In this document: piece after piece, positions 1 through 64,000 of the stretch
Layout: every line of letters starts with the position of its first letter
Numbering within the stretch: position 1 is the first letter of the stretch
From: a virus
Taxonomy: Duplodnaviria; Caudoviricetes
IMG/VR virus record: IMGVR_UViG_3300027282_000088
Span: 18,420 to 82,419 of that record
Direction: 5' to 3' (one strand)
Length of the DNA: 64,000 nucleotides
The notes under the pieces: generated by a model
What the model saw: the letters and a program-made list of their open reading frames with translations, nothing else
Database searches by the model: none
What the model was told of the DNA's origin: nothing
Position numbers and translations under genes: made by a program

Positions 1-1
1 G

Positions 2-274
2 GATTCCATCCGTCATATTTTTGCACGCCACGGGAACCCAGAGCGCGAGGCCTCCCGTGGGCAGATAGCGGTCACCCCGGAAGACTTGGGACGGTTGCCC
101 GAGATATTCCAGCGCCCAGACAGCTTTGAATGGACGGATGCCCGTAGCGTGCAGTCTCGGGTCTTGCGTCTGACTAAGACTATCGGCGCACGGCGCTATG
201 TCGCGCATTTCGTCGCGCGACCGCGACGCCAGCGGCTCGTACTCTTGACCTATTGGGTGGAAAATATCGGCTGA
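2..274 (+). CDS. 3' end of MuF head morphogenesis protein with PBECR-type (barnase/EndoU/RelE-like) nuclease tip (partial)
   Basis: Frame from base 2 reads DSIRHIFARHGNPEREASRGQIAVTPEDLGRLPEIFQRPD, the HI..RHG...RGQ..T..D...LP pattern; lies directly before the gpG-like gene. Confidence 0.65.
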   Translation, partial: DSIRHIFARHGNPEREASRGQIAVTPEDLGRLPEIFQRPDSFEWTDARSVQSRVLRLTKTIGARRYVAHFVARPRRQRLVLLTYWVENIG

Positions 275-353
275 CCCCTCCCGTACGCCCAGACGCGTTC
301 CCGCAACCTGAATGCGGTGGGTGGATGCACAGCCGACAGAAAGGAGAATAGCC

Positions 354-869
354 ATGATCACCGTCGAAATCAATGAAGAGGAAATCACCCAAGCGCTCGC
401 CCGCGTGTCCGCTGCCCTCACCGACATGACCCCTTTGATGCAGGATATCGGCGAACTGATGGTCAATAGCACGCGGGAGAACTTCAAAGACGGCACCGAT
501 CCGGATGGCAATCCTTGGGCACCCAAGAGCCCGGCCACGCTCGAGGCGTACCGGCGGCGGGGCGACGGCCAGCCCACCCGGCCCCTGATCGGCCCCTCGC
601 GCATCCTGTCGACCACAATCAATGCCGAGCCATCGGCGGACCGGGTCGCATGGGGTTCGAACGTCATTCAGGCCGCCGTGATGCAGTTCGGAGCCGAGGC
701 CGGGGCGTTCGGCGCGCGCGCCGGGCGGGACAAGAATGGGCGCGAATTCATGATATCGATCCCGTGGGGAGACATTCCCGCACGTCCCTATCTCGGGGTC
801 GGCGATGAGGACGCCGACTCCATCGTCGCCACCATCGAAGAGTATTTGGACAGTGCCGCCGGACAGTGA
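354..869 (+). CDS. phage virion morphogenesis protein (Mu gpG-like)
   Basis: AAGGAG RBS before ATG 354; P.G.PW.P.S..T, A..HQFG-like and IPARPYLG motifs. Confidence 0.85.
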   Translation: MITVEINEEEITQALARVSAALTDMTPLMQDIGELMVNSTRENFKDGTDPDGNPWAPKSPATLEAYRRRGDGQPTRPLIGPSRILSTTINAEPSADRVAWGSNVIQAAVMQFGAEAGAFGARAGRDKNGREFMISIPWGDIPARPYLGVGDEDADSIVATIEEYLDSAAGQ

Positions 870-963
870 TTTGCACCCCGCTTCAGGGCTAACAGGGCCA
901 AATTTCTCTGAGAGCGGGGCCTGCAACCCGGCCTTTGTCCCGCAATGGCCTCTGAGCGCCTCA

Positions 964-987
964 TTAAATACCCCTTTAATACCCCCC
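964..987 (+). repeat. tandem 11-12 bp motif TTnAAyrCCCC x2
   Basis: ttaaatacccc-tttaatacccccc, intergenic. Confidence 0.7.
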
Positions 988-1134
988 TCGGGGATTTTGC
1001 GACCCAACCCCCGCCAGAGGTATGAGCGCACTCAGTGGGGCGTTCAGTGGCCTTGTGCATTCCGGGCTTGCCGCGCCCACCCCTCGGGCGCTACTCTGAT
1101 CCAAGGCGGCCTCTGCACCAGGACCGCTTTCCCC

Positions 1135-1177
1135 TGAAGTCCTTCATCTGATCTGGCCCGTCGCCCCGGCTTAATGT
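1135..1177 (+). promoter_or_regulatory. putative activator-dependent late promoter of the head operon (A)
   Basis: TGAAG-TC-CTTCA-TCTGA with a TAATGT -10-like hexamer 37 nt downstream; same geometry at 33333 and 42051. Confidence 0.7.
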
Positions 1178-1183
1178 CGGGTC

Positions 1184-2275
1184 ATGACAAAACCGCTTCA
1201 CATCTTCCGCGCTGGCCGCCACACCGCCCAATCCGGGCAGAGCCTCGACTTTTCCGAGGCCGAGGTTGAGGGCATCGCCGCCGCCTATGATCCCGCCCTC
1301 CATGAGGCCCCCATCGTCGTGGGCCATCCCCGCACCGATGCCCCGGCCTATGGCTGGGTCAAGAGCCTGCGCGCCGACGGCTCGGAGCTCTTTGCCGAGC
1401 CTGACCAGGTCGAACCCGCCTTCGCCGAGATGGTGCGCGCGGGCCGCTTCAAGCGCATTAGCGCCTGCTTCTATCCCCCCAAAGCCGCAGCAAACCCGAG
1501 CCCCGGCACCTACTACCTTAAGCATGTGGGCTTTCTGGGTGCCCAGCCCCCCGCCGTGAAAGGGCTGAAGGCCGCCGAGTTCGCCGAGGACGCCGAGGCC
1601 GTGACCCTAGAGATCGCCTTCTCAGAGGCGGAGGCCGACGCGCCTGCCGCCAGTTTCGCGGACGCCCTGAAAGGCGCGGTTTCCGCCGTCCTGTCCTGGG
1701 CACGCACGCCCGCAGGCCAAGACGCGCTCCGCCACGCCATCGACGTGCCCGAGGACGGACAAGCCCCCTTTGCAGAAACCCAAGAAGGAGAGACCGATAT
1801 GTCCGGCAAGGACACGCCAACCCCCGAAGACCGCCAAGCCGCGCTCGACGCGCGCGAGGCCGAGATCGCCGCGAAAGAGGCGGCTTTCGCCGAGGCGCAG
1901 AGCACGACCCGCCGCGCCGAAGATGCCGCCCTCCTCGACGCCCTTGCCAAGGACGGGCGCATCGCGCCGGGCCTCAAGGACGAAATGGCCGCGTTTATGG
2001 AAAGCCTCGATGCGCAAGACGAGGTGGCCTTTGCCGAAGGCAAGAGCGCCAGCCCGCGCGACTGGTTCCGCGACCTGCTCTCCAAACAGACCAAGCCGCT
2101 GATCGAATTCGGCGAGCGGGCGAGCGGTGATGCCACGCCGCAGGTCAAGGGGTCGGACGATATCACCGCCGCCGCCAAGCGTCTGATCAAGGACGCCGAG
2201 GCGGAGGGCCGCACGCTGAGCTTCGCCGAGGCCGCACGCCACATCGAGGCAACCATGGAGAGCGACAATGGCTAA
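1184..2275 (+). CDS. Mu gpI-like prohead protease/scaffold
   Basis: HEAPIVVGHP, PAYGWV, YLKHVGFLGAQPPAVKGL motifs; position before the capsid genes. Confidence 0.9.
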   Translation: MTKPLHIFRAGRHTAQSGQSLDFSEAEVEGIAAAYDPALHEAPIVVGHPRTDAPAYGWVKSLRADGSELFAEPDQVEPAFAEMVRAGRFKRISACFYPPKAAANPSPGTYYLKHVGFLGAQPPAVKGLKAAEFAEDAEAVTLEIAFSEAEADAPAASFADALKGAVSAVLSWARTPAGQDALRHAIDVPEDGQAPFAETQEGETDMSGKDTPTPEDRQAALDAREAEIAAKEAAFAEAQSTTRRAEDAALLDALAKDGRIAPGLKDEMAAFMESLDAQDEVAFAEGKSASPRDWFRDLLSKQTKPLIEFGERASGDATPQVKGSDDITAAAKRLIKDAEAEGRTLSFAEAARHIEATMESDNG

Positions 2276-2633
2276 TCCCGGACTGTTCATCAAATCCTAC
2301 GCCGCCGAGGCGGCAGTGCCCGGTCGCCGGATCGTCAAATTCGGCGCGGCTGGCGGCGTCCTTGTGGCCGCCTCCGCGACCAATCTCGCGATTGGCATCT
2401 CGGACCAGCTCGACGCGAAACTTGGCGATCTTCAGGACGTGATCATGTCCGGCTCCGCCGAGCTTGAGCTTGCAGGCACGGTCGCTGCAGGTGCCCCTGT
2501 CACGTCAAATGCCGCAGGTTTGGGCGTCGCAGCCGCCGCCGGGGCCGGAAACGTCGCCGTCGGCTACGCGCTGCAGGCCGGTGTCGCTGGCGACATCATC
2601 GATGTGGCGATTGCCCGCCACTCCGTCACCTGA
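2268..2633 (+). CDS. capsid decoration/cement protein (DUF2190-like)
   Basis: 121 aa, Ala/Gly-rich, between protease and capsid; paralog at 43179. Confidence 0.7.
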   Translation: MANPGLFIKSYAAEAAVPGRRIVKFGAAGGVLVAASATNLAIGISDQLDAKLGDLQDVIMSGSAELELAGTVAAGAPVTSNAAGLGVAAAAGAGNVAVGYALQAGVAGDIIDVAIARHSVT

Positions 2634-2653
2634 TCCTCAAGGAGCGCTGATCA

Positions 2654-3613
2654 ATGAGCACACCCACCCCCTTCGTCGTCGATCCGGTCCTGACCGCCAT
2701 CGCCGTCAACTACCGCAACCCCGATATCTCGTTCATTGCTGACCAGGTGATGCCCCGCGTTCCGGTCATGGGCACGGATTTCAAATGGACCTATTTCCCG
2801 CCTGAACAGATGTTCACGGTGCCTGACACGGAAGTGGGCCGCAAAGGTCTGGTCCAACAGGTCGAGTTCACCGGCGAAGAGCGCACCTCCTCGGTCAAGG
2901 ACTACGGTCTCGACGACGTGGTGCCGCAGCGCGACATCGATACTGCCCGCAGCCTGCGCGCCGCTGGCAACTCGGCCTTCGATCCCGAGGCCCGCGCGGT
3001 CGAAGGCGTCACGCATCTGATCCAGCTCGACCGCGAAAAGCGCGTCGCGGCCATGGTGCAGGACGCCGCAAACTATGACGCCGACAAGAAAGTGGTGCTG
3101 TCGGGCGCGGGCCAGTTCAGCGATCCCGCCTCCGACCCTATCGGCGTGATCTCTGCTGCCCTCGACGCCACCTTCATCATGCGCCCGAACGTGGCCGCAA
3201 TGGGCCGCAAGGCCTGGACGGCGCTCTCAACCCATCCCGATATCCTGAAGGCCATCAACCGCACGTCGGGCGACAAGGGCCGCGCCAGCCGCGAGGCGGT
3301 GGCAGAGCTGTTCGAGCTGTCGGAAATCCTCGTGGGCGACAGCTACATCAACTCAGCCCGCAAAGGGCAAACGGCCGCTTTTGAGAAGGTCTGGGGCGGC
3401 AATATCGCCCTGATCCACCGCAACATGCAGGCAGGCCCCGACGGCACCGCCCCCGCATGGGGCTGGACCGCACAGTTCGATGGCCGCGTCTCGGGGCGCT
3501 TCTTCGACCCCAAGGTCGGTCTAAAAGGGGCCACCACGCTGCGCGTGGGCGAGCAGCTCCGCGAAGTCATCGCGGCCCCCGCCACCGGCTATCTGATCGA
3601 GGACGCAGCATGA
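2654..3613 (+). CDS. major capsid protein
   Basis: 319 aa; DPVLTAIA start; 13 substitutions versus 43564-44523. Confidence 0.85.
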   Translation: MSTPTPFVVDPVLTAIAVNYRNPDISFIADQVMPRVPVMGTDFKWTYFPPEQMFTVPDTEVGRKGLVQQVEFTGEERTSSVKDYGLDDVVPQRDIDTARSLRAAGNSAFDPEARAVEGVTHLIQLDREKRVAAMVQDAANYDADKKVVLSGAGQFSDPASDPIGVISAALDATFIMRPNVAAMGRKAWTALSTHPDILKAINRTSGDKGRASREAVAELFELSEILVGDSYINSARKGQTAAFEKVWGGNIALIHRNMQAGPDGTAPAWGWTAQFDGRVSGRFFDPKVGLKGATTLRVGEQLREVIAAPATGYLIEDAA

Positions 3614-3966
3614 GCTATCGCATCAAACGCACTGTGATCGCGGCCAAACGGCTGGAGATCGGCGACCAGGTAAACGCCAAGGATATCGGCACCGAGGCGC
3701 AGGTTGCGCGCCTCCTCGCCCTGGGCGCAATCGAAAAGGCCGGAGACGAGGCGGGAACCGTGACCCCACTCGAGATGGACGACGCACTGCGCGCGGCCTT
3801 GACCAATGCCATCAACGACCTGCCCGGCGACGCCTTCGACAAGAGCGGCAAGCCTAAGGTCAAGGCGTTGCAGGACGCAGCCCCCAGCATCGCCGACCGG
3901 ATCACCGCAGCCGCGCGGGATACCGTCTGGGCTGAGATGCAGGCCGCCGCCAACGCGGCCACCTGA
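3610..3966 (+). CDS. small head-associated protein
   Basis: ATGA overlap with the capsid stop; FDKSGKPKVKALQ motif; paralog at 44520. Confidence 0.65.
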   Translation: MSYRIKRTVIAAKRLEIGDQVNAKDIGTEAQVARLLALGAIEKAGDEAGTVTPLEMDDALRAALTNAINDLPGDAFDKSGKPKVKALQDAAPSIADRITAAARDTVWAEMQAAANAAT

Positions 3967-3982
3967 GAATACCCCCGAGGGG

Positions 3983-4027
3983 ACGCCGCCTAGGATCAGG
4001 CGTGACAGCCGGGAGAGACCGGCACCC
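3983..4027 (+). ncRNA. conserved two-hairpin RNA motif downstream of the capsid genes (compare Mu-gpT-DE motif)
   Basis: ACGCC/GGCGT stem then GACAGCCGGGAGAGACCGGCAC; the B copy shows a covarying ACGTC/GACGT stem. Confidence 0.55.
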
Positions 4028-4050
4028 AAACAACGGACCCGGAGGCGGAC

Positions 4051-4476
4051 ATGCCCTATCTTTTGCCCAGCGACATGATCGACCGCTACGGCGAGGGGTT
4101 TCTCGCCCAAGTCACTGCGCGTGACACAATGCCCGGGGTGATCGACACGGCGGCGCTGCAGGTGGCCGTCGACGATGCCGTCTCCGTCGCCGAGAGCTAT
4201 GTCGCGGGGCTTTATGATACGTCCAACCCACCGCGTGCGCTCACCATGCACGCCGCCGCGATTGCCTGGTATCGGCTTCTCGGCGCGCGGGCCGCTGCCT
4301 TTGACGGGGCCAAGGAAGGCTATGAGGACGCCGTCAGTTTTCTGCGGCAGGTGCGCAAGGGCGAGGCCTCGCTCGGCGACGAGACGCCCGGGGACACTGT
4401 GCGGGGCAACCCCCAGCTTCCGCAGATCAGCGCGCCGGAGGGCACCTTCAGCCGCGACAGCCTGAAAGGGTTTTGA
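4051..4476 (+). CDS. head-tail connector (Mu gp36/DUF1320-like)
   Basis: MPYL...DMIDRYGE start, YEDAVSFLRQV..G motif. Confidence 0.8.
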   Translation: MPYLLPSDMIDRYGEGFLAQVTARDTMPGVIDTAALQVAVDDAVSVAESYVAGLYDTSNPPRALTMHAAAIAWYRLLGARAAAFDGAKEGYEDAVSFLRQVRKGEASLGDETPGDTVRGNPQLPQISAPEGTFSRDSLKGF

Positions 4477-4477
4477 A

Positions 4478-4909
4478 ATGATCGGCGACGTCATCACCCG
4501 GATCGAGGCTGAGGTGCCCGAGCTTGCCGGTCGTGTCGACGGCGGGCGCGCCTTTGTCGATCTGATCCGCTCCAAGAAGCTGCCCGCGCAATCGGTCGCG
4601 GCCTACGTCTTTCCCTCCGGCATGCAGGGCGGGCGCGCCGATGCCGCGGCGGGCGTCTACAGCCAGATGCTGACCTATCGCACGAGCGTGGTGATCTTCG
4701 TGCAATCCTTTGACCGCACGGGGGCCACCGCCCTCGACAAGATCGACCAGTTCCTGATGCGCGTGATCCGCGCCTTGGCGGGCTGGGCACCGGGTGACGA
4801 GGTCGGCGTGCACCGTTTTGAGCGTGGCCAGCTCATCGAGAGCGGGGCCGGTCGCCTCGCCTATCAACTCGATTTCTCCATCGACGATCAACTGAGGATC
4901 ATCTCATGA
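4478..4909 (+). CDS. tail terminator-like protein
   Basis: Position before the tube gene; paralog at 46207. Confidence 0.65.
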   Translation: MIGDVITRIEAEVPELAGRVDGGRAFVDLIRSKKLPAQSVAAYVFPSGMQGGRADAAAGVYSQMLTYRTSVVIFVQSFDRTGATALDKIDQFLMRVIRALAGWAPGDEVGVHRFERGQLIESGAGRLAYQLDFSIDDQLRIIS

Positions 4910-5031
4910 CCAAACTTCCCACCTCCGGCGGATCCTACACCCGCGACGACAAGGGCGCGCTGAAACCTGCCGGGGCCAGCCCCAAGCCCACGTCCGCGCC
5001 CAAATCTGACAAGAAGGATGCCGACAAATGA
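4906..5031 (+). CDS. small hypothetical protein (41 aa)
   Basis: ATGA overlaps at both ends; frame conserved in the paralog 46638-46766; not in the ORF track. Confidence 0.6.
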   Translation: MTKLPTSGGSYTRDDKGALKPAGASPKPTSAPKSDKKDADK

Positions 5032-5963
5032 GCCTGCTCTGGAGACGCAAAGTCCTGCTCGCGAAGCTGGAAACCACCTATGGAACGGACGCCACCCCTA
5101 CTGGCGGCGACGCAATCCTCGCGACCGATGTGCGCCTGTCGCCGATGCAGGGTCAGGATCTCGACCGCAATCTCGACACGCCGCACGGCGGGCCCACCGG
5201 CACGATCCCGGTCGATCTGCACCGCACCATCTCGTTCAAGGTCGAACTGGCAGGCTCCGGCACCGCCGGAACCGCGCCCCGCTGGGGCCGCCTCCTGCGG
5301 GCCTGTGGCTGTGCCGAGACCGTGACGGCGGCGACGTCTGTGGTCTACAATCGGGTTTACTCGAACCTTGAGAGCGTCACGCTGCACCTCAATATCGGCG
5401 GCACGCTCTACGCCATGGTGGGGGTGCGCGGGACCGCCGCCTTTGACGTCTCGGCCTCGGGCATTCCCTATATCGAGTTCGAGTTCACCGCCCTCTACGT
5501 GGCCCCGGCCGACGTGGCGATCCCGACCCCAGATTTCACCGGCATTCCCGATCCGCTCGCGGCCTCGGATGCCAACACGCCCACCTTCACGATTGATGAG
5601 ACGTCGCTTGTGATGCGGAGCTTCAAGCTCACCCTCGCCAATCGCGTCGAGGCGCAATTCCTGATCGGTGAGGAGGAAGTGCTACTCGACGGGCATGAGA
5701 ACACCGTCGAGGCGCGGGTGCGTGCCGTGGCGCTGGCCACGTTCAACCCGTTCACCATGGCCGCCACCAAAGCCAAGGTCGCGCTCGAGATCGAGCACGG
5801 CAAGACGGCAGGCAACATCGTCAATATCGCCGCCCCGAATGCGCAGATGCAGCGTCCTGAAGGGCTTGAGGACGGTCAGGGTCGCAAGGAGTGGCCGCTG
5901 CGCCTTGTGCCGCTGCCCACCACCGCTACCGCTGCCGACCAGTGGACGATGACGCTCACCTGA
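5028..5963 (+). CDS. major tail tube protein
   Basis: 311 aa, followed by frameshifted chaperones and tape measure; paralog at 46763. Confidence 0.8.
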   Translation: MSLLWRRKVLLAKLETTYGTDATPTGGDAILATDVRLSPMQGQDLDRNLDTPHGGPTGTIPVDLHRTISFKVELAGSGTAGTAPRWGRLLRACGCAETVTAATSVVYNRVYSNLESVTLHLNIGGTLYAMVGVRGTAAFDVSASGIPYIEFEFTALYVAPADVAIPTPDFTGIPDPLAASDANTPTFTIDETSLVMRSFKLTLANRVEAQFLIGEEEVLLDGHENTVEARVRAVALATFNPFTMAATKAKVALEIEHGKTAGNIVNIAAPNAQMQRPEGLEDGQGRKEWPLRLVPLPTTATAADQWTMTLT

Positions 5964-5968
5964 GGGGC

Positions 5969-5991
5969 TTTAACGCGCCCTTCAACGCCAC
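5969..5991 (+). repeat. tandem 12 bp motif
   Basis: tttaacgcgccc-ttcaacgccac right after the tube stop. Confidence 0.6.
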
Positions 5992-6011
5992 TTTGAAAGA
6001 GAGTTTACCCC

Positions 6012-6341
6012 ATGTTCAAGATCGACCCGACCCCGGCCTTTACCCACCGCGTCGAGATCAAGGTGCCCACCGACGGGGGCCATGACTTGCAGGACCTGCA
6101 AGTCACGTTCCGCGTGCTGCCCGACGATGAAATCGAGGCTTTCGACATGCGCACCACACGCGGTGAGCGGGAATTTCTAGCGGCGGCCGTGGTGGGCTTT
6201 GACGACGTCGAAGACGAGAAGGGCAAGACGCTGCCCTACAGCCACAGCCTGCGCGACCGGCTGATCGGTCTGGCCTATGTCCGCGTCGCCCTGGTCAATG
6301 CCTATCACGCGGCGCTCATGGGGAAGCGGGTAAAAAACTGA
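6012..6341 (+). CDS. tail assembly chaperone (lambda G-like)
   Basis: Between tube and tape measure; ends in a slippery A-AAA-AAC. Confidence 0.8.
   Translation: MFKIDPTPAFTHRVEIKVPTDGGHDLQDLQVTFRVLPDDEIEAFDMRTTRGEREFLAAAVVGFDDVEDEKGKTLPYSHSLRDRLIGLAYVRVALVNAYHAALMGKRVKN
6332..6338 (+). promoter_or_regulatory. programmed -1 ribosomal frameshift site
   Basis: A AAA AAC heptamer before TGA; the -1 frame is open to 6700; identical at 48068. Confidence 0.8.
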
Positions 6342-6700
6342 AATGGGCCGGGCGGGCATGGGCGCGCGGCGACCTGATCGCTGATGACCAGGGCAGCGAC
6401 CATGATGACGAGGCGGCGTTCTGGGGGATCGACCCGGGCCAGCTCACTCGCGATCCGTCCGGCTCTGGCACTGGCACTGGCATCTGGCCGCAAAACGTCC
6501 CGGTCGTTCGGGCCTTCCTCGCGGTCTGCAATCAATGGCGCACTGTCTCGGCCGGGCTGGCCGGTTTCCGGGTCGTGGGCCTCGACTACACCGCTGCACG
6601 GGCGGGCCTGCGCATGAGCGGGATACGGATCACGCCCCAACTTTGGGCCGAGGTACAGGTGATCGAAAGCGCGGCCGTGGCCGCGATGCGGGAGAGCTGA
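6338..6700 (+). CDS. frameshift extension of the tail chaperone (GT-like, DUF1799-like)
   Basis: -1 frame reads LKWAGRAW...WPQNVPVVRAFLAVCNQWR...GLDY; stop at 6698-6700. Confidence 0.75.
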   Translation: MKWAGRAWARGDLIADDQGSDHDDEAAFWGIDPGQLTRDPSGSGTGTGIWPQNVPVVRAFLAVCNQWRTVSAGLAGFRVVGLDYTAARAGLRMSGIRITPQLWAEVQVIESAAVAAMRES

Positions 6701-6701
6701 C

Positions 6702-9311
6702 ATGACATTGGTCGCACGGGCCGAAATCCTCATGGACGCCGACCAGGCGAAGGCGGAGCTGCAGGCAACCGGCACCGCCGCCAAAGGGGCCGCCCAAGAC
6801 ATTCGCGGCGTGGGCACCCAAGGGGCCAATGCAGCGCGCGGTGTGAAACAACTCGAGACCGCCGCGCGGACCTCGGCAACGGGCCTGACCGCTGCCAGTT
6901 CCGCTGCGAATGTCAACACTGCTGCAACTCAGAAAATGGCCTCGGCCAATCGCCTTGCCGCAGGCTCGATGGGCAACCTGGTGGCGCAGGGCAATGACGT
7001 CTTCGTCATGCTGGCAGCGGGGCAGAACCCGCTGACACTGGCTATCCAGCAGGGCACGCAGATCACTCAAGTCATAGGCCCGCTCGGGGCTGCAGGCGCG
7101 TTCCGGGCTTTGGGCGGCGCGGTTCTTGCGATGCTGAGCCCCATTAATCTGATCACCATCGGCGCGCTCGCGGCGACGGCTACCGTGGTCAACTGGTTCA
7201 TGTCATCGTCAGAAGAGGCCGAGAGCTTCGCGGACAGCGTTGAAGCGCTCGAGACCCGCATCGACAGCCTGAAGGACAAGATCGCCGAGGCCTCTGCCAC
7301 CCGGCTGGAGCTGGCCGACCGGTTTGGTGAAGGCTTCGTTGACCGCGCGCAGGACATTCTCGACCGCATCGTCGAGGCAGAAAAGCGCGCGGCACAGCGC
7401 GAGGCGGCGTCAAATATCGGCTCGTTTGTCGGCGAGACGGGCATAAACCCCTCGCGTGGCGTCGGATTTAACCGCCGTGCCATCGAAGACGAATTCGACT
7501 TCGGCGGCATTATCCGAGACCGAAGCGTATTTGACGAACAACGCAGGCTTGCGGAAGCCGTCGCAGAGGACCTGATCGCGCTGCAGGACGCCGCTGGCGG
7601 GACAATTGAACAGCAGCAAGGCGCCATTGAGGCGCTCATTCTAAGCTACACCGCCGCCGCCGAAGCGGTGGGGACAATATCCGAGGCAGAAGAAGCCCGA
7701 CTTCTGACACTTGACCAGATGCGTATCCGCTTGGCCGAAGTCGCCGAGCTTCAATCGCAAAACCCTGAGGACAACCGCCAGTCCGAGGAAATGCTGACCT
7801 TCCTCGACCTGGTGACCAAAAGCACCGGCGAGCAGCTGAAGGCCGAGGCGGCGGCGCAGGCCATGCTTTTGACGCTGACCGAGCAGAATGCGGTCGCGGA
7901 GGCTATCGCCCGGACCGGCGCGGACAGCGTCGAAGTCTCGCGCCTACGCGCGCAGTTCGCCCTCAACGCCAAGCTGGAGGAGATCGCGGCTTCGGACGCA
8001 AGCGAGGCAACCAAGGAGGCACTGCGCGAGGCGGCTGAAGCTGCATTTGATCTGTCGACGGTAGATGTTTCCGGCGCGTTGAACGCCGCCGCAAATGAGG
8101 CAGCCCGCCTCTCGGCCGAGGTGCGCGGCGCTGTCGACGCAATGTTCGACCTGCAATCTCAAGGGCAGGCCCAGCTTGAGACCGCGCGTATCCGTGCCGA
8201 GTTCCGCGACGACCCTGTTGGACGTGCGGGGGCCTTGGCCGGTGCACGTTTTGACAGAGACACACAACCACTTCGCCGCGACGGCTTTGCGAACGCCGGG
8301 GAGGAAGCCTTTCTCAACAGCCAACGGCAAGCCGCCATCGAGCAGGCCCGCGAAATTGCGCGCCTCAACGAGCAGGCCCGACCCACGCGGTCCGGCAGCG
8401 GCGCGCGGGGCACATCGACCAACGAGACCCTGCGCGAACAGCAGGCCCTTGACCGGCTGATCGCATCCAAACAGCGCGAGATAGAGGCCCTGCGCGAAAG
8501 CGATCCGGTGCAGCGCGAGATGATCCGCTTGCGTGAACGCCTGACCGCCGCGACGCCAAAGCAACGTGCGGAGATCGAGGCTCTCGTCGAGGCCCATGAA
8601 AACGAGCGCGTCGCCATGGAGCGCAAGGAGGAATTCGGCAACGCCGTCGACGACGTGCTGCTCGAGGCCGAAAGCCTCCGGGACGTCTGGGAGGGGATCG
8701 GCGACATGATCATCCGCGCGGCCAAGGAAGCGCTCATCCTCGGCTCTGGCCCGCTGTCCGGTCTCTTTGGGGGCAGCGGCGGCGGCGGTCTCCTGAGCGG
8801 GATCTTCGGCGGCGGCGGGCTTGGCGATCTCTTTGACCTTTTCTCGGGAGGCTCGCTGCTCTCCTTCGCCAATGGCGGCCTGCCCGGCTTTGCCAGCGGC
8901 GGCGATCCTCTTGTCACCCGTCCCGGCCTCCTCTTGGGCGCAGGCACGGGCCGGGGCGACCGTATTCGCGCGATGGTGAGTGCCGGGGAATTCATCATGA
9001 CGGCCGAGGCCACAGCGCGCAACCGCGCGGTGCTCGAGGCCATGAACGCAGGCGCGATCATTCCGGGCTTTGCCGGGGGCGGCCTGCCCCTGCCTGTGCA
9101 GGCTGCGGGCGCAGCGCCGGCAAGAGGTGGCGGCGCGGGCGCTTCGGCGGAGGGCATGACACGCCTGCGGATCGAGCCGTCGGACCTGTTCCGTGTCGTC
9201 GTCGAGGACCGCGCGCGGGACGTGGCCGTGGACGTAGTCGACAACTTTTCAAACGAGCAGCTGCCGCTCCGGGTCGAGACGATCCGGCGCGACCCGCTGG
9301 GGAGGGGATAA
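6702..9311 (+). CDS. tail tape measure protein
   Basis: 869 aa, helical and Ala-rich; GQNPLTLAIQQGTQI lambda-family motif. Confidence 0.9.
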   Translation: MTLVARAEILMDADQAKAELQATGTAAKGAAQDIRGVGTQGANAARGVKQLETAARTSATGLTAASSAANVNTAATQKMASANRLAAGSMGNLVAQGNDVFVMLAAGQNPLTLAIQQGTQITQVIGPLGAAGAFRALGGAVLAMLSPINLITIGALAATATVVNWFMSSSEEAESFADSVEALETRIDSLKDKIAEASATRLELADRFGEGFVDRAQDILDRIVEAEKRAAQREAASNIGSFVGETGINPSRGVGFNRRAIEDEFDFGGIIRDRSVFDEQRRLAEAVAEDLIALQDAAGGTIEQQQGAIEALILSYTAAAEAVGTISEAEEARLLTLDQMRIRLAEVAELQSQNPEDNRQSEEMLTFLDLVTKSTGEQLKAEAAAQAMLLTLTEQNAVAEAIARTGADSVEVSRLRAQFALNAKLEEIAASDASEATKEALREAAEAAFDLSTVDVSGALNAAANEAARLSAEVRGAVDAMFDLQSQGQAQLETARIRAEFRDDPVGRAGALAGARFDRDTQPLRRDGFANAGEEAFLNSQRQAAIEQAREIARLNEQARPTRSGSGARGTSTNETLREQQALDRLIASKQREIEALRESDPVQREMIRLRERLTAATPKQRAEIEALVEAHENERVAMERKEEFGNAVDDVLLEAESLRDVWEGIGDMIIRAAKEALILGSGPLSGLFGGSGGGGLLSGIFGGGGLGDLFDLFSGGSLLSFANGGLPGFASGGDPLVTRPGLLLGAGTGRGDRIRAMVSAGEFIMTAEATARNRAVLEAMNAGAIIPGFAGGGLPLPVQAAGAAPARGGGAGASAEGMTRLRIEPSDLFRVVVEDRARDVAVDVVDNFSNEQLPLRVETIRRDPLGRG

Positions 9312-9982
9312 TGGCGGTCCAGGTTTGGCCCATTCCGACGTCTGGATTTTTCGACCTCTTGGGGATCGAAGAGGCCACCTTTTATCTGCCGGGCGACAGC
9401 ACAAGCTCTGTCACGGCCGGGGGCGAGGTCATCACCCATCGGCGAGGGGCACGGCTCTGGCAGGGCGAGGTCGTTCTGGGCAAGTCGGAGCCCGACGTGA
9501 TCGCGGCGCAAGACGCGCTGATCGAGCACCTGCTCGAGCCGGGGGCGTCCTTTATGATCTATGACCGCCGTCAATTCGCGCCCCAAGACCCCGCCTATCC
9601 GGCAGGCATCAACTGGGCCGCGCAACCGGTCACGATCAAGAGCCTCGTGCCCGGCAACCGCGAACTGAGCCTGCAAGGCCTGCCGCCGAACTTCACCCTG
9701 CGGCGCGGGCAGAAAATCGGGTTTCAGTATCTGACGAGCCCCGTCCGATATAACGTCCACCGCATTCTCAATGCGACCGTCACGGCGGATAGCACCGGGG
9801 CGACTGCCCGGTTCGAGGTGTCCCCCTTCCTGCGACCCGGCGTCGTGGTCGGGGCCTCAGTGGTCGTTGATCGCCCGCAGGCGCGGGCAAAACTACTCAG
9901 CTTCAAACCGGGACCGGGGCGCTCGCGCCGCACCGAGGGCGGCAGCTTCACCTGGCAACAGACGCTGGGGGGCGGCGTATGA
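9311..9982 (+). CDS. distal tail protein (Dit-like)
   Basis: First gene after the tape measure; W.G.V.L pattern. Confidence 0.65.
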   Translation: MAVQVWPIPTSGFFDLLGIEEATFYLPGDSTSSVTAGGEVITHRRGARLWQGEVVLGKSEPDVIAAQDALIEHLLEPGASFMIYDRRQFAPQDPAYPAGINWAAQPVTIKSLVPGNRELSLQGLPPNFTLRRGQKIGFQYLTSPVRYNVHRILNATVTADSTGATARFEVSPFLRPGVVVGASVVVDRPQARAKLLSFKPGPGRSRRTEGGSFTWQQTLGGGV

Positions 9983-10638
9983 GCTTTGATCTCGCGCAGA
10001 CAGATCAGTTGGCCGAGCGCAGCGGCACGGATGCGCATATCCTCGTGTTGATCGAGCCACGCGACCGGGTCACGGGCGAGATCGTCCAGATGGGGCTCTG
10101 GACAGGGGACGATCACCAGACCTTTAGCGTCGACGGCGAAACCCATCTCTTTCTGGGCGCGGGCAATGTGATCGAGGTGCCGCCGATCCGCGCCGGGATT
10201 GGCCTTGAGGTACGCCGCAACCGGGTCATCCTGCCGCCAATGACGGATGCCGCAAAGCTCGCCTTGCAGGTCTATCAGGCCTCACAGGCGCGGGTGCGGG
10301 TCTGGTCACAGCCGATGGATATCTACACCGGCGCGCCGTTGGGCACGCCACAGCGCGTCATCAAGGGATGGTTAGAGACGGCACCGGAGACGCTGGGCAA
10401 GCTCGGCGATCAGTCGCGCACGGAGCTGGTGATTTCCTCGGCCGCGCGGCGGCTTACGTTTCGCCAGCCTCTCTTCAAATCTGACGCGGCACAACGGTTG
10501 CGCGACCCGGCCGACAGGTTCCGCGAATATGCCGCCAGCATCGCCGACCGCCCGATCCCATGGGGTCAGGAAACGGTCGTGACCGAGATCCCGCCAGCGC
10601 CACCGCCCTTGAACGTGGACGGAGACAACCGGCGATGA
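9979..10638 (+). CDS. minor tail/hub protein
   Basis: Position; G.W.G.D...F...G...FLG.G pattern. Confidence 0.6.
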   Translation: MSFDLAQTDQLAERSGTDAHILVLIEPRDRVTGEIVQMGLWTGDDHQTFSVDGETHLFLGAGNVIEVPPIRAGIGLEVRRNRVILPPMTDAAKLALQVYQASQARVRVWSQPMDIYTGAPLGTPQRVIKGWLETAPETLGKLGDQSRTELVISSAARRLTFRQPLFKSDAAQRLRDPADRFREYAASIADRPIPWGQETVVTEIPPAPPPLNVDGDNRR

Positions 10639-11036
10639 CGGGACGCGTGCATCTTCTGCGGCAATTCCTCGACGCCCGGCGCGCGGTAGCATTCCGGCCG
10701 AGCCTGTCCGACTGCGCAATGTTCGCGGCCGACTGGATCGCCGTGCTGACCGGGCAGGATCCGGCCGCACGGTGGCGCGGGCGCTATCGCAGCATTGAGG
10801 AGGGTCGCACGCTTCTAGCCGCCGACGGGTTCGCGTCGCCCGCCGAGGTTCTGGCACCGATCCTGTTGCCGGGCGCAGGCTGGATGCAGGCGCAGACCGG
10901 CGACGTGGCCGTGCTGATCGAGGCAGGCGAGGAGGTCATGGGCATCATCGGTGGCGGTCATATTCACGCACTGCGTCCCGGTCGCGGCCTTGGCGCTGCC
11001 CCACTAAATCGCGCCATCCGGATTTATCGGCCATGA
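10635..11036 (+). CDS. NlpC/P60-like tail assembly protein (DUF6950-like)
   Basis: DCAMFAADW, GQDPA..WRGRY, GDVA, H motifs. Confidence 0.7.
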   Translation: MTGRVHLLRQFLDARRAVAFRPSLSDCAMFAADWIAVLTGQDPAARWRGRYRSIEEGRTLLAADGFASPAEVLAPILLPGAGWMQAQTGDVAVLIEAGEEVMGIIGGGHIHALRPGRGLGAAPLNRAIRIYRP

Positions 11037-14000
11037 GACTGTTTGCTTGGATAGCGGCACTCGTGCTCGCCTCGACGGCACCCGCTTCGGCCGGGCCGCT
11101 GGCCGCCGCCGCCGCCGCCATCTTTGCCGGGATCACGGTCAAAGCCGTCGCGCTCTTTGCCCTGCGGCTATTCGCATCGGTCGGGCTAAGCCTGTTGCAA
11201 CAGCGCCGAGCCCGGCGCGGGCGCAACACCGCCTTCGGGCTGCAGGTGACCGCGACCACGCGCGGCGAGCTGGAGAGCGAGACCACAATCGTCGGCCTCT
11301 ACGCCACCAAAGGGCATCTGATCTATCACAACAGCCACGGCCCCAATAACAAATACTACCAGACCGTCATCGAGCTGGGCGGCCTGCCCGGGGCCACCTT
11401 CAGCCGCTTGATGGTGGACGGCGTCTATTCCGAGTTGGGGACAGAGGAACATCCCGACTACGGCTTTCCAGTCCTCGCCAAGCGCGACCTTGGCGTCGAT
11501 TATGCATGGATCAAGGTCTACGACGGCACCCAGACCGGCGCAGATCCGACACTCGTCGCCAAATATGCCGAGGACCCCGAGACGCCCTGGACAGAGGCAC
11601 ATATCGGGCACGGCATCCCCTACGCGATCCTGACGATGGAAGTGAGCTCCAAGGTCTGGCCCAATGGAGCGCCGGAGCAGCGCTATGAGGAGAACGGCAT
11701 CCCGTTCTACGATCCCCGCCTCGATAGCACGGTCGGCGGCACAGGCCTGCACCGCTGGGACGATCCAACGACATGGGGGCCGACACGCAATCCTATCGTG
11801 AAGACCTACAACATCCTGCGCGGCCTGTCGCTCCATGACGGCTCGATCTGGGGCGGCGAGGCCGACGCAGAGGATCTGCCGCTTTGGAACTGGGTGCCGG
11901 GCATGAACGCCTGCGACGTGGACGTGGACGGGCGGCCTCAGTACCAGTCCGGCTATGAGATCAAATTCGCCGAGGACACGTCCGGAGATGTGATCAACGA
12001 ATTGCTCGCCGCCTGCAACGGCCAGATCGCGGAGTTCGGGGGCTTCTGGTATATTCAGGTCGGCGCACCCGACATCGCCGTGGCCGCGATCACGGACGAC
12101 GATCTTCTGGTGACGGACGCCGCCACCAAAGACCCGTTTCCCGAACTGCTTGAGATCTTCAACCGGGTCACCGCCAAATATGTCTCGCCCGGCGCGCTCT
12201 GGAACGGCGTGCCCCTCGATCAGATCCGCAATCCCGACTGGGAGGCAGAGGACGGTATCGTGCGGAATTTCGAGCTGGACCTTCCGGCCGTGTTTAACCC
12301 GGGACAGGCCGGGCAACTGGCCGAGGACACGCTGCGCGACCATCGCCGCTGGCGGCGTCACGCCTGGCCACTGCCGCCCGACTATGCCGGTCTGCGCCCC
12401 CTCAATACTGTGGTCGTCACCAGCGCCTGGAACGACTACGACGCCAAGCTCTTCGAGGTCACGGAGATCGTGCTCGATCTGCACCGGTTGACCATTGTCA
12501 CCTCGCTACGCGAGCGCGACCCGGATGATTTCGAGATCGACCCGGCGTATGAGATCCCCGACCGCGCCTCTATCCTGCCCCGCCCAATCCCTACAGACGC
12601 AGGCCTGCCCTTTTTCGACGCCGACGCGCGCATTGTCACCAATCAGGCAGGCACCCGTGCGCATGCGGCCGTCGACGTCTTCTGGGATGCCTCCGGGATC
12701 GCCGAGACTATCAAGGGCATCGCCATTGAATGCCAAAAGCGCGAGACCGAGGAGGAGGTCTGGAGCGGCACCGTGCTCGATGTCGAGCGTGGCGCAATGA
12801 CCATCCAGCCCGTGCCGCCACTCACGAACCTGCGCGTGCGCGCCAAAGCGCTTTCTGACAATCGCCGAGGCACATGGACTGCATGGATCTGGGTGACCAC
12901 TGACGACGTGCGTATCCAGCGGGCTGATTTTGCTGCCGGTATCGAACCCGTCACGATTGTCGAGGGCACGCTCCCAACGGTCAAGCTGACCGAGGCGATC
13001 ATGTTTGAGAGCAAGCTCTATCGTTGGAGCGGCACGGCCTATGTCGCCACGGTGCCTGCCGTTGATGTCACTGGGCAGTTGACCGATGCGCAGATCGCGG
13101 CCTTGGCGGCGGCAAAACTGACCGGGCAGATACAGACACCGCAGATCGCGACCGGCGCAGTCACGGACGCCAAAATTGCGGGGCTTGCTGCCTCGAAAGT
13201 TACGGGTCAGTTAACCAACGCGCAGCTTGCCGCCATCGCAGCCGCAAAGGTGACGGGGCAAATCACCGGTACGCAAATCACGGACGGCGCGATTTCGACA
13301 CCCAAGATCGCTGTGGGTGCCGTGACCGCCTCGCAGATCGCAGCAGACACGATCACAGCCGCCAAGATCGCATCCGGCACGATTACAGCAACTGAGATTG
13401 CATCGGGCACCATTACCTCTGCCAAGATCGCGGCAGGCACGATCCAAGGATCCAACATCGCCGCAAACACGATCACCGCGTCACAGATAGCGGCCAGCAC
13501 CATCACTGCCTCTGAGATTGCGACGGGTGCTGTTACAGCGGTCAAGATCGCCGCCGCGACAATCACGGGTGATAAGATTGCGGGCACGACGATCACCGGT
13601 GACAAGATCGCCGGCAATACGATTACTGCGGCCAAGATCGCCTCGGGAACTGTCACCGCCGCTGAGATCGCGGCGGGCACCATCACAGGCGACAAGATTT
13701 CCGCCAACACGATAACGAGCGCACTGATCGCGACGGCTGCGATCAACGCCGGGCAAATCGCTACGAATGCAATCACAACGGCCAAGATCAACGGACGCGC
13801 TGTCACTGAGCCGTCCACGTTCTTCGAGAACTACGGCGGCGGCACCAAGACGCCCGCGACAGCCACGGCATGGAACAACGCGACGTCTTTCATTGTGAAC
13901 GTGCCGGATAGTGGCTCGCTTCTGATGATTGACTGCCATGTGAATTGGCTGCTGAACGGCGGGCCAACTGCTGGGTCGTGGGGGCTGCGTCTGCTGCTGA

Positions 14001-14176
14001 GCGGGTCGCCCTTTGACTCTCAGGGTGGTGCACATTTTCAGGAGCTTGTTCCGTTTCGGCGAACAATCTCAGTGGGGACTGGCAATCAGACAATCACGCT
14101 GGAATGCCAGCGCGGCTCGGGTGTGCCCTTCCTGATCCAGAACGTCCATTCCGTCGCCACGATCCTCAAGAGGTAA
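11033..14176 (+). CDS. host-specificity / central tail tip protein (TipJ-like) with fibre extension
   Basis: 1047 aa; VYDGTQT.ADP.L, YDPRLDST.GG.G.HRWDDP.TW motifs; C-terminal decapeptide repeats. Confidence 0.85.
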   Translation: MRLFAWIAALVLASTAPASAGPLAAAAAAIFAGITVKAVALFALRLFASVGLSLLQQRRARRGRNTAFGLQVTATTRGELESETTIVGLYATKGHLIYHNSHGPNNKYYQTVIELGGLPGATFSRLMVDGVYSELGTEEHPDYGFPVLAKRDLGVDYAWIKVYDGTQTGADPTLVAKYAEDPETPWTEAHIGHGIPYAILTMEVSSKVWPNGAPEQRYEENGIPFYDPRLDSTVGGTGLHRWDDPTTWGPTRNPIVKTYNILRGLSLHDGSIWGGEADAEDLPLWNWVPGMNACDVDVDGRPQYQSGYEIKFAEDTSGDVINELLAACNGQIAEFGGFWYIQVGAPDIAVAAITDDDLLVTDAATKDPFPELLEIFNRVTAKYVSPGALWNGVPLDQIRNPDWEAEDGIVRNFELDLPAVFNPGQAGQLAEDTLRDHRRWRRHAWPLPPDYAGLRPLNTVVVTSAWNDYDAKLFEVTEIVLDLHRLTIVTSLRERDPDDFEIDPAYEIPDRASILPRPIPTDAGLPFFDADARIVTNQAGTRAHAAVDVFWDASGIAETIKGIAIECQKRETEEEVWSGTVLDVERGAMTIQPVPPLTNLRVRAKALSDNRRGTWTAWIWVTTDDVRIQRADFAAGIEPVTIVEGTLPTVKLTEAIMFESKLYRWSGTAYVATVPAVDVTGQLTDAQIAALAAAKLTGQIQTPQIATGAVTDAKIAGLAASKVTGQLTNAQLAAIAAAKVTGQITGTQITDGAISTPKIAVGAVTASQIAADTITAAKIASGTITATEIASGTITSAKIAAGTIQGSNIAANTITASQIAASTITASEIATGAVTAVKIAAATITGDKIAGTTITGDKIAGNTITAAKIASGTVTAAEIAAGTITGDKISANTITSALIATAAINAGQIATNAITTAKINGRAVTEPSTFFENYGGGTKTPATATAWNNATSFIVNVPDSGSLLMIDCHVNWLLNGGPTAGSWGLRLLLSGSPFDSQGGAHFQELVPFRRTISVGTGNQTITLECQRGSGVPFLIQNVHSVATILKR
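13283..13792 (+). repeat. 17 in-register 30-nt / 10-aa repeats (xxxITaxKIA)
   Basis: DGAISTPKIA through TNAITTAKIN, counted from the translation. Confidence 0.85.
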
Positions 14177-14179
14177 CGC

Positions 14180-14587
14180 ATGACCGTCAGCGCCAACATC
14201 TATAACCCGGCCACGGGTCAGATCACGGGCCACGTTGAGGCATCGGCAAGCACCATTGCCGCCAATGTCACGCCTGAGCGGGGCCTGTTTGTCGGTGCGC
14301 TGGCAGACACTGCGACACACTACATTGCGTCGGACCCGCTGCGCATCGAGGCGCGCCCGACGATCACGCCGCCTGCCACCACGCAAGACACCGGCTGGGT
14401 TTATGACCTGTCCCTGCTACCCGTCGGGAGCGCGGTAACAGTGCGCAACGAAGTGGGCGACGAGCTCGTCATCATGAACCTGTCGGAGCCTCTGACGCTG
14501 GTCGATGCAGGCGTGTACGCCCTCGCCGTCGCCCCGCCGTTTCCGTGGGTCGGGTTTGATGCAGAGGTGGAGGTAAGCGATGCCTGA
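14180..14587 (+). CDS. tail-fibre-associated hypothetical protein
   Basis: 135 aa coupled ORF after TipJ; no homolog in B. Confidence 0.65.
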   Translation: MTVSANIYNPATGQITGHVEASASTIAANVTPERGLFVGALADTATHYIASDPLRIEARPTITPPATTQDTGWVYDLSLLPVGSAVTVRNEVGDELVIMNLSEPLTLVDAGVYALAVAPPFPWVGFDAEVEVSDA

Positions 14588-14921
14588 GTTCCGCCAAAAT
14601 ACACCCCGCGCACAGGCCATCCGCGCCGCCCAAATCAAGGCGGACTGCAGGACCCTCATCCTCTCCGTGGCCGACTTGGAAACACAGAGCAACATCGCCC
14701 AGGCGGGCATCCTGTTCTCGACAGCCACCATCAACGGCGCGGCGCGCGCCGACGCGCTGGCACTCGCAGGCCTCATCGAGGGCGACCAGGAGCGCGCCGT
14801 TGCATGGACCGCGTGGCGCAAGGCGATGCAGGCGGAGAGCCGTCGCGCCATCGAGGACGGGGATGCACCCGTCTGGCCAGACGTACCAACCGGGGTCGCG
14901 GAATTCGCGGCCCGACACTGA
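14580..14921 (+). CDS. tail fibre assembly chaperone-like protein
   Basis: AW..WRKAM....P.WP C-terminus; paralog at 57027. Confidence 0.6.
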   Translation: MPEFRQNTPRAQAIRAAQIKADCRTLILSVADLETQSNIAQAGILFSTATINGAARADALALAGLIEGDQERAVAWTAWRKAMQAESRRAIEDGDAPVWPDVPTGVAEFAARH

Positions 14922-14954
14922 AACCACGAACACCCAAACCAAAAGGAAACTGAC

Positions 14955-15359
14955 ATGTCGACCTTCTCCACCTACCTCGAAGCCGCCCTGCTCAATCACG
15001 TTTTTCGCAACACCCCGCTGCCCAGCCCCGAGGCGGTGTATCTGGCGCTCTTTACGGCCGCGCCCACTGACGCAGGCGGCGGCACTGAAGTGACCGGCAG
15101 CGGCTATGCCCGCGCGGCCGTGACCTTTGCCGCGCCCGCTGCCGATCCGGAGGATGGCACCCGACAGGCGGTGCTCAACGGCCCGGACGTCGTGTTTTCC
15201 TCGACCCACGATCCGGTGCAGAGCGTTGTTGCCGTCGCCTATTACGATGCGGCGACAGGGGGCAATTTTCTGAGCTGGTCGGCAATCCCCCCCGCCGATC
15301 TGGGCGTGGGCGCGGAGATCAAGTTCCCGGCGTCGAAACTCAAGGAATTCCTTTCCTGA
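14955..15359 (+). CDS. phage structural protein (fibre/spike adaptor-like)
   Basis: STYLEAALLNHVFRN...VYLALFTAAP.D.GG..EV.G.GYAR family signature; paralog at 57414. Confidence 0.7.
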   Translation: MSTFSTYLEAALLNHVFRNTPLPSPEAVYLALFTAAPTDAGGGTEVTGSGYARAAVTFAAPAADPEDGTRQAVLNGPDVVFSSTHDPVQSVVAVAYYDAATGGNFLSWSAIPPADLGVGAEIKFPASKLKEFLS

Positions 15360-15577
15360 TGAACCGCGTCGCCTATGAGAGCAACGGCGGCCCGGTGGTG
15401 GATGGCGTTCGCGCCATCCACGCCTGGAACGCGGCTCTCATGGCGGCAATCGACCTGCTCGAAAAATACGAGCGCCCGAATGTGAGCCTCAAGACCTTAA
15501 GTTCGGACACGTTCGACGCGGGGCGGATGGATCTCGCGGCCTCACTCAAGCGGGATCTCCGCGCTCTCAAGCTGTGA
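15359..15577 (+). CDS. hypothetical protein (72 aa)
   Basis: Translationally coupled; conserved paralog at 57818. Confidence 0.7.
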   Translation: MNRVAYESNGGPVVDGVRAIHAWNAALMAAIDLLEKYERPNVSLKTLSSDTFDAGRMDLAASLKRDLRALKL

Positions 15578-15599
15578 CATCACGTAAGGAAGCCCAAAG

Positions 15600-17069
15600 A
15601 TGGCGCTGATCACCACGAATCTTAAAGCTCAGTTCGAGACAACCAACACGGTTGTCTCCCCGACGCTGTGGGTGGACGAAGTCGCCGGGATTGAGCTAGT
15701 CCAAGAACACCTTATGACTGCGCCAGTGTTGCGGACAGGCGAAGAGGGAACACCTACTGGAGCGAGTTATTTTCAGTTTGTCGGTAGCATTGACGGACTT
15801 GGGAATGACACCTTATACGACCACGATCTGCCAGACGGGGCGGAGCCTCGTACGATGTACATCGTTGCCCGTTATCCTAACCAAGTGAACGCCGGTAACT
15901 TCAACGGCGTGATGTATGGCAATCCCTCTACGCGCCAGGCATTCGGTATGGTGATGAGCGGCACTGAAAAAGTGCTCACCGACTTCTGGGCGGCCAGCTA
16001 TGCGTCGGTCGATAGTTTCAACGATGACCTTTGGCATGTGCTAGCGGTCACTTTTGACGGGGAAGATGTTGAAGGGTTCATCGACAACGTGAACCTGATG
16101 GGCGGCACCCCGGCCACGCTCAACACGGTACTGGAACGCCTCTATATCAATTACAAACTCAGCAACAACAGCGGTGCCTTCATGGATTGTGCCGCTGTTT
16201 TGATCTATGCCGGGGCGCATAATCCGGCGCAGTTGGCTGAGACGAACGCCTATCTTCGCAACAAGTATATCGAGGAAATCCCTAGTGGCGGTGGGACGGT
16301 TGTTTCTGAGCGCGCCGCATCGAGTGGCGGCACCTCGGGTCTGAACGCCGCTCCTGTCTCCGTGCTCTCACGAACCGCATCGAACGGCGGCACATCGGGA
16401 GCTACGGCGGCCCCCGTTATCGTGCAGGGCCGCGCTGCGACCTCCGGCGGAACATCTGGTGCCGACGCGGCAGCCACTCTCGTCTCGGGTCGCGCTGGCG
16501 CATCCGGCGGCACCTCTGGCGCGTCTGCAAGCCCTGTCCGGATCGCCACGCGCAGCGCACCGGGCGGCGGCGCGTCGGGCTCGCCTGCGGCCCCTGTGCA
16601 GGTCGCGCTGCGCGGGGCATCAAGCGGCGGCGCGTCGGGATCCGAGGCCTTGCCCCAGGCGGGCACTCAAACAAGCCGCGGCGCCACGTCAGGAGGCGCA
16701 TCTGGGTCTGAGGCTATGGCGGTCCGTGTGCAGACGCGCAGCGCCTCCAGCGGCGGGGTCTCTGGCACCGGGGCCATGGCCGTGCATGTCAGCGTCAAGG
16801 CGGCGGCGTCAGGAGGGCTGTCAGGGGCAGAGGCCATACCCGCCGCAGTCACACTGCGCGCGGCCAACGCTGGCGGTGTGTCCGGCCTCACAGCCGAACC
16901 CACGCTGATCGCGGCCCGGTCTGCGGTCTCGGGAGGCACATCCGGGTCAGAGGCCGCACCCGCTGACACAAGCCGGGTGGTGGATTTCAGGGCAACGGCG
17001 CTCTGGGATGAACCACGCTTTACCGCTCTTTGGGATGAGCCACGTTTTGTGGCCGAATGGAGAGACTGA
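15600..17069 (+). CDS. putative fibre: LamG/lectin-like N-domain plus 11 ~20-aa RxAxSGGxSG repeats
   Basis: ND..WHVL.VTFDG...GFID lectin-like pattern; Gly/Ser/Ala repeats; ALWDEPRF x2 tail. Confidence 0.65.
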   Translation: MALITTNLKAQFETTNTVVSPTLWVDEVAGIELVQEHLMTAPVLRTGEEGTPTGASYFQFVGSIDGLGNDTLYDHDLPDGAEPRTMYIVARYPNQVNAGNFNGVMYGNPSTRQAFGMVMSGTEKVLTDFWAASYASVDSFNDDLWHVLAVTFDGEDVEGFIDNVNLMGGTPATLNTVLERLYINYKLSNNSGAFMDCAAVLIYAGAHNPAQLAETNAYLRNKYIEEIPSGGGTVVSERAASSGGTSGLNAAPVSVLSRTASNGGTSGATAAPVIVQGRAATSGGTSGADAAATLVSGRAGASGGTSGASASPVRIATRSAPGGGASGSPAAPVQVALRGASSGGASGSEALPQAGTQTSRGATSGGASGSEAMAVRVQTRSASSGGVSGTGAMAVHVSVKAAASGGLSGAEAIPAAVTLRAANAGGVSGLTAEPTLIAARSAVSGGTSGSEAAPADTSRVVDFRATALWDEPRFTALWDEPRFVAEWRD

Positions 17070-17362
17070 TGGACGAGATGAAGACCTTCGAGAAAAACAC
17101 CTATTCCGCCGTCATCACCTTTCTCAGGAAGGACAGCACCGCGCCCGATCTCAGCGGGGCCGCTGTAGAGGCATGGGCGCTCGGCGCTGGCCCCACCATC
17201 CCCTTGGGGGTGAGTGTCCTGGACGGCATGGCCGGCGTGGTGCGCGTGTTCTGGCCTGCGGAGACATTTGCGGCGGGGCTCTACGAGGTCCAGCTGCGCG
17301 CCTCGAAAGGCGGCAAGACGGAAACCTATGCGGCGCGCCTGACAGTCGCCCGGTCGATCTGA
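17069..17362 (+). CDS. small beta-rich structural protein (BppU N-terminal-like)
   Basis: DLSGA.V, G.V.V.WP..TF..G.YEVQL pattern; paralog at 59483. Confidence 0.55.
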   Translation: MDEMKTFEKNTYSAVITFLRKDSTAPDLSGAAVEAWALGAGPTIPLGVSVLDGMAGVVRVFWPAETFAAGLYEVQLRASKGGKTETYAARLTVARSI

Positions 17363-17533
17363 AGACATCCCCCAATGTGTGGGGATTACCCGGTGGCCGT
17401 GAGCGGCCGCCCTACAGGAGGCCCCGAGCGTGCTGGAGGGCACGCCCGGGCACGCGGGGCCAGTCACCAAACATACCCCCGCCGACCAGAAACACCTCAT
17501 GGCCGCTCCCTGCCCCAAGGGGGCGGCGGGACT

Positions 17534-17752
17534 ATGAGGCGATTCGATTTGGAAGGTCTAGAACTGCGTTGCTGCGCATGCAGCCGTTTGCTATTTAAAT
17601 ATCAGAGAGGGGCGCAAATATCCGGCGTCTCGATCAAATGCCCGCGCTGCCGGGCGATGAATATCCTGAGGCCAAGAGCCCTTCCCCAAACGCGCGATGC
17701 GCAGAGAGAAGGAGCCAAACTTGACCAGATCGACCACACTCCCGAAACCTGA
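17534..17752 (+). CDS. com: Mu Com-like zinc-finger regulator
   Basis: LRC..C.RLLFK...IKCPRC CxxC..CxxC; at the right end as in Mu; the exact start may be the TTG a few codons later. Confidence 0.85.
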   Translation: MRRFDLEGLELRCCACSRLLFKYQRGAQISGVSIKCPRCRAMNILRPRALPQTRDAQREGAKLDQIDHTPET

Positions 17753-17903
17753 GCTGCCGCCCGGTGCGCCGGGCCTGCCCAAAGGCGTCCGCTACCGGCG
17801 GCAATATGGCGTCATCGTCCTCCTCGAGGACGAGGTGGCTCAAATCAACGCCTTCGGCCGGTTGCGCCGCCAAGGCTTCAAATGCCGCGTGGTGGTCACA
17901 TGA
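17721..17903 (+). CDS. small conserved protein (60 aa) coupled to the ABC-GNAT gene
   Basis: AAGGAG RBS plus TTG inside com; QYGVIVLLEDE..Q...F.RL..QGFKCRVVVT; ATGA overlap with the next gene. Confidence 0.75.
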   Translation: MTRSTTLPKPELPPGAPGLPKGVRYRRQYGVIVLLEDEVAQINAFGRLRRQGFKCRVVVT

Positions 17904-19009
17904 AGCTCGCCATCCACCACGCCAGCCCCATCCCGGATACCTACCGCGCCGCCCGGGTCTCCAGCCTCTTCAACGTCGAGGGCGACGCGGATTTCCGCAT
18001 CGAGGTCGAGGCCGATCTGGCAGCACAGCCCTGGCAGATAGGCCTCATCGTCGGCCCCTCTGGCAGCGGGAAATCCTCGCTCGCCCGCGAAGCCTTCGGA
18101 GCGGAGCTTGACCCGCGCCCGTGGCCCGAGGGCGCGCTGATCGACGCGATTGACCCCGAGGGCGAATTCGACGCCGTCGCGGCCGCCCTCTCCGCCGTGG
18201 GCCTCGGCACGGTGCCCAGCTGGCTGCGCCCCTATCCCCACCTCTCCACCGGCGAGCAGTTCCGGGCCGAGCTCGCGCGCATTCTGGCCGAGCGGCCGAG
18301 CTTTGCCATTCTCGACGAGTTCACCTCGACCATTGACCGGCGCGTGGCCCAGATCGGGGCGGCAGCCTTTGCCAAGGCATGGCGGCGGGGCTCTGGCCAG
18401 TTCGTCGCCGTCACCTGTCACGAGGACGTCGTGTCCTGGTTGCAGCCCGATTGGGTGATCGACACCCGCCGGGCCGAGTTTCGCTGGAGGCGTCTTCGAC
18501 GGGCACCCCGCATTGCCATGGACATTCACCAGACAGACGGCTCCTTCTGGCCCGCCTTTGAGCCGCATCACTACCTGAAGCTGCCCCGCATGATCGCGGC
18601 CAATTACTACGTGGGCTTCGTCGACGGCGCACCGGTGGCGCATCTGGCCGTCTCGACCCGGCCGGGGCTGGTCGAAGGCCGCGCCTGCCGCCTTGTCGTC
18701 ATGCCTGAGTGGCAGGGCGCGGGGCTGGGGCTGCGCTTTCTCAACGAGGTTTGCGCGCTCTGGCGGCGCGGCGTGAACCGCTACGACAAACCGATGCCGA
18801 TGCTGTTTCACACCTCGCATCCCGGCCTCGCCGCCGCCCTGCGCCGCGATCCCCTCTGGGCACAGGTTTCGGCCATCCTCTATGCCGAGGCCAAGGAACG
18901 CAGCATGAAGACCCTCGCCGCCGCCCGGGCACGCAAAGGCCTCAAACCCGCCGGGAGCGGCTACGGCGGGCATTTCCGCGCGGTGCAGGGCTTTCGGTAT
19001 GTCGAGTGA
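17900..19009 (+). CDS. ABC-type ATPase fused to a GNAT acetyltransferase
   Basis: Walker A GPSGSGKS, signature LSTGEQ, Walker B ILDEF, H-loop TCHED; GNAT motif A RLVVMPEWQGAGLG; no permease nearby. Confidence 0.85.
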   Translation: MKLAIHHASPIPDTYRAARVSSLFNVEGDADFRIEVEADLAAQPWQIGLIVGPSGSGKSSLAREAFGAELDPRPWPEGALIDAIDPEGEFDAVAAALSAVGLGTVPSWLRPYPHLSTGEQFRAELARILAERPSFAILDEFTSTIDRRVAQIGAAAFAKAWRRGSGQFVAVTCHEDVVSWLQPDWVIDTRRAEFRWRRLRRAPRIAMDIHQTDGSFWPAFEPHHYLKLPRMIAANYYVGFVDGAPVAHLAVSTRPGLVEGRACRLVVMPEWQGAGLGLRFLNEVCALWRRGVNRYDKPMPMLFHTSHPGLAAALRRDPLWAQVSAILYAEAKERSMKTLAAARARKGLKPAGSGYGGHFRAVQGFRYVE

Positions 19010-19033
19010 GGGGGGTGTTAAAGGGGCGTTGAA
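19010..19033 (-). repeat. tandem 12 bp motif
   Basis: Reverse complement ttcaacgcccct-ttaacacccccc immediately after the ABC-GNAT stop. Confidence 0.7.
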
Positions 19034-19336
19034 ACAGCCCCTCATGTTCCTTCCCAATGATCGGTGTCAGGCGGTAGCCGATCGAGATCAAACTCCCAGC
19101 TAGCCGACGCAGCACGAGCAGGAAGGGCGGAAAGCGGAAGTTCGCTATGGGTGCGAGGCCTGAAAACCATAGTTTCTAGGCGGATATTCATTTGGCCAAT
19201 CTCTTATGCCTTCGTGTTGGGCCAGCGATTGGCCCTCGACTTGGACTTGATGAGCAATCAGTCGCGACGTTTTTCTGATGTGCAACGGTCAAATTTGGTT
19301 TAGGGTCCCCCGAAAAGGCAGCGGCGAATTCGACCA

Positions 19337-20233
19337 ATGTACACAGATAGAACTCGCGACCACCACAAGGATGCGGCGATTGCTCGCCTTTTTTCGGCCG
19401 GCGTTGTTAGAGAACTTGCTGAAAAAGGCAGCTCTGCCAAGTTTAGCTCGTTGGTAAATCAAGCTGAACTATTCGAACTTCAAGAAGTTCGCACCGTCGG
19501 TGACGCGTTTGACTTTGGCTTCGCTCAATTACGCCGAAGTGGCCTCCGAAATGAATACATTTATCAGTCGGCTATAGTTCAAAACGTGCTCTTAGGTAAA
19601 CATTCCCTGAAAACAGCCAGTATGGTGAGAGAGTTTCGAACTGGAGCTAGCAGAGCGGATGTTGTCATATTGAACGGCACATCTACAGTCTATGAGGTTA
19701 AATCCGAACGTGACAGTCTCCAGAGACTTGAGAAACAACTAGAAGACTACGCCGATATATTTGCTCGTACGTATGTAATTGCTTCAGAACGTCACATCAA
19801 CGCGATAAAAGAGCTCGCGCCGCTTCACGTAGGCGTTATGTATCTGAAAAGATGGAATAGCATAAGCACAGTTAGAGAAGCCGTCGATCGGCCAGACGAA
19901 GTTAAACCACTCAGCATTCTGGGGGCTCTTCGAAGAACTGAGGCAATTCGTATTCTCAAACACATAGGCAAGCCTGTACCTTCCGTGCCAAACACTCAGA
20001 TGTTTAGCGCGCTTTCAGAACTCTACGAACGCCTTGATCCAAGAGAAGTCCATGACGCAATGGTTCAGGTGCTCAGGCAGAGCCGAACACAACATTCTTT
20101 CCAGAGACTCGTCGAAGATCTACCTTTATCGTTGCATGCCGCCGCATTGATGTACAACTTAAGGCTAAGTGACGGGGCAAAACTGGTGCAAGCCATTAAA
20201 ACTCCAATCGAACAATCAATATTTTGGAGTTAG
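19337..20233 (+). CDS. sce7726-family protein (PD-(D/E)xK nuclease-like)
   Basis: EF..G.SRADVV.LNGTSTVYEVKSERD.L.RL..QL..Y motif; lower GC than the phage genes. Confidence 0.75.
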   Translation: MYTDRTRDHHKDAAIARLFSAGVVRELAEKGSSAKFSSLVNQAELFELQEVRTVGDAFDFGFAQLRRSGLRNEYIYQSAIVQNVLLGKHSLKTASMVREFRTGASRADVVILNGTSTVYEVKSERDSLQRLEKQLEDYADIFARTYVIASERHINAIKELAPLHVGVMYLKRWNSISTVREAVDRPDEVKPLSILGALRRTEAIRILKHIGKPVPSVPNTQMFSALSELYERLDPREVHDAMVQVLRQSRTQHSFQRLVEDLPLSLHAAALMYNLRLSDGAKLVQAIKTPIEQSIFWS

Positions 20234-20241
20234 GATGTTAA

Positions 20242-21189
20242 ATGTACTTTCCATACTTTCGCGGTAAGCAATTTGAGCTCATCACTATTCGAGATACCGC
20301 AGAATTGCTGGCGAAGGCTGGTTTCATACCCATAATTGAACCCGTAAAAGAAGCACTGAAGGGGTTGACCCGTGCGCTTGACGCGGTTTGTGAAAGCGGT
20401 GGGCATGCGATCGTAATAGTGAATCCTCAACATGGAAGCTTAGCTGGAAATGGAGCCGCAATATCGACTTTTCTCAAGGAAGGCTATCTTGAGACCGACA
20501 ACGTAAGCGCTGGCATCTTATTGACGGATACGATGACGGTAATAGATGCCATGACGCTTTTTGAAGCTCATACAAATCATAGGCCGTATTTTATTCACTC
20601 GGGCTTTCTGCAGGAAAACGGCCTCGCAGAAAAACTTGGGGACGAGCTCAGTCATACACGACATGTCTTCATCGAACAGGCTAGCCCTGTATTATACCGA
20701 AAGAAGTTCAGCAGTGCTTCTCGAGTGCTGCTTCGGGATGGATTCAACAAACAGCGGAATGCTAGTTATCCTGCTGTTGAGCTTTTTTCAGATTTGCATG
20801 TAACATTTAATTCCGAGTTGGGTTTGAATGGTTTTGGAGACTTCCTAACTGTCGGGGATGACTATAGTGAGACAGGTGGACCTGCTTATGCCGTCGCCAT
20901 TCACATGACGTTCATTGATCCAGACAAAGACGATCAGATGTACGTGCGCCATTTTGTGTCAGATTCAAATAGCACTCCAACGGATCCTGCTGGAAAGTTC
21001 GCAGAAGCGCTCTCTAAGCTGGTCACGAAGTTCAATCACGGAACATCAAACCTGTTTCATGGTAAGGCTTTATCTGAGTTCCTAGAGTTGCATGCAAAAC
21101 AACACTTTCCAGGGCTGGGTCAGGTTAAAAAACTTTCGATGATCCATCACATTGAGACACTGGCAGACTATTTTTCTGAGGCGAATTGA
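20242..21189 (+). CDS. sce7725-family protein (Beta-protein-like)
   Basis: MYFPYFRGKQFEL start, GFGDFLTVGDDY...GGPAYAVAIH, FPGLG..KKLSM.HH motifs; paired with sce7726. Confidence 0.75.
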   Translation: MYFPYFRGKQFELITIRDTAELLAKAGFIPIIEPVKEALKGLTRALDAVCESGGHAIVIVNPQHGSLAGNGAAISTFLKEGYLETDNVSAGILLTDTMTVIDAMTLFEAHTNHRPYFIHSGFLQENGLAEKLGDELSHTRHVFIEQASPVLYRKKFSSASRVLLRDGFNKQRNASYPAVELFSDLHVTFNSELGLNGFGDFLTVGDDYSETGGPAYAVAIHMTFIDPDKDDQMYVRHFVSDSNSTPTDPAGKFAEALSKLVTKFNHGTSNLFHGKALSEFLELHAKQHFPGLGQVKKLSMIHHIETLADYFSEAN

Positions 21190-22253
21190 TGCCAAATAAA
21201 TGCTGCCCAAACTGTTTTGGGGACCGTGGACTCGAAAAACACCTGTTTCAATTTCTGGCTACAGAATTGGCGAAAGGGGATTGTAATTATTGCGGAGACC
21301 CTTCGGACAAACTTGTTGAACCGTCGGAGCTTTCTGATGTTTTTGAGCTGCTAGTCGAATCTTATGAAGAAGCTGAAGGCGGTGTAAGTCTTGTGGCAAA
21401 CTTCAAAAAGGACTGGGGGCTTTTCTCTCATGCCAAAATGGACGAAGCACACGCCAAAGAACTACTTTCCGATATTTTAGATGATGGAGAGATCGTTCGA
21501 AAGTCGTTTAGACCCTTGACCGCGCCGGATGACTCTAAGGTCGGTGATTGGCTTGAACTTCGTCAAGAACTTCGCTTCAAGAATAGGTATTTTCTAGACG
21601 AAAAAATTAAGGAAGAACGGTTGAAGCTTTTGCTCGAGTTCTTGCTTTCAGCACCGCTAGAAAAGATCTGGTTTCGAGCCAGGATCTCGCCTGATAATCA
21701 GCCTTTCGATGCCCAATCGATGGGAGCGCCACCAAAAGGTTCCGCTTCCCACGGAAGAGCCAACCCCGCAGGCATTCCGTATCTCTATCTTGCATCTGAT
21801 GAGAACACAGCGATTTCGGAAATACGCCCTCATACGGGTGAATTCGCGACCGTTGCAGAATTTGAGCTGCGTGAAGGACTTACAATCGTCGATTTACGAT
21901 CACCTAAGACACTCGTCTCTCCTTTTATCTGTGGATCTTCCGATGAGATTGTTCAGCTTAGGGCAGACTTGCCGTTCCTAGAAAGTCTGGGCCACGAACT
22001 CACTCGTCCGGTGCTGCCCCGCAGCGCCGCAACTGACTACGTTCCAAGTCAATATCTCTGCGAGTTTATAAAGAAAAAAGGATTTGACGGTGTACTTTAT
22101 ACGAGTTCTGTGGGGACGGGAAAGAACTTGGCCCTCTTCGATACCGAAGCGGCAAATTGCATACGAGTATCCGTTTTTAGTGTCGCTAGCGTTGCAGTCA
22201 CCGCTCATGAGTTTCGCACACAGGTTCGCCCGTTGGAGCGCGTTGAAAATTAG
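21189..22253 (+). CDS. RES-domain protein with N-terminal Zn-ribbon (NAD+-consuming toxin fold)
   Basis: CPNC...CNYC; FRAR, GRANP.GIPYLYLA...TA.SE.RP, Y.PSQYLCE.IK..GFDGV.Y.SS. Confidence 0.85.
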   Translation: MPNKCCPNCFGDRGLEKHLFQFLATELAKGDCNYCGDPSDKLVEPSELSDVFELLVESYEEAEGGVSLVANFKKDWGLFSHAKMDEAHAKELLSDILDDGEIVRKSFRPLTAPDDSKVGDWLELRQELRFKNRYFLDEKIKEERLKLLLEFLLSAPLEKIWFRARISPDNQPFDAQSMGAPPKGSASHGRANPAGIPYLYLASDENTAISEIRPHTGEFATVAEFELREGLTIVDLRSPKTLVSPFICGSSDEIVQLRADLPFLESLGHELTRPVLPRSAATDYVPSQYLCEFIKKKGFDGVLYTSSVGTGKNLALFDTEAANCIRVSVFSVASVAVTAHEFRTQVRPLERVEN

Positions 22254-22395
22254 AAATAGATCTGGGGCGCGATAGGCTCGGTTTTACACTCTCGGCGAAT
22301 GTCCGGTGTGACGTTCCGGGTCGCAGCATCTGGGTTGATCGACGAACGGTCGCTTTGGGCCGGACGTCACAGTCACCAATTTCTAAAAACCCCGT

Positions 22396-22583
22396 TGCTG
22401 TAAACTTCACTGTAATTCACTGCAAACTTCGCTGTCACGCTACAACAGTTGTAGGGTTACACTCTAGTTTACAGTCATGCCGGAAGACCCAGAATGAGGC
22501 GGGATGAAGCCGGATAGGTCAATGAAATAAGGCATATTTCTGCGCGGACGCGGGGCTGCGGTTGGCATGGGTGAAGTTTGCAG
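22396..22583 (+). repeat. putative left end with transposase-binding sites
   Basis: TG at 22396; CTGTAAACTTCAC (22398) and CTGCAAACTTCGC (22420) 22 bp apart; inverted copies at 22466-22474 (partial) and 22571-22583. Confidence 0.55.
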
Positions 22584-22697
22584 TAAAGTGCGAGAAGCGG
22601 GCGAAAACGGCGATGTTGGCGTTTTCGGGGCCACTGCGAACTGCGAAGCGCAAAATGTGCGAAACCCTATTGAAATATGGTTCAAACGGCTCTGAGA

Positions 22698-22720
22698 GGG
22701 GTGTTTAAGGGGGCATTTAA
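22698..22720 (-). repeat. tandem 11-12 bp motif
   Basis: Reverse complement ttaaatgccccc-ttaaacacccc. Confidence 0.7.
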
Positions 22721-22771
22721 CGGCCCCCGGCACGTCCGGAACTGGGACCAAGTCCGCCCAGTTCTAATTTG

Positions 22772-22856
22772 CCGTCCCACTTCCATGTTTCCGCTAATGA
22801 AATCAAATACATAGAGATTTCTGAAGTAGGATAAACGGAGAATAGAAGTGGGACGG
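22772..22856. repeat. 12 bp inverted repeat flanking an AT-rich IHF-like site
   Basis: CCGTCCCACTTC (22772) ... GAAGTGGGACGG (22845); AATCAAATACATA at 22801. Confidence 0.6.
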
Positions 22857-22893
22857 TTTTTCTAGGCCTAAGGAACGCTAAAAGGTAGGTTCT

Positions 22894-23271
22894 TCAACGC
22901 GCATGAAGCTCACCGCGTTCACACGACCCGGCCCAGTCTGACGCAAATCCGTCGATCACTTCACGATAGACATCAGTTGGCATCGTGCCTCCCTTAACCA
23001 TTATGGGGCGGCCATAGGCATCGCGGATAATCCGTTCATAAACTGAACGCTGCGACGCAGTACGAAAAACACTTGGGCTGGTGTATTCTTGTAAAGTCTC
23101 TTCGAGAGACACCAGCCCGTACTGGCTACTACCGATTGCAACGCGGGCCACGAGAAATACAAGTTGGCAGTCGCCCTCATAGTCTTGATGGCTAACTTGC
23201 GCCGACGCAGAGTACGGGGCGGCGGCCACAAACATCGCCGTAAGAGCGGCACGGCATAGAAGCGTTCGCAC
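22894..23271 (-). CDS. secreted/periplasmic hypothetical protein
   Basis: GGAGG RBS plus GTG 23271; signal peptide RTLLCRAALTAMFVAAAPYSASA|Q; downstream of the repressor. Confidence 0.65.
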   Translation of the reverse strand: MRTLLCRAALTAMFVAAAPYSASAQVSHQDYEGDCQLVFLVARVAIGSSQYGLVSLEETLQEYTSPSVFRTASQRSVYERIIRDAYGRPIMVKGGTMPTDVYREVIDGFASDWAGSCERGELHAR

Positions 23272-23344
23272 GTTGAAACCTCCAAGTTTATCGTTGTGGC
23301 CTACCACGCATGTGCCGGTCAGGCAATGTCGCCCAGGATACGAC

Positions 23345-23815
23345 TTAGGGATCAACGGAATTGTGCAGGCGGGTTTTAAGCAGTTGCCGGATGTCCGGCA
23401 GCAGAGCCTCTAGCTCGTCGCCGTCCTCGGGATTTTCCATGCGCGAGAGCAGCTCGTTGTAGAACCATACGCCTTCCTTAAAATGCGTATCGCTAGGAAG
23501 GTCGAGGCCGAGATCGGCGTAGACCTTGCGGACTTCCGTTCCGCAGATCATCAGGATCATCGGATCGAGGCGCGCGCGCGTTGGCGGTGGCGGTTCGGCG
23601 GCGACGGGGTCGCCTTCGCCATAGAGAATGTAATCGGCTCGCAGGCCAAAGCGCCCTTGCAGCCGGATCAGGAAGTTGCGCGACGGTTCGCTCCGTCCGG
23701 CTTCGATATCACCAATATATCCTTGGCTCACCTCCATCGTAGAACCAAGGGCGCGTTGGGACAGCCCCTGCTTCTTTCTCCAGAGCGCAAGCCTTTTACC
23801 GGGATCCGCTGACAT
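23345..23815 (-). CDS. prophage repressor (XRE HTH)
   Basis: RL..WRKK.GLSQRALG..MEVSQGYI.DIE.GRSEP; divergent from the early operon. Confidence 0.85.
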   Translation of the reverse strand: MSADPGKRLALWRKKQGLSQRALGSTMEVSQGYIGDIEAGRSEPSRNFLIRLQGRFGLRADYILYGEGDPVAAEPPPPTRARLDPMILMICGTEVRKVYADLGLDLPSDTHFKEGVWFYNELLSRMENPEDGDELEALLPDIRQLLKTRLHNSVDP

Positions 23816-23835
23816 TCTGATAAAACCTATTGACA

Positions 23836-23883
23836 TGAACGTATTTCACGTTCAAAACTAAGCTTGAACGTGAAATACGGTCA
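23836..23883. promoter_or_regulatory. two palindromic operators in the repressor/ner switch
   Basis: TGAACGT-N5-ACGTTCA (23836-23854) and TGAACGT-N5-ACGGTCA (23865-23883); TTGACA at 23830. Confidence 0.75.
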
Positions 23884-23910
23884 TTTTGTGACCTACTAGG
23901 GAAAAAGCAT

Positions 23911-24171
23911 ATGACAGAAAAAGTCACAACAATCCAGCCGGGACCCGTCTTCTATGACGTGTTCCTAGGGTATCTGCGGGTGATCGGCACCAACCTGAAG
24001 GATTGGTGCGTGCCGCATGGGGTGACGCCGACCAATGCCAAGAGCGCTGCCACCGGCGGATGGAACGGGACCAAGGCCCGCGCCCTGCGCCAAAAGATGC
24101 TTGACGAGGTGGGCGAGGAGACCTTTGCGCGGCTCTATGCCGACCGCATGCGGCGGGAGGACGCCGCATGA
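23911..24171 (+). CDS. Ner/Cro-like early regulator
   Basis: First early gene, divergent from the repressor; L+..G..L..WC..HG pattern. Confidence 0.6.
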   Translation: MTEKVTTIQPGPVFYDVFLGYLRVIGTNLKDWCVPHGVTPTNAKSAATGGWNGTKARALRQKMLDEVGEETFARLYADRMRREDAA

Positions 24172-24371
24172 GCGGTATCAAGCTAGGCCGTGGCATGCGT
24201 GGGCGACTACGCGAAGTGCGCGACCCCGAACGCAACCTTCCTCCGGGCAGCGGCCTTGCTATCGCTATGATGCTCGCGTTCGTCTTCTGGGCCGTGGTCG
24301 CTTTCGGCCTGTCCTATGGGGTGCTGAGCCGAGACGCCGCCCCTGAAACACCCCCTTCAACACAGGATTAA
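24168..24371 (+). CDS. small membrane protein
   Basis: One hydrophobic segment; ATGA coupling. Confidence 0.55.
   Translation: MSGIKLGRGMRGRLREVRDPERNLPPGSGLAIAMMLAFVFWAVVAFGLSYGVLSRDAAPETPPSTQD
24344..24363 (+). repeat. tandem 12 bp motif (inside the ORF end)
   Basis: tgaaacaccccc-ttcaacac. Confidence 0.5.
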
Positions 24372-24375
24372 TGCG

Positions 24376-24603
24376 ATGCGGATTTCCGATCTGATCCCCG
24401 ACGCGGGCCAGTTGCAGGCCGAGATCGCGGCCATCCCGCAAGTGCAGCGTGTGGCGCTGGCCTTGCAGCTGGTACGCGACATCGACGAGCCCTGCTGTGC
24501 GCTGCCGTTGATGCGCCTGAGCCGCTTGGCAGAGGATCATCACCTGTCGATCCGCAAGGAAGCGTTCATGCGGGAAAATGACCTGCGGAGGGTGCATCGT
24601 TGA
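24376..24603 (+). CDS. hypothetical protein
   Basis: Early-operon ORF, coupled. Confidence 0.55.
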   Translation: MRISDLIPDAGQLQAEIAAIPQVQRVALALQLVRDIDEPCCALPLMRLSRLAEDHHLSIRKEAFMRENDLRRVHR

Positions 24604-24788
24604 AACCCCTGTTCAAACCCGTTTCCAAGATCCGCGCGCGTGCTGGCCTGTGCGCTGCGCGGTACCTGCGCCCCGGCTGTGCCCAGTCTGCTTGCTCCGG
24701 CCGGGGTGCTTTTTCTGTCATCGGCGATGTGGTGGGAGTGCTGGCGCTGTTCGTCCTGCTCTTCGGCGTCGCGTGCTTTGGAGGGTGA
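24600..24788 (+). CDS. small membrane protein
   Basis: C-terminal hydrophobic helix; overlapping start. Confidence 0.45.
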   Translation: MKPLFKPVSKIRARAGLCAARYLRPGCAQSACSGRGAFSVIGDVVGVLALFVLLFGVACFGG

Positions 24789-24792
24789 TCGC

Positions 24793-25056
24793 ATGAGCCT
24801 GCATGTTCAAAAAACGGGCCGCGGCTACGCCGTTTTCGACGGCAAGGAGCGCGTGTCCGGCACGTTCAGCAACCGCGATATCGCCCTGCGCGCCCAAGAC
24901 CGGATGGACGTCGAGGCGGTTAAGTCACAGCACGCCCGCAACCGTCCTTGCCTCACCTGCGGCACCGAGTTCTGGTCGACGGGGCTGGGGCACCGCATGT
25001 GTGGCAACTGCCGTTCCGGTTGCGCCGGGCTCGATGCTCAGATGCTGGGCTGCTGA
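24793..25056 (+). CDS. small zinc-finger protein
   Basis: R.CL.CG.EF.S.G.GHRMC..C motif. Confidence 0.65.
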   Translation: MSLHVQKTGRGYAVFDGKERVSGTFSNRDIALRAQDRMDVEAVKSQHARNRPCLTCGTEFWSTGLGHRMCGNCRSGCAGLDAQMLGC

Positions 25057-25280
25057 TGCACCACGCGCCGCTCACCTCGCCCCGCCTGCAACGGGTTCTG
25101 GCCGTCCTCAAGGACGGTCGCCCGCATACCACGCGCGAGATCGTGCGCCGGGCGCATGTGGTGGCGGTGAACAGTTGCATTTCTGAACTGCGCGCGAACG
25201 GGGCGGAAATCCTCTGCACCCGCGAACGGAAAGGCGACCGGCTGATCTGCCGGTACACAATGACGAAGGCCCCAGAATGA
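25056..25280 (+). CDS. small winged-HTH protein
   Basis: RLQRVL.VLKDGRPHTTREI...A.V.AVNSCISELR. Confidence 0.65.
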   Translation: MHHAPLTSPRLQRVLAVLKDGRPHTTREIVRRAHVVAVNSCISELRANGAEILCTRERKGDRLICRYTMTKAPE

Positions 25281-25489
25281 CCAAAACAGACAAATTGCAC
25301 AAATTTGACAATCTCGCTCAGCTTGCCTTGGAAAAGGCCAATGCGATCAGGTTCGTTGCGCGCCAGCTGGCGAACGGGGACCCCTTGTACATGGCCCTCC
25401 CAGACGTGCCGGTTTTCCTGATCAAGAGCGATATCGAAGCGCTTAAGGGGATACTAGAGGCCCTCGAAAAGGCGCTCGACAATGAGTGA
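25277..25489 (+). CDS. hypothetical protein
   Basis: Coupled ORF. Confidence 0.55.
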   Translation: MTKTDKLHKFDNLAQLALEKANAIRFVARQLANGDPLYMALPDVPVFLIKSDIEALKGILEALEKALDNE

Positions 25490-26354
25490 AATGCGCCTGA
25501 TCGAGACACGGGAGATGGCTGTTGCTGAAATCGTCATAGAGGACCGGCTGCGTCCTGTAGACGAGGTTGGTATCTCGGCCATCCTCATGACAATCGACGA
25601 AGGTGGCTCTACCACCGATCCGATTGATGTGCGCCGCGTACGACGCAAAGGCACCGTAGTCTATCGCCTTATTGACGGCGCGCATCGGATTGAGGTCGCA
25701 AAGCGGCTCGGGAACGTCACGATCCTTGCGTCTGTCTACGACGGGACGGACGCCGATGCCCGCCTTATGGAGATCGAGCGCAATCTGGCCCGTGCTGAGA
25801 TGAAGCCGATAGATCGCGCGGTCTTTCTGCTGGAGTACAAAGAGGCGTACGAAAAGAAGCACCCCGAAGCCCGCGCGGCGATTGGTGAGGCTCTTGTTGC
25901 CAAGCGGTGGGATACGACGGGCACGATGCCCGTCGTATCTTTCGCCGTGAAAGTCGGGCAAATGACGGGACAGGATGAGAGCACGGTTCGGCGTCAGATC
26001 AGGGCTGTGAAGGCTCTGGAGGCGGATGAAGTTCGTGCAATCCAGTTGGCACCCCAATACCTCGGATACAAGGATATAGCAGAAATCGGCAAGATTTCTG
26101 ATCCTGGAGAACGTAGCGAAGTCATGAAGGCGCTCTCTTCCGGGGAGGCAAAGACAGTCAACGCTGCCCGTAAGGCTTACCGTGTTGCACGGGGCGAAGC
26201 CCCGGCCCCGGCAAGTCCCAAGGACGCAACCCTGTCACGCCTCTTGGACGCATGGGACCGCGCGGGCAAGCGCGAGCGCATGGCGTTTCTGGAGGAGCGC
26301 GGCGCGGAGGTTGCGACGCTGTTCGGGGAACTTGACCAAGGGGATGCAGCATGA
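25482..26354 (+). CDS. ParB N-terminal domain protein with HTH
   Basis: DRLRPVD, YRLIDGAHR, EI.RNL.RAE motifs. Confidence 0.8.
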   Translation: MSEMRLIETREMAVAEIVIEDRLRPVDEVGISAILMTIDEGGSTTDPIDVRRVRRKGTVVYRLIDGAHRIEVAKRLGNVTILASVYDGTDADARLMEIERNLARAEMKPIDRAVFLLEYKEAYEKKHPEARAAIGEALVAKRWDTTGTMPVVSFAVKVGQMTGQDESTVRRQIRAVKALEADEVRAIQLAPQYLGYKDIAEIGKISDPGERSEVMKALSSGEAKTVNAARKAYRVARGEAPAPASPKDATLSRLLDAWDRAGKRERMAFLEERGAEVATLFGELDQGDAA

Positions 26355-28477
26355 CAGGCCCGGCCCCTGCGCAGGAATGGTGGAGCGCGGCAGAGCTGGC
26401 GGAGGCCGGGCTTCCGGATCTCCCGAGCACAAAGCGCAAGATCAACGAACTGGCACAGCGTGATGGCTGGGCGCGACACGCGGGGAAGGCCCGGCGGCGC
26501 AAGGGGGTAGGCGGCGGCATCGAATATCACTGGAGCGTTCTGCCATTGCGCGCCCGCATGCGGCTAAGTTCCAGCCTGGTCAAAACCGCACCCGTTCAGC
26601 AGGGGCAAGACGCGGCATGGGATCGATATGCGGCGGCGGGTGACAAGGCCCGCGCTGAAGCCGAGGCGCGGCTGGCAGCCATCGCCGAGGTCGAGTTACT
26701 GGAAGGGGCCGGGCTGACACGGTCGGCGGCGGTGCGGGAGGTCGCACGCAAGTCGGGACGCGCCGAGAAATCGCTCTGGAATTATCTCTCGCACATCGAG
26801 GGCGTCGCACGCGCCGACCGGCTGGCCTATCTGATCGACGGGCGGGCGTTGCGGCGGGCACAAGGATCCCGACTGGATACAGACCCGGCCTTTCTGGCGC
26901 TCGTGCGCAGTGACTGGCTGCGCCCGTCCCAGCCCTCTCTCACAAGCTGCTATGACCGTGCAGTGCGCGTCTGGACGTCCGAGCGACGCAACAGTGTCGT
27001 GCCGCCGCTGCATCAGGTGCGGCGCTGGCTCAAGTCCAGCGTATCGGCCCCCACTGAAATCTACTTGCGCAGGGGCGAAGAGGCATTGCGCCGCCTCTAT
27101 CCCGCGCAGGTCCGCAGCAAGGCATTCATGACCCCGCTCGAATGCGTGCAGGGCGACTATCACAAGTTCGACGTCTTCGTGGACTGGCCCGGCTACGACA
27201 AGCCCGTGCGCCCGCAGATGATGGTCTGGTCGGACGTCTATTCCGGCAAACTCTTGGCGTGGCGACTATCCCCGACGGCCAACAGCCACACCGTGCAGCT
27301 GGTGACCGGCGATCTGATCCGGACCTATGGCATCCCGCAGTCGGTTCTGATCGACAACGGCCGGGAATTCGCCGCCAAGGCGATGACGGGCGGCACGCCG
27401 ACCCGGTTTCGGTTCAAGATCACCGACGAAGATATCCCCGGCCTCCTTCCGCTCCTAGGTGTCGAAATCCATTGGGCCACGCCCTATTCGGGGCAATCCA
27501 AGCCCATCGAGCGCGCGTTTCGCGATCTCTGCGACCGGGTGGCCAAGCACCCGGCCTTTGACGGGGCCTATACCGGCAACAGACCGGAAGCCAAACCGGA
27601 GGACTATGGCTCCCGCGCCGTCCCGCTCGACGAGTTCCGCCTCGTATTGGAGGATGAGCTCGAGCATCACAACGCCCGGCCCGGGCGGCGCAGTGAAGTG
27701 GCCATGGGACGCTCGTTCAATGAGGTGTTCAACGCGGGCTATGCCAAGGCGACAGTCAAGCGCGCGACGGACGAACAGCTGCGCATGTGGCTCCTGCGCG
27801 CCGAGGGCGTGCGGGCCAAGACCGGAAACGGCGCGCTGAAGCTCTATGACACGGAATACTGGTCAGAGTGGATGTACCGGATCGCAGGCGAAAAGGTGGT
27901 TGCGCGGTTCGACGCGGATGATTTGGGAGCCGGGCTCGAGGTCTATGATCTCACGGGCCGCTATTTGGGCCATGCCGCCTGTCTCGAGGCCGCCAAATTC
28001 ATCGACGTCGAAGCCGCACGCGACCATGCGCGCAAGCGCGGGGCGTGGGCGAAGGCACAGAAGGCCGAGGCCAAGGCTGCGCGCGAGTTGACGGCAGCCG
28101 AGGTGGCAGCGCGGGTGCGTGCGGCCTCTGGCCTCGCAGCCAGTGAACCCTTGCCAGAAGCGCAAGTTCATCAGCTGGTGACGCCGCACGCCGCCGCACC
28201 CAAGCGGCGTCGGCGCGCTCAAAGTGCCGAGGAGGTCGAGCATCTGGCCGAGATCGAGGCCCGCGTGATGCGGCTTGAGGAGCACCGCGTGCGGCCCGCC
28301 GAGCCCGCCGACGACGATCCCGAAATCATGTTCGCCCGCGCCCGCGTCCTTGAGCGCGCACAGGCGGACGGAGAGGCGCTGACACAGGCGCAGGCCGACT
28401 GGCTGGCCGACTATCAGCAGAGTTCAGACTATCGCGCCAAACTACGCATGGCGCGTCTCTTTGGCACCCAAGAATAA
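26351..28477 (+). CDS. Mu-type DDE transposase (MuA-like)
   Basis: N-terminal Mu HTH (WWSAAELA...GGG.EYH); DDE residues in GDYHKFD, IDNGREF, KPIERAF. Confidence 0.95.
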   Translation: MTGPAPAQEWWSAAELAEAGLPDLPSTKRKINELAQRDGWARHAGKARRRKGVGGGIEYHWSVLPLRARMRLSSSLVKTAPVQQGQDAAWDRYAAAGDKARAEAEARLAAIAEVELLEGAGLTRSAAVREVARKSGRAEKSLWNYLSHIEGVARADRLAYLIDGRALRRAQGSRLDTDPAFLALVRSDWLRPSQPSLTSCYDRAVRVWTSERRNSVVPPLHQVRRWLKSSVSAPTEIYLRRGEEALRRLYPAQVRSKAFMTPLECVQGDYHKFDVFVDWPGYDKPVRPQMMVWSDVYSGKLLAWRLSPTANSHTVQLVTGDLIRTYGIPQSVLIDNGREFAAKAMTGGTPTRFRFKITDEDIPGLLPLLGVEIHWATPYSGQSKPIERAFRDLCDRVAKHPAFDGAYTGNRPEAKPEDYGSRAVPLDEFRLVLEDELEHHNARPGRRSEVAMGRSFNEVFNAGYAKATVKRATDEQLRMWLLRAEGVRAKTGNGALKLYDTEYWSEWMYRIAGEKVVARFDADDLGAGLEVYDLTGRYLGHAACLEAAKFIDVEAARDHARKRGAWAKAQKAEAKAARELTAAEVAARVRAASGLAASEPLPEAQVHQLVTPHAAAPKRRRRAQSAEEVEHLAEIEARVMRLEEHRVRPAEPADDDPEIMFARARVLERAQADGEALTQAQADWLADYQQSSDYRAKLRMARLFGTQE

Positions 28478-28495
28478 GAAGAAAAGGAGAGCAGA

Positions 28496-29293
28496 ATGAC
28501 ACCCTCTATTGCGCCCCTGCGGAATGTCGCGGCGCTGATTGGCCTGGTCGAACGAGTTCAGACCCGCGCCTTTGGTCTGCCCGGCATGGCCACGTTCTAC
28601 GGCCCCTCCGGCTGGGGCAAGACTACCGCCGTGACGGTCGCGGCCAACGAGTATCAGGCCCATGTTGTCCAGGTCAAAGACTGCTGGACACCGACGTATT
28701 TCGCGCAGGCAGTTTTGCGGGAGATTGGCCTTACGCCGGTGCGCGGCGTGCCCGCGATGGTGGACGCCATCGGCGCGCAGCTCGCCCGGACCGACCGGCC
28801 GCTCATCATCGATGACGCGCAATATCTCCTGCGCAAGCGGATGATCGAGCTTGCCCGCGACATCTACGAGAGCAGTCAGGCCCCGATTATTCTGGTCGGT
28901 GAGGAAAAGTTGCCGCAGGATTTGACCCGCTGGGAGAACATTCACAACCGGCAACTTGCATGGGAGCCCGCTCTTGCCTGCAATATCAGCGACGCGCAGA
29001 AGCTGGCCTCGATCTATGCGGCCGGCATCGACGTCGCGGACGATCTTCTGACCTCCATCGTTGACGCCTCGGGCGGCTCGATCCGTCGCGTGGCGATCAA
29101 CCTCGCACGTGCCAAGGAACTCGCCCACGGGCGGGGTCGCCGGTTGGCGGATCTTGATCTATGGGGCAACCGGGTCTTCGAGACAGGCCAGCCTCCGGCA
29201 GTACGTCGCGTCGATGATTTCCGCCCGGCGGCGGCGCGTGGTCCGGATACGGTCGTGCCGCTTGGGCCGGGCGGAAAGGCGGTGCGCGCATGA
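28496..29293 (+). CDS. MuB-like AAA+ ATPase
   Basis: Walker A GPSGWGKT; Walker B LIIDDA; follows the transposase. Confidence 0.9.
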   Translation: MTPSIAPLRNVAALIGLVERVQTRAFGLPGMATFYGPSGWGKTTAVTVAANEYQAHVVQVKDCWTPTYFAQAVLREIGLTPVRGVPAMVDAIGAQLARTDRPLIIDDAQYLLRKRMIELARDIYESSQAPIILVGEEKLPQDLTRWENIHNRQLAWEPALACNISDAQKLASIYAAGIDVADDLLTSIVDASGGSIRRVAINLARAKELAHGRGRRLADLDLWGNRVFETGQPPAVRRVDDFRPAAARGPDTVVPLGPGGKAVRA

Positions 29294-29820
29294 GCGACCT
29301 CTTTGCGCAGATGTGGGCAGAGGTGAAAGGCCTCGAGGAGTTCGACTGGGCCGAGGTGGCCCGGCGCGGGTGCAGCCGCGAGACCGCCGTCCGCTATATC
29401 CGCCACTGGATGGACGCAGGCCAGATCCGCGTGACGCGGATCGCGCGTAATGGCAAGCGCTGGTATGCCCCGGCCCATATGCCCCAGCCCGGCCCACAGC
29501 CGGTTACAGGCGAGGCCACGCCCGAGGGCAACATGTGGCGGGCCATGCGCCATCTGCGCCATTTCAACCCGACCGATGTGGCGGCCCATGCCAATGCCGG
29601 GGGCGTCGAGGTCACTGTCGAGAAGGCCCGTGCCTATTGCCGCCAGCTACTGGCCTCCAACCACCTGAAGGTACGCCAGACGGCCATCCCCGGCCGTCGT
29701 GAGGCGCTCTACCAGATAATCGAGGATACTGGCCCACGTGCCCCCAAGCCCGTGCGATTGGCGGGCATCCTTGATCCCAACACGGGCGATTTCAGCCCGG
29801 CGAAAGGCGGTGCGGCATGA
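29290..29820 (+). CDS. hypothetical DNA-binding protein
   Basis: Two wHTH-like repeats; NMWRAMR.L..F motif seen after MuB in Mu-like phages. Confidence 0.65.
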   Translation: MSDLFAQMWAEVKGLEEFDWAEVARRGCSRETAVRYIRHWMDAGQIRVTRIARNGKRWYAPAHMPQPGPQPVTGEATPEGNMWRAMRHLRHFNPTDVAAHANAGGVEVTVEKARAYCRQLLASNHLKVRQTAIPGRREALYQIIEDTGPRAPKPVRLAGILDPNTGDFSPAKGGAA

Positions 29821-30191
29821 GCGCGCTGGACACCGCCCGCGAGTTCTGGGGCGAGGCCTTGCCCGACTGGGTGGCCGCTCTGGCCGAGGCCTGCGACCGG
29901 GATAGCCAGAACAAGGTGGCGCGGCGGATGGAGCGCAGTGCGTCGCTGGTCTCGAGCATCCTGCGCAACCGCTATCAGGCGGATACGAGCCTCGTTGAGG
30001 ATCTCGTGCGCGGGCATTTCATGAAGGCGACCGTTGCCTGCCCCGTCCAGGGCGAAATCGGGCTACAGGTCTGCCGCAAATGGCGCGGCAAGGCGCGTCA
30101 TTTCGAGAACGTCAACTCGCAGACCGTCACTATGTACCGCGCCTGCAACCGGTGCCCGGTCCACATGGGGGACGACGATGCAGAAGCATAG
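29817..30191 (+). CDS. HTH regulator with C-terminal Cys motif
   Basis: SQNKVARRM.RS.S.VS.IL..RY; CP..G...C...C..CP. Confidence 0.65.
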   Translation: MSALDTAREFWGEALPDWVAALAEACDRDSQNKVARRMERSASLVSSILRNRYQADTSLVEDLVRGHFMKATVACPVQGEIGLQVCRKWRGKARHFENVNSQTVTMYRACNRCPVHMGDDDAEA

Positions 30192-30525
30192 CCTCCTTCT
30201 TCCGGCGATGCTGGACATGGCGCGGCGTGGCAAGCGCCCCTGCGAGATCGCCGAGTTGACCGGCATGTCCCCCAATGCCGTCTCGTGTCGACTGAGCTAC
30301 TGGCGCAAGCGCGGCGTGAACGTGGCACCCGCCCGTTCCGGCCCCCTGCCCGCACGCCGCAAGATTTGCGCCACGGGCGTGGCCGAGGATTTGCGCGACC
30401 TGCTCAAGGTGCACGCCGATCTGCGCGGCGTGACCGTGGGCGTGCTGGCGCGCGACATCCTCGACCGCGCCGCACGCGACAATCTGATCGACGCCGTTCT
30501 CGACGACAAGGAGACCGACGCATGA
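30178..30525 (+). CDS. HTH/ribbon-helix-helix-like protein
   Basis: EIAELTGMSPNAVS; A..RG.TV..LAR.IL. Confidence 0.55.
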   Translation: MQKHSLLLPAMLDMARRGKRPCEIAELTGMSPNAVSCRLSYWRKRGVNVAPARSGPLPARRKICATGVAEDLRDLLKVHADLRGVTVGVLARDILDRAARDNLIDAVLDDKETDA

Positions 30526-30722
30526 ACGCCCCCGAACTCAACCGCTGGAGCCCCGACGAGATGCTGCGCCTTGCAGCCTCGGGAGTGGCCAAGGTGGACC
30601 TGCTTGGCCCGCGCGGCAGTACGCTCTGCTCGATGGACGAGATCGCCGCCATGGCCGCCGTCTGCGCGCTCCACGGCGTGGGTCCAAGCCTCCTTTCAAC
30701 ACCCCCTTCAACAGGAGAGTAA
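30522..30722 (+). CDS. hypothetical protein
   Basis: AAGGAG RBS; coupled. Confidence 0.5.
   Translation: MNAPELNRWSPDEMLRLAASGVAKVDLLGPRGSTLCSMDEIAAMAAVCALHGVGPSLLSTPPSTGE
30695..30713 (+). repeat. tandem 12 bp motif
   Basis: ttcaacaccccc-ttcaaca just before the DUF3164 RBS. Confidence 0.6.
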
Positions 30723-30723
30723 A

Positions 30724-31374
30724 ATGTCTGAATTCACCCCCCGCCCGGTGCCGTCGGGCATCATCGAGGAGAACGGCCGCCGCAAGATGGTCGACGCCAA
30801 GGGCCGCGAGGTGCCGCTCGATCTCGTGCGCGCGCAAGACCAGCTGATGGATGAGCAGGTGCGCAAGATCGCCGGATATGCGCTGGCGCTGAGTGACCAG
30901 CTCAAGCGCTTCAAGGAGCACACCTTCGACGACATCTCGGACTTCGAGGCGATCCTCGCGCAAGAGTACGATACGACCGTGGGCGGGGCCAAAGGCAACA
31001 AGACGCTGTCCACCTATGACGGGCTCTATCAGGTGCAGGTGCAGGTACAGGACCGCGTTGACTTCGGCCCCGAGTTGCAGATCGCCAAGGGCCTGATCGA
31101 CGAATGCCTCAATGAGTGGGCCGCCGACAGCCGCCCGGAAATTCAGGCCATCGTGACGCGCGCCTTCAACACCGACAAGGAAGGCCAGATCAACCGCGCC
31201 GAGATCTTCATGCTGCTGCGCCTCGACATCGCCGATGCCCGCTGGAACCGGGCGATGGACGCCATCCGCGACGCCATGCGCGTGGTTGGCAAGGCCACCT
31301 ATGTGCGCGTGAAGCACCGCCCCAACACCGAAGCGCCATGGCAGACCGTGGTTCTCGATCTGGCGAAGGTGTGA
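30724..31374 (+). CDS. DUF3164 family protein
   Basis: DAKG..VP...V...D.L.D, GG.KGN.TL..YDG, FGPELQIAK.LIDECL.EW motifs. Confidence 0.85.
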   Translation: MSEFTPRPVPSGIIEENGRRKMVDAKGREVPLDLVRAQDQLMDEQVRKIAGYALALSDQLKRFKEHTFDDISDFEAILAQEYDTTVGGAKGNKTLSTYDGLYQVQVQVQDRVDFGPELQIAKGLIDECLNEWAADSRPEIQAIVTRAFNTDKEGQINRAEIFMLLRLDIADARWNRAMDAIRDAMRVVGKATYVRVKHRPNTEAPWQTVVLDLAKV

Positions 31375-31378
31375 GGGT

Positions 31379-31567
31379 ATGAGCGCCGTTCTAATCATTG
31401 TGGCTGGGGTCGTCTTTCATCTGCTGGCGCTGATGGTCGCCGCATTGTGCGGCCAGCAGCTTGACAAGGGCGAGTTAGATAAGGCGAAGGCGACCTCCAT
31501 TGCCGCGCCATTTTTCAGCCTGCTGGGCACGGCACTCGTCGTCTTGGCTCTTCAGTCGAGGTTCTGA
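31379..31567 (+). CDS. small two-TM membrane protein
   Basis: Two hydrophobic segments. Confidence 0.55.
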   Translation: MSAVLIIVAGVVFHLLALMVAALCGQQLDKGELDKAKATSIAAPFFSLLGTALVVLALQSRF

Positions 31568-31570
31568 GAG

Positions 31571-31810
31571 ATGGACGACACCGTCAACAAGCTGCTTGCG
31601 GCAGCGGAACAAACCTCCAGCGCGTCCTTCGATTTGATCGAGGCCGCGCGCGAGGGCAAGATTTGCCCGGTCGGGAATATCAGGGGCGGCGACACCCTCG
31701 CGATTTTGGCCGACGCGATGCGGCTCCTGATCGAGGTGATGCCCGGCGAGGATGAAGACCGCGACCAGTTGCTCGGCGCGGTCACCCGTTACTTGGAGAG
31801 TTCGCTATGA
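31571..31810 (+). CDS. hypothetical protein
   Basis: Coupled ORF. Confidence 0.55.
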   Translation: MDDTVNKLLAAAEQTSSASFDLIEAAREGKICPVGNIRGGDTLAILADAMRLLIEVMPGEDEDRDQLLGAVTRYLESSL

Positions 31811-32013
31811 GCCGTCCGAGCTATGAGCCTTTTACCGAGGAATGCCGCAACCCGGGCAGGGACGACAATTGGACCTGCCCGGGTTGCTATCACGATTTGG
31901 GAGACGTCAGCTGGGGCACCCATACCTGCCCTGAGTGCGAGCGCCGGATCGTGTGTTCAATCGAGGTGGAACCGGTCTGCGTCGCGACGTTGGCCAGCAC
32001 AATAGAGGAATGA
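31807..32013 (+). CDS. small Zn-ribbon protein
   Basis: CPGC...CPEC. Confidence 0.55.
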   Translation: MSRPSYEPFTEECRNPGRDDNWTCPGCYHDLGDVSWGTHTCPECERRIVCSIEVEPVCVATLASTIEE

Positions 32014-32016
32014 GCA

Positions 32017-32277
32017 ATGACTTCTCAGGATGATAACTATCGGGTGACTGCAGAAGAGCTGCGCCAGTTCATCGAACGGTGGGAGCAGCTTGAATCTGAG
32101 AAGAAGGACCTCACGGAGCATCAAAAGGAGCTGATGGCAGAGGCCAAAGGGCGCGGTTACGACACCGCCGTGATGCGCAAGATCATCGCCCTGCGCAAGC
32201 GTGACATCAACGACGTCGCCGAGGAACAGGCGGTTCTCGAGATGTACGCGCAAGCGCTCGGGATGACACTGGCATGA
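32017..32277 (+). CDS. gapR: GapR-like nucleoid-associated protein (DUF2312)
   Basis: A.ELRQFIER.E.LE.EKK......KE..AEAKGRGYD...MRKII.LRK.D...EE.AVLE.Y..ALGM. Confidence 0.85.
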   Translation: MTSQDDNYRVTAEELRQFIERWEQLESEKKDLTEHQKELMAEAKGRGYDTAVMRKIIALRKRDINDVAEEQAVLEMYAQALGMTLA

Positions 32278-32726
32278 ACCGCGCGCTGCAACAGCTGATC
32301 TTCGTGGCCTGCCGCCAGTTGGGCCTCGACGACGAAGCCCGCCGCGACTTGCAGGTCAGCGTCACCGGCAAGGCGTCTTTGCGCGACATGAACGACGGCG
32401 AGTTGAAGCTGATCGTCAACCGGCTGAAGCAGGCCGGGTTCGAGGATCGTCCCCGCAACCCGCGCCACAAGCCCGCACCGCGTGCCGATCTGCGCATGAT
32501 CCACGTCCTCTGGCGCAAGCTCGGACAGTCCGGCGCGCTGCGCGACCCCTCCCGCGCCGGGCTCAACAAGTTCATCCGGGCGCGGTTCGGGAGCGTCTGG
32601 GGATCGGTCCCGGCTGATGTCGACATGCTGCGCGCGTGGGAACAGATCGACGCCGTCATTCAGGCCCTCAAAACGTGGGGCCAGCGGCAGAACATCGACT
32701 TCGATTGGGAGGACCACCGCCGGTGA
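32274..32726 (+). CDS. gemA: GemA-like regulatory protein (DUF1018)
   Basis: I.VA.RQLGLDDE.RR......TGK.SLR.M...EL; Mu middle region. Confidence 0.8.
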   Translation: MNRALQQLIFVACRQLGLDDEARRDLQVSVTGKASLRDMNDGELKLIVNRLKQAGFEDRPRNPRHKPAPRADLRMIHVLWRKLGQSGALRDPSRAGLNKFIRARFGSVWGSVPADVDMLRAWEQIDAVIQALKTWGQRQNIDFDWEDHRR

Positions 32727-32974
32727 AAAAGCCACGCCACCCCGCCTCTGTCCATGCCGTGATCCGCTATCTCGAGCGGGTCAAAGGCGTGGATATCGAC
32801 GCGCTCCGCCGCGAGATCGGGCGCGTTGTGGAGGAGGGCCTCGAGGCCGGTGCCTGCGGCGTGATCAGTGGCGGGTTCGTCTACAGGATCGAGGGCGGTT
32901 GCGTTGTGACCGTCACACGGCAGAACACGCCGCCTCCGGGGCGGCGGCGCAGGAAGGTGCCCCATGGAGAATGA
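32723..32974 (+). CDS. hypothetical protein
   Basis: S.HAV.RYLERV.G.D...LRREI motif. Confidence 0.6.
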   Translation: MKKPRHPASVHAVIRYLERVKGVDIDALRREIGRVVEEGLEAGACGVISGGFVYRIEGGCVVTVTRQNTPPPGRRRRKVPHGE

Positions 32975-33353
32975 ACCTCTCTGGGTCGACGAGATGCGCG
33001 CCGATCTGGGCGATGCCCCGGTCGAGCGTTTCTTGCTCCGTGCAGGCGGCATGCGCCTCTATGTGCCCGGGACGCCAAAGACCAAAAGCCAGCTGACGGC
33101 GCTCGGAGGGCCGGATATTGCCAGATGGATTTCCGACCGCTACGCTGGTGACTACGTGGACGTGCCCTCCATCCGGGCGCAGACCCGAGACGGTCTGAGA
33201 CAGGCCCTGCGCGACGCCCCGGACACGCCGGTCAATGAACTGGCCAACCGTTTCGGCGTGACCGCCCGCCGTGTTTTGCAGGTCAAGGCGGAGTTGGCAC
33301 AGGAGGAAGAGCCCCCTCTTCTGGCCGTCATGCGAAGGGCTTCATCTGAATAA
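32964..33353 (+). CDS. Mor/C-like late transcription activator
   Basis: GG.RLYVP...RY.GDYVDVP...ELA.RFGVT.RRV; just before the lysis genes. Confidence 0.7.
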   Translation: MENEPLWVDEMRADLGDAPVERFLLRAGGMRLYVPGTPKTKSQLTALGGPDIARWISDRYAGDYVDVPSIRAQTRDGLRQALRDAPDTPVNELANRFGVTARRVLQVKAELAQEEEPPLLAVMRRASSE

Positions 33354-33375
33354 GCAGCGGCACCCCCTTTATCCT
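33333..33375 (+). promoter_or_regulatory. putative late promoter of the lysis operon
   Basis: CGAAG-GG-CTTCATCTGA with TATCCT 37 nt downstream; overlaps a CCCCCTTT/AAAGGGGG hairpin (33363-33389). Confidence 0.65.
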
Positions 33376-33394
33376 GACGGGAAAGGGGGCACCC

Positions 33395-34006
33395 ATGCAA
33401 ACAGTCCGAACCATTGCCGAAGAGATTGTCGCCCGTGAGGGCGGCTATGTGAATGACCCCGCCGACCCCGGCGGGGCGACCAATTTTGGCGTCACGATCC
33501 ACACCATGCGCAGCCTCGGCCTTGATCTCGACCGGGACGGCGACGTGGACGTGGCCGATGTGCGCCTCATGACCCACGCCCGCGCCGTCGATATCTTCAT
33601 CGAGCATTACTTCGTGCGGCCGCGCATCGCGGACCTTCCCGAAGTGCTGCACGCAAGCGTCTTCGACATGCAGGTCAATGCCGGGTCCAACGCCGTGAAA
33701 ATCCTGCAGCGCCTTGCAACGGAGATGGGCTTTGCGGCGACGGCGGATGGCGCAATCGGTCCGGCCACCCTGCGCGCGGTGCGCGCCGCTCATGACGCGG
33801 CCCCAGATCACATCGCAGACGCCTACGCTGTCGCGCGGCGCAATTACTATTTCCGCCTCGCCGATGCGCGGCCCGCAAGCCGCAAGTTCGCGCGCTCCCG
33901 CGCTGGCGGCAAAGGCGGCTGGATCAGGCGCGCCGAGGAATTCATGTCGGCGCGCTACCGGATGACGGACGCGCAATTCAAGCAAAGGACAGCATCATGG
34001 GGTTAA
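33395..34006 (+). CDS. endolysin, glycoside hydrolase family 108 with peptidoglycan-binding domain
   Basis: EGGYVNDPADPGGATNFGVT; LQR......ADG.IGPATL. Confidence 0.9.
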   Translation: MQTVRTIAEEIVAREGGYVNDPADPGGATNFGVTIHTMRSLGLDLDRDGDVDVADVRLMTHARAVDIFIEHYFVRPRIADLPEVLHASVFDMQVNAGSNAVKILQRLATEMGFAATADGAIGPATLRAVRAAHDAAPDHIADAYAVARRNYYFRLADARPASRKFARSRAGGKGGWIRRAEEFMSARYRMTDAQFKQRTASWG

Positions 34007-34569
34007 TCCGATTTCTGGGCGCGCTGTTTGGCGGCGGCCGCAATGTCATCGCCGAGACGGCAGAAGTTTTTAGGCCCAATGCCGAAAAGGCGGACGCAAG
34101 GGAGGCGTCGTTTCAGCAGGCGGCGCTGAGCCAGATGGCGGCCGAGTTCACCGGCGGACAAGGCGCGTGGGGCCAGTTTGTAGACGGTCTGAACCGCCTG
34201 CCGCGCCCGGCCATGGCCTTTGGCTGCATTTTTCTCTTCTGGTCTGCCATGTCGGACCCGATCTGGTTTGCGGAGCGGATGACCGGCCTCGCCCTTGTGC
34301 CCGAACCGCTCTGGGCGCTGATGGGGGCCATTGTTGCCTTCTACTTCGGCGCGCGCGAGCTTCACAAGTTCCGGGGTGTCTCGATGCAGAAGGAAGCCGC
34401 CAGGATCATCACGCAGGCACCTAAGGTGGCGAGCAACATCGCCCAATTGCGGGCGCTGCGTCACGATAGTCCTGGAGCAGCCGATACCGGTCCAGATGCT
34501 GAAGTCGCGTTGGCTTCAATCGAAGTGACGGACAATCCGGCAATTGATGACTGGAAGCGCGCGGCATGA
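33997..34569 (+). CDS. holin (GTA-release 3TM-like family)
   Basis: DGLNRLPRP, TM segments, FYFGARE. Confidence 0.75.
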   Translation: MGLIRFLGALFGGGRNVIAETAEVFRPNAEKADAREASFQQAALSQMAAEFTGGQGAWGQFVDGLNRLPRPAMAFGCIFLFWSAMSDPIWFAERMTGLALVPEPLWALMGAIVAFYFGARELHKFRGVSMQKEAARIITQAPKVASNIAQLRALRHDSPGAADTGPDAEVALASIEVTDNPAIDDWKRAA

Positions 34570-34910
34570 TGGATTGGGATATCTTCTGGAAGGCGACCGG
34601 CGTCATTTTCCCGATGCTGGTAGCTTTCTACACCTTCGTCGCCACGCGCCGCAAAGATCTCGACAAGGACCTGAAGGACGGGCGCGACCGCATGGACAGG
34701 CACGAAAGCCGGATCTCGCGGATTGAGCAGACGATCTCCAGCATGCCGGGCCGGGATGACATGCACGCGCTGCAGCTCGAACTGGTCAAGCAGACCGGAG
34801 CAATGGAGAAAATGGCAGCCGTGATGGAAGGCAACGCAAAAATCACTGAGCGGCTGGAGATCATCGTCACACGCCACGAACAACACCTGCTCGATGGAGG
34901 CAAGAAGTGA
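34566..34910 (+). CDS. DUF2730-like protein (Mu gp25-like)
   Basis: N-terminal TM plus coiled coil, P.RDD.H.L. Confidence 0.65.
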   Translation: MMDWDIFWKATGVIFPMLVAFYTFVATRRKDLDKDLKDGRDRMDRHESRISRIEQTISSMPGRDDMHALQLELVKQTGAMEKMAAVMEGNAKITERLEIIVTRHEQHLLDGGKK

Positions 34911-35209
34911 GCGATTATCAGACAACCCTCCGCAAGCACCGCCGTCTGGCGATCCTGCGGCATCTCGAGCAGGTCTCGGGCTACACCGCCAACGCCTCGA
35001 TCCTGCGCGACGTCCTGAACGGCGTGGGTGTCGGTTCCACCTTCGACCAGGTCACGACTGAGCTGGCCTGGCTGCAGGAAGTCGGCATGGTGACGATGAT
35101 CGATCACGGCGACTTTGTCATTGCCGAGGCGACCCGGCGCGGCATCGAGGTTGCGCGCGGTGAGGCGCCGCATCCGGACGTTCAGCGCCCAAGCGCGCGG
35201 AGGCTCTGA
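34907..35209 (+). CDS. Mu gp26-like wHTH protein
   Basis: RRLAILR.L...GY.AN.SIL...L.WL.E.G.V...RG..VARG. Confidence 0.75.
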   Translation: MSDYQTTLRKHRRLAILRHLEQVSGYTANASILRDVLNGVGVGSTFDQVTTELAWLQEVGMVTMIDHGDFVIAEATRRGIEVARGEAPHPDVQRPSARRL

Positions 35210-35210
35210 C

Positions 35211-35783
35211 ATGCCCCCGCCTCGCAAGGTCGAACTCTTGCCGCCGGAGCTACGCGCGCGGCTCCACGGCTGGTGGAAGGAAAAGGGCTTTCACGGCTAC
35301 GAGGAGCTGACGGATGAGCTCAATTTCTGGCTGGAGGAAGAAGGCCTCGAGCTGCGCATCGGCAAGAGCGCCCTGCATGCCTACGGGCAGGAGTACGAGC
35401 AGTTCGTCAAGCTCCAGGACGAAGCCGGAGCCTGGGCACAACAATGGCTGGCCGACAATGACCTATCGGAAGAGGCCGACCGCCACCGCGTCCTCTTCCA
35501 GATGATGACCAGCGTCGCCTTCAAGGTGCTCAAATCGCAGATGGGCAAGGAGGGCGAGGACATCGACCCGCGCGAGCTGCATTTCCTCGGCAAGATGATG
35601 AAGGACATCATGTCGAGCGCCGGGATCCGCGAGCAGCTCTTGGTCAAGGAACGCGCCCGCATCGCCGCCGAGGAGCGGGCGAACGCCGTCGAGGCGCTGG
35701 ACAGCGCCCGCGATGAGCTGGGGCTCTCGAGCGACGTCATCGGCAAGCTGCGCCGGGAGTTTCTGGGGGTGCGCGGTGGATGA
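35211..35783 (+). CDS. terminase small subunit-like (Mu gp27/DUF3486)
   Basis: RKVELLP.ELR..L......GY.EL...L......I.KSA..YG. Confidence 0.8.
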   Translation: MPPPRKVELLPPELRARLHGWWKEKGFHGYEELTDELNFWLEEEGLELRIGKSALHAYGQEYEQFVKLQDEAGAWAQQWLADNDLSEEADRHRVLFQMMTSVAFKVLKSQMGKEGEDIDPRELHFLGKMMKDIMSSAGIREQLLVKERARIAAEERANAVEALDSARDELGLSSDVIGKLRREFLGVRGG

Positions 35784-36015
35784 ATTGATACCGACAGCAC
35801 TGGATGACCTCGCGGGAATACCGAACAAGGATCTGTCGACCGGTGGGAAAGTGATGGTGGGTGACCACAACTGGCGTCGCGCCCCATTGTCCCACCGCGT
35901 GCGAATATTTCTGTTCGGGCGCAGGGAGCGCATCACGCATCTGGGCGTGCACTGCACCATCGCGTGGTGGCGGGAGCAGCCCTATCTGATCTGGATTGCC
36001 GAGGCGCGTCCATGA
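35776..36015 (+). CDS. hypothetical protein
   Basis: GTG start overlapping the previous stop. Confidence 0.45.
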   Translation: MDELIPTALDDLAGIPNKDLSTGGKVMVGDHNWRRAPLSHRVRIFLFGRRERITHLGVHCTIAWWREQPYLIWIAEARP

Positions 36016-36308
36016 TCCGCGCCATTGAATTCCCCAACCCGGCTGAGTTCCGCCGCCAAAAACTGCCGGGCAGTTTCCACATCGATCTGACCCAAGGCGG
36101 CCCGGACGGCGCGGCCCTCTGGTTTTACTGCCCCTGCGGCTGCGACGGTCCGTCCCGGATCATTATCGGCCTGCGCGGCAAGCCCGCGTCTACCCCGAGC
36201 TGGGATTGGAACGGGTCCATGTCCGAGCCGACGCTCACGCCGTCGGTCAATCAACTGCGTTGCGGCTGGCACGGCTGGCTGCGCGACGGCTACTGGGAGG
36301 TTGCATAA
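36012..36308 (+). CDS. small Cys/Trp-rich metal-binding protein (DUF6527-like)
   Basis: CPCGC...WDWNG....PTLTPSV...CGWHGWLRDG.W. Confidence 0.65.
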   Translation: MIRAIEFPNPAEFRRQKLPGSFHIDLTQGGPDGAALWFYCPCGCDGPSRIIIGLRGKPASTPSWDWNGSMSEPTLTPSVNQLRCGWHGWLRDGYWEVA

Positions 36309-36598
36309 TGTCTGAACTGGTTTTCATCTGGGCTGTTTATCTGCTGGCGCAATTCGCCGACGTGGCGTCCACGCGCGCCGCCCTGCGCGGCGGGCTGGTC
36401 GAGGCCAACCCGCTCATGGCCCGCCTCATGGGCCTGACGGGCAATTGGTGGGCCGTCAAGCTCGGCGTGGCACTCGCTGCTGGCATTCTGCTGACGTGGC
36501 TGGGTCAAGAGCGCTGGATCATGCTGCTCGCCGCGATCACCGGCGGCGTGGCCGTGAACAACTGGCGGCTGGTCCGCAAGCATCGGGAGCGGCGCTGA
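36308..36598 (+). CDS. small membrane protein (DUF5658-like)
   Basis: D..ST..AL..G..EANP.M motif plus TM helices. Confidence 0.6.
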   Translation: MSELVFIWAVYLLAQFADVASTRAALRGGLVEANPLMARLMGLTGNWWAVKLGVALAAGILLTWLGQERWIMLLAAITGGVAVNNWRLVRKHRERR

Positions 36599-36870
36599 TG
36601 GCCACACCCGCCCAAATCGCCAACGACATGGCCGCGCATGCCAAATACTGGGCCGGGCGTGATTGTAACATAGAGCGCGTTTGCCGCGACGCGGCGTGGG
36701 TGATCCGTTCGATGCTGGAGGGACCAAAGGTAGACGGCCGCACGTACGGCGGCGTTCATCGGCGGCTCTTGAGATTGGAAATGGGTCCGGGCTGGAGGGT
36801 CAAAGGCTATCCGGACCTTGTCCGTGCAAGGCTTTGTATAGAACGCCTGCGCCGGGAGGCGCGTTGTTGA
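36598..36870 (+). CDS. hypothetical protein
   Basis: TGATG coupling. Confidence 0.55.
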   Translation: MATPAQIANDMAAHAKYWAGRDCNIERVCRDAAWVIRSMLEGPKVDGRTYGGVHRRLLRLEMGPGWRVKGYPDLVRARLCIERLRREARC

Positions 36871-37064
36871 TGGCCTATCGATGGAAAAGACCGGACGGCA
36901 AAACCGGCAGCTGGGTTTCGACGGAGGATGCCGCAATTCAGGACGCGGTGCAGAAGAAAAGCTCAGGTCCGGGCCTCAAGGTTACGTTCGACCTTACCAT
37001 TGCTCGGCTGCTCTTCAAATCGCTCGCCCGCAACGGTTGGAGTATAGAGGAGGGTAACCCGTGA
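36870..37064 (+). CDS. hypothetical protein
   Basis: TGATG coupling. Confidence 0.5.
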   Translation: MAYRWKRPDGKTGSWVSTEDAAIQDAVQKKSSGPGLKVTFDLTIARLLFKSLARNGWSIEEGNP

Positions 37065-38710
37065 CAGCCCCCGTCCTCACCCGCGACCCGGACGCGCTCC
37101 CCGAGGAGTTGCCGCGCGGCTCGGAAATCCCCGAGAGCCTCGATCCGCTGGCCGACGGCATCCTGATGGCGCATCAACGCTCCTGGTTGGCCGACGAGAG
37201 CGACCTCAAGGTTTGCGAGAAGGGCCGCCGCACCGGCATCACCTTTGCCGAGATGCTGGGCTGTGCGCTCATTGCCGCCGCCGCGCGCGGCGCGGGCGGG
37301 CAGAACTGCTTTTACATCGGCGACACCAAGGACAAGGGCCGCGAGGCCATTGGCTATGTGGCGCATTTCGCGCGGGTGATTGCCGGGGCGGCCCACCCCA
37401 TCGAGGAGTTTCTCTTCGAGGATCAACAGCCCGATGGCACCACCAAGTTCATCAACGCCTACCGGGTGCGCTTTGCCTCCGGGTTCCGGGTTGAGGCGCT
37501 GAGTTCCAACCCGGCCAACATCCGGGGTCTTCAGGGCACCGTGGTGATCGACGAGGCGGCCTTCCACAAGGATGTGCGCGAGGTGATCGACGCCGTCAAC
37601 GCGATGCTGATCTGGGGCGGCAAGGTCCGGATCATCTCGACCCACAACGGCTATCTTAACGCCTTCAACGAACTGATCCGCGAAGCGCGCTCCGGCAAGA
37701 ACGGCTTCAAGGTGCATCGCTACACCTTCGGCGATGCCGTCACCAACGGGCTTTATAAGCGCGTCTGCATGATGCAGGGCAAGGTCTGGGGTGCCGCGGC
37801 CGAAGCGGACTGGGAGAGCACCATCCGCCGCTCCTACGGCGCGCGCGAGGCCGCCATGCGTCAGGAGCTCGATGCGGAGCCCGCCGAGATGCAGGGCGCG
37901 GCCCTCACCCGCGTGCAGATCGAGGCTTGCATGGCGCAGGGCATCCCGTTCCATCGCTGGACGCAGCCCGACAGCTTCAAAAACGCCGATGAGGCCGTGC
38001 GCAAGGCCGCCGCTTTAACATGGTGTAGAACCCACCTTGAACCGGTGCTTGAAACCCTCGATCGCACCCGGCCGCATTTCATGGGCGAGGACTTTGCGCG
38101 CTCGGGCGACGCGACCGACATCATCATCCTCGAACAGGGCGTCGATCTCACCCGGCGCACCAAGCTCATCGTCGAGCTGCGCAATATCCCCTTTGACCAG
38201 CAGCGCGACGTGCTCTTCTGGCTGCTCGACCGCCTGCCCAACTTCCAAAAAGGGGCGATGGACCGCACCGGCAATGGCGCCTACCTCGCCGAGGTCGCAG
38301 CCCAACGCTATGGGTCGCGCATTGTCGAGGTGGCTTTCACGCGGCAATGGTACGAGCTCGAGATGCCTCCCTATATCGAGGCCTTCTCGGATCGCACCAT
38401 CGTGCTGCCCGCCCATGAGGACGTGCTGCGCGATCACCAGGCGCTGCAATACACGGGCGGCATCATCCGCGTGCCGGAGAACTTTCGCTTCAAAGGCTCG
38501 GACGGTCTCGACCGCCACGGCGACAGCGCCATCGCGAGCGCGCTCGCCTGGTACGCCAGCAATCAGGACGTGGTGCCGATGGAATATCAATCGACCGGGC
38601 GGCGCGCCACGTCCGGTGCGGATGACTTCACAGGCACCATGGGTGGCCGACGCATGGGCTTTGCCCGGGGCGGCGGCGGTTTGGATTTCGGAGGGTTCGG
38701 AGATGGCTAG
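37061..38710 (+). CDS. terminase large subunit (Mu gp28-like)
   Basis: EKGRRTGIT, VVIDEAAF, ISTHNG, GEDFAR.GD, RHGD motifs. Confidence 0.92.
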   Translation: MTAPVLTRDPDALPEELPRGSEIPESLDPLADGILMAHQRSWLADESDLKVCEKGRRTGITFAEMLGCALIAAAARGAGGQNCFYIGDTKDKGREAIGYVAHFARVIAGAAHPIEEFLFEDQQPDGTTKFINAYRVRFASGFRVEALSSNPANIRGLQGTVVIDEAAFHKDVREVIDAVNAMLIWGGKVRIISTHNGYLNAFNELIREARSGKNGFKVHRYTFGDAVTNGLYKRVCMMQGKVWGAAAEADWESTIRRSYGAREAAMRQELDAEPAEMQGAALTRVQIEACMAQGIPFHRWTQPDSFKNADEAVRKAAALTWCRTHLEPVLETLDRTRPHFMGEDFARSGDATDIIILEQGVDLTRRTKLIVELRNIPFDQQRDVLFWLLDRLPNFQKGAMDRTGNGAYLAEVAAQRYGSRIVEVAFTRQWYELEMPPYIEAFSDRTIVLPAHEDVLRDHQALQYTGGIIRVPENFRFKGSDGLDRHGDSAIASALAWYASNQDVVPMEYQSTGRRATSGADDFTGTMGGRRMGFARGGGGLDFGGFGDG

Positions 38711-40256
38711 GAAGACCAGCACGATGCGACTGCGGTCAGTGCGGATGCGCAACCCGATGGAGCTTTCGGGCATCCAGAACGGTCGTGACATCACCCGGCC
38801 GTGGATCGGCCCGCTGCTCGAGCCGACCGATCCGATCCTGCGCACGCGCGGCGGCGGCAGCTTTGATATCTACAAACCGATCCTGACCGATCCGCAGGTC
38901 AAATCGGTGATGACGCAGCGCATCTCGGCCGTGACCAGCCGGGAATGGGAAGTGGTGCCGGGCGAGGACACGGTGGCAGGCAAACGCGCGGCCGACTGGC
39001 TGCGGGACGAGCTTTCGGCCATGAAGTTCGACCGCCTGACCGAGAAGATGCTCTGGGGGCTCTTCTATGGGTATTCCGTCGCCGAGCAGATGTATCGGCG
39101 CGACGGGCAAATCTGGGGCTGGGAGGAGATCCGCGTGCGCGACCGTGTCAGGTTTCGCTTTGACGAGGACTGCGGCTTGCGCCTGCTGACCATGTCGAAC
39201 ATGCTTATGGGCGAGGAGATGCCGCCCGAGAAGTTCTGGGTCTTCTCGACCGGGGCGGATCACGACGACGAGCCCTATGGCCTCGGCCTCGCGCATTGGC
39301 TCTATTGGCCGGTCTGGTTCAAACGCAACGGCCTCAAGCTCTGGCTGATCGCCCTCGACAAGTTCGGCATGCCGACCGGACGGGGCAAGTATCCGGCGCA
39401 AGCCACAGAAGAGGAGAAGAAGACGCTGCTCGAGGCCGTAATGGCAATCCGCTCCGAGGCGGGGATCATCATTCCCGAAGGCATGGATATCGATCTGCTG
39501 TCGGCACCGTCAGGGTCCAGTTCACTCGATTACCAGAAGCTGCACGACGCGATGGACGCCGCCATCTCGAAGATCGTTCTGTCGCAAACCATGACGACGG
39601 ACGACGGCTCCAGCCGCTCTCAGGCCGAGGTGCATGACGGCGTCGGTGATGCCGTTAAGAAGTCCGATGCGGATCTGGTCTGTCAATCCTTCAACGAGGG
39701 ACCGGTGGCGCAGCTCTCCGCGTTCAACTTCCCGGGCGTTGTGCCCCCAAAGGTGTGGCGCAAGATGGAGGACCCGGAAGACACCACCGCCGCCGTGGAC
39801 CGCGACGAGAAGCTGCATCGCATGGGCTGGCGCATGTCCGAGGACCGCGTACAGGAGACCTATGGCGATGGGTATGAGCGTGCCGCACCTCCGGACACCC
39901 CCCCGCCGGGTGAGGAGGCCGCACCGGAGGCCGGTTTCGCCGAGCATCGCCACGATAGCGCACTCGATGCGCTTGCGGCCGAGATTATCGCCGAGGGACA
40001 TGCCGAGGCGGCCGTCGAGCCGCTATTCGCAGATATCGCGTCCCTTCTGGGCAGCATCGCACCGGGCACCACGCTTGAGGCGCTGCGCGCCCGTATCGAC
40101 GCCTTGGCGGCCGCACCGAGCGACGGACAAGCGATGACTGACCTCTTGACTGAGGCCAGTTTCGCCGCGCGTCTGGCGGGTGAGCTGGGGGCCGTGGTGG
40201 ATGACAGCGAGGCGGCGGACGGGTCGGACACCCTGCCCGGCTCCGTGGCCCCATGA
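38703..40256 (+). CDS. portal protein (Mu gp29/DUF935)
   Basis: GYSVAE..Y, GLGLAHWLYWPV.FK, .KFGMP..GKY, ISK.VL.QT.TT; the true start is ATG 38703. Confidence 0.92.
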   Translation: MARKTSTMRLRSVRMRNPMELSGIQNGRDITRPWIGPLLEPTDPILRTRGGGSFDIYKPILTDPQVKSVMTQRISAVTSREWEVVPGEDTVAGKRAADWLRDELSAMKFDRLTEKMLWGLFYGYSVAEQMYRRDGQIWGWEEIRVRDRVRFRFDEDCGLRLLTMSNMLMGEEMPPEKFWVFSTGADHDDEPYGLGLAHWLYWPVWFKRNGLKLWLIALDKFGMPTGRGKYPAQATEEEKKTLLEAVMAIRSEAGIIIPEGMDIDLLSAPSGSSSLDYQKLHDAMDAAISKIVLSQTMTTDDGSSRSQAEVHDGVGDAVKKSDADLVCQSFNEGPVAQLSAFNFPGVVPPKVWRKMEDPEDTTAAVDRDEKLHRMGWRMSEDRVQETYGDGYERAAPPDTPPPGEEAAPEAGFAEHRHDSALDALAAEIIAEGHAEAAVEPLFADIASLLGSIAPGTTLEALRARIDALAAAPSDGQAMTDLLTEASFAARLAGELGAVVDDSEAADGSDTLPGSVAP

Positions 40257-41584
40257 TCGACCTGCAGCGCCTGCGCCCCGAGGATGCGCTGTCCTTCTTT
40301 CGCTCCAAGGGCCTCGCCCCGCCCGATGCGCGGTTCGATTTCCGCGACGTCTGGCGCAATGAGCACGCGAGCAATTTCGTTGTCGCCAAGGCGATGCGGA
40401 CTGACGTGCTCGAGACGATCCGGGGCGCGCTCGACCGTGCGCTGGCCAACGGCGGCACGCTGGGCAGCTTCATGGATGACCTCGAGCCCGAGTTGAAACG
40501 GCTCGGCTGGTGGGGCAGCGGCACGGAGCGCGACCCCCTGACCGGCGAGTTGAAGAACGTCCGGCTTGACTCGCCGCGCCGCCTGCGGGTGATCTTCGAC
40601 GCCAATATGCGCGCGGCCCATGCTGCGGGCAAATGGGCGCGCATTCAGCGCACCAAGGCGGCCTTCCCCTTCCTGCGCTACGTCCAGATCCAGCGCGACA
40701 CCAAGCGCGAGGACCACGCGCGCTATCACGACCTGATCCTGCCCGTCGATCACCCGGCATGGCTTCGCATCTTTCCCCCCAACGGCTGGCGGTGCGGCTG
40801 CACCGTTCAGCAACTCTCGCAGGGCATGCTAGAGCGGCGCGGCCTCAAGGTGACAGAGGATTTCGAGCTGGAGGAGCGCGGGGTGCTGAACCGTCGCACC
40901 GGTGAGATCGAACCCACGGCACTCGGGGTCGATCCCGCGTGGGATGGCAACCCGGGTCAGGCGTGGCTTGACCTCGGGGCGCGCCACGCAGGCGTATCGG
41001 CCGGGCTTTCCGCCCCGGCGGCGGCGACCGAGCTTGGCTTTGTCATGCGCGCCCGGCTCATGGGCCTGGGCGATGGGCGGGAGCATCTTGGCGCATTCGA
41101 TCTGAGGACCGGCGAGGAAATCGACTGGAGCGTGGGCAAGCCGAAGCGCGTCAAACTGACCCCCTCCATAATCCAGCGGCTGGAGAGCGGCACGGCCGTC
41201 GGCCTCGTGCACAATCACCCCAGTTCCGCGCCGCTCAGCCCGGATGACATGGCGGTTATGTTCCAGCGCCAAGTTCGATCAATCATCGCCGTTGGTCACG
41301 ACGGCTCACTCTACCGGGCACAGATGCTGAGACTTAGCCGTGGCGACATGCGCGAGCTTTCGGAGGTGGCGGCAGAACTCATTGACGAGTTGGCCCCGGC
41401 CTTGACCAATACAGAGCGCGACCATGCGGTGCGCCTCGCGGTCCTCGACGTCTTGCAGTCTCAGGGCCTGATCTTATATCAAGAGAGCCTTGGCGCGCAG
41501 TCGCGAGCAATCCGGCAGCGCATAGAAGAGTCCGCCCGGGGTGTTGCCGCTGCCATTGTCAGGGCCATGAACGGAGATCCGTGA
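40253..41584 (+). CDS. MuF head morphogenesis protein with C-terminal JAB/MPN-like extension
   Basis: MuF core P.DHP.W....PPNGWRCGC; tip with RE.L...VHNHPSSAPLSPDD. Confidence 0.85.
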   Translation: MIDLQRLRPEDALSFFRSKGLAPPDARFDFRDVWRNEHASNFVVAKAMRTDVLETIRGALDRALANGGTLGSFMDDLEPELKRLGWWGSGTERDPLTGELKNVRLDSPRRLRVIFDANMRAAHAAGKWARIQRTKAAFPFLRYVQIQRDTKREDHARYHDLILPVDHPAWLRIFPPNGWRCGCTVQQLSQGMLERRGLKVTEDFELEERGVLNRRTGEIEPTALGVDPAWDGNPGQAWLDLGARHAGVSAGLSAPAAATELGFVMRARLMGLGDGREHLGAFDLRTGEEIDWSVGKPKRVKLTPSIIQRLESGTAVGLVHNHPSSAPLSPDDMAVMFQRQVRSIIAVGHDGSLYRAQMLRLSRGDMRELSEVAAELIDELAPALTNTERDHAVRLAVLDVLQSQGLILYQESLGAQSRAIRQRIEESARGVAAAIVRAMNGDP

Positions 41585-41802
41585 TGCGAACGTTGCTGGT
41601 TGAGCCGCCCGACGAATGGAGCCGCGAGGCTTATGAGGCCGCATTGCGCGAAGCGGAAGCATTGCCTGACGACGATCCGGACAAGGAAGAGCTGGTCGCG
41701 GTCCGCCGCGAAGATCTGTTTGGGTATTTCGACCGCCCTAAGAGGACGCCCGAAGAGCGCCGTGCGATCCTGCGCGCATTCCTTGTCGATCCGGCCTCCT
41801 GA
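41584..41802 (+). CDS. small protein coupled to MuF (candidate immunity)
   Basis: TGATG overlap; charged, helical, 72 aa; no counterpart in A. Confidence 0.6.
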   Translation: MRTLLVEPPDEWSREAYEAALREAEALPDDDPDKEELVAVRREDLFGYFDRPKRTPEERRAILRAFLVDPAS

Positions 41803-41879
41803 GGCGATTTCGGGCAAATTGGCCTTGCGAGCGCACCTGCAACCGAGGCCGCGCCACGGAATACCCCGTCAGAGCGCCA

Positions 41880-41903
41880 TTAAATACCCATTGAATACCC
41901 CCC
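41880..41903 (+). repeat. tandem 11 bp motif
   Basis: ttaaataccca-ttgaatacccccc; same position as the site at 964 in A. Confidence 0.7.
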
Positions 41904-42050
41904 TCGGCCCTGCGGGCCACCTTCCCCCGCCGTCAGGGGGGAGGCCATTCTGGGGGCCTCTCAGGGCCTCTTGGCATTCCGGCCTTGCCGGATGCCCGGT
42001 TGGGCGGATAGTGTGGCCACAAGGGGACCCTGCCAAAACCTCGCCTCCCC

Positions 42051-42093
42051 TGAAGCCCTTCATCTGATATGGCACCCGCGCCCGGCCTAGTGT
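42051..42093 (+). promoter_or_regulatory. putative late promoter of the head operon (B)
   Basis: TGAAG-CC-CTTCATCTGA with TAGTGT 37 nt downstream. Confidence 0.7.
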
Positions 42094-42100
42094 CGGTCGC

Positions 42101-43186
42101 ATGACAAAACCGCTTCACATCTTCCGCGCTGGCCGCCACACCGCCCAATCCGGGCAGAGCTTCGAATTTTCCGAGGCTGAGGTTGAGGGCATCGCCGCTG
42201 CCTATGATCCCGCCCTCCACGAGGCCCCCATTGTCGTGGGCCATCCCCGCACCGATGCCCCGGCCTATGGCTGGGTGAAATCCCTGCGCGCCGAAGGGGC
42301 CGAGCTTTTCGCCGAGCCTGACCAGGTCGAGCCTGCCTTCGCCGAGATGGTGCGCGCCGGACGCTTCAAGCGGATCAGCGCCTCTTTCTATCCCCCCAAG
42401 GCCGCCGCTAACCCGACCCCCGGCATCTATTACCTCAAGCATGTGGGCTTTCTGGGTGCTCAGCCCCCCGCCGTGAAAGGCCTCAAGGCGGCCGAGTTCT
42501 CTGAGGACGCCGAGGCCGTGACCCTTGAGATCGCCTTCTCGGAAGAAGACGCGCCTGTCGCCAGTTTCGGCGATGCCCTGAAAGGCGCGATCTCCGCCGT
42601 CCTGTCCTGGGCACGCACGCCCGCAGGCCAGGAGGCACTCCGCGACGCCGCAGGCGCGCCCGAGACCGAGCCCGCCCCATTCGCCGAAACCCAAGAAGGA
42701 GACCCCGATATGTCCGGCACGGACAAGCCAACCCCCGAAGACCGCCAAGCCGCGCTCGATGCGCGCGAGGCCGAGATTGCCGCCAAGGAGGCGGCCTTCG
42801 CCGAAGGTACGCGCGCCGCACGCCGCGCCGAAGACGCGGCCCTCCTCGACGCCCTTGCCAAGGACGGGCGCATCGCCCCCGGCCTCAAGGATGAGATGGC
42901 CGCGTTCATGGAAAACCTCGACGCGACGGACGAGGTGTCTTTTGCCGAAGGCAAGACCGCCAGCCAGCGCGACTGGTTCCGCGACCTGCTCTCAAAACGG
43001 GCCAAGCCGCTGATCGATTTCAGCGAGCGGGCGGGTGGTGACGCCCTGCCACAGGTCAAGGGAGCGGACGACATCACCGCAGCGGCCAAGCGGCTGATCA
43101 AGGACGCCGAGGCCGAAGGCCGAACGCTGAGCTTTGCGGAGGCGGCCCGGCAGATCGAAGAAACCATGGAGAGCGACGATGCCTAA
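42101..43186 (+). CDS. Mu gpI-like prohead protease/scaffold
   Basis: Close paralog of 1184-2275. Confidence 0.9.
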   Translation: MTKPLHIFRAGRHTAQSGQSFEFSEAEVEGIAAAYDPALHEAPIVVGHPRTDAPAYGWVKSLRAEGAELFAEPDQVEPAFAEMVRAGRFKRISASFYPPKAAANPTPGIYYLKHVGFLGAQPPAVKGLKAAEFSEDAEAVTLEIAFSEEDAPVASFGDALKGAISAVLSWARTPAGQEALRDAAGAPETEPAPFAETQEGDPDMSGTDKPTPEDRQAALDAREAEIAAKEAAFAEGTRAARRAEDAALLDALAKDGRIAPGLKDEMAAFMENLDATDEVSFAEGKTASQRDWFRDLLSKRAKPLIDFSERAGGDALPQVKGADDITAAAKRLIKDAEAEGRTLSFAEAARQIEETMESDDA

Positions 43187-43544
43187 TCCCGGTATGTTCA
43201 TCAAATCCTACACCGCCGAGGCGGCGGTGCCCGGCCGCCGGATCGTCAAATTCGGCGCGGGCGGCGGCATCCTTGTGGCCGCCTCCGCGACCAATCTCGC
43301 GATTGGCATCTCGGACCAACTGGATGCGGCCATTGGCCAGACAGCGGACGTGATCATGTCCGGCTCCGGAGAGCTCAAGCTCGCGGGCACAGTCGCCGCA
43401 GGTGCGCCCGTCGCCTCGAACGCCTCGGGCCTCGGTGTGGCCGCAGTGGCCGGAGCCGGAAACATCGCCATCGGCTACGCGCTGCAGGCGGGCGTCGCTG
43501 GCGACATCATCGACGTGGCCATCGCCCGTCACTCTGTCACCTGA
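43179..43544 (+). CDS. capsid decoration protein (DUF2190-like)
   Basis: Paralog of 2268-2633. Confidence 0.7.
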   Translation: MPNPGMFIKSYTAEAAVPGRRIVKFGAGGGILVAASATNLAIGISDQLDAAIGQTADVIMSGSGELKLAGTVAAGAPVASNASGLGVAAVAGAGNIAIGYALQAGVAGDIIDVAIARHSVT

Positions 43545-43563
43545 TCTTTAGGAGCGCTGATCC

Positions 43564-44523
43564 ATGAGCACCCCCACCCCCTTTGTCGTCGATCCGGTCC
43601 TGACCGCCATCGCCGTCAATTTCCGCAACCCCGACATCTCGTTCATTGCCGACGAGGTCATGCCGCGCGTGCCGGTCATGGCTACGGATTTCAAATGGAC
43701 CTATTTCCCGCCTGAGCAGATGTTCACGGTGCCCGACACGGAAGTCGGCCGCAAAGGTCTGGTCCAACAGGTTGAGTTCACCGGCGAAGAGCGCACCTCT
43801 TCGGTCAAGGACTACGGTCTCGACGACGTGGTGCCGCAGCGCGACATCGATGCCGCCCGCGCCCTGCGCGCCGCTGGCAATTCGGCTTTCGATCCCGAGG
43901 CGCGCGCCGTCGAGGGTCTGGCCCATCTGATCCAGCTCGACCGCGAAAAGCGCGTGGCCGCCATGGTGCAGGACGCGGCCAACTATGACGCGGACAAAAA
44001 AGTGGTGCTCTCGGGCGCGGGCCAGTTCAGCGATCCCACGTCCGATCCCATCGGCGTGATCTCTGCCGCCCTTGATGCCACCTTCATCATGCGCCCCAAC
44101 GTGGCCGCGATGGGGCGTAAGGCCTGGACGGCGCTCTCGACCCATCCCGATATCCTGAAGGCCATCAACCGGACCTCGGGCGACAAGGGCCGCGCCGGCC
44201 GCGAGGCGGTGGCGGAGCTTTTCGAACTCTCTCAGATCCTCGTGGGCGACAGCTATATCAACTCGGCCCGCAAGGGTCAGACGGCTGCCTTCGAGAAGGT
44301 CTGGGGCGGCAATATCGCCCTGATCCATCGCAACACTCAGGCCGGTCCGGACGGCACCGCCCCCGCATGGGGCTGGACGGCGCAGTTCGACGGGCGCGTC
44401 TCGGGGCGCTTCTTTGACCCCAAGGTCGGCCTCAAAGGTTCCACCACGCTCCGCGTAGGCGAGCAGGTCCGCGAAGTCATCGCGGCTCCGGCCACCGGCT
44501 ATCTGATCGAGGATGCGGCATGA
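43564..44523 (+). CDS. major capsid protein
   Basis: About 96% identical to A's capsid by manual count. Confidence 0.85.
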   Translation: MSTPTPFVVDPVLTAIAVNFRNPDISFIADEVMPRVPVMATDFKWTYFPPEQMFTVPDTEVGRKGLVQQVEFTGEERTSSVKDYGLDDVVPQRDIDAARALRAAGNSAFDPEARAVEGLAHLIQLDREKRVAAMVQDAANYDADKKVVLSGAGQFSDPTSDPIGVISAALDATFIMRPNVAAMGRKAWTALSTHPDILKAINRTSGDKGRAGREAVAELFELSQILVGDSYINSARKGQTAAFEKVWGGNIALIHRNTQAGPDGTAPAWGWTAQFDGRVSGRFFDPKVGLKGSTTLRVGEQVREVIAAPATGYLIEDAA

Positions 44524-44876
44524 GCTATCTCATCAAACGCACCGTGATCGCAGCCAAGCGGCTGGAGGCGGGAACGACCGTCCCCGCGCAAAAAATCGGC
44601 GGGGAGGCGCAGATTGCGCGCCTTCTCGCCCTGGGCGCAATCGAAGAGGCCGGGGACGCGGCAGACACCGCGCCGCCGCTTGTCCTCGACGACGCGCTGC
44701 GCGTGGCCTTGACCAATGCCATCAACGCCCTGCCCGGCGACGCCTTCGACAAGAGCGGCAAGCCCAAGGTCAAGGCACTGCAGGACGCGCTTCCCGGTTT
44801 GGCCGACCAGATCACCGCCGCCGCGCGGGATTCGGTCTGGGCCGGGATGCAGGCCGCCGCCAACGCGGCATCCTGA
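44520..44876 (+). CDS. small head-associated protein
   Basis: Paralog of 3610-3966. Confidence 0.65.
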   Translation: MSYLIKRTVIAAKRLEAGTTVPAQKIGGEAQIARLLALGAIEEAGDAADTAPPLVLDDALRVALTNAINALPGDAFDKSGKPKVKALQDALPGLADQITAAARDSVWAGMQAAANAAS

Positions 44877-44936
44877 AATTCCAGAGCGAAAGGATCAATC
44901 GCGAACCTCACGGGCACATAGGGCGACAACCAGACC

Positions 44937-45027
44937 CCTCCGGAGGCGATCCGAGTAGGCGCGGCCCACGCGAGTTGGAGCCTGCAACGTCTGAGGAATG
45001 GACGTGACAGCCGGGAGAGACCGGCAC
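44937..45027 (+). ncRNA. multi-hairpin RNA motif (extended version of 3983-4027)
   Basis: CCTCCGGAGG, CGCG/CGCG, GTTG/CAAC, ACGTC/GACGT and GCCGG-GAGAGA-CCGGC stems. Confidence 0.55.
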
Positions 45028-45052
45028 CAAACACCCAACCCGGAGGCGCGCC

Positions 45053-45280
45053 ATGGCCGAGACGATCAAGAGCACCGACGACACCCGGGTCGAAAACAGC
45101 CCCGTGCGGCACAGCTACCGCAAACTGGGCGACATCGAGAAGGCCCGGGTCGAGGCGATCAAGGATATCGGCCAAAGGTTTCTCGACGAGATCGCCGCCG
45201 ATCAGGGCCGCGAGTTTTCCCTCGCGCGCACCAAGATCGAAGAGGCCGTCATGTGGGCCGTCAAAGGGGTGGCCCGCTGA
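45053..45280 (+). CDS. Acb2/Tad1-like putative nucleotide-signal sponge (anti-defence)
   Basis: YRKL...E......IK..G..F...I and GRE.SLARTKIEEAVMWAVKGVA; GGAGG RBS; absent from A. Confidence 0.7.
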   Translation: MAETIKSTDDTRVENSPVRHSYRKLGDIEKARVEAIKDIGQRFLDEIAADQGREFSLARTKIEEAVMWAVKGVAR

Positions 45281-45705
45281 TGGCCTACCTGACTGTGCAA
45301 GACATGATCGACCGCTACGGCGAAGGCTTCCTCGCCGAAGTGACGGCGCGTGACACAATCCCCGGCGTGATCGGTATGACCGCGCTGCAGGTGGCCGTGG
45401 ACGACGCCGTGTCTGTCGCCGAGAGCTATGTCGCAGGGCTTTACAATGCAGACAATCCGCCCCGTGTCCTGACGATGCATACTGCGGCAATTGCCTGGTA
45501 CCGGCTGCTCGGTGCGCGGGCCGCCGCCTTTGACGGGGCCGAAGAGGGCTATGAGGCCGCGATCAGCTTTCTGCGCGAAGTGCGCAAGGGCGAGGCCTCG
45601 CTCGGAGACGAGACGCCCGAGGACACAGGCCGGGGCAATCCCCAGCTACCCCAGATCAGCGCGCCGGAGGGCACCTTCACCCGCGACAGCCTGAAGGGGT
45701 TCTGA
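45280..45705 (+). CDS. head-tail connector (Mu gp36/DUF1320-like)
   Basis: Paralog of 4051-4476. Confidence 0.8.
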   Translation: MAYLTVQDMIDRYGEGFLAEVTARDTIPGVIGMTALQVAVDDAVSVAESYVAGLYNADNPPRVLTMHTAAIAWYRLLGARAAAFDGAEEGYEAAISFLREVRKGEASLGDETPEDTGRGNPQLPQISAPEGTFTRDSLKGF

Positions 45706-45706
45706 G

Positions 45707-46210
45707 ATGGTCACCCTCACAGTCAGCCTCGACAGTCTCGACTTTGACAGCGCCATTGCCAATGGCCTGCGCCAGTTGTCCGACCTCACCCCTTTGATGC
45801 GCCGCATCGGCACCGTTCTGGAAACCTCCGTCTCGGAGCGGTTCGAGAAGGGCGAAGGCCCGGGCGGCATCGCGTGGCCCGTCTCGCACCGCGCGCGCGA
45901 GTTCGGCGGCAAGACGCTGGTCGACAGTACACGCCTGCGGGACAGCATCGTGACAGAGGCTGACAGCCAGTCCGCGCGCATCGGCACCAACGTGCCCTAC
46001 GCCGCCACCCATCAGTTTGGCGCGTTCATCGAGCCGAAGGCCGCGGGCGGTGACGCCACGGCCAAACTCGCCTTCACCCTGCCCAATGGCCAATTCATCA
46101 TGGTCGACCAGGTCGAAATTCCAGCCCGGCCCTTTCTGGGCTTTGACGACAAGGACGAGACCGACATCGTGGACACGGTCGAGACCTATCTCCGCGAGGT
46201 ATTCGCATGA
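45707..46210 (+). CDS. phage virion morphogenesis protein (gpG/gpS-like)
   Basis: P.G..WP.S, GTNVPYAATHQFG, IPARPFLG motifs. Confidence 0.85.
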   Translation: MVTLTVSLDSLDFDSAIANGLRQLSDLTPLMRRIGTVLETSVSERFEKGEGPGGIAWPVSHRAREFGGKTLVDSTRLRDSIVTEADSQSARIGTNVPYAATHQFGAFIEPKAAGGDATAKLAFTLPNGQFIMVDQVEIPARPFLGFDDKDETDIVDTVETYLREVFA

Positions 46211-46641
46211 ACATCTCCGATGTCATGGCCCGCCTCGCGGCTGAGGTGCCCGAACTTGGCGGTCGTATCGACGGCGGGCGCGCCTTTGTCGATCTGATCC
46301 GCTCGAAGAAACTGCCGGCGCAATCGGTCGCGGCCTATGTCTTTCCCTCCGGCATTCAGGGGGGCCGCCCGGATGCTGCGTCGGGTGTGTTCAGCCAGAT
46401 GCTGACCCACCGCACGAGCGTGGTGATCTTCGCCCAAAGTTTTGATCGCACCGGGGCCGCCTCCCTCGACAAGATCGACCAGTTCCTGATGCGCGTGGTG
46501 CGCGCCTTGGCGGGATGGGCACCGGGCGACGAGGTCGGTGTCTTCCGGTTCGAGCGCGGCCAACTCATGTCCAGCGGTGCCGGTGTGCTCGCCTACCAGC
46601 TTGATTTCTCCATCGATGACCAACTGAGGATCCTCTCATGA
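46207..46641 (+). CDS. tail terminator-like protein
   Basis: Paralog of 4478-4909. Confidence 0.65.
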   Translation: MNISDVMARLAAEVPELGGRIDGGRAFVDLIRSKKLPAQSVAAYVFPSGIQGGRPDAASGVFSQMLTHRTSVVIFAQSFDRTGAASLDKIDQFLMRVVRALAGWAPGDEVGVFRFERGQLMSSGAGVLAYQLDFSIDDQLRILS

Positions 46642-46766
46642 CCAATCTTCCGACCTCCGGCGGGGCGTACACCCGCGATGACAAGGGCGCGCTGAAGCGC
46701 GCGGATGCGTCGCCCTCAAAGCCCGCCCCCACCCCGAAACCCGAGAAGAAGGACGCTGACAAATGA
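46638..46766 (+). CDS. small hypothetical protein (42 aa)
   Basis: Paralog of 4906-5031. Confidence 0.6.
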   Translation: MTNLPTSGGAYTRDDKGALKRADASPSKPAPTPKPEKKDADK

Positions 46767-47698
46767 GCCTGCTCTGGAGACGCAAGGTCCTGCTGGCCAA
46801 GCAGGAAACCACCTATGGCACCGATGCCGCCCCGACCGGCACTGATGCAATCCTCGCCACGGATGTGCGCCTGTCGCCGATGCAGGGTCAGGATCTGGAC
46901 CGCAATCTCGATACGCCGCACGGCGGCCCCACCGGCACGATCCCCGTCGATCTGCACCGCACGATCTCGTTCAAGGTCGAACTGGCAGGCTCCGGTACCG
47001 TCGGCACCGCGCCCCGCTGGGGCCGTCTCCTGCGCGCCTGCGGCTGTGCCGAGACCGTGACGGCGGCCACCTCCGTGGTCTACAACCGGGTCTATTCAAA
47101 CCTCGAGAGCATCACACTCCACCTCAATATCGGCGGCACGCTCTATGCCATGGTGGGCGTGCGCGGCACCGCCGCCTTTGACGTCTCGGCCTCGGGCATT
47201 CCCTATATCGAGTTCGAGTTCACGGCCCTCTATGTGGCCCCGGCCGACGTGGTCCAGCCAACCCCGGACTTTATCGGCATTCCCGACCCGCTGGCCGCGT
47301 CGGATGCCAACACGCCGGTCTTCACGATTGATAGCACCTCGCTCGTGATGCGCAATTTCAAGCTCACCCTCGCCAACCGCATCGAGGCGCAGTTTCTGAT
47401 CGGCGAGGAGGAAGTGATCCTCGACGGGCATGAGAACACCATCGAGGCGCGGGTGCGCGCCGTGACGCTCTCCACCTTCAACCCGTTCACCATGGCGGCC
47501 ACCCAAGAGAAGGTCGCCGTCGAGATCGAGCACGGCAAGACGGCGGGCAACATCGTCAATATCGCGGCCCCGAATGCCCAGATGCAGCGTCCCGAGGGGC
47601 TGGAGGACGGGCAAGGCCGCAAGGAATGGCCGCTGCGCCTCGTGCCACTGCCCACCGCCTCCACCGCCGCCGACCAGTGGGCGATGACGCTCACCTGA
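46763..47698 (+). CDS. major tail tube protein
   Basis: Close paralog of 5028-5963. Confidence 0.8.
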   Translation: MSLLWRRKVLLAKQETTYGTDAAPTGTDAILATDVRLSPMQGQDLDRNLDTPHGGPTGTIPVDLHRTISFKVELAGSGTVGTAPRWGRLLRACGCAETVTAATSVVYNRVYSNLESITLHLNIGGTLYAMVGVRGTAAFDVSASGIPYIEFEFTALYVAPADVVQPTPDFIGIPDPLAASDANTPVFTIDSTSLVMRNFKLTLANRIEAQFLIGEEEVILDGHENTIEARVRAVTLSTFNPFTMAATQEKVAVEIEHGKTAGNIVNIAAPNAQMQRPEGLEDGQGRKEWPLRLVPLPTASTAADQWAMTLT

Positions 47699-47703
47699 GG
47701 GGG

Positions 47704-47726
47704 TTCAACGCCCCCTTCAATGCCCC
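47704..47726 (+). repeat. tandem 12 bp motif
   Basis: ttcaacgccccc-ttcaatgcccc. Confidence 0.7.
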
Positions 47727-47747
47727 TTTGAAAGAGAGTTCACCCCC

Positions 47748-48077
47748 ATGTTCAAGATCGACCAGACGCCGACCTTCACCCACCCTGTCGAGATCAAGGT
47801 GCCCGCCGATGGCGGCCATGATCTCCAGACGCTCAATGCCACCTTCCGCGTGCTGCCCGATGAAGAGATTGAGGCGCTCGACATGCGCACCACGCGCGGC
47901 GAGCGCGAGTTCCTGTCGGCGGCCATCGTCAGTCTCGACGACATCGAGGACGAGAAGGGCAACAAGCTGCCTTACAGCCACGGCCTGCGCGACCGGCTGA
48001 TTGGACTGGCCTATGTCCGCGTCGCCCTGGTCAACGCCTATTACGCGGCGTTGGTGGGGAAACGGGTAAAAAACTGA
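47748..48077 (+). CDS. tail assembly chaperone (G-like) with -1 frameshift site at 48068-48074
   Basis: A AAA AAC TGA as in A. Confidence 0.8.
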   Translation: MFKIDQTPTFTHPVEIKVPADGGHDLQTLNATFRVLPDEEIEALDMRTTRGEREFLSAAIVSLDDIEDEKGNKLPYSHGLRDRLIGLAYVRVALVNAYYAALVGKRVKN

Positions 48078-48424
48078 AATGGGCCGGGCGGGCATGGGCG
48101 CGCGGCGACCTGATCGCAGATGACGCAGGCGGCGACCATGACGACGAGGCGGAATTCTGGGGGATCGACCCGGGTCACCTCCGCCGCGATCCGTCCGGCT
48201 CTGGTGTTTGGCCGCAGAATGTCCCGGCGGTGCGGGCCTTTCTCGCGGTCTGCAATCAATGGCGCACCGTCTCGGCCGGGCTGGCGGGTTTCCGCGTGGT
48301 GGGCCTTGACTACACGGCCGCGCGGGCGGGCCTGCGCATGAGCGGGGTCAAGGTCACGCCCGCGCTTTGGGCCGAGGTGCAGGTGATCGAAGGCGCGGCT
48401 GTGGCCGCGATGAGGGAGAACTGA
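48074..48424 (+). CDS. frameshift extension of the tail chaperone (GT-like)
   Basis: -1 frame open to TGA 48422-48424. Confidence 0.75.
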   Translation: MKWAGRAWARGDLIADDAGGDHDDEAEFWGIDPGHLRRDPSGSGVWPQNVPAVRAFLAVCNQWRTVSAGLAGFRVVGLDYTAARAGLRMSGVKVTPALWAEVQVIEGAAVAAMREN

Positions 48425-48425
48425 G

Positions 48426-51077
48426 ATGGCATTCCGTGTCCAGGGCGAGATCCTCATGGACGCCGATCAGGCGAAGGCGGAGTTGCAGGCCACCGGCACC
48501 GCCGCGAAATCGGCCTCCCAGGACATTCGCGGCGTCGGCACCCAAGGTGCAACCGCCGCACGCGGGGTCAAGCAGCTTGAGACGGCCGCCAGAACCTCCG
48601 CTACGGGCCTTAGGGCGGCAAGCTCGGCCGCCGAGGTCAATGCAGCGGCGACCCAGAAAATGGCCTCGGCCAATCGCCTCGCCGCAGGCTCGATGGGCAA
48701 CCTCGTGGCGCAGGGCAATGACGTGTTTGTCATGCTCGCGGCGGGTCAGAACCCGCTCACGCTGGCCATTCAGCAGGGCACGCAAATCACTCAGGTGATC
48801 GGGCCGCTCGGGGCGGCGGGCGCGTTCCGGGCATTGGGCGGGGCGGTTCTCGCGATGCTGAGCCCGATCAATCTGATCACCATCGGCGCACTGGCGGCGA
48901 CCGCTACCGTGGTCAATTGGTTCATGTCCTCCTCGGAAGAGGCCGAGAGTTTCGCGGACAGCGTCGAGGCGCTCGAGAACCGGATCGACAGCCTGAGGGA
49001 CAAGATCGCCGAGGCCTCATCCACCCGGCTCGAACTGGCCGACCGCTTCGGCGAAGGCTTTGTGGACCGCGCCCAAGACCTGCTCGACCGGATCGTCGAG
49101 GCCGAGAAGCGTATCACCGCCCGTGAGACCGGCGAAAACATCGGAGATTTTCTGGGCGAAACCGGCGTGGACTTTGGGCGCATCAACCGCAACCGCAACC
49201 TCCTGCCGCAATCGGTCGACGGCGGGCTCGACGTGGCCGAGGGTCAAGCGCTCTCCACGCTCGCTTCTGAGTTCGACCTCAGCGGTCTCTTTGGGCGGAT
49301 GCGTGCCGGGAGCCGTGAACTTGTTCAAGACGTTCTCAACGATTTCGCCGCCCTTCAGGAGGCCGCGCAAGGCACGGTCGAAGAACAAGCCGCCGCCGTC
49401 GACGCGCTGATCGAGAGCTACACCCGCGCCGCGCTGGCCTCGGGGGAGACGTCCGAGGCAGAGCAAGACCGCCTCCTGACGCTTGACAAAATGCGTCTGA
49501 CCCTGGCCGAAGTTGCCAAGCTGCAAGGGGAAGACCCCGCCCGAAACCGCCAGACCGAAGAAATGCTGACCTTCCTCGATCTGGTGACCAAAAGCACCGG
49601 CGAGCAGCTGAAGGCCGAGGCGGCGGCGCAGGCCACGCTCTCGACCATGATCCAGCAGAATGGCGTGGCCGAGGCTATCGCGCGGGCAGGCGCGGACAGT
49701 GCCGAGGTGACGCGGTTGCGCGCGCAGTTCGCCCTCGATGCGGCGCTTGCGGAGGCCGACGCCTCTGGCGCGAGCGAAGAAACAAAAGAGGCCATGCGCG
49801 AGGCCGCACAACACACCTTTGAAATCGCGACGAGCGACATGTCCGGCAGCATCCGCGCGGCCGCCGACGAGGCCGCGCGGCTCTCGGCCGAGGTGCGCGG
49901 TGCCGTCGATGCCATGTTCGACCTGCAATCCCAAGGCCAGGTCGGGTTGGAGAACGCCCGTATCCGGGCGGAGTTTCGCGACGATCCGATTGGGCGCGCC
50001 GGAGCCTTGGCCGGTGCTAGGTTCGACCGCGAGACGGCGGTAATCCGGGGCGAGGCCAGCGGCGATACGGCAACAGTCGATGACCTAAATGCGCGCCGGG
50101 ACGCCGTTGTCGAACTGGCCCGTGAGACATCCCGCCTCAACGAGCTAGCCCGGCCGACGCGGTCCGGCAGCGGCGCGCGTGGCGCATCGGCCAACGAGAC
50201 CCTGCGCGAACAGCAGGCGCTCGACCGGCTGATCGAGAGCAAGCGGCGCGAGATCGAGGCGCTGCGCGAGAGCGACCCGGTGCAGCGCGAGATGATCCGC
50301 CTGCGCGACCGCCTGACCGCCGCGACGCCAAAGCAACGCGCGGAGATCGAGGCGCTCGTCGAGGCCCATGAGAACGAGCGCGTCGCCATGGAGCGCAAGG
50401 AGGAATTCAACAACGCCGTCGACGACGTGCTGCTCGAGGCCGAAAGCCTCCGGGACGTCTGGGAGGGGATCGGCGACATGGTCATCCGCGCGGCCAAGGA
50501 AGCGCTGATCCTCGGCACCGGCCCGCTCTCCGGTCTCTTTGGGGGCAGCGGTGGCGGTGGTGGCGGCCTTGGCGATCTCTTTGGTCTCCTCTCGGGCGGG
50601 TCGCTGATCAATATTGCGTCTGGCGGCTTGCCCGGCGAGATGGCGCCCGGCTTTGCCAGTGGCGGCGATCCTCTTGTCACCCGTCCCGGCCTCCTCTTGG
50701 GCGCGGGCACAGGCCGGGGGGACAGGATCCGCGCGATGGTAAGCGCCGGGGAATTCATCATGACGGCCGAGGCCACGGCCCGCAACCGCGCGGTGCTCGA
50801 GGCCATGAACGCAGGCGCGATCATTCCAGGCTTTGCCGGGGGCGGCCTGCCCCTGCCCGCGCAGGCTGCCGGTGCGACGCGAGCCCAGAGCGGTAGCGCG
50901 GGCCCGCGCATCGAGGTCGTGGCCCGCGTCGAGAACGGCAGCATCGTCCAGGACGTGCGCCGCATATCGGGGGAAGTGGCCGTGCAGGTGACGCGGGCCG
51001 GGATTGAGCAATTCACGCGCAGCGGCCTGCCGCAGGCGGTTGATCGTATCAACAAAGACCCCCGGAGGCGCGGTTGA
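48426..51077 (+). CDS. tail tape measure protein
   Basis: 883 aa; N-terminal part nearly identical to A, central patch and C-terminal tip divergent. Confidence 0.9.
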   Translation: MAFRVQGEILMDADQAKAELQATGTAAKSASQDIRGVGTQGATAARGVKQLETAARTSATGLRAASSAAEVNAAATQKMASANRLAAGSMGNLVAQGNDVFVMLAAGQNPLTLAIQQGTQITQVIGPLGAAGAFRALGGAVLAMLSPINLITIGALAATATVVNWFMSSSEEAESFADSVEALENRIDSLRDKIAEASSTRLELADRFGEGFVDRAQDLLDRIVEAEKRITARETGENIGDFLGETGVDFGRINRNRNLLPQSVDGGLDVAEGQALSTLASEFDLSGLFGRMRAGSRELVQDVLNDFAALQEAAQGTVEEQAAAVDALIESYTRAALASGETSEAEQDRLLTLDKMRLTLAEVAKLQGEDPARNRQTEEMLTFLDLVTKSTGEQLKAEAAAQATLSTMIQQNGVAEAIARAGADSAEVTRLRAQFALDAALAEADASGASEETKEAMREAAQHTFEIATSDMSGSIRAAADEAARLSAEVRGAVDAMFDLQSQGQVGLENARIRAEFRDDPIGRAGALAGARFDRETAVIRGEASGDTATVDDLNARRDAVVELARETSRLNELARPTRSGSGARGASANETLREQQALDRLIESKRREIEALRESDPVQREMIRLRDRLTAATPKQRAEIEALVEAHENERVAMERKEEFNNAVDDVLLEAESLRDVWEGIGDMVIRAAKEALILGTGPLSGLFGGSGGGGGGLGDLFGLLSGGSLINIASGGLPGEMAPGFASGGDPLVTRPGLLLGAGTGRGDRIRAMVSAGEFIMTAEATARNRAVLEAMNAGAIIPGFAGGGLPLPAQAAGATRAQSGSAGPRIEVVARVENGSIVQDVRRISGEVAVQVTRAGIEQFTRSGLPQAVDRINKDPRRRG

Positions 51078-51739
51078 TGCCCTTGGCTTTTCCCCTCGTT
51101 CTGGCCGAGTTCCAAGACCGGCTGAAAATCTCGGTCTCGCAGCTCGTGATCAACACGCCCATGCAGATCGACCGCACGGCCAGCGGCATTCCTCTGCCTG
51201 CGCTGCTGGGTGCGCCGGTGTGGCGCGGGTCGCTTACCCTTCCCCCCATGAGCAATCGCAGCAATGCCGCGCGGATCGACGCGCTCTTGTCCGTGCTGGA
51301 CACGCCGGGGGCGTCGTTTCTGGTCTACGATCCGGCAAAGACGCATCCGGCAGATGATCCGACCGGGGCGATCCTTGGCGCGGCCACGCCCACGGTCGCA
51401 CAGCTTGATGCGGCAGATGCGCGGATGATCAAGCTGCAAGGCATGCCCGGTCTCTATTGGCTGCGCGGTGGCGATTTCATGGGCGTGCAGTATGGCTCCA
51501 GCCCCGTGCGATATGGCCTGCATCGGGTGGTGAGTGATATCCAGTCCGGCGCTCCGGGCACGACCGCATGGTTTCAAGTGACGCCGCCGCTCCAGCCGGG
51601 GATTGTCGTTGGCGATCCCGTGACGCTGATCAGGCCGGTAATCAAGGCGCGGCTCGAACCAAATCCGGCCTACGGCGCACATCGCGCGGGCAGAGCCGAG
51701 GGCGCACAGTTCTCCTTTGTGCAAAGCGTGGGGGTGTAG
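51074..51739 (+). CDS. distal tail protein (Dit-like)
   Basis: Position; W.G.LTL...SFLVYD pattern distantly like 9311. Confidence 0.65.
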   Translation: MMPLAFPLVLAEFQDRLKISVSQLVINTPMQIDRTASGIPLPALLGAPVWRGSLTLPPMSNRSNAARIDALLSVLDTPGASFLVYDPAKTHPADDPTGAILGAATPTVAQLDAADARMIKLQGMPGLYWLRGGDFMGVQYGSSPVRYGLHRVVSDIQSGAPGTTAWFQVTPPLQPGIVVGDPVTLIRPVIKARLEPNPAYGAHRAGRAEGAQFSFVQSVGV

Positions 51740-52444
51740 ATGCGCGATTACGGCACCGCCACCGAAAATATGCTGGCCAGCCTTACGGGTGTCATATCCC
51801 GGCATCTGGTGTGGGTATCAGCGCGGCGCAAATCCACAGGGCTGATCGAGGCCGTGGGGTTCTGGAATGGGCTTGATGTTCGGCAATTCACCGTTGGCGA
51901 GACCGCGCGCAGCTATCAGGGCGCGGGCTCAATCCTTGGGCTTGATCCGATCCGGGGCGAAGTGGGCTTGAATGTACGAATGCACACAATCCGTTTTTCC
52001 GGCATTCCGGCTGCGGTGGTCAATCTGGTGAACCTCTATGACCTGCGCGGTGCGCCGGTCGAGGTGCACCGGGTGTTTTTCGATCCGGTCAAGGCGGTGC
52101 AGGTCGGCGTGCCCGTGCGGGTGATCAAAGGTTGGGTCGAAGAGATGCCCCTGCCGCGCGCCGCAGAGGGGCAATCGGCGGATGTCACCATGACGGTGGC
52201 AAGCGCCGCGCGGGCGTTGACCCGGACCTTGGCGCTCAAGAAGTCCAATTCCGCGCAGCGCCGGATCAACGCCACGGACCGGGGGCGGGAGAATGCCGCC
52301 ACCTCGGGCGCGGTGCCGGTGTTCTGGGGGTCAGGCAAGTCGCAGAACGGCGCGCCGCCGCCCACGAGCGTCACGCCGTCCACACCCACGGCAGACGAGC
52401 GCGCGGGCGGGGGCAGTACCAGCAACGGGGATAGTCGTGGATGA
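51740..52444 (+). CDS. minor tail/hub protein
   Basis: Distant paralog of 9979-10638. Confidence 0.6.
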   Translation: MRDYGTATENMLASLTGVISRHLVWVSARRKSTGLIEAVGFWNGLDVRQFTVGETARSYQGAGSILGLDPIRGEVGLNVRMHTIRFSGIPAAVVNLVNLYDLRGAPVEVHRVFFDPVKAVQVGVPVRVIKGWVEEMPLPRAAEGQSADVTMTVASAARALTRTLALKKSNSAQRRINATDRGRENAATSGAVPVFWGSGKSQNGAPPPTSVTPSTPTADERAGGGSTSNGDSRG

Positions 52445-52824
52445 GCCGGGCACAGATGCTGATCGCCTATCTCGACACTGTGCGGGTGATGCGCTTTCGC
52501 CCCGGCAGCCACGATTGCGGCATGTATGTCGCCGGGTGGGTCAAGGCCGCGACGGGCGTGGATCACGGCGAGCGGTGGCGCGGGCGCTATCGCAGCATGG
52601 CGGGGCTTGCCCGCGTGATGGCCGAAGACGGCTTTGCCAGCCATGTCGATTATATCGCCAGCCTCTTCCCGGAGATCCCGCCCGCCATGGCGCAGGTGGG
52701 CGATCTGGCGGTGTGCGAGGGCAGCGCCATGGGCATCTTTGCCAGCGACCGCGTGTTCGTGCTGCGCCCCGACGGGCTGGGCCATTTATCGCGCCTCAAG
52801 GCGGCGAGGGCTTTCAAGATATGA
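52441..52824 (+). CDS. NlpC/P60-like tail protein (DUF6950-like)
   Basis: HDCGMY.A.WV...TG.D....WRGRY, AQVGDL. Confidence 0.7.
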   Translation: MSRAQMLIAYLDTVRVMRFRPGSHDCGMYVAGWVKAATGVDHGERWRGRYRSMAGLARVMAEDGFASHVDYIASLFPEIPPAMAQVGDLAVCEGSAMGIFASDRVFVLRPDGLGHLSRLKAARAFKI

Positions 52825-55800
52825 TCCTGTTCTTTGCGTTCCTCGTAGGCTTTATCGTAGCACCCGGCGGAGCTATGGCCGAGCCGATTTCCACTGCGAT
52901 TGCCGTTGCGCTGGCGGCATCAAGCGCCGGGGCTGGCACGTTTGCGGCGATTGCTGCGGGGTTCGGTGCACTGGGGGCGTTTGCGACGCGGATCATCGTG
53001 GGCGTGGGCCTCTCGCTGCTCAATCAAGCCTTTGCCAAGAAGCCCAAGGTCAATGGTCAGGGCATCCAGACCGAACAGACCACGACCGGCGACGTGACGC
53101 CGCAGAAATTCATCGTGGGCACAATGGCGGCGGAGGGCCACGCGGTTGCGCCCGCCTATAGCCGCTTCAAGAACAACGGCATCCTGACCTACATTCTCGA
53201 GGTCTCGAACATTCCTGTGCAAGGTCTGACTGGGCGGATCGTCATAAACGGCAAATATTCCGACATCGAGGCCCCCGACAATAGCGCGGGGCCGTTCAAT
53301 GAGGTGCCCGAAAATTCTGGCCGTCGCATCCTGACCGAGTTCCGGCAGGACGACACAGACCCGACCGCGTGGATGTGGTTCTACGACGGGACGCAGACCG
53401 AGGCCGATCCAACGCTGGTGACATACTATGGCGCGCATCCTGACCGTCCTTGGACCACGGATCACGTCCTGCGCGGCACAGCCTATGCGGTGCTGGAATT
53501 CGCGCTGGACCCCGAGATTTATCAGGGCCTGCCCTCTGTCCGGTTCGAGGTGCAGGGCATCAAGCTCTACGATCCGCGCAAGGATACCACCGTGGGCGGC
53601 TCTGGCGCGCATCGGTGGGACAATCCCGCAACTTGGGAGTTCTCAGAAAATCCGCAGGTGATCAATTACAACATCTATCGTGGCATCACCCTGCCCACGG
53701 GCGACATCTGGGGCGGGCAGGTGTCTGCCGAGGATTTGCCACTCGATAACTGGTTTGCGGGCATGAACGAGTGCGACGTCGATATCGGCGGGCGCAAGCA
53801 ATACGTGGCGGGCTTCGAGATCAACGTCGAGGAGATGGCCCCGGTCGATGTGATCGAGGAAATGAACCGCGCCAGCTTTGCCCAGACGGCTGAGTTCGGT
53901 GGCGTGTTCCGGGTGCGCGTGGGTGCGCCCTCGGCCCCGGTGCTGGCTCTCACCGATGCGGATTTCGTAATCACGGAATCCTCGGAGCTCACGCCGTTCC
54001 CGGCGTTCGAGAACGTGACCAACGGCATCACCGGGACTTACGTCGAGCCGAATGATATCTGGGAGGGCCGCGAGGCCGATCTGATCCTGAACGAGGATTG
54101 GGTGGCCGAGGATGGCGGGCAGCGGGTGGCAAGCGTTGGACTGCCTGCGGTGAGCGTCAAGGCGCAGGCGCAGCACCTGCTGAATTCTCTGCTGCTGGAT
54201 GCGCGCCGGTTTGTGACGTTCCAAGTGACCTTGCCGCCGAGTTTCGCGCTGGTCGAGCCGCTGGATTCGATCAGCTTCACGTCCGAGATTTACGGCTACA
54301 CGAACAAGGTGTTCGAGGTGATCGAGGTCGAGGACCGCACCGACACGTTGCTGCAAGTCGTGGTGATGCGCGAGCGCGAGGCCACGGATACAGATTGGGG
54401 GCCGGAGCTCGACGTGCCGGCACCTCTGCCCACCAATGGTCAGACACCGCCTGCGCCGCTTGTGGTGCCGCTGTCAGTGGCTGCGTTTGACCTGTCGGAC
54501 GCAGGCGGCACTGCGCGCCGCCCGGCAATCCTGTTGACCTGGACGATTGAAAGCCTGCCCGCGATCCGCAACCTGAAATATCAGGTGCGCGTGAAGGCCA
54601 CGCAGGAGATCGTCGCAGAGGGCATCAAGCCGGTCGACGGGGGCCGCGTGCTGGTGCGGGGCGACATCATCGCCGCGACGGAATACGAGGTCCGCGCCCG
54701 TTATGTGGCCGACAGCCCGACCGCGTGGACGCCGTGGCTGAGTGTGACCACGCCGGATTTGCGGTTGACGCAAGCGGACCTTGCCGACGCCCTGCGCGAC
54801 CAGATCGACACGGCCTTTGACCGGCATGATGCTGTGCTTGGCGATGCGAACATGCCGCGATCTGTCTCTGACCTGTTCAACCGCGTGGGTGAGGGTGCTG
54901 ATGAGGTTGCCGAGGGACTGCTGCGCGGTTTCCTCGACGGGCAGGCGGTGCGCGAAACAACGGCATTTGGGCGGCGCGAGATTTCCACGCAGGTCGTGGA
55001 CGGTATCAGCGCCGAGGCGAGCGAGCGGCTTCTTCTAGCCTCTAAGGTCGATCAGAACGCCGCCGTGATCACACAGGTGGCTGCAACCCGTGTGACAGCC
55101 GACGGCGCGGTGGCGGCGGTCAATCAGCAGATCGTGGCCAGCTACGGCAGTGTCACGGCGCTGGCAGAGGCTACGGCCTTTGCTGAGGCAACCATAGACG
55201 GCATATCGAGCGGCTTTGTCTGGTCACTTGGCGGCGATGATGTGTTGTCGCTGGTGCGTGTGGATGATGGTGAGACAGAGCCTGTCACGACCGCCCGGAT
55301 CAAGGGCGATTACATCAAACTGGATGGCACTGTCGAAGTTTCCGGCGACTTTGTTCTCGATGGCGATCTGATCCTTGGCGGGTCAATTGTTACGGACAAG
55401 ATCGAAGCAAATGCGACAGGGGCAATTAGCGCCACAACGCTTGGTTCAGATTTTCTGATCACCAGTACTTCTGCCTTTCAAGATGTTCTGACCTTGACGG
55501 CTGCGCACAGCAATCTGCCGAGTGAGCGACACATGATCCTGAACGTCAGGTTTCAGGCGGGGTCACTCAGCCCAGATGATCTGGGCGCTGACGTGGAGTA
55601 TCGCATACTTCGGAACGGGGTGCAGATGGAAGACACGCTTGTCTACCGTCAACGCGTCGAATTGGGCAAAAGGCAACTGCTTGACAGCATGGTTTTCAAG
55701 AACCGCACGACGCCGGGGGCATCCGCGACCACCTACAAATTGCAGGCACGTTACTGGTTTCACCCCGGTGGTCTTAAGGGCGTGCTCGTTCTGCCGGGAA

Positions 55801-55844
55801 CGCAGCTTTTTGCAGAGGAAAAAGCGATTGCCACATTCAGTTAA
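52821..55844 (+). CDS. host-specificity / central tail tip protein (TipJ-like)
   Basis: FYDGTQT.ADP.L, YDPRKD.TVGG.G.HRWDNP.TW; C-terminus unrelated to A's. Confidence 0.85.
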   Translation: MILFFAFLVGFIVAPGGAMAEPISTAIAVALAASSAGAGTFAAIAAGFGALGAFATRIIVGVGLSLLNQAFAKKPKVNGQGIQTEQTTTGDVTPQKFIVGTMAAEGHAVAPAYSRFKNNGILTYILEVSNIPVQGLTGRIVINGKYSDIEAPDNSAGPFNEVPENSGRRILTEFRQDDTDPTAWMWFYDGTQTEADPTLVTYYGAHPDRPWTTDHVLRGTAYAVLEFALDPEIYQGLPSVRFEVQGIKLYDPRKDTTVGGSGAHRWDNPATWEFSENPQVINYNIYRGITLPTGDIWGGQVSAEDLPLDNWFAGMNECDVDIGGRKQYVAGFEINVEEMAPVDVIEEMNRASFAQTAEFGGVFRVRVGAPSAPVLALTDADFVITESSELTPFPAFENVTNGITGTYVEPNDIWEGREADLILNEDWVAEDGGQRVASVGLPAVSVKAQAQHLLNSLLLDARRFVTFQVTLPPSFALVEPLDSISFTSEIYGYTNKVFEVIEVEDRTDTLLQVVVMREREATDTDWGPELDVPAPLPTNGQTPPAPLVVPLSVAAFDLSDAGGTARRPAILLTWTIESLPAIRNLKYQVRVKATQEIVAEGIKPVDGGRVLVRGDIIAATEYEVRARYVADSPTAWTPWLSVTTPDLRLTQADLADALRDQIDTAFDRHDAVLGDANMPRSVSDLFNRVGEGADEVAEGLLRGFLDGQAVRETTAFGRREISTQVVDGISAEASERLLLASKVDQNAAVITQVAATRVTADGAVAAVNQQIVASYGSVTALAEATAFAEATIDGISSGFVWSLGGDDVLSLVRVDDGETEPVTTARIKGDYIKLDGTVEVSGDFVLDGDLILGGSIVTDKIEANATGAISATTLGSDFLITSTSAFQDVLTLTAAHSNLPSERHMILNVRFQAGSLSPDDLGADVEYRILRNGVQMEDTLVYRQRVELGKRQLLDSMVFKNRTTPGASATTYKLQARYWFHPGGLKGVLVLPGTQLFAEEKAIATFS

Positions 55845-55862
55845 CACAGAGCGAGGAACACC

Positions 55863-56708
55863 ATGAGCATCTGGTATCGGACCGGCACGATCAGCATCAC
55901 GAGCGGCAGCGCCGCACTGACGGGCAGCGGCACGGCATGGCTGGCCAACGCCGCACCGGGCATGATGGTGGTACGCAATGGCGTGATTGTCGGCGAGGTT
56001 CTGACTGTCAACAGCAACACCTCGATCACGCTGGCGGTCGCCTATACCGGCACGACGATTAGCGGCGGCAGCTACGCCATTGCCAATCTCGGGGCCGTGC
56101 GCGACGGGCTGATTGCGGCGTTCAACGATGTGATGGCAATATTTGACGCGGCACAGGCTGGCCCGCTTTCTGGCCGGTTTGGCGACGGCACGCTGGCTGA
56201 GCCGGGGGTGGCGTTTCTGGCCGATCTAAACACCGGTTTTCGTCGCCCCGCTGCGGACCAGATCGGCATGGTCACGGGCGGTGTGCAGCGGGCACTTCTG
56301 TCGAGCGCGGGCCTCAACGCGATCACAAACCTGCTGCTCAACGGGTCACAGGTCTTTGCGCGCTCAAACATCCTCGGGACGGTCACTCAGGCCGCAGGTG
56401 TGCCGACCGGCGCGCTGATCGAAAGCGTGTTTGTCGGCGGCAATGGCGAATACACGCGGTTCGCCAATGGCACGCAGATCTGTGCGACGACAGTTGCCAC
56501 CTCGGATGCGGGTGAAGTCGCATGGACCTATCCGGCTGAATTCGCCGTCACCCCGCGCGTGGCGGCCGTGACCACCGGCGGCGGTTCCGTGGCCTTTGCT
56601 CGGGCGTCGAGCGTGACCACAACAACGCTGAATATGAGCACCTTTTTGACCACCAATGCGCGCGTTTCCAGTTTTGCAAACATCGTTGCTGTCGGCCGCT
56701 GGTTCTAA
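55863..56708 (+). CDS. tail fibre protein
   Basis: WYRTGTISITSGS..LTGSGT.W N-terminus; PG..F..D..TG, GTV....G.PTGA.IE, NG.Y.RFANGTQIC...Y P..F. Confidence 0.8.
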   Translation: MSIWYRTGTISITSGSAALTGSGTAWLANAAPGMMVVRNGVIVGEVLTVNSNTSITLAVAYTGTTISGGSYAIANLGAVRDGLIAAFNDVMAIFDAAQAGPLSGRFGDGTLAEPGVAFLADLNTGFRRPAADQIGMVTGGVQRALLSSAGLNAITNLLLNGSQVFARSNILGTVTQAAGVPTGALIESVFVGGNGEYTRFANGTQICATTVATSDAGEVAWTYPAEFAVTPRVAAVTTGGGSVAFARASSVTTTTLNMSTFLTTNARVSSFANIVAVGRWF

Positions 56709-56719
56709 GGAGAGACCCG

Positions 56720-57037
56720 ATGCACATCACACTGATCCCGCAGCGCCGCGCCACCCCCCTGACGGTCACGCGCAACGGCGACATTCTGACACTCAACGGT
56801 GAGACCTTCGATTTCTCGCCCCTGCCAGACGGGGCCACGCTGCCACGCGAGGCGATTGCGAGCAATTGGTTCGCCGGTCCTGTCGAGCGGATCGAGGGCG
56901 TGCTGCACCTGTCGCTGATCGTGCCGTTCGGTTCATCTGCGCCACCGCAGACGATCAATCCCGCGCCCCTCACTCTGACCGGCAACGGCCCGGTGACCCT
57001 TCCGCCCTATGATCTGGAGATCCCCGATGCAGATTGA
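56720..57037 (+). CDS. tail-fibre-associated protein
   Basis: I.LIPQRR...L.V...GD.LT.NGE.FDFS.LP.GA.LP family pattern. Confidence 0.7.
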   Translation: MHITLIPQRRATPLTVTRNGDILTLNGETFDFSPLPDGATLPREAIASNWFAGPVERIEGVLHLSLIVPFGSSAPPQTINPAPLTLTGNGPVTLPPYDLEIPDAD

Positions 57038-57389
57038 TTTCAGCCAGGCGGTCACCGCCGAGGCCAAAGCGCAAGCCGCCGCGTTTGAGCGTGCCACGGC
57101 GATCAGGACCGAGTGCCGCGCGCGCATCCTCGGCGTTGGCTCCGAGACGACGCAAATGAACATCGCGCAGGCGGGCATCCTGTTCTCAACCGCGATCCTC
57201 AATGGCGCTGTGCGTGTCGACGCGCTGGCGCTGGCGGGCCTCATCGAGGGCGACCAGGAGCGCGCCGTTGCATGGACCGCGTGGCGCAAGGCCATGCAGG
57301 CCGAGTGCCGTCGCGCCATCGAGGACGGCGATGTACCCGTCTGGCCAGACGTTCCAACCGGGGTCGCGGAATTCGCGGCCCGACACTGA
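57027..57389 (+). CDS. tail fibre assembly chaperone-like protein
   Basis: C-terminal two-thirds nearly identical to 14580-14921. Confidence 0.6.
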   Translation: MQIDFSQAVTAEAKAQAAAFERATAIRTECRARILGVGSETTQMNIAQAGILFSTAILNGAVRVDALALAGLIEGDQERAVAWTAWRKAMQAECRRAIEDGDVPVWPDVPTGVAEFAARH

Positions 57390-57413
57390 AACCAACCCTG
57401 AAAGGAAACTGAA

Positions 57414-57818
57414 ATGTCGACCTTCTCCACCTACCTCGAAGCTGCCGTGCTCAATCACGTTTTTCGGAACACGGCGATAACCAGCCCCGCCTCCGTGCAT
57501 CTGGCGCTCTTTACGGCCGCGCCCACCGACGCAGGCGGCGGCACCGAAGTGACCGGCAGCGGCTATGCCCGCGCGGCCGTGACCTTTGGCGCGCCTGCTG
57601 CAGATCCGGCGGATGGCACCCGGCAGGCGGTGCTCAACAGCGCCGAGATTGTCTTTGCCACCACGCATGACCCGGTCCAGAGCGTCGTCGCTGTCGGCTA
57701 TTACGACGCGGCGACTGCGGGTAATCTGCTGACCTGGTCGGCAATCACCGCCGCCGATCTGGGCGTGGGCGCGGAGATCAAGTTCCCGGCTTCGAGCCTC
57801 AATGTCTTCCTGTCCTGA
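57414..57818 (+). CDS. phage structural protein (fibre/spike adaptor-like)
   Basis: Paralog of 14955. Confidence 0.7.
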   Translation: MSTFSTYLEAAVLNHVFRNTAITSPASVHLALFTAAPTDAGGGTEVTGSGYARAAVTFGAPAADPADGTRQAVLNSAEIVFATTHDPVQSVVAVGYYDAATAGNLLTWSAITAADLGVGAEIKFPASSLNVFLS

Positions 57819-58036
57819 TGACCCGCGTCGCCTATGAGAGCAACGGCGGTCCGGTGGTGGATGGCGTACGCGCCATCCACGCCTGGAACGCGGCTCTCAT
57901 GGCGGCAGTCGACCTGCTCGAAAAATACGAGCGTCCGAATATCAGCTTGAAAACCCTGAGTTCTGACAGTTTCGGGGCGGGCCAGTTGGACCTCGCTGCG
58001 ACACTCAAACGAGAGCTTCGCGCTCTCAAGCTATGA
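57818..58036 (+). CDS. hypothetical protein (72 aa)
   Basis: Paralog of 15359. Confidence 0.7.
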   Translation: MTRVAYESNGGPVVDGVRAIHAWNAALMAAVDLLEKYERPNISLKTLSSDSFGAGQLDLAATLKRELRALKL

Positions 58037-58058
58037 CATCACATGAGGGCTGCCAACG

Positions 58059-59483
58059 ATGGCACTGATCACGACCAATCTCAAAGTCCAGTTCGAGACA
58101 ACCAATACGGTTGTGTCGCCTACTCTGTGGGTGGATGAGATTGCCGGGATCGAGCTGACGCAACTCGGGGCCATGTCCGAGCCTACGCTGCGCACGGCCG
58201 AAGAGGGGACGCCGACTGGCGCAGCTTATTTCAGTTTTGATAGCAGCAATGACGGGCTGGGGACTGTCGACCTGGCGGGCGAGGACATACCGGACGGGGT
58301 AGAGCCTCGCACAATGTATGTGGTTGTTCGTTTCCCGCCGGGGACTAGCGCCGGTAATTTCAACGGGGTCATGTATGGCGCCCCGACCACACGGCAAGCC
58401 TTTGGGACCGTGCTCAGCAACACCGAAAAGGTGCTGACCGATTTCTGGGCCGCCAGTTTCGCATCCGCTGCCAACTTTAACGACGACACCTGGCACATCA
58501 TTTCGATCACTTTCAACGGGTCGGGTGTCGTCGGATACGTTGACAACGCTGGCGTCATTTCCGGCACACCCGCCACGCTCAACACCATTCTGTCCAAGCT
58601 ATATATTAACTACAAACTGAGCGACAACGCAGGCGCGCTGATGGATTGCGCTGCGGTGCTGATTTATGCCGGCGCGCACACCGCGCCGCAGCTCACTGAG
58701 ATGTTCAACTACCTCAACGGTAAGTACATCACGCCTGGCGCTTCTGGCATCTCAGAGCGCACTGCGTCCAGTGGCGGCACCTTTGGTCTGACCGCCTCTC
58801 CTGCCTCTGTGCTCTTGCGGGCCGCGTCGAGCGAAGGCGCGTCGGGTGCCTCTGCGGCCTCTGTTGCCGTGCAGGGTCGCGCTGCGATCTCCGGCGGGGC
58901 TTCCGGTGCCGACGCAGCACCGACGCGCGTCTCCGGGCGCGCTGGAGCATCAGGCGGCCTCTCTGGCGCGTCCGCAAGCCCCGTCCAGATCGTCACGCGC
59001 AGCGCGTCGGGCGGCGGCGCATCCGGGGCCATCGCCACCCCTCAGACAACCGGACAGGTCGCGCGATCCGCGACCTGCGGTGGCACCTCTGGCGCGAGTG
59101 CCGCGCCGGTGTCTGTAGGATCGCGCGCTGCAGCCTCCGGGGGCGCCTCTGGCACCGGGGCCATGGCCGCGCATGTCAGCGTCAGAGAGGCCGCGTCAGG
59201 CGGGCTGTCCGGGGCAGAGGCCACACCCACCGCAATCACTCAGCGCGCAGCCAACGCGGGCGGCGTGTCCGGCGTGATAGCCGCACCCGCGCGGATCGCG
59301 GCCCGGTCTGCGGTCTCCGGAGGCACGTCTGGGTCAGAGGCCACACCCGCTGACACGAGCCGGGTGGTGGACTTCCGGGCCACGGCCCTCTGGGATGAGC
59401 CTCAATTTACGGCCCTTTGGGATGAACCGAGCTTTACCGCCCTTTGGGATGAGCCACGTTTTGTGGCCACATGGAGAGACTGA
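58059..59483 (+). CDS. putative fibre: lectin-like domain plus 10 ~20-aa repeats and ALWDEP x3
   Basis: Paralog of 15600. Confidence 0.65.
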   Translation: MALITTNLKVQFETTNTVVSPTLWVDEIAGIELTQLGAMSEPTLRTAEEGTPTGAAYFSFDSSNDGLGTVDLAGEDIPDGVEPRTMYVVVRFPPGTSAGNFNGVMYGAPTTRQAFGTVLSNTEKVLTDFWAASFASAANFNDDTWHIISITFNGSGVVGYVDNAGVISGTPATLNTILSKLYINYKLSDNAGALMDCAAVLIYAGAHTAPQLTEMFNYLNGKYITPGASGISERTASSGGTFGLTASPASVLLRAASSEGASGASAASVAVQGRAAISGGASGADAAPTRVSGRAGASGGLSGASASPVQIVTRSASGGGASGAIATPQTTGQVARSATCGGTSGASAAPVSVGSRAAASGGASGTGAMAAHVSVREAASGGLSGAEATPTAITQRAANAGGVSGVIAAPARIAARSAVSGGTSGSEATPADTSRVVDFRATALWDEPQFTALWDEPSFTALWDEPRFVATWRD

Positions 59484-59776
59484 TGGATAAGATGGAGACC
59501 TTCGAGAAAAACACCTATTCCGCCGAAATCACGTTCCTCAGGAAGGACAGCACCGCGCCCGATCTCGGCGGGGCCGCTGTGGAGGCATGGGCGGTCGGCG
59601 CTGGCCCCACCATCCCCTTGGGGGCGAGTGTCCTGGACGGCGCGGCGGGTAAGGTGCGCGTGTTCTGGCCTGCGGAGACATTCTCGGCGGGGCTCTACGA
59701 GGTCCAGCTGCGCGCCTCGAAAGGCGGCAAGACGGAAACCTATGCGGCGCGCCTGACCGTCGGCCGGTCGATCTGA
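59483..59776 (+). CDS. small beta-rich structural protein (BppU N-terminal-like)
   Basis: Paralog of 17069. Confidence 0.55.
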   Translation: MDKMETFEKNTYSAEITFLRKDSTAPDLGGAAVEAWAVGAGPTIPLGASVLDGAAGKVRVFWPAETFSAGLYEVQLRASKGGKTETYAARLTVGRSI

Positions 59777-59948
59777 AGACATTCCCCAATGAGTGGGGAT
59801 TTCCCGGTGGCCCTGAGCGGCCGCCCTACAGGAGGCCCCGAGCGCGCTGGAGGGCACGCCCGGGGACGCGGGGCCAGTCACCAAACTTCAACCCCGCCGA
59901 CCAGTCAGACCTCATGGCCGCTCCCTGCCCCAAGGGGGCGGCGGGACT

Positions 59949-60167
59949 ATGAGGCGATTCGATTTGGAAGGTCTAGAACTGCGTTGCTGCGCCTGCGGCC
60001 GTTTGCTATTTAAATATGAGAGAGGCGCGCAAATATCCGGCGTCTCGATCAAATGCCCGCGCTGCCGGGCGATGAATATCCTGAGGCCAAGAGCCCTTCC
60101 CCCAACGCGCGATGCGCAGAGAGAAGGAGCCAGACTTGGCCAGATCGACCACACTCCCGAAACCTGA
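59949..60167 (+). CDS. com: Mu Com-like zinc-finger regulator
   Basis: CACGRLLFK...IKCPRC. Confidence 0.85.
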   Translation: MRRFDLEGLELRCCACGRLLFKYERGAQISGVSIKCPRCRAMNILRPRALPPTRDAQREGARLGQIDHTPET

Positions 60168-60318
60168 CCTGCCGCCCGGTGCGCCGGGCCTGCCCAAAGG
60201 CGTCCGTTACAGGCGGCAATATGGCGTCATTGTCCTCCTCGAGGACGAGGCCGCCCAAGTCGACGCCTTCGGCCGCCTGCGCCGTCAGGGCTTCAAATGC
60301 CGCGTGGTGGTGACATGA
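60136..60318 (+). CDS. small conserved protein coupled to the ABC-GNAT gene
   Basis: AAGGAG plus TTG; paralog of 17721. Confidence 0.75.
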   Translation: MARSTTLPKPDLPPGAPGLPKGVRYRRQYGVIVLLEDEAAQVDAFGRLRRQGFKCRVVVT

Positions 60319-61424
60319 AGCTCGCCATTCACCACGCCAGCCCCATCCCGGACACCTACCGCGCGGCCCGGGTCTCCAGCCTCTTCAACGTCGAGGGCGA
60401 CGCGGATTTCCGCCTCGAGGTCGAGGCTGATTTGGCGGCACGCCCGTGGCAGATCGGCCTCATCGTCGGCCCCTCGGGCAGCGGGAAATCCTCGCTCGCC
60501 CGCGAAGCCTTTGGCGCTGAGCTTGATCCGCGCCCGTGGCCCGAGGGCGCGCTGATCGACGCGATTGATCCCGAGGGGGAATTTGATGCTGTCGCGGCGG
60601 CGCTCTCGGCCGTGGGCCTTGGCACGGTGCCGAGCTGGCTGCGCCCCTTCCGCCACCTCTCGACCGGCGAGCAGTTCCGGGCCGAGCTCGCGCGCATTCT
60701 CGCCGAGCGGCCGAGCTTTGCCATTCTCGACGAGTTCACCTCGACCATCGACCGGCGCGTGGCCCAGATCGGGGCGGCCGCCTTTGCCAAGGCATGGCGA
60801 CGCGGCCCCGGCCAGTTCGTCGCCGTCACCTGTCACGAGGACGTGGTGTCCTGGTTGCAGCCCGATTGGGTGATCGACACCCGCCGGGCTGAGTTCCGCT
60901 GGAGGCGTCTTCGACGGGCACCGCGCATTGCCATGGACATTCACCAGACGGACGGCTCCTTCTGGCCCGCCTTTGAGCCGCATCACTACCTGAAGCTGCC
61001 CCGCATGATCGCGGCCAATTACTACGTGGGCTTTGTCGACGGCGCACCCGTGGCGCATCTCGCCGTCTCGACCCGACCGGGGCTGGTCGAGGGCCGCGCC
61101 TGTCGCCTCGTCGTCATGCCCGAGTGGCAGGGCGCGGGGCTGGGCTTGCGGTTTCTCAACGAGGTCTGCGCCCTCTGGCGGCGCGGCGTGAACCGCTACG
61201 AGAGGCCCATGCCGATGCTCTTTCACACTTCGCACCCCGGCCTTGCCGCCGCCCTGCGCCGCGATCCCCTCTGGGCGCAGGTCTCGGCCATCCTCTACGC
61301 CGAATCGAAGGAGCGCAGCATGAAGACCCTCGCCGCCGCCCGGGCGCGCAAGGGGCTCAAGCCCGCCGGGTCAGGTTATGGCGGGCATTTTCGCGCCGTG
61401 CAGGGGTTTCGCTATGTGGAGTGA
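60315..61424 (+). CDS. ABC-type ATPase fused to a GNAT acetyltransferase
   Basis: 8 substitutions in 369 aa versus 17900-19009. Confidence 0.85.
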   Translation: MKLAIHHASPIPDTYRAARVSSLFNVEGDADFRLEVEADLAARPWQIGLIVGPSGSGKSSLAREAFGAELDPRPWPEGALIDAIDPEGEFDAVAAALSAVGLGTVPSWLRPFRHLSTGEQFRAELARILAERPSFAILDEFTSTIDRRVAQIGAAAFAKAWRRGPGQFVAVTCHEDVVSWLQPDWVIDTRRAEFRWRRLRRAPRIAMDIHQTDGSFWPAFEPHHYLKLPRMIAANYYVGFVDGAPVAHLAVSTRPGLVEGRACRLVVMPEWQGAGLGLRFLNEVCALWRRGVNRYERPMPMLFHTSHPGLAAALRRDPLWAQVSAILYAESKERSMKTLAAARARKGLKPAGSGYGGHFRAVQGFRYVE

Positions 61425-61435
61425 AAGGGGTTTAG

Positions 61436-61458
61436 GTGGGTGTTGAAGGGGCATTTAA
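61436..61458 (-). repeat. tandem 11-12 bp motif
   Basis: Reverse complement ttaaatgcccc-ttcaacacccac after the ABC-GNAT stop. Confidence 0.65.
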
Positions 61459-61642
61459 AAAGGCCGCTGGGCTTTCGAAACTGCCTCCCGCGTTCCCTAC
61501 CTTAAGATACCGCACCGGCGTTTCCTGAAGCGGTCAATCGCTCAAAATCGCTGCAACTCCAGCGAGATTCTGCCGGCCACTGAATGGTCATAGCACAACC
61601 AATGGTATAAGCGGCCGTTTCCATCATGCACAGGACCCACTC

Positions 61643-62068
61643 TTGCTCTATCAACTCGCCTATGTAAGCTCCGCTCGATCACCGCTCGGTCAGGAAACTT
61701 TGTCTGACATCCTTGAGGTCTCTCAGCGCAATAACGCGAGGGATCAGATCACCGGCGTTCTCATGTATCATGACCAACTTTTTTTCCAGGTCCTGGAGGG
61801 GGAGAAGGCTGTAGTCGAAGACTGCTATTATAGGAGGATTGTCCACGATCATCGTCACAGTAACTTGTCACTCACTTGGAGCGATGGCGTTGAAAGACGA
61901 ACATTTTCGGACTGGTTGATGGGGTATGCCGGGCCTGACGAAATTGGCCAGTTTACCAGAGGCAAGTTCCACTCCTTGGAGGAATTGAAGACTGACAATG
62001 GCTTGAACGAGCCTGTCAAACATGTGGCTCTAGAGCTTGCCCTTTTAATGTTCCGCGACTCTCGATGA
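61643..62068 (+). CDS. BLUF-domain blue-light sensor
   Basis: L.YVS, IL..S.RNN....ITG.L.Y....FFQVLEG, I..D.RH, R.F.DW.M motifs; TTG start. Confidence 0.9.
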   Translation: MLYQLAYVSSARSPLGQETLSDILEVSQRNNARDQITGVLMYHDQLFFQVLEGEKAVVEDCYYRRIVHDHRHSNLSLTWSDGVERRTFSDWLMGYAGPDEIGQFTRGKFHSLEELKTDNGLNEPVKHVALELALLMFRDSR

Positions 62069-62120
62069 CCTGAGCCCCGCATCGCTTCCATCTCAAACGC
62101 CGCGCGCTAAGCCGCAAGTG

Positions 62121-62342
62121 AAACCGATGCCGATGCTCTTTCACACCTCGCACCCCGGCCTCGCCGCAGCGCTCCGCCGCGATCCCCTCTGGGCACAGGT
62201 CTCGGCCATCCTCTACGCCGAGTCCAAGGAGCGTAGCATGAAGACCCTCGCCGCCGCCCGGGCGCGCAAAGGCCTCAAACCCGCCGGGACCGGCTACGGC
62301 GGCCATTTCCGCGCCGTGCAGGGGTTTCGGTATGTGGAGTGA
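62121..62342 (+). pseudogene. 3' remnant of a third ABC-GNAT allele
   Basis: KPMPMLFHTSHPG...FRYVE* with no N-terminal part; mixes A-type, B-type and unique residues. Confidence 0.85.
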
Positions 62343-62366
62343 GGGGGGTGTTTAGGGGGGTGTTAA
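62343..62366 (-). repeat. tandem 12 bp motif
   Basis: ggggggtgttta-ggggggtgttaa after the remnant stop. Confidence 0.7.
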
Positions 62367-62528
62367 ATGCCCGGTTAGACGGACTGTCGAACGTTGGCCG
62401 GTTTAAAACCGCTGCGGACTTTTGCGGTACACCGACACAAGGTACTCTAGTACCGATGAACGATGCATTCAAATGCTAGGCTTCAGTCGCACATCGCGAA
62501 AGCCGTCTCGCAATAAGGTAGGTTCTTT

Positions 62529-63077
62529 ATGGCAGATTTCTTTTCCTCGGACGCCGGACAATATGCGAGCATTGCAAAGCAATTCTTAGAGGGCGCTTTG
62601 GTCTTGAACGCTGCACAGCGGGATAGAGGTCGAATCCTATTTCGACCGACTTTGGCACTTGCTGGTCATGGGCTAGAGTTGATGCTCAAAGCGTGTTCCA
62701 ACTTGAATGGCCAGCCGCCACCAACCAAAGGGCGAAAAGGACACGATATCGTAAGCCTATGGGGCACCGACGTATGCGAACCGGTGCGGGGTCACGTTTT
62801 TGCTAATGCACGCCTGGTGGCAGCAGAGGATCGTGCGAACGGTGACTATCCGGACGTTCCTAACGATGATGATATACTGCCGCTTATCGAAGAGTACATC
62901 ATTGCACTCGGCAATCTTCACGGCGGCCTTAGCGGTTACCCACTTCGCTACCCATCTGATCCAAGTCAAAATGCCCCCAGAACACCTTTCTTGATCAAGT
63001 CTCTCTGGGCTACGGCGGACGATTTTGTGAAACGCCCCAACGAATTCGAGCTACGTCGCTTTCGCGGTCAAATATGA
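62529..63077 (+). CDS. HEPN-like domain protein
   Basis: LAGHGLELMLKA ... KGHDI..LW ... LRYP pattern; lower GC. Confidence 0.55.
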   Translation: MADFFSSDAGQYASIAKQFLEGALVLNAAQRDRGRILFRPTLALAGHGLELMLKACSNLNGQPPPTKGRKGHDIVSLWGTDVCEPVRGHVFANARLVAAEDRANGDYPDVPNDDDILPLIEEYIIALGNLHGGLSGYPLRYPSDPSQNAPRTPFLIKSLWATADDFVKRPNEFELRRFRGQI

Positions 63078-63145
63078 TCCCGCCGCGCGAACGGCAAATC
63101 TGACCTCGATCAGTCGAGTCGAGCAATGGAAGGCGCGTGTATGCG

Positions 63146-63745
63146 CTAATCGTTGTCCGCTAACTGATCCCGCAAAAGACCTTGAAGGTATGTATCCAGC
63201 TCGGACACATCAAAATGTCCGGCCTCCCAAGCATCGTCCGCTTTCTTTAGAGCAGCGTAGTAAGGTTCTCGATTTTCCCGAATTCGTTCCGGTACAATTT
63301 TACGTCCAGGCAAGAGACGACCCTGCCTCATACAGATTAGGTAATAGCAAGCTGCTCTCGCGGTTCGTCCGTTTCCTTCGATGAATGGATGAATCCAGTT
63401 TAGCCGCCACAAAGCGTAAGCTGCTAACGTTGTGGGGCTCGTAATCACATCCCAGTTTTCGTGGATCAACGAGAATAATTGATCCATATGTTTTTCAACG
63501 TCACGAAAATGGGGAGGAATGTGGTTTCCTACATATATGGGCCCTTCCCGGTAGCGTCCGCCCAGCTGGCATATATTTGCCACCGCCACATAGTTTAGCG
63601 CCCATAATGTATACTTGTCGAACGCATCAATGCCTTGCTCAAATCCGATCTCGACGCAATTCGTCAATAAATCGTACTGCCGGAGCAGGTTCTGCTCTTG
63701 TACACGCTCAAATAGATGAGGGTATTCTGATTTTCGAAGTGCCAT
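63146..63745 (-). CDS. Fic/Doc family AMP-transferase
   Basis: Canonical HPFIEGNGRTAR motif; likely start MALRKSEYP. Confidence 0.9.
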   Translation of the reverse strand: MALRKSEYPHLFERVQEQNLLRQYDLLTNCVEIGFEQGIDAFDKYTLWALNYVAVANICQLGGRYREGPIYVGNHIPPHFRDVEKHMDQLFSLIHENWDVITSPTTLAAYALWRLNWIHPFIEGNGRTARAACYYLICMRQGRLLPGRKIVPERIRENREPYYAALKKADDAWEAGHFDVSELDTYLQGLLRDQLADND

Positions 63746-63793
63746 TTTACTGTATTCTGGCGGCACCCTAAAAGTGCCGCCACCCTGTAAAGA

Positions 63794-64000
63794 TTATGCG
63801 CGCAGCCGAATACTCTCGCTCGCTCTTTTGACGCTGTCTTTTGTAATCGTATCGTCATTCATTGCGTTGCCAAAAGCAAAGCTCACGCGCTGCTCATGGA
63901 GAACCTCGTCACTCACTTCGACGTCTTGTGTGCGTGCCAGAAGTTGGAGCAGTTCAGCGTCGTCCTCGGAACGGGATAGGAACTGCTTTCTGTTTGCCAT
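63794..64000 (-). CDS. small partner upstream of Fic (candidate antitoxin; may extend past the window edge)
   Basis: 68 aa, EQRVSFAFGN motif, co-oriented with fic. Confidence 0.55.
   Translation of the reverse strand: MANRKQFLSRSEDDAELLQLLARTQDVEVSDEVLHEQRVSFAFGNAMNDDTITKDSVKRASESIRLRA

Follow-up and report, generated by a model that had tools for sequence, protein, structure and literature searches.

A Com-linked ABC-ATPase/GNAT cassette in the mom slot of two Mu-like prophages, predicted to acylate phage DNA

Given that the final operon of two Mu-like prophages carries a 60-aa ORF and an ABC-ATPase/GNAT fusion behind com, the question arises of what this enzyme acts on and how its expression is gated. 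We analyzed a 64,000-nt stretch of viral DNA (hereafter, the window), which comes from an 82-kb IMG/VR provirus record and contains both prophages. Prophage 2 encodes a MuA-type protein (phrog_310, E 7e-157) and a MuB-type protein, together with terminase, major head protein, tape measure and central fibre genes; the presence of the MuA and MuB homologues bears out the original prediction that the cassette occupies the mom slot in a Mu-like prophage. The final operon of prophage 1 (17534-19009, + strand) consists of com, the 60-aa ORF and the 369-aa fusion gene, which agrees with the composition and coordinates given previously, and an equivalent operon of prophage 2 lies at 59949-61424. The features discussed below are as follows.

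17534..17752 (likelier start 17549), + strand: com of prophage 1; Cys4 zinc ribbon, Pfam PF10122
17676..17716, + strand: predicted RNA hairpin at the 3′ end of com; folds and covariance model R1
17721..17903, + strand: 60-aa putative adaptor ORF of prophage 1; phrog_28816 and hhalign match to ParB partners
17900..18499, + strand: ABC-ATPase domain, residues 1-200; Pfam ABC_tran, motifs and AF2 model
18512..19009, + strand: GNAT domain, residues 205-369 plus stop; weak Pfam Acetyltransf_1/7 and fold matches
19010..19036, + strand: right end of prophage 1 with GGGGTGTT-type repeats; similarity to prophage 2 ends at 19033
59949..60167, + strand: com of prophage 2; 93% amino acid identity to copy 1
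60136..60318, + strand: small putative adaptor ORF of prophage 2; similarity to copy 1
60315..61424, + strand: ABC-GNAT fusion of prophage 2; 8 of 369 residues differ from copy 1, dN/dS 0.041
62118..62342, + strand: solo 3′ remnant of ABC-GNAT; last ~73 codons of a third copy

The two copies of the enzyme differ at exactly 8 residues, as had been counted before. Their coding sequences carry 73 synonymous and 11 non-synonymous changes (dN/dS 0.041), the dN/dS of the small ORF is 0.094, and both genes are under purifying selection. Similarity between the prophages stops ~24 nt past the enzyme stop codon. The tail tips had been described as unrelated; this holds for the C-terminal parts of the central tail-fibre proteins, whereas their first ~600 residues are 37% identical. 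The absence of a permease was also confirmed, since none was found near the operon, which is bordered by tail genes upstream and by the prophage end downstream. Around the operon, neither a sigma-70-like promoter nor a noteworthy terminator was found. Among the sequencing runs listed with matches, subsurface and rock-porewater DNA metagenomes were represented, and none was an RNA run.

Further features of the surrounding sequence were recorded. Between the prophages, dS is 0.046 in com (17534-17720) versus 0.31 in the small ORF and enzyme (17754-19006); this jump suggests a recombination breakpoint at the junction of com with the genes behind it, and would fit the exchange of com and its operator as a cassette. 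Upstream of the operon, a 489-aa protein (15600-17069) contains about a dozen ~17-residue Ser/Gly/Ala-rich repeats (..SGGTSG..A.PV..) and ends with a duplicated TALWDEPRF; no PHROG matched this protein, which presumably belongs to the tail fibre or tip. Immediately after the right end of prophage 1 lies a low-GC island (19337-22253; 46-53% versus ~65%) with three co-oriented genes, a possible defence or mobile island between the prophages. Two of the gene products fall into the sce7726 (E 2.7e-51; PADLOC ‘cll’ 4.5e-19) and sce7725 (E 4.2e-101) families, and the third, of 355 aa, has no family. The remnant at 62118-62342, 0.7 kb past the right end of prophage 2, is 96-97% identical to the ABC-GNAT end and is followed by GGGGTGTT-type prophage-end repeats; it is left over from an earlier Mu-like insertion or from a deletion.

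The first gene of the operon was readily assigned. The com product matched Pfam Zn_ribbon_Com (PF10122; 33.1 bits versus a cut-off of 22.9, E 3.9e-8) as well as phrog_6417 and phrog_13819 (‘gpCom’), and its cysteines C8, C11, C31 and C34 (numbered from TTG 17549) are invariant in 15 homologues, consistent with a putative Cys4 zinc-ribbon translational activator. Its reading frame has an ATG at 17534 and an alternative TTG at 17549, the latter preceded by GAGGCGAT. Because in relatives the reading frame of the upstream ATG is interrupted by stop codons, com probably starts at the TTG.

The 3′ end of com contains a predicted hairpin (17676-17716), the 3′ arm of which is the Shine-Dalgarno (SD) sequence of the small ORF, GAAGGAG (17708-17714), and its consensus reads GAGCCCUUC ... 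ACC ... [GCGC-loop-GCGC] ... GG ... AAGGAG. A plain MAFFT alignment analyzed with RNAalifold yielded a weak consensus (-1.62 kcal/mol), because the subfamilies are offset from one another by one or two columns; the hairpin statistics were taken instead from folds of the individual sequences and from an alignment to a covariance model. In the per-sequence folds, the SD was paired with a probability of at least 0.9 in all 15 related sequences examined, and a covariance model of the hairpin, R1, matched 40 loci. The inner stem is 89% paired, and two of its four pairs show compensatory changes (GC to AU or UA; CG to AU, GC or UA); in the outer helix, which hides the SD, pairing in the covariance-model alignment reaches only 62%. 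The covariation score of the hairpin was 0.154 versus 0.094 in shuffles (reached in 0 of 500) and lay above all slid controls, whereas the fold of the 131-nt region was no more stable than that of shuffles (z -0.05). A predicted hairpin with a covarying inner stem hides the start region of the putatively Com-regulated gene. This structure is presumably the Com operator, that is, a translation-inhibition structure, and by analogy with Mu com-mom, Com most likely opens it.

The small ORF starts with a TTG at 17721, behind GAAGGAG and 32 nt inside com, and its stop codon overlaps the ATG of the enzyme (ATGA, 17900-17903). Its 60-aa product matches phrog_28816 and is conserved in 14 loci at 33-92% identity, with the core R-Y-x-x-Q-[FY]-G-V-I-V ... 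D-E-x-x-Q ... G-x-K-C-[RK]-V-V. Comparison with the ParB-like partner proteins of other loci (hhalign 99.2%, E 2.9e-19) indicates that the 60-aa protein corresponds to the C-terminal ~43-residue domain of ~190-250-aa ParB_N partners; the ParB_N domain itself was detected in 19 of 26 ParB-like partners. Single-chain proteins with the order ParB_N - small domain - ABC - GNAT also exist (e.g., P0027 and P0034), and from these gene fusions we infer that the adaptor contacts the enzyme. A model of the ParB-small-ABC-GNAT fusion (pLDDT 89.2, pTM 0.74) yielded no match for the small domain in a fold search, and a search for longer fused homologues returned only three, uninformative matches. Since the Mu-like variant is without ParB_N, it has no recognisable DNA-binding domain.

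The enzyme (369 aa from the ATG at 17900) matched phrog_11143 (‘unknown function’) over its full length (E 2.3e-131; residues 8-374 versus profile positions 2-349 of 357), and its Pfam matches at E<=1 comprised only the ABC_tran/AAA and Acetyltransf_1/7/10 families. Across 84 homologues, Walker A (G52-S59), the signature (L115-Q120), Walker B (D139-E140), the D-loop, H174 of the H-loop and GNAT motif A (Q272-G277) are invariant; the acyl-CoA motif A (QGAGLG) is encoded at 18713-18730. The individual residues invariant in these sequences include S54, G55, G57, K58, L115, S116, G118, D139, E140 and H174 in the ABC part, and R264, V266, P269, Q272 and G273 in GNAT beta4/motif A. The original prediction of a GNAT acetyl-CoA-binding motif fused to an ABC ATPase is thereby supported. 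Its ‘complete ABC motif set’ is correct for Walker A, the signature, Walker B, the D-loop and the H-loop but slightly overstated, because no Q-loop glutamine is visible in the enzyme.

The AlphaFold (AF2) model of the enzyme (pLDDT 91.5, pTM 0.87) comprises two domains. Residues 1-200 matched EcfA (VIA Z 13.5, rmsd 4.3, 183 aligned) as well as other nucleotide-binding domains, and the likeness is to transporter-type, ABCE and ABCF domains rather than to the SMC/Rad50/MutS class; Foldseek with the whole model returned ABC transporter nucleotide-binding domains only. Residues 205-369 form a compact GNAT (VIA Z 14.6 to 1y9k, rmsd 2.6, 128 aligned; Z 14.1 to RimI 5isv). The top GNAT matches, which include an IAA acetyltransferase, RimI and Naa50, are effectively tied at Z 12.3-14.6 and none is a nucleic-acid enzyme; being tied and generic, they do not identify the substrate. 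PADLOC likewise gave only partial, generic ABC matches for the enzyme (mad3 over 79 residues), so the cassette does not correspond to a known defence protein.

To place the cassette within its family, homologues and their neighbourhoods were surveyed. In the PHROG 11143 family, 506 clusters at 50% identity reach E<=1e-30. More than 570 matches were obtained in IMG/VR, and species-representative genomes from many phyla contributed more than 590. The nearest genomic relatives are in Roseovarius (96-99% identity). In Roseovarius mucosus DSM 17069 (L186) and R. lutimaris (L187), the matches begin at residue 113 or 105 (93-99% identity) and may represent truncated copies in related genomes. Another side observation is an intein (Hint plus LAGLIDADG homing endonuclease) just past the ABC Walker A region of a 715-aa homologue (P0131).

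The neighbourhood survey covered 80 IMG/VR loci, 77 of them with enough upstream sequence and 66 with room downstream. The small domain is encoded directly upstream in 75 of the 77 loci; in 37 of them it is a stand-alone ORF, and in 38 it forms the C-terminal part of a ParB_N protein. A formyltransferase (PF00551-type) lies directly downstream in 48 of the 66 loci (~73%); this Fmt/PurN-type partner carries an HPSLLP motif. The com gene was found in all 17 close relatives; among the 80 more distant loci it occurs in 13, each time beside a stand-alone small ORF. The recurrence of com linkage, which had been proposed as a check, is thus established, although it remains a minority context, and most family members follow a ParB-like gene adjoining terminase. 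Because the upstream small domain is near-constant and ParB_N, formyltransferase and com are variable, the small domain and ABC-GNAT form an obligate core to which the other three are optional additions; the formyltransferase is accordingly accessory to the module and does not define it. No formyltransferase homologue was found anywhere in the 82-kb provirus record, and the cassette of the window is the minimal core plus com, without formyltransferase. Formyl-CoA supplied by a partner formyltransferase was ruled out as a general acyl donor, as the gene is missing here. The module lies directly before terminase in Gordonia and Streptococcus phages. In Streptococcus phage 315.4 (L020), ABC and GNAT are annotated as two genes and are followed by an ASCH-domain gene before terminase.

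We then asked what occupies the slot behind com in general, taking the gene that overlaps the 3′ end of com in 79 com-bearing IMG/VR loci (from the best 80). The small ORF with ABC-GNAT was found in 9 of the 79 loci and Mom in 3. The other 66 com loci scanned encode DNA methyltransferases in about 60 cases, 27 of them D12 N6-adenine, 26 N6_N4 and 7 C5-cytosine enzymes. The element described by model R1 also precedes a D12 methylase (L108), C5 methylases (L109, L115 and L119), an N6_N4 methylase (L114), a ParB_N-methyltransferase (L159) and a true Mom (L117; PF25680, E 4.8e-41). On the basis of these loci, com and its operator appear to be a portable switch placed before DNA-modifying enzymes, with ABC-GNAT as one interchangeable cargo. 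Since the com slot elsewhere holds almost only DNA-modifying enzymes, DNA is, by guilt by association, most likely the target of ABC-GNAT as well. The ParB_N partner and the adjacency to terminase are further pointers in this direction; a class of phage DNA thymine dioxygenases requires a ParB partner (PMC13229309). In two other loci (L111:2590-3555 and L113:2665-3666), the R1 operator is followed by 322-334-aa proteins without a Pfam match, which are candidates for further Com-gated modification enzymes.

Our preferred reading, to which we assign a probability of roughly 55%, is that the cassette performs a Com-gated, ATP-dependent acyl transfer, probably from an acyl-CoA, onto phage DNA. Late in the lytic cycle, Com would bind the mRNA at the 3′ end of com and, by opening the hairpin, expose the ribosome-binding site of the small ORF; translation of ABC-GNAT would then follow by coupling across the ATGA overlap. 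The adaptor would bind the enzyme. All ABC ATPases dimerise on ATP, and the ABC domains of the cassette would do so while holding or scanning the substrate. The GNAT domain would transfer an acyl group to an exocyclic base amine in the phage DNA before packaging, and the marked DNA would then be protected from host nucleases. The donor is probably acetyl-CoA or another acyl-CoA because the Q-x-x-G-x-G motif is intact. Several observations speak against this reading: the best GNAT matches include no nucleic-acid enzyme, the ABC domain is closer to transporter-type domains than to the SMC/Rad50/MutS class, and the Mu-like variant is without the ParB_N domain. As ~73% of the other loci encode a formyltransferase that is absent here, the chemistry may differ between variants. 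A more specific version, in which the cassette writes an N-acyl mark (e.g., N-acetyl) on a DNA base by means of a DNA-clamping ABC dimer and a 60-aa minimal ParB-derived loader, is tentative, and we place it somewhat below even odds. We know of no such chemistry described for any phage genome. If the N-acyl version is correct, com and the hairpin would constitute a portable translational switch for any host-toxic DNA-modifying enzyme.

Other acceptors were weighed against DNA. Late in infection, the enzyme might acetylate a protein of the host or of the phage, such as a nucleoid, restriction, ribosomal or virion protein, with the ABC part serving as an ATP-dependent substrate clamp. Protein acetyltransferases such as RimI and NatA/Naa50 are indeed among the nearest GNAT structures (Z 12.4-14.1), but these scores are tied with those of small-molecule GNATs and hence non-discriminating. 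There are known cases of phage GNATs acting on host proteins, such as Rac (PMC7824862); the com slot and the ParB_N partner nevertheless point to DNA, and we regard a protein acceptor as unlikely. Less probable again is the acylation of RNA or aminoacyl-tRNA, either as an analogue of TmcA/NAT10-like ac4C formation or with the GNAT acting on the alpha-amine of a charged tRNA, the same amine that the Fmt-like formyltransferase of other loci would use. Coupling of an ATPase to a GNAT follows the logic of TmcA, the Fmt/PurN-type enzyme with its HPSLLP motif is a frequent partner, Mom takes its donor from glycyl-tRNA (PMC13219725), and the gene after the module in Streptococcus phage 315.4 encodes an ASCH domain, as does YqfB, which hydrolyses N4-acetylcytidine (PMC6972931). 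However, the enzyme shows no GNAT_acetyltr_2, helicase or tRNA-binding matches, the formyltransferase is absent from the cassette analyzed here, and DNA is favoured by the link to ParB and by the com slot. The enzyme moreover has an intact acyl-CoA motif A, which tRNA-dependent Fem-type GNATs are not known to have.

It is very improbable that the gene is a prophage moron encoding an orphan ABC-transporter ATPase or a resistance-type acetyltransferase that takes no part in nucleic-acid modification. Databases do read relatives as ‘ABC transporter ATP-binding protein’ or as an iron-siderophore transporter, and the sequence matches of the enzyme include nucleotide-binding domains of transporters (E 1e-7 to 1e-9). 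A permease is nevertheless missing from the operon and from every surveyed locus, the Q-loop glutamine is not visible, and the gene is linked to the small/ParB domain and to phage late/packaging genes across many phyla, with its translation apparently gated by Com.

If acyl transfer onto phage DNA is the correct reading, Mu-like phages would have a third enzyme chemistry, after methylation and momylation, for their Com-gated anti-restriction slot. It would also be a new class of DNA hypermodification, the product of an enzyme family that occurs in hundreds of phage lineages from more than 10 bacterial phyla. The Mu-like form is the smallest, with two proteins and neither ParB_N nor formyltransferase, and is therefore the most convenient to reconstitute. 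The shared com/hairpin cassette also provides a simple rule for finding further DNA-modifying genes, for example those behind com in L111 and L113.

The same function has been predicted before. According to section 3.4.7 of PMC7824862, Iyer, Zhang, Burroughs and Aravind (NAR 2013) predicted that a phage GNAT coupled with an ABC ATPase acylates a DNA base, so that the description of the cassette as a candidate new modification system does not hold in this respect. The accompanying statement, that ATPase-GNAT fusions had been noted computationally without biochemistry, agrees with our literature searches, which found nothing relevant on the biochemistry of the ABC-GNAT family or on acetylated phage DNA. 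The predicted PHROG 11143 system and the enzyme of the window share their family, their ABC+GNAT architecture and their phage/prophage distribution. The form in the window differs from the system elsewhere in that ParB_N is reduced to a 60-aa stand-alone adaptor, the formyltransferase is lacking, and the pair, putatively controlled by Com, closes the right end of a Mu-like prophage. Specific to this analysis are the Mu-like minimal form, formal evidence for the 60-aa protein as the adaptor domain of the ParB partner, the com operator common to methylase and Mom loci, and the quantitative survey of the com slot.

The likeness to Mu com-mom extends to the position as last operon of a Mu-like genome, the Com zinc ribbon, the SD within a hairpin and the GNAT fold. 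In both, the regulated gene starts inside com, with an overlap of 32 nt here and 80 nt in Mu, whereas the ABC ATPase and the separate adaptor are additions of the present cassette. The acyl-CoA motif is intact in ABC-GNAT, whereas Mom uses glycyl-tRNA as its donor, and an HTH-like insertion in the Mom GNAT fold is required for momylation (PMC13219725). The enzyme model aligns with compact 145-160-residue GNATs and has only a C-terminal basic helix and a loop (331-360) of lower pLDDT. The ABC-GNAT family profile reached an hhalign probability of 0.3% against Mu Mom, and Pfam Mom (PF25680) was not among the enzyme matches at E<=1 in a library that does detect Mom in L117; the suggested likeness to Mom is therefore limited to the shared GNAT fold.

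TmcA/NAT10 is an ATP-dependent cytidine N4-acetyltransferase of RNA. The cassette resembles it in coupling an ATPase to a GNAT, and NTP-dependent base-amine acetylation is a plausible analogy, but the ATPase is of the ABC class here and helicase-type there, and the context points to DNA, not tRNA. Pfam searches at E<=1 found no GNAT_acetyltr_2, helicase or tRNA-binding domains in the enzyme, and the earlier comparison with TmcA/NAT10-type enzymes was not supported at the domain level. Finally, in about half of the loci, the cassette resembles the ParB-dependent T-dioxygenases (PMC13229309) and ParB-methyltransferase fusions in having a ParB_N partner upstream or fused. In the window, only the C-terminal ~43-residue adaptor is left of this partner and the catalytic chemistry is of another kind; a further trait that the module shares with these ParB-dependent DNA-modifying enzymes is its location beside terminase.

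Follow-up and report, generated by a model that had tools for sequence, protein, structure and literature searches.

The 75-aa ORF at 45053..45280 (+ strand) of the window (the whole 64,000-nucleotide stretch analyzed here, itself part of an 82,419-base IMG/VR provirus record) encodes a member of the Acb2/Tad1 sponge family, an assignment supported by an HMM match, by fold, by ligand and interface residues, and by synteny with a proven acb2 gene. We propose that its product is probably a hexameric cyclic-oligonucleotide sponge, expressed in translationally coupled form from a late operon and having dinucleotide pockets that involve Y22 and K37 and trinucleotide pockets that involve R53 and T60.

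The window contains two tandem Mu-like prophages, prophage A (~1-17,600) and prophage B (~25,000-59,500), and the acb2-like gene lies in prophage B. A previous examination of the letters of the window (hereafter the sequence-only reading) had called a 75-aa ORF with its own ribosome-binding site at this position, and we find both: the ORF itself and a Shine-Dalgarno GGAGG at 45042..45046 (+), 6 nt upstream of the acb2-like ATG. At its other end the ORF is joined to the gene for a Mu gp36-like head-tail adaptor by a TGATG stop/start overlap (45278..45282, +), in which the TGA of the acb2-like ORF occupies 45278-45280 and the ATG of the adaptor gene occupies 45280-45282. Alignment of 14 loci shows that the GGAGG preceding the acb2-like gene is homologous to the site that, in acb2-less prophages, directly serves the gp36-like gene. 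The surroundings of the acb2-like gene yielded neither a sigma-70-like promoter nor a terminator. At 45189-45304 (+), where the acb2-like gene ends and the adaptor gene begins, Rfam gives a weak hit to the Ruegeria cis90 sRNA (18.5 bits, the gathering score being 50; E 0.043), which is most likely due to chance. Relatives of the 75-aa protein form 168 clusters at 90% identity, all with PF24729; 611 representatives at 50% identity resemble it (E <= 1e-3); and at least 522 loci in IMG/VR encode a relative. Comparison with ten sister alleles yields dN/dS values of 0.16-0.47, and the gene is thus under purifying selection. Because the ORF combines a Pfam match, many relatives, and constrained dN/dS, we conclude that it is more than a chance reading frame and is a real gene.

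The family assignment rests in the first place on Pfam PF24729 (Acb2/Tad1 hairpin), which matches residues 21-75 of the protein over profile positions 1-58 of 58, with E 7.2e-17 and a score of 61.8 bits, above the curated cut-off of 27. A profile built from 65 homologs and compared with PDB matched PaMx33 Acb2 (8h2j; E 1.2e-4), Acb2 homolog 43 (9ptq; 1.4e-4), and T4 Vs.4 (7uq2; 1.9e-3); Tad1 chains matched more weakly in the same search (0.016), and through the last helix alone. The AlphaFold2 monomer model of the protein (mean pLDDT 87.6, with the N-terminal 20 residues at low confidence) has the two long antiparallel helices of the hairpin fold, at residues 27-46 and 53-74, and Foldseek ranks Vs.4 and PaMx33 Acb2 at the top for this model (probability ~0.9, E ~0.4). 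NCBIfam has no model for the 75-aa protein or for its 118-aa neighbor, and PHROGs yields unknown-function families only (phrog_1454 and phrog_717). The sequence-only reading had named the gene an Acb2/Tad1-like sponge gene, and the HMM and AlphaFold comparisons with Acb2 and Tad1 bear this out, in agreement with residue conservation and with synteny in phage JBD67.

The same reading had further divided the protein into an Acb2-like N-half and a Tad1-like C-half. The motifs that it quoted are real, and the N-half does align with PaMx33 Acb2 residues 10-40 and the C-half with Acb2_43, T4 Vs.4, and Tad1, but a chimera of two halves does not follow: the C-terminal R-x6-T...EE..MW..K helix is common to Acb2 and Tad1, and is therefore not a sign of chimerism. 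To judge from the alignments, this helix corresponds to the hexamerization and trinucleotide-pocket helix of both families. Tad1 (CbTad1, 7UAV; CmTad1, 8KBB) shares with the 75-aa protein a C-terminal helix having R-x6-T and a QE..MW..K hexamer interface, but is ~120-140 aa long and has an N-terminal domain that forms the gcADPR pocket; the 75-aa protein lacks this domain, and its residues 35-75 alone align to Tad1 ~65-112. Because the Tad1 N-terminal domain has no counterpart, the protein is Acb2-type rather than Tad1-type.

The residues that form ligand pockets and interfaces in characterized sponges are present in the protein. In the HMM alignment, PaMx33 Acb2 Y11, L14, and K26 correspond to Y22, L25, and K37, and PaMx33 Acb2 R67 and T74 correspond to R53 and T60. 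Alignment to JBD67 Acb2 with hhalign gives the same register for the tyrosine and the lysine; profile comparison was needed here because BLASTP against JBD67 Acb2 produced no more than a spurious local alignment (E 0.86), which we rejected. In PaMx33 Acb2, cyclic-dinucleotide binding is lost upon substitution Y11A or K26A, cA3 binding is lost with R67A and lowered with T74A, the dinucleotide and trinucleotide pockets are independent, and the arginine and threonine of the trinucleotide pocket are required for cA3 binding but do not suffice for it (PMC10312549). In CmTad1, the R-x6-T pair R88/T95 binds trinucleotide phosphates, and the hexamer is held together by Q98, E99, M102, W103, and K106 (10.1101/2023.11.15.567273); R53/T60 together with E63, E64, M67, W68, and K71 of the 75-aa protein have the spacing of the CmTad1 pair and interface. 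Residues K37, R53, T60, E63, E64, M67, and W68 are invariant in 121/121 family members, K71 is kept in 120/121, and Y22 in 118/121. Six N-terminal residues (S7, D10, R12, N15, R19, and H20) are near-invariant across the same 121 members.

According to the proposal that the protein is a cyclic-oligonucleotide sponge, the acb2-like gene would be translated off the late head-neck transcript, by use of a ribosome-binding site that otherwise serves the gp36-like gene, and the gp36-like adaptor would then be translated by stop-start coupling. The 75-aa protein would most likely form a hexamer, a trimer of dimers held together by the C-terminal helix (E63, E64, M67, W68, and K71), and the hexamer would sequester host cyclic-oligonucleotide immune signals: cyclic dinucleotides (3',3'-cGAMP or cUA, for example) in three pockets formed from Y22, L25, and K37 of two protomers, and cyclic trinucleotides (cA3 and cAAG) in two pockets on the three-fold axes formed from R53 and T60. 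CBASS effectors, and possibly Thoeris effectors, would thereby be kept silent. The record that contains the window is provirus only, and Roseovarius mucosus (genome G001) and 151 sampled genomes of its family therefore served as proxies for host defenses. Genome G001, which holds one of the relatives described below (L003), has a ThsB-type TIR gene at C2:71647-71925 (E 1.4e-25) and yields no match to SMODS CD-NTases. Among the 151 sampled genomes around R. mucosus, SMODS-type CD-NTases occur in 7, ThsB-type TIR genes in 17 (R. mucosus included), and PF24729 genes in 13. Since CD-NTases and ThsB-type TIR genes are both present in the family, defenses that a sponge could counter exist in this group.

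The 75-aa protein shares with PaMx33/JBD67 Acb2 (PDB 8H2J, 8H2X, 8IXZ) the Pfam domain, the helical hairpin, and the Y/L/K and R/T pocket residues; however, identity is only ~20-25%, the length is 75 aa as compared to 93-108 aa, and PaMx33 Acb2 has a middle helical insert and a C-terminal tail, including P90, which contacts the base, that are both missing here, no counterpart of the P90 contact appearing in the alignment. In contrast to classical Acb2, the protein has a 20-residue N-terminal extension. T4 Vs.4 (PDB 7UQ2) binds dinucleotides but not cA3. Hadary et al. tested 46 Acb2 homologs, of which the majority were active against CBASS and ten against type I Thoeris (10.1101/2025.08.24.671296). 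The nearest tested homolog, Acb2_13 (IMGVR_UViG_3300010398_000020, 80 aa), is 40% identical over 63 residues and has in common with the 75-aa protein a compact build, the motifs R..YRKL...IK and EE.VMWA.K, and a long N-terminal extension, although the sequence of that extension is unlike the one here. Acb2_13 was scored as an inhibitor of cGAMP-CBASS, of cUA-CBASS, and of type I Thoeris (Table S2, 10.1101/2025.08.24.671296). By analogy with Acb2_13, a broad ligand range is plausible for the 75-aa protein, with the qualification that activity is not transferable at 40% identity.

The N-terminal extension is conserved, is 20 residues long, and is carried on a minimal two-helix protein. Of the 611 representatives at 50% identity, most of the best 150 align to the protein beginning at about residue 3-5, and the "N-extended minimal" form is therefore a sizeable subfamily of Acb2. 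The motifs RHSYR, RHEYRVL, and EEAVMWAVK had no match among the entries listed of Table S1 of Hadary et al., a statement that applies to those entries and not to the full set. In four longer proteins (P0129, P0165, P0198, and P0254; 212-256 aa) the 75-aa module is N-terminal, and in many representatives of 100-300 aa it is at the C-terminus; mis-called starts, read-through, and true fusions are all possible sources of these forms. It may reasonably be guessed that the N-terminal extension takes part in forming the vertex pocket. We offer, as a speculative extension that we regard as possible yet rather unlikely, the reading that in the N-extended subfamily the six near-invariant N-terminal residues close the vertex pocket in place of the classical C-terminal tail, that the ligand range of the subfamily may be previously undescribed, and that alleles carrying Y22P and K30A, with R53 and T60 kept, record ongoing re-targeting of the pocket in a single prophage lineage.

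A second reading, which we consider improbable, retains a sponge but makes its main target a signal of TIR origin, either the 3'cADPR of type I Thoeris or some other molecule derived from NAD, rather than CBASS nucleotides, with the N-terminal extension shaping the pocket in the manner of the N-terminal strand of Acb2_43. The near-invariance of the six N-terminal residues fits this reading, as do the alignment of lysines cited for it with K37 and K71, the inhibition of type I Thoeris by Acb2_13, and the greater frequency of ThsB-type TIR genes than of CD-NTases in the host family sample (17/151 vs. 7/151). However, Acb2_43 (PDB 9PTQ), which binds 3'cADPR only, lacks the tyrosine (T-H-L-V in its place) and has terminal beta strands, whereas the 75-aa protein keeps the CBASS-type Y-R-x-L (Y22-R-K-L) and its model has neither N- nor C-terminal beta strands. 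A strand formed only in the oligomer would be compatible with the model, in which the N-terminus is at low confidence. Acb2_13, moreover, blocks both CBASS systems, which indicates a broad range and not a Thoeris specialization.

Sister alleles within the same prophage lineage differ at the dinucleotide pocket. Three alleles carry Y22P and K30A (L003:3001-3228, L009:1470-1697, and L010:2274-2501), one carries Y22C and G40E (L034:2501-2728), and all of these Tyr-less alleles keep R53, T60, and the interface helix. Since PaMx33 Acb2 Y11A loses dinucleotide binding but not trinucleotide binding, the Tyr-less alleles may, by analogy, be natural specificity variants. The loss of the tyrosine in these alleles could also be taken, together with the finding that some tested Acb2 homologs inhibited 0/7 systems (10.1101/2025.08.24.671296), to suggest that the protein is a genuine family member that is inert or silent here, either as a decaying passenger or as a target or decoy that does not bind ligand. 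We judge this reading highly improbable: every key residue is kept in the 75-aa allele of prophage B, dN/dS is constrained, and ribosome-binding site and coupling are intact.

The genomic position of the gene matches that of a proven sponge gene. In prophage B, the major capsid gene (43564-44523, +; weak Phage_cap_E match, below the curated cut-off) is followed directly, with a stop/start overlap, by a conserved 118-aa ORF (44520-44876, +), then by the acb2-like gene, and then by the Mu gp36-like adaptor gene (45280..45705, +; Pfam PF07030, Phage_Mu_Gp36, E 1e-19). In Pseudomonas phage JBD67, a transposable, Mu-like Beetrevirus, the order is major head gene gp32, small hypothetical gene gp33, acb2 gp34 (PF24729, E 3e-16), and Mu gp36-like adaptor gene gp35; the slot is thus the same, and deletion of JBD67 acb2 sensitizes the phage to CBASS (PMC10312549). 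The 118-aa ORF, at the position of which JBD67 has a 64-aa hypothetical gene, matches no family in Pfam or NCBIfam, either in prophage B or in prophage A (3610-3966). The remaining counterparts in prophage A are the capsid gene (2654-3613) and the gp36-like gene (4051-4476). The spacer from the 118-aa ORF to the next gene is 176 nt in prophage B, where the acb2-like ORF follows, and 84 nt in prophage A, where the gp36-like gene follows and the spacer holds no ORF, as the sequence-only reading had stated in reporting that prophage A has no gene at the equivalent position.

Extension of the comparison to related prophages, across which the capsid is 95% identical in amino acid sequence, reveals a presence/absence polymorphism. 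The acb2 gene is present in seven related loci (L003/L004, of R. mucosus, and L009, L010, L012, L014, and L016), where it ends 2-3 nt upstream of the gp36-like start, and is absent from prophage A and from six related loci (L006, L007, L008, L011, L013, and L015). A second provirus record, IMGVR_UViG_2772190778_000001 (79,585 bases), contains two related Mu-like prophages, one without acb2 (L011) and one with acb2 (L012), mirroring A and B. Because the two most divergent relatives, L014 and L016, both have the gene, loss in A-type phages is as possible as gain in B; the capsid tree lacks resolution, and the gp36 tree, which requires two or more changes, has no reliable root. Of the earlier description of the gene as inserted in the head operon of prophage B, what stands is that the gene is present in B and absent from A; given L014 and L016, insertion is only one of two possible directions of the event. 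Distant homologs (49-61% identity) lie next to genes for portal/DUF2213, small terminase, lysozyme, or ssDNA-binding protein, and the homolog of Sinorhizobium phage Aussie is flanked by adaptor and stopper genes. A 47%-identical homolog is found in "Dunaliella viridis virus SI2" (HQ332136.1 17428-17658; locus L116), which is classed in Caudoviricetes and for which the algal host label is doubtful. The acb2-like gene behaves as optional, mobile cargo and is dispensable for the virion, and its occurrence as optional cargo across varied contexts argues against a role in assembly. The reading as a small accessory assembly factor of the head-neck module, which shares the hairpin but has no counter-defense role, is accordingly one that we regard as hardly credible: the gene does lie within the head-neck block, coupled to the adaptor gene, and the homologs of JBD67 and Aussie also lie among adaptor or stopper genes, but it is missing from prophage A and from six close relatives whose capsids are 95% identical, distant homologs occupy unrelated contexts, JBD67 has a proven sponge gene at this position, and the conserved residues are the ligand and hexamer residues of sponges.

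Between the 118-aa ORF and the acb2-like gene lies a non-coding stretch of ~155 nt (44877-45030) that varies hardly at all across 10 IMG/VR contigs and 2 Roseovarius genomes, including L009:1291-1472 and loci L030, L031, L032, L034, L036, and L039. The stretch comprises a ~125-nt segment (44877..45002, +), found in only part of the acb2-bearing prophages, and a short hairpin element, GCCGG-GAGAGA-CCGGC plus flanks (45003..45030, +), which was defined by alignments and folds and is common to prophages with and without acb2 (positions 4004-4030 in prophage A). Searches with nhmmer place the ~125-nt segment in 10 loci; an exact 23-mer is confined to those 10 IMG/VR contigs, and a 20-mer occurs in the 2 Roseovarius genomes. 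In loci that carry the invariant stretch, the adjacent acb2 is as low as 69-77% identical in amino acid sequence and the capsid as low as 58-83%. Other acb2-bearing relatives (L020-L026) lack the 5' 125 nt of the stretch. Frame-breaking indels show that the stretch is not coding. Those of its positions that vary lie within predicted loops, and a single pair shows covariation (A-U to C-G in 4/10). The non-coding stretches of B and A have no match in Rfam, and the single-sequence fold of the B stretch is no better than those of shuffled sequences (z -0.78). A known riboswitch or Mu-gpT-DE motif upstream of acb2 was considered and dropped, in view of the lack of an Rfam match, a fold equal to shuffles, and the lack of a promoter or terminator. 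The stretch may serve as a regulatory RNA, or else as a recombination linker.

An annotation of this kind was to be expected: close homologs already bear an Acb2/Tad1 hairpin label in Pfam and UniRef ("Acb2/Tad1 hairpin domain-containing protein" in the latter), thousands of homologs are known, and the 75-aa protein is an ordinary member of a large, well-described anti-defense family. Some interest attaches to the N-extended subfamily, to the natural alleles that have lost the tyrosine, and to the nearly invariant non-coding element upstream. With prophage B, a marine alphaproteobacterial (Roseovarius) Mu-like prophage joins those phages whose Acb2 sponge is encoded between capsid and adaptor genes, and the with/without pair formed by B and A in tandem, together with the Tyr-to-Pro alleles, provides a ready comparison set for sponge specificity.
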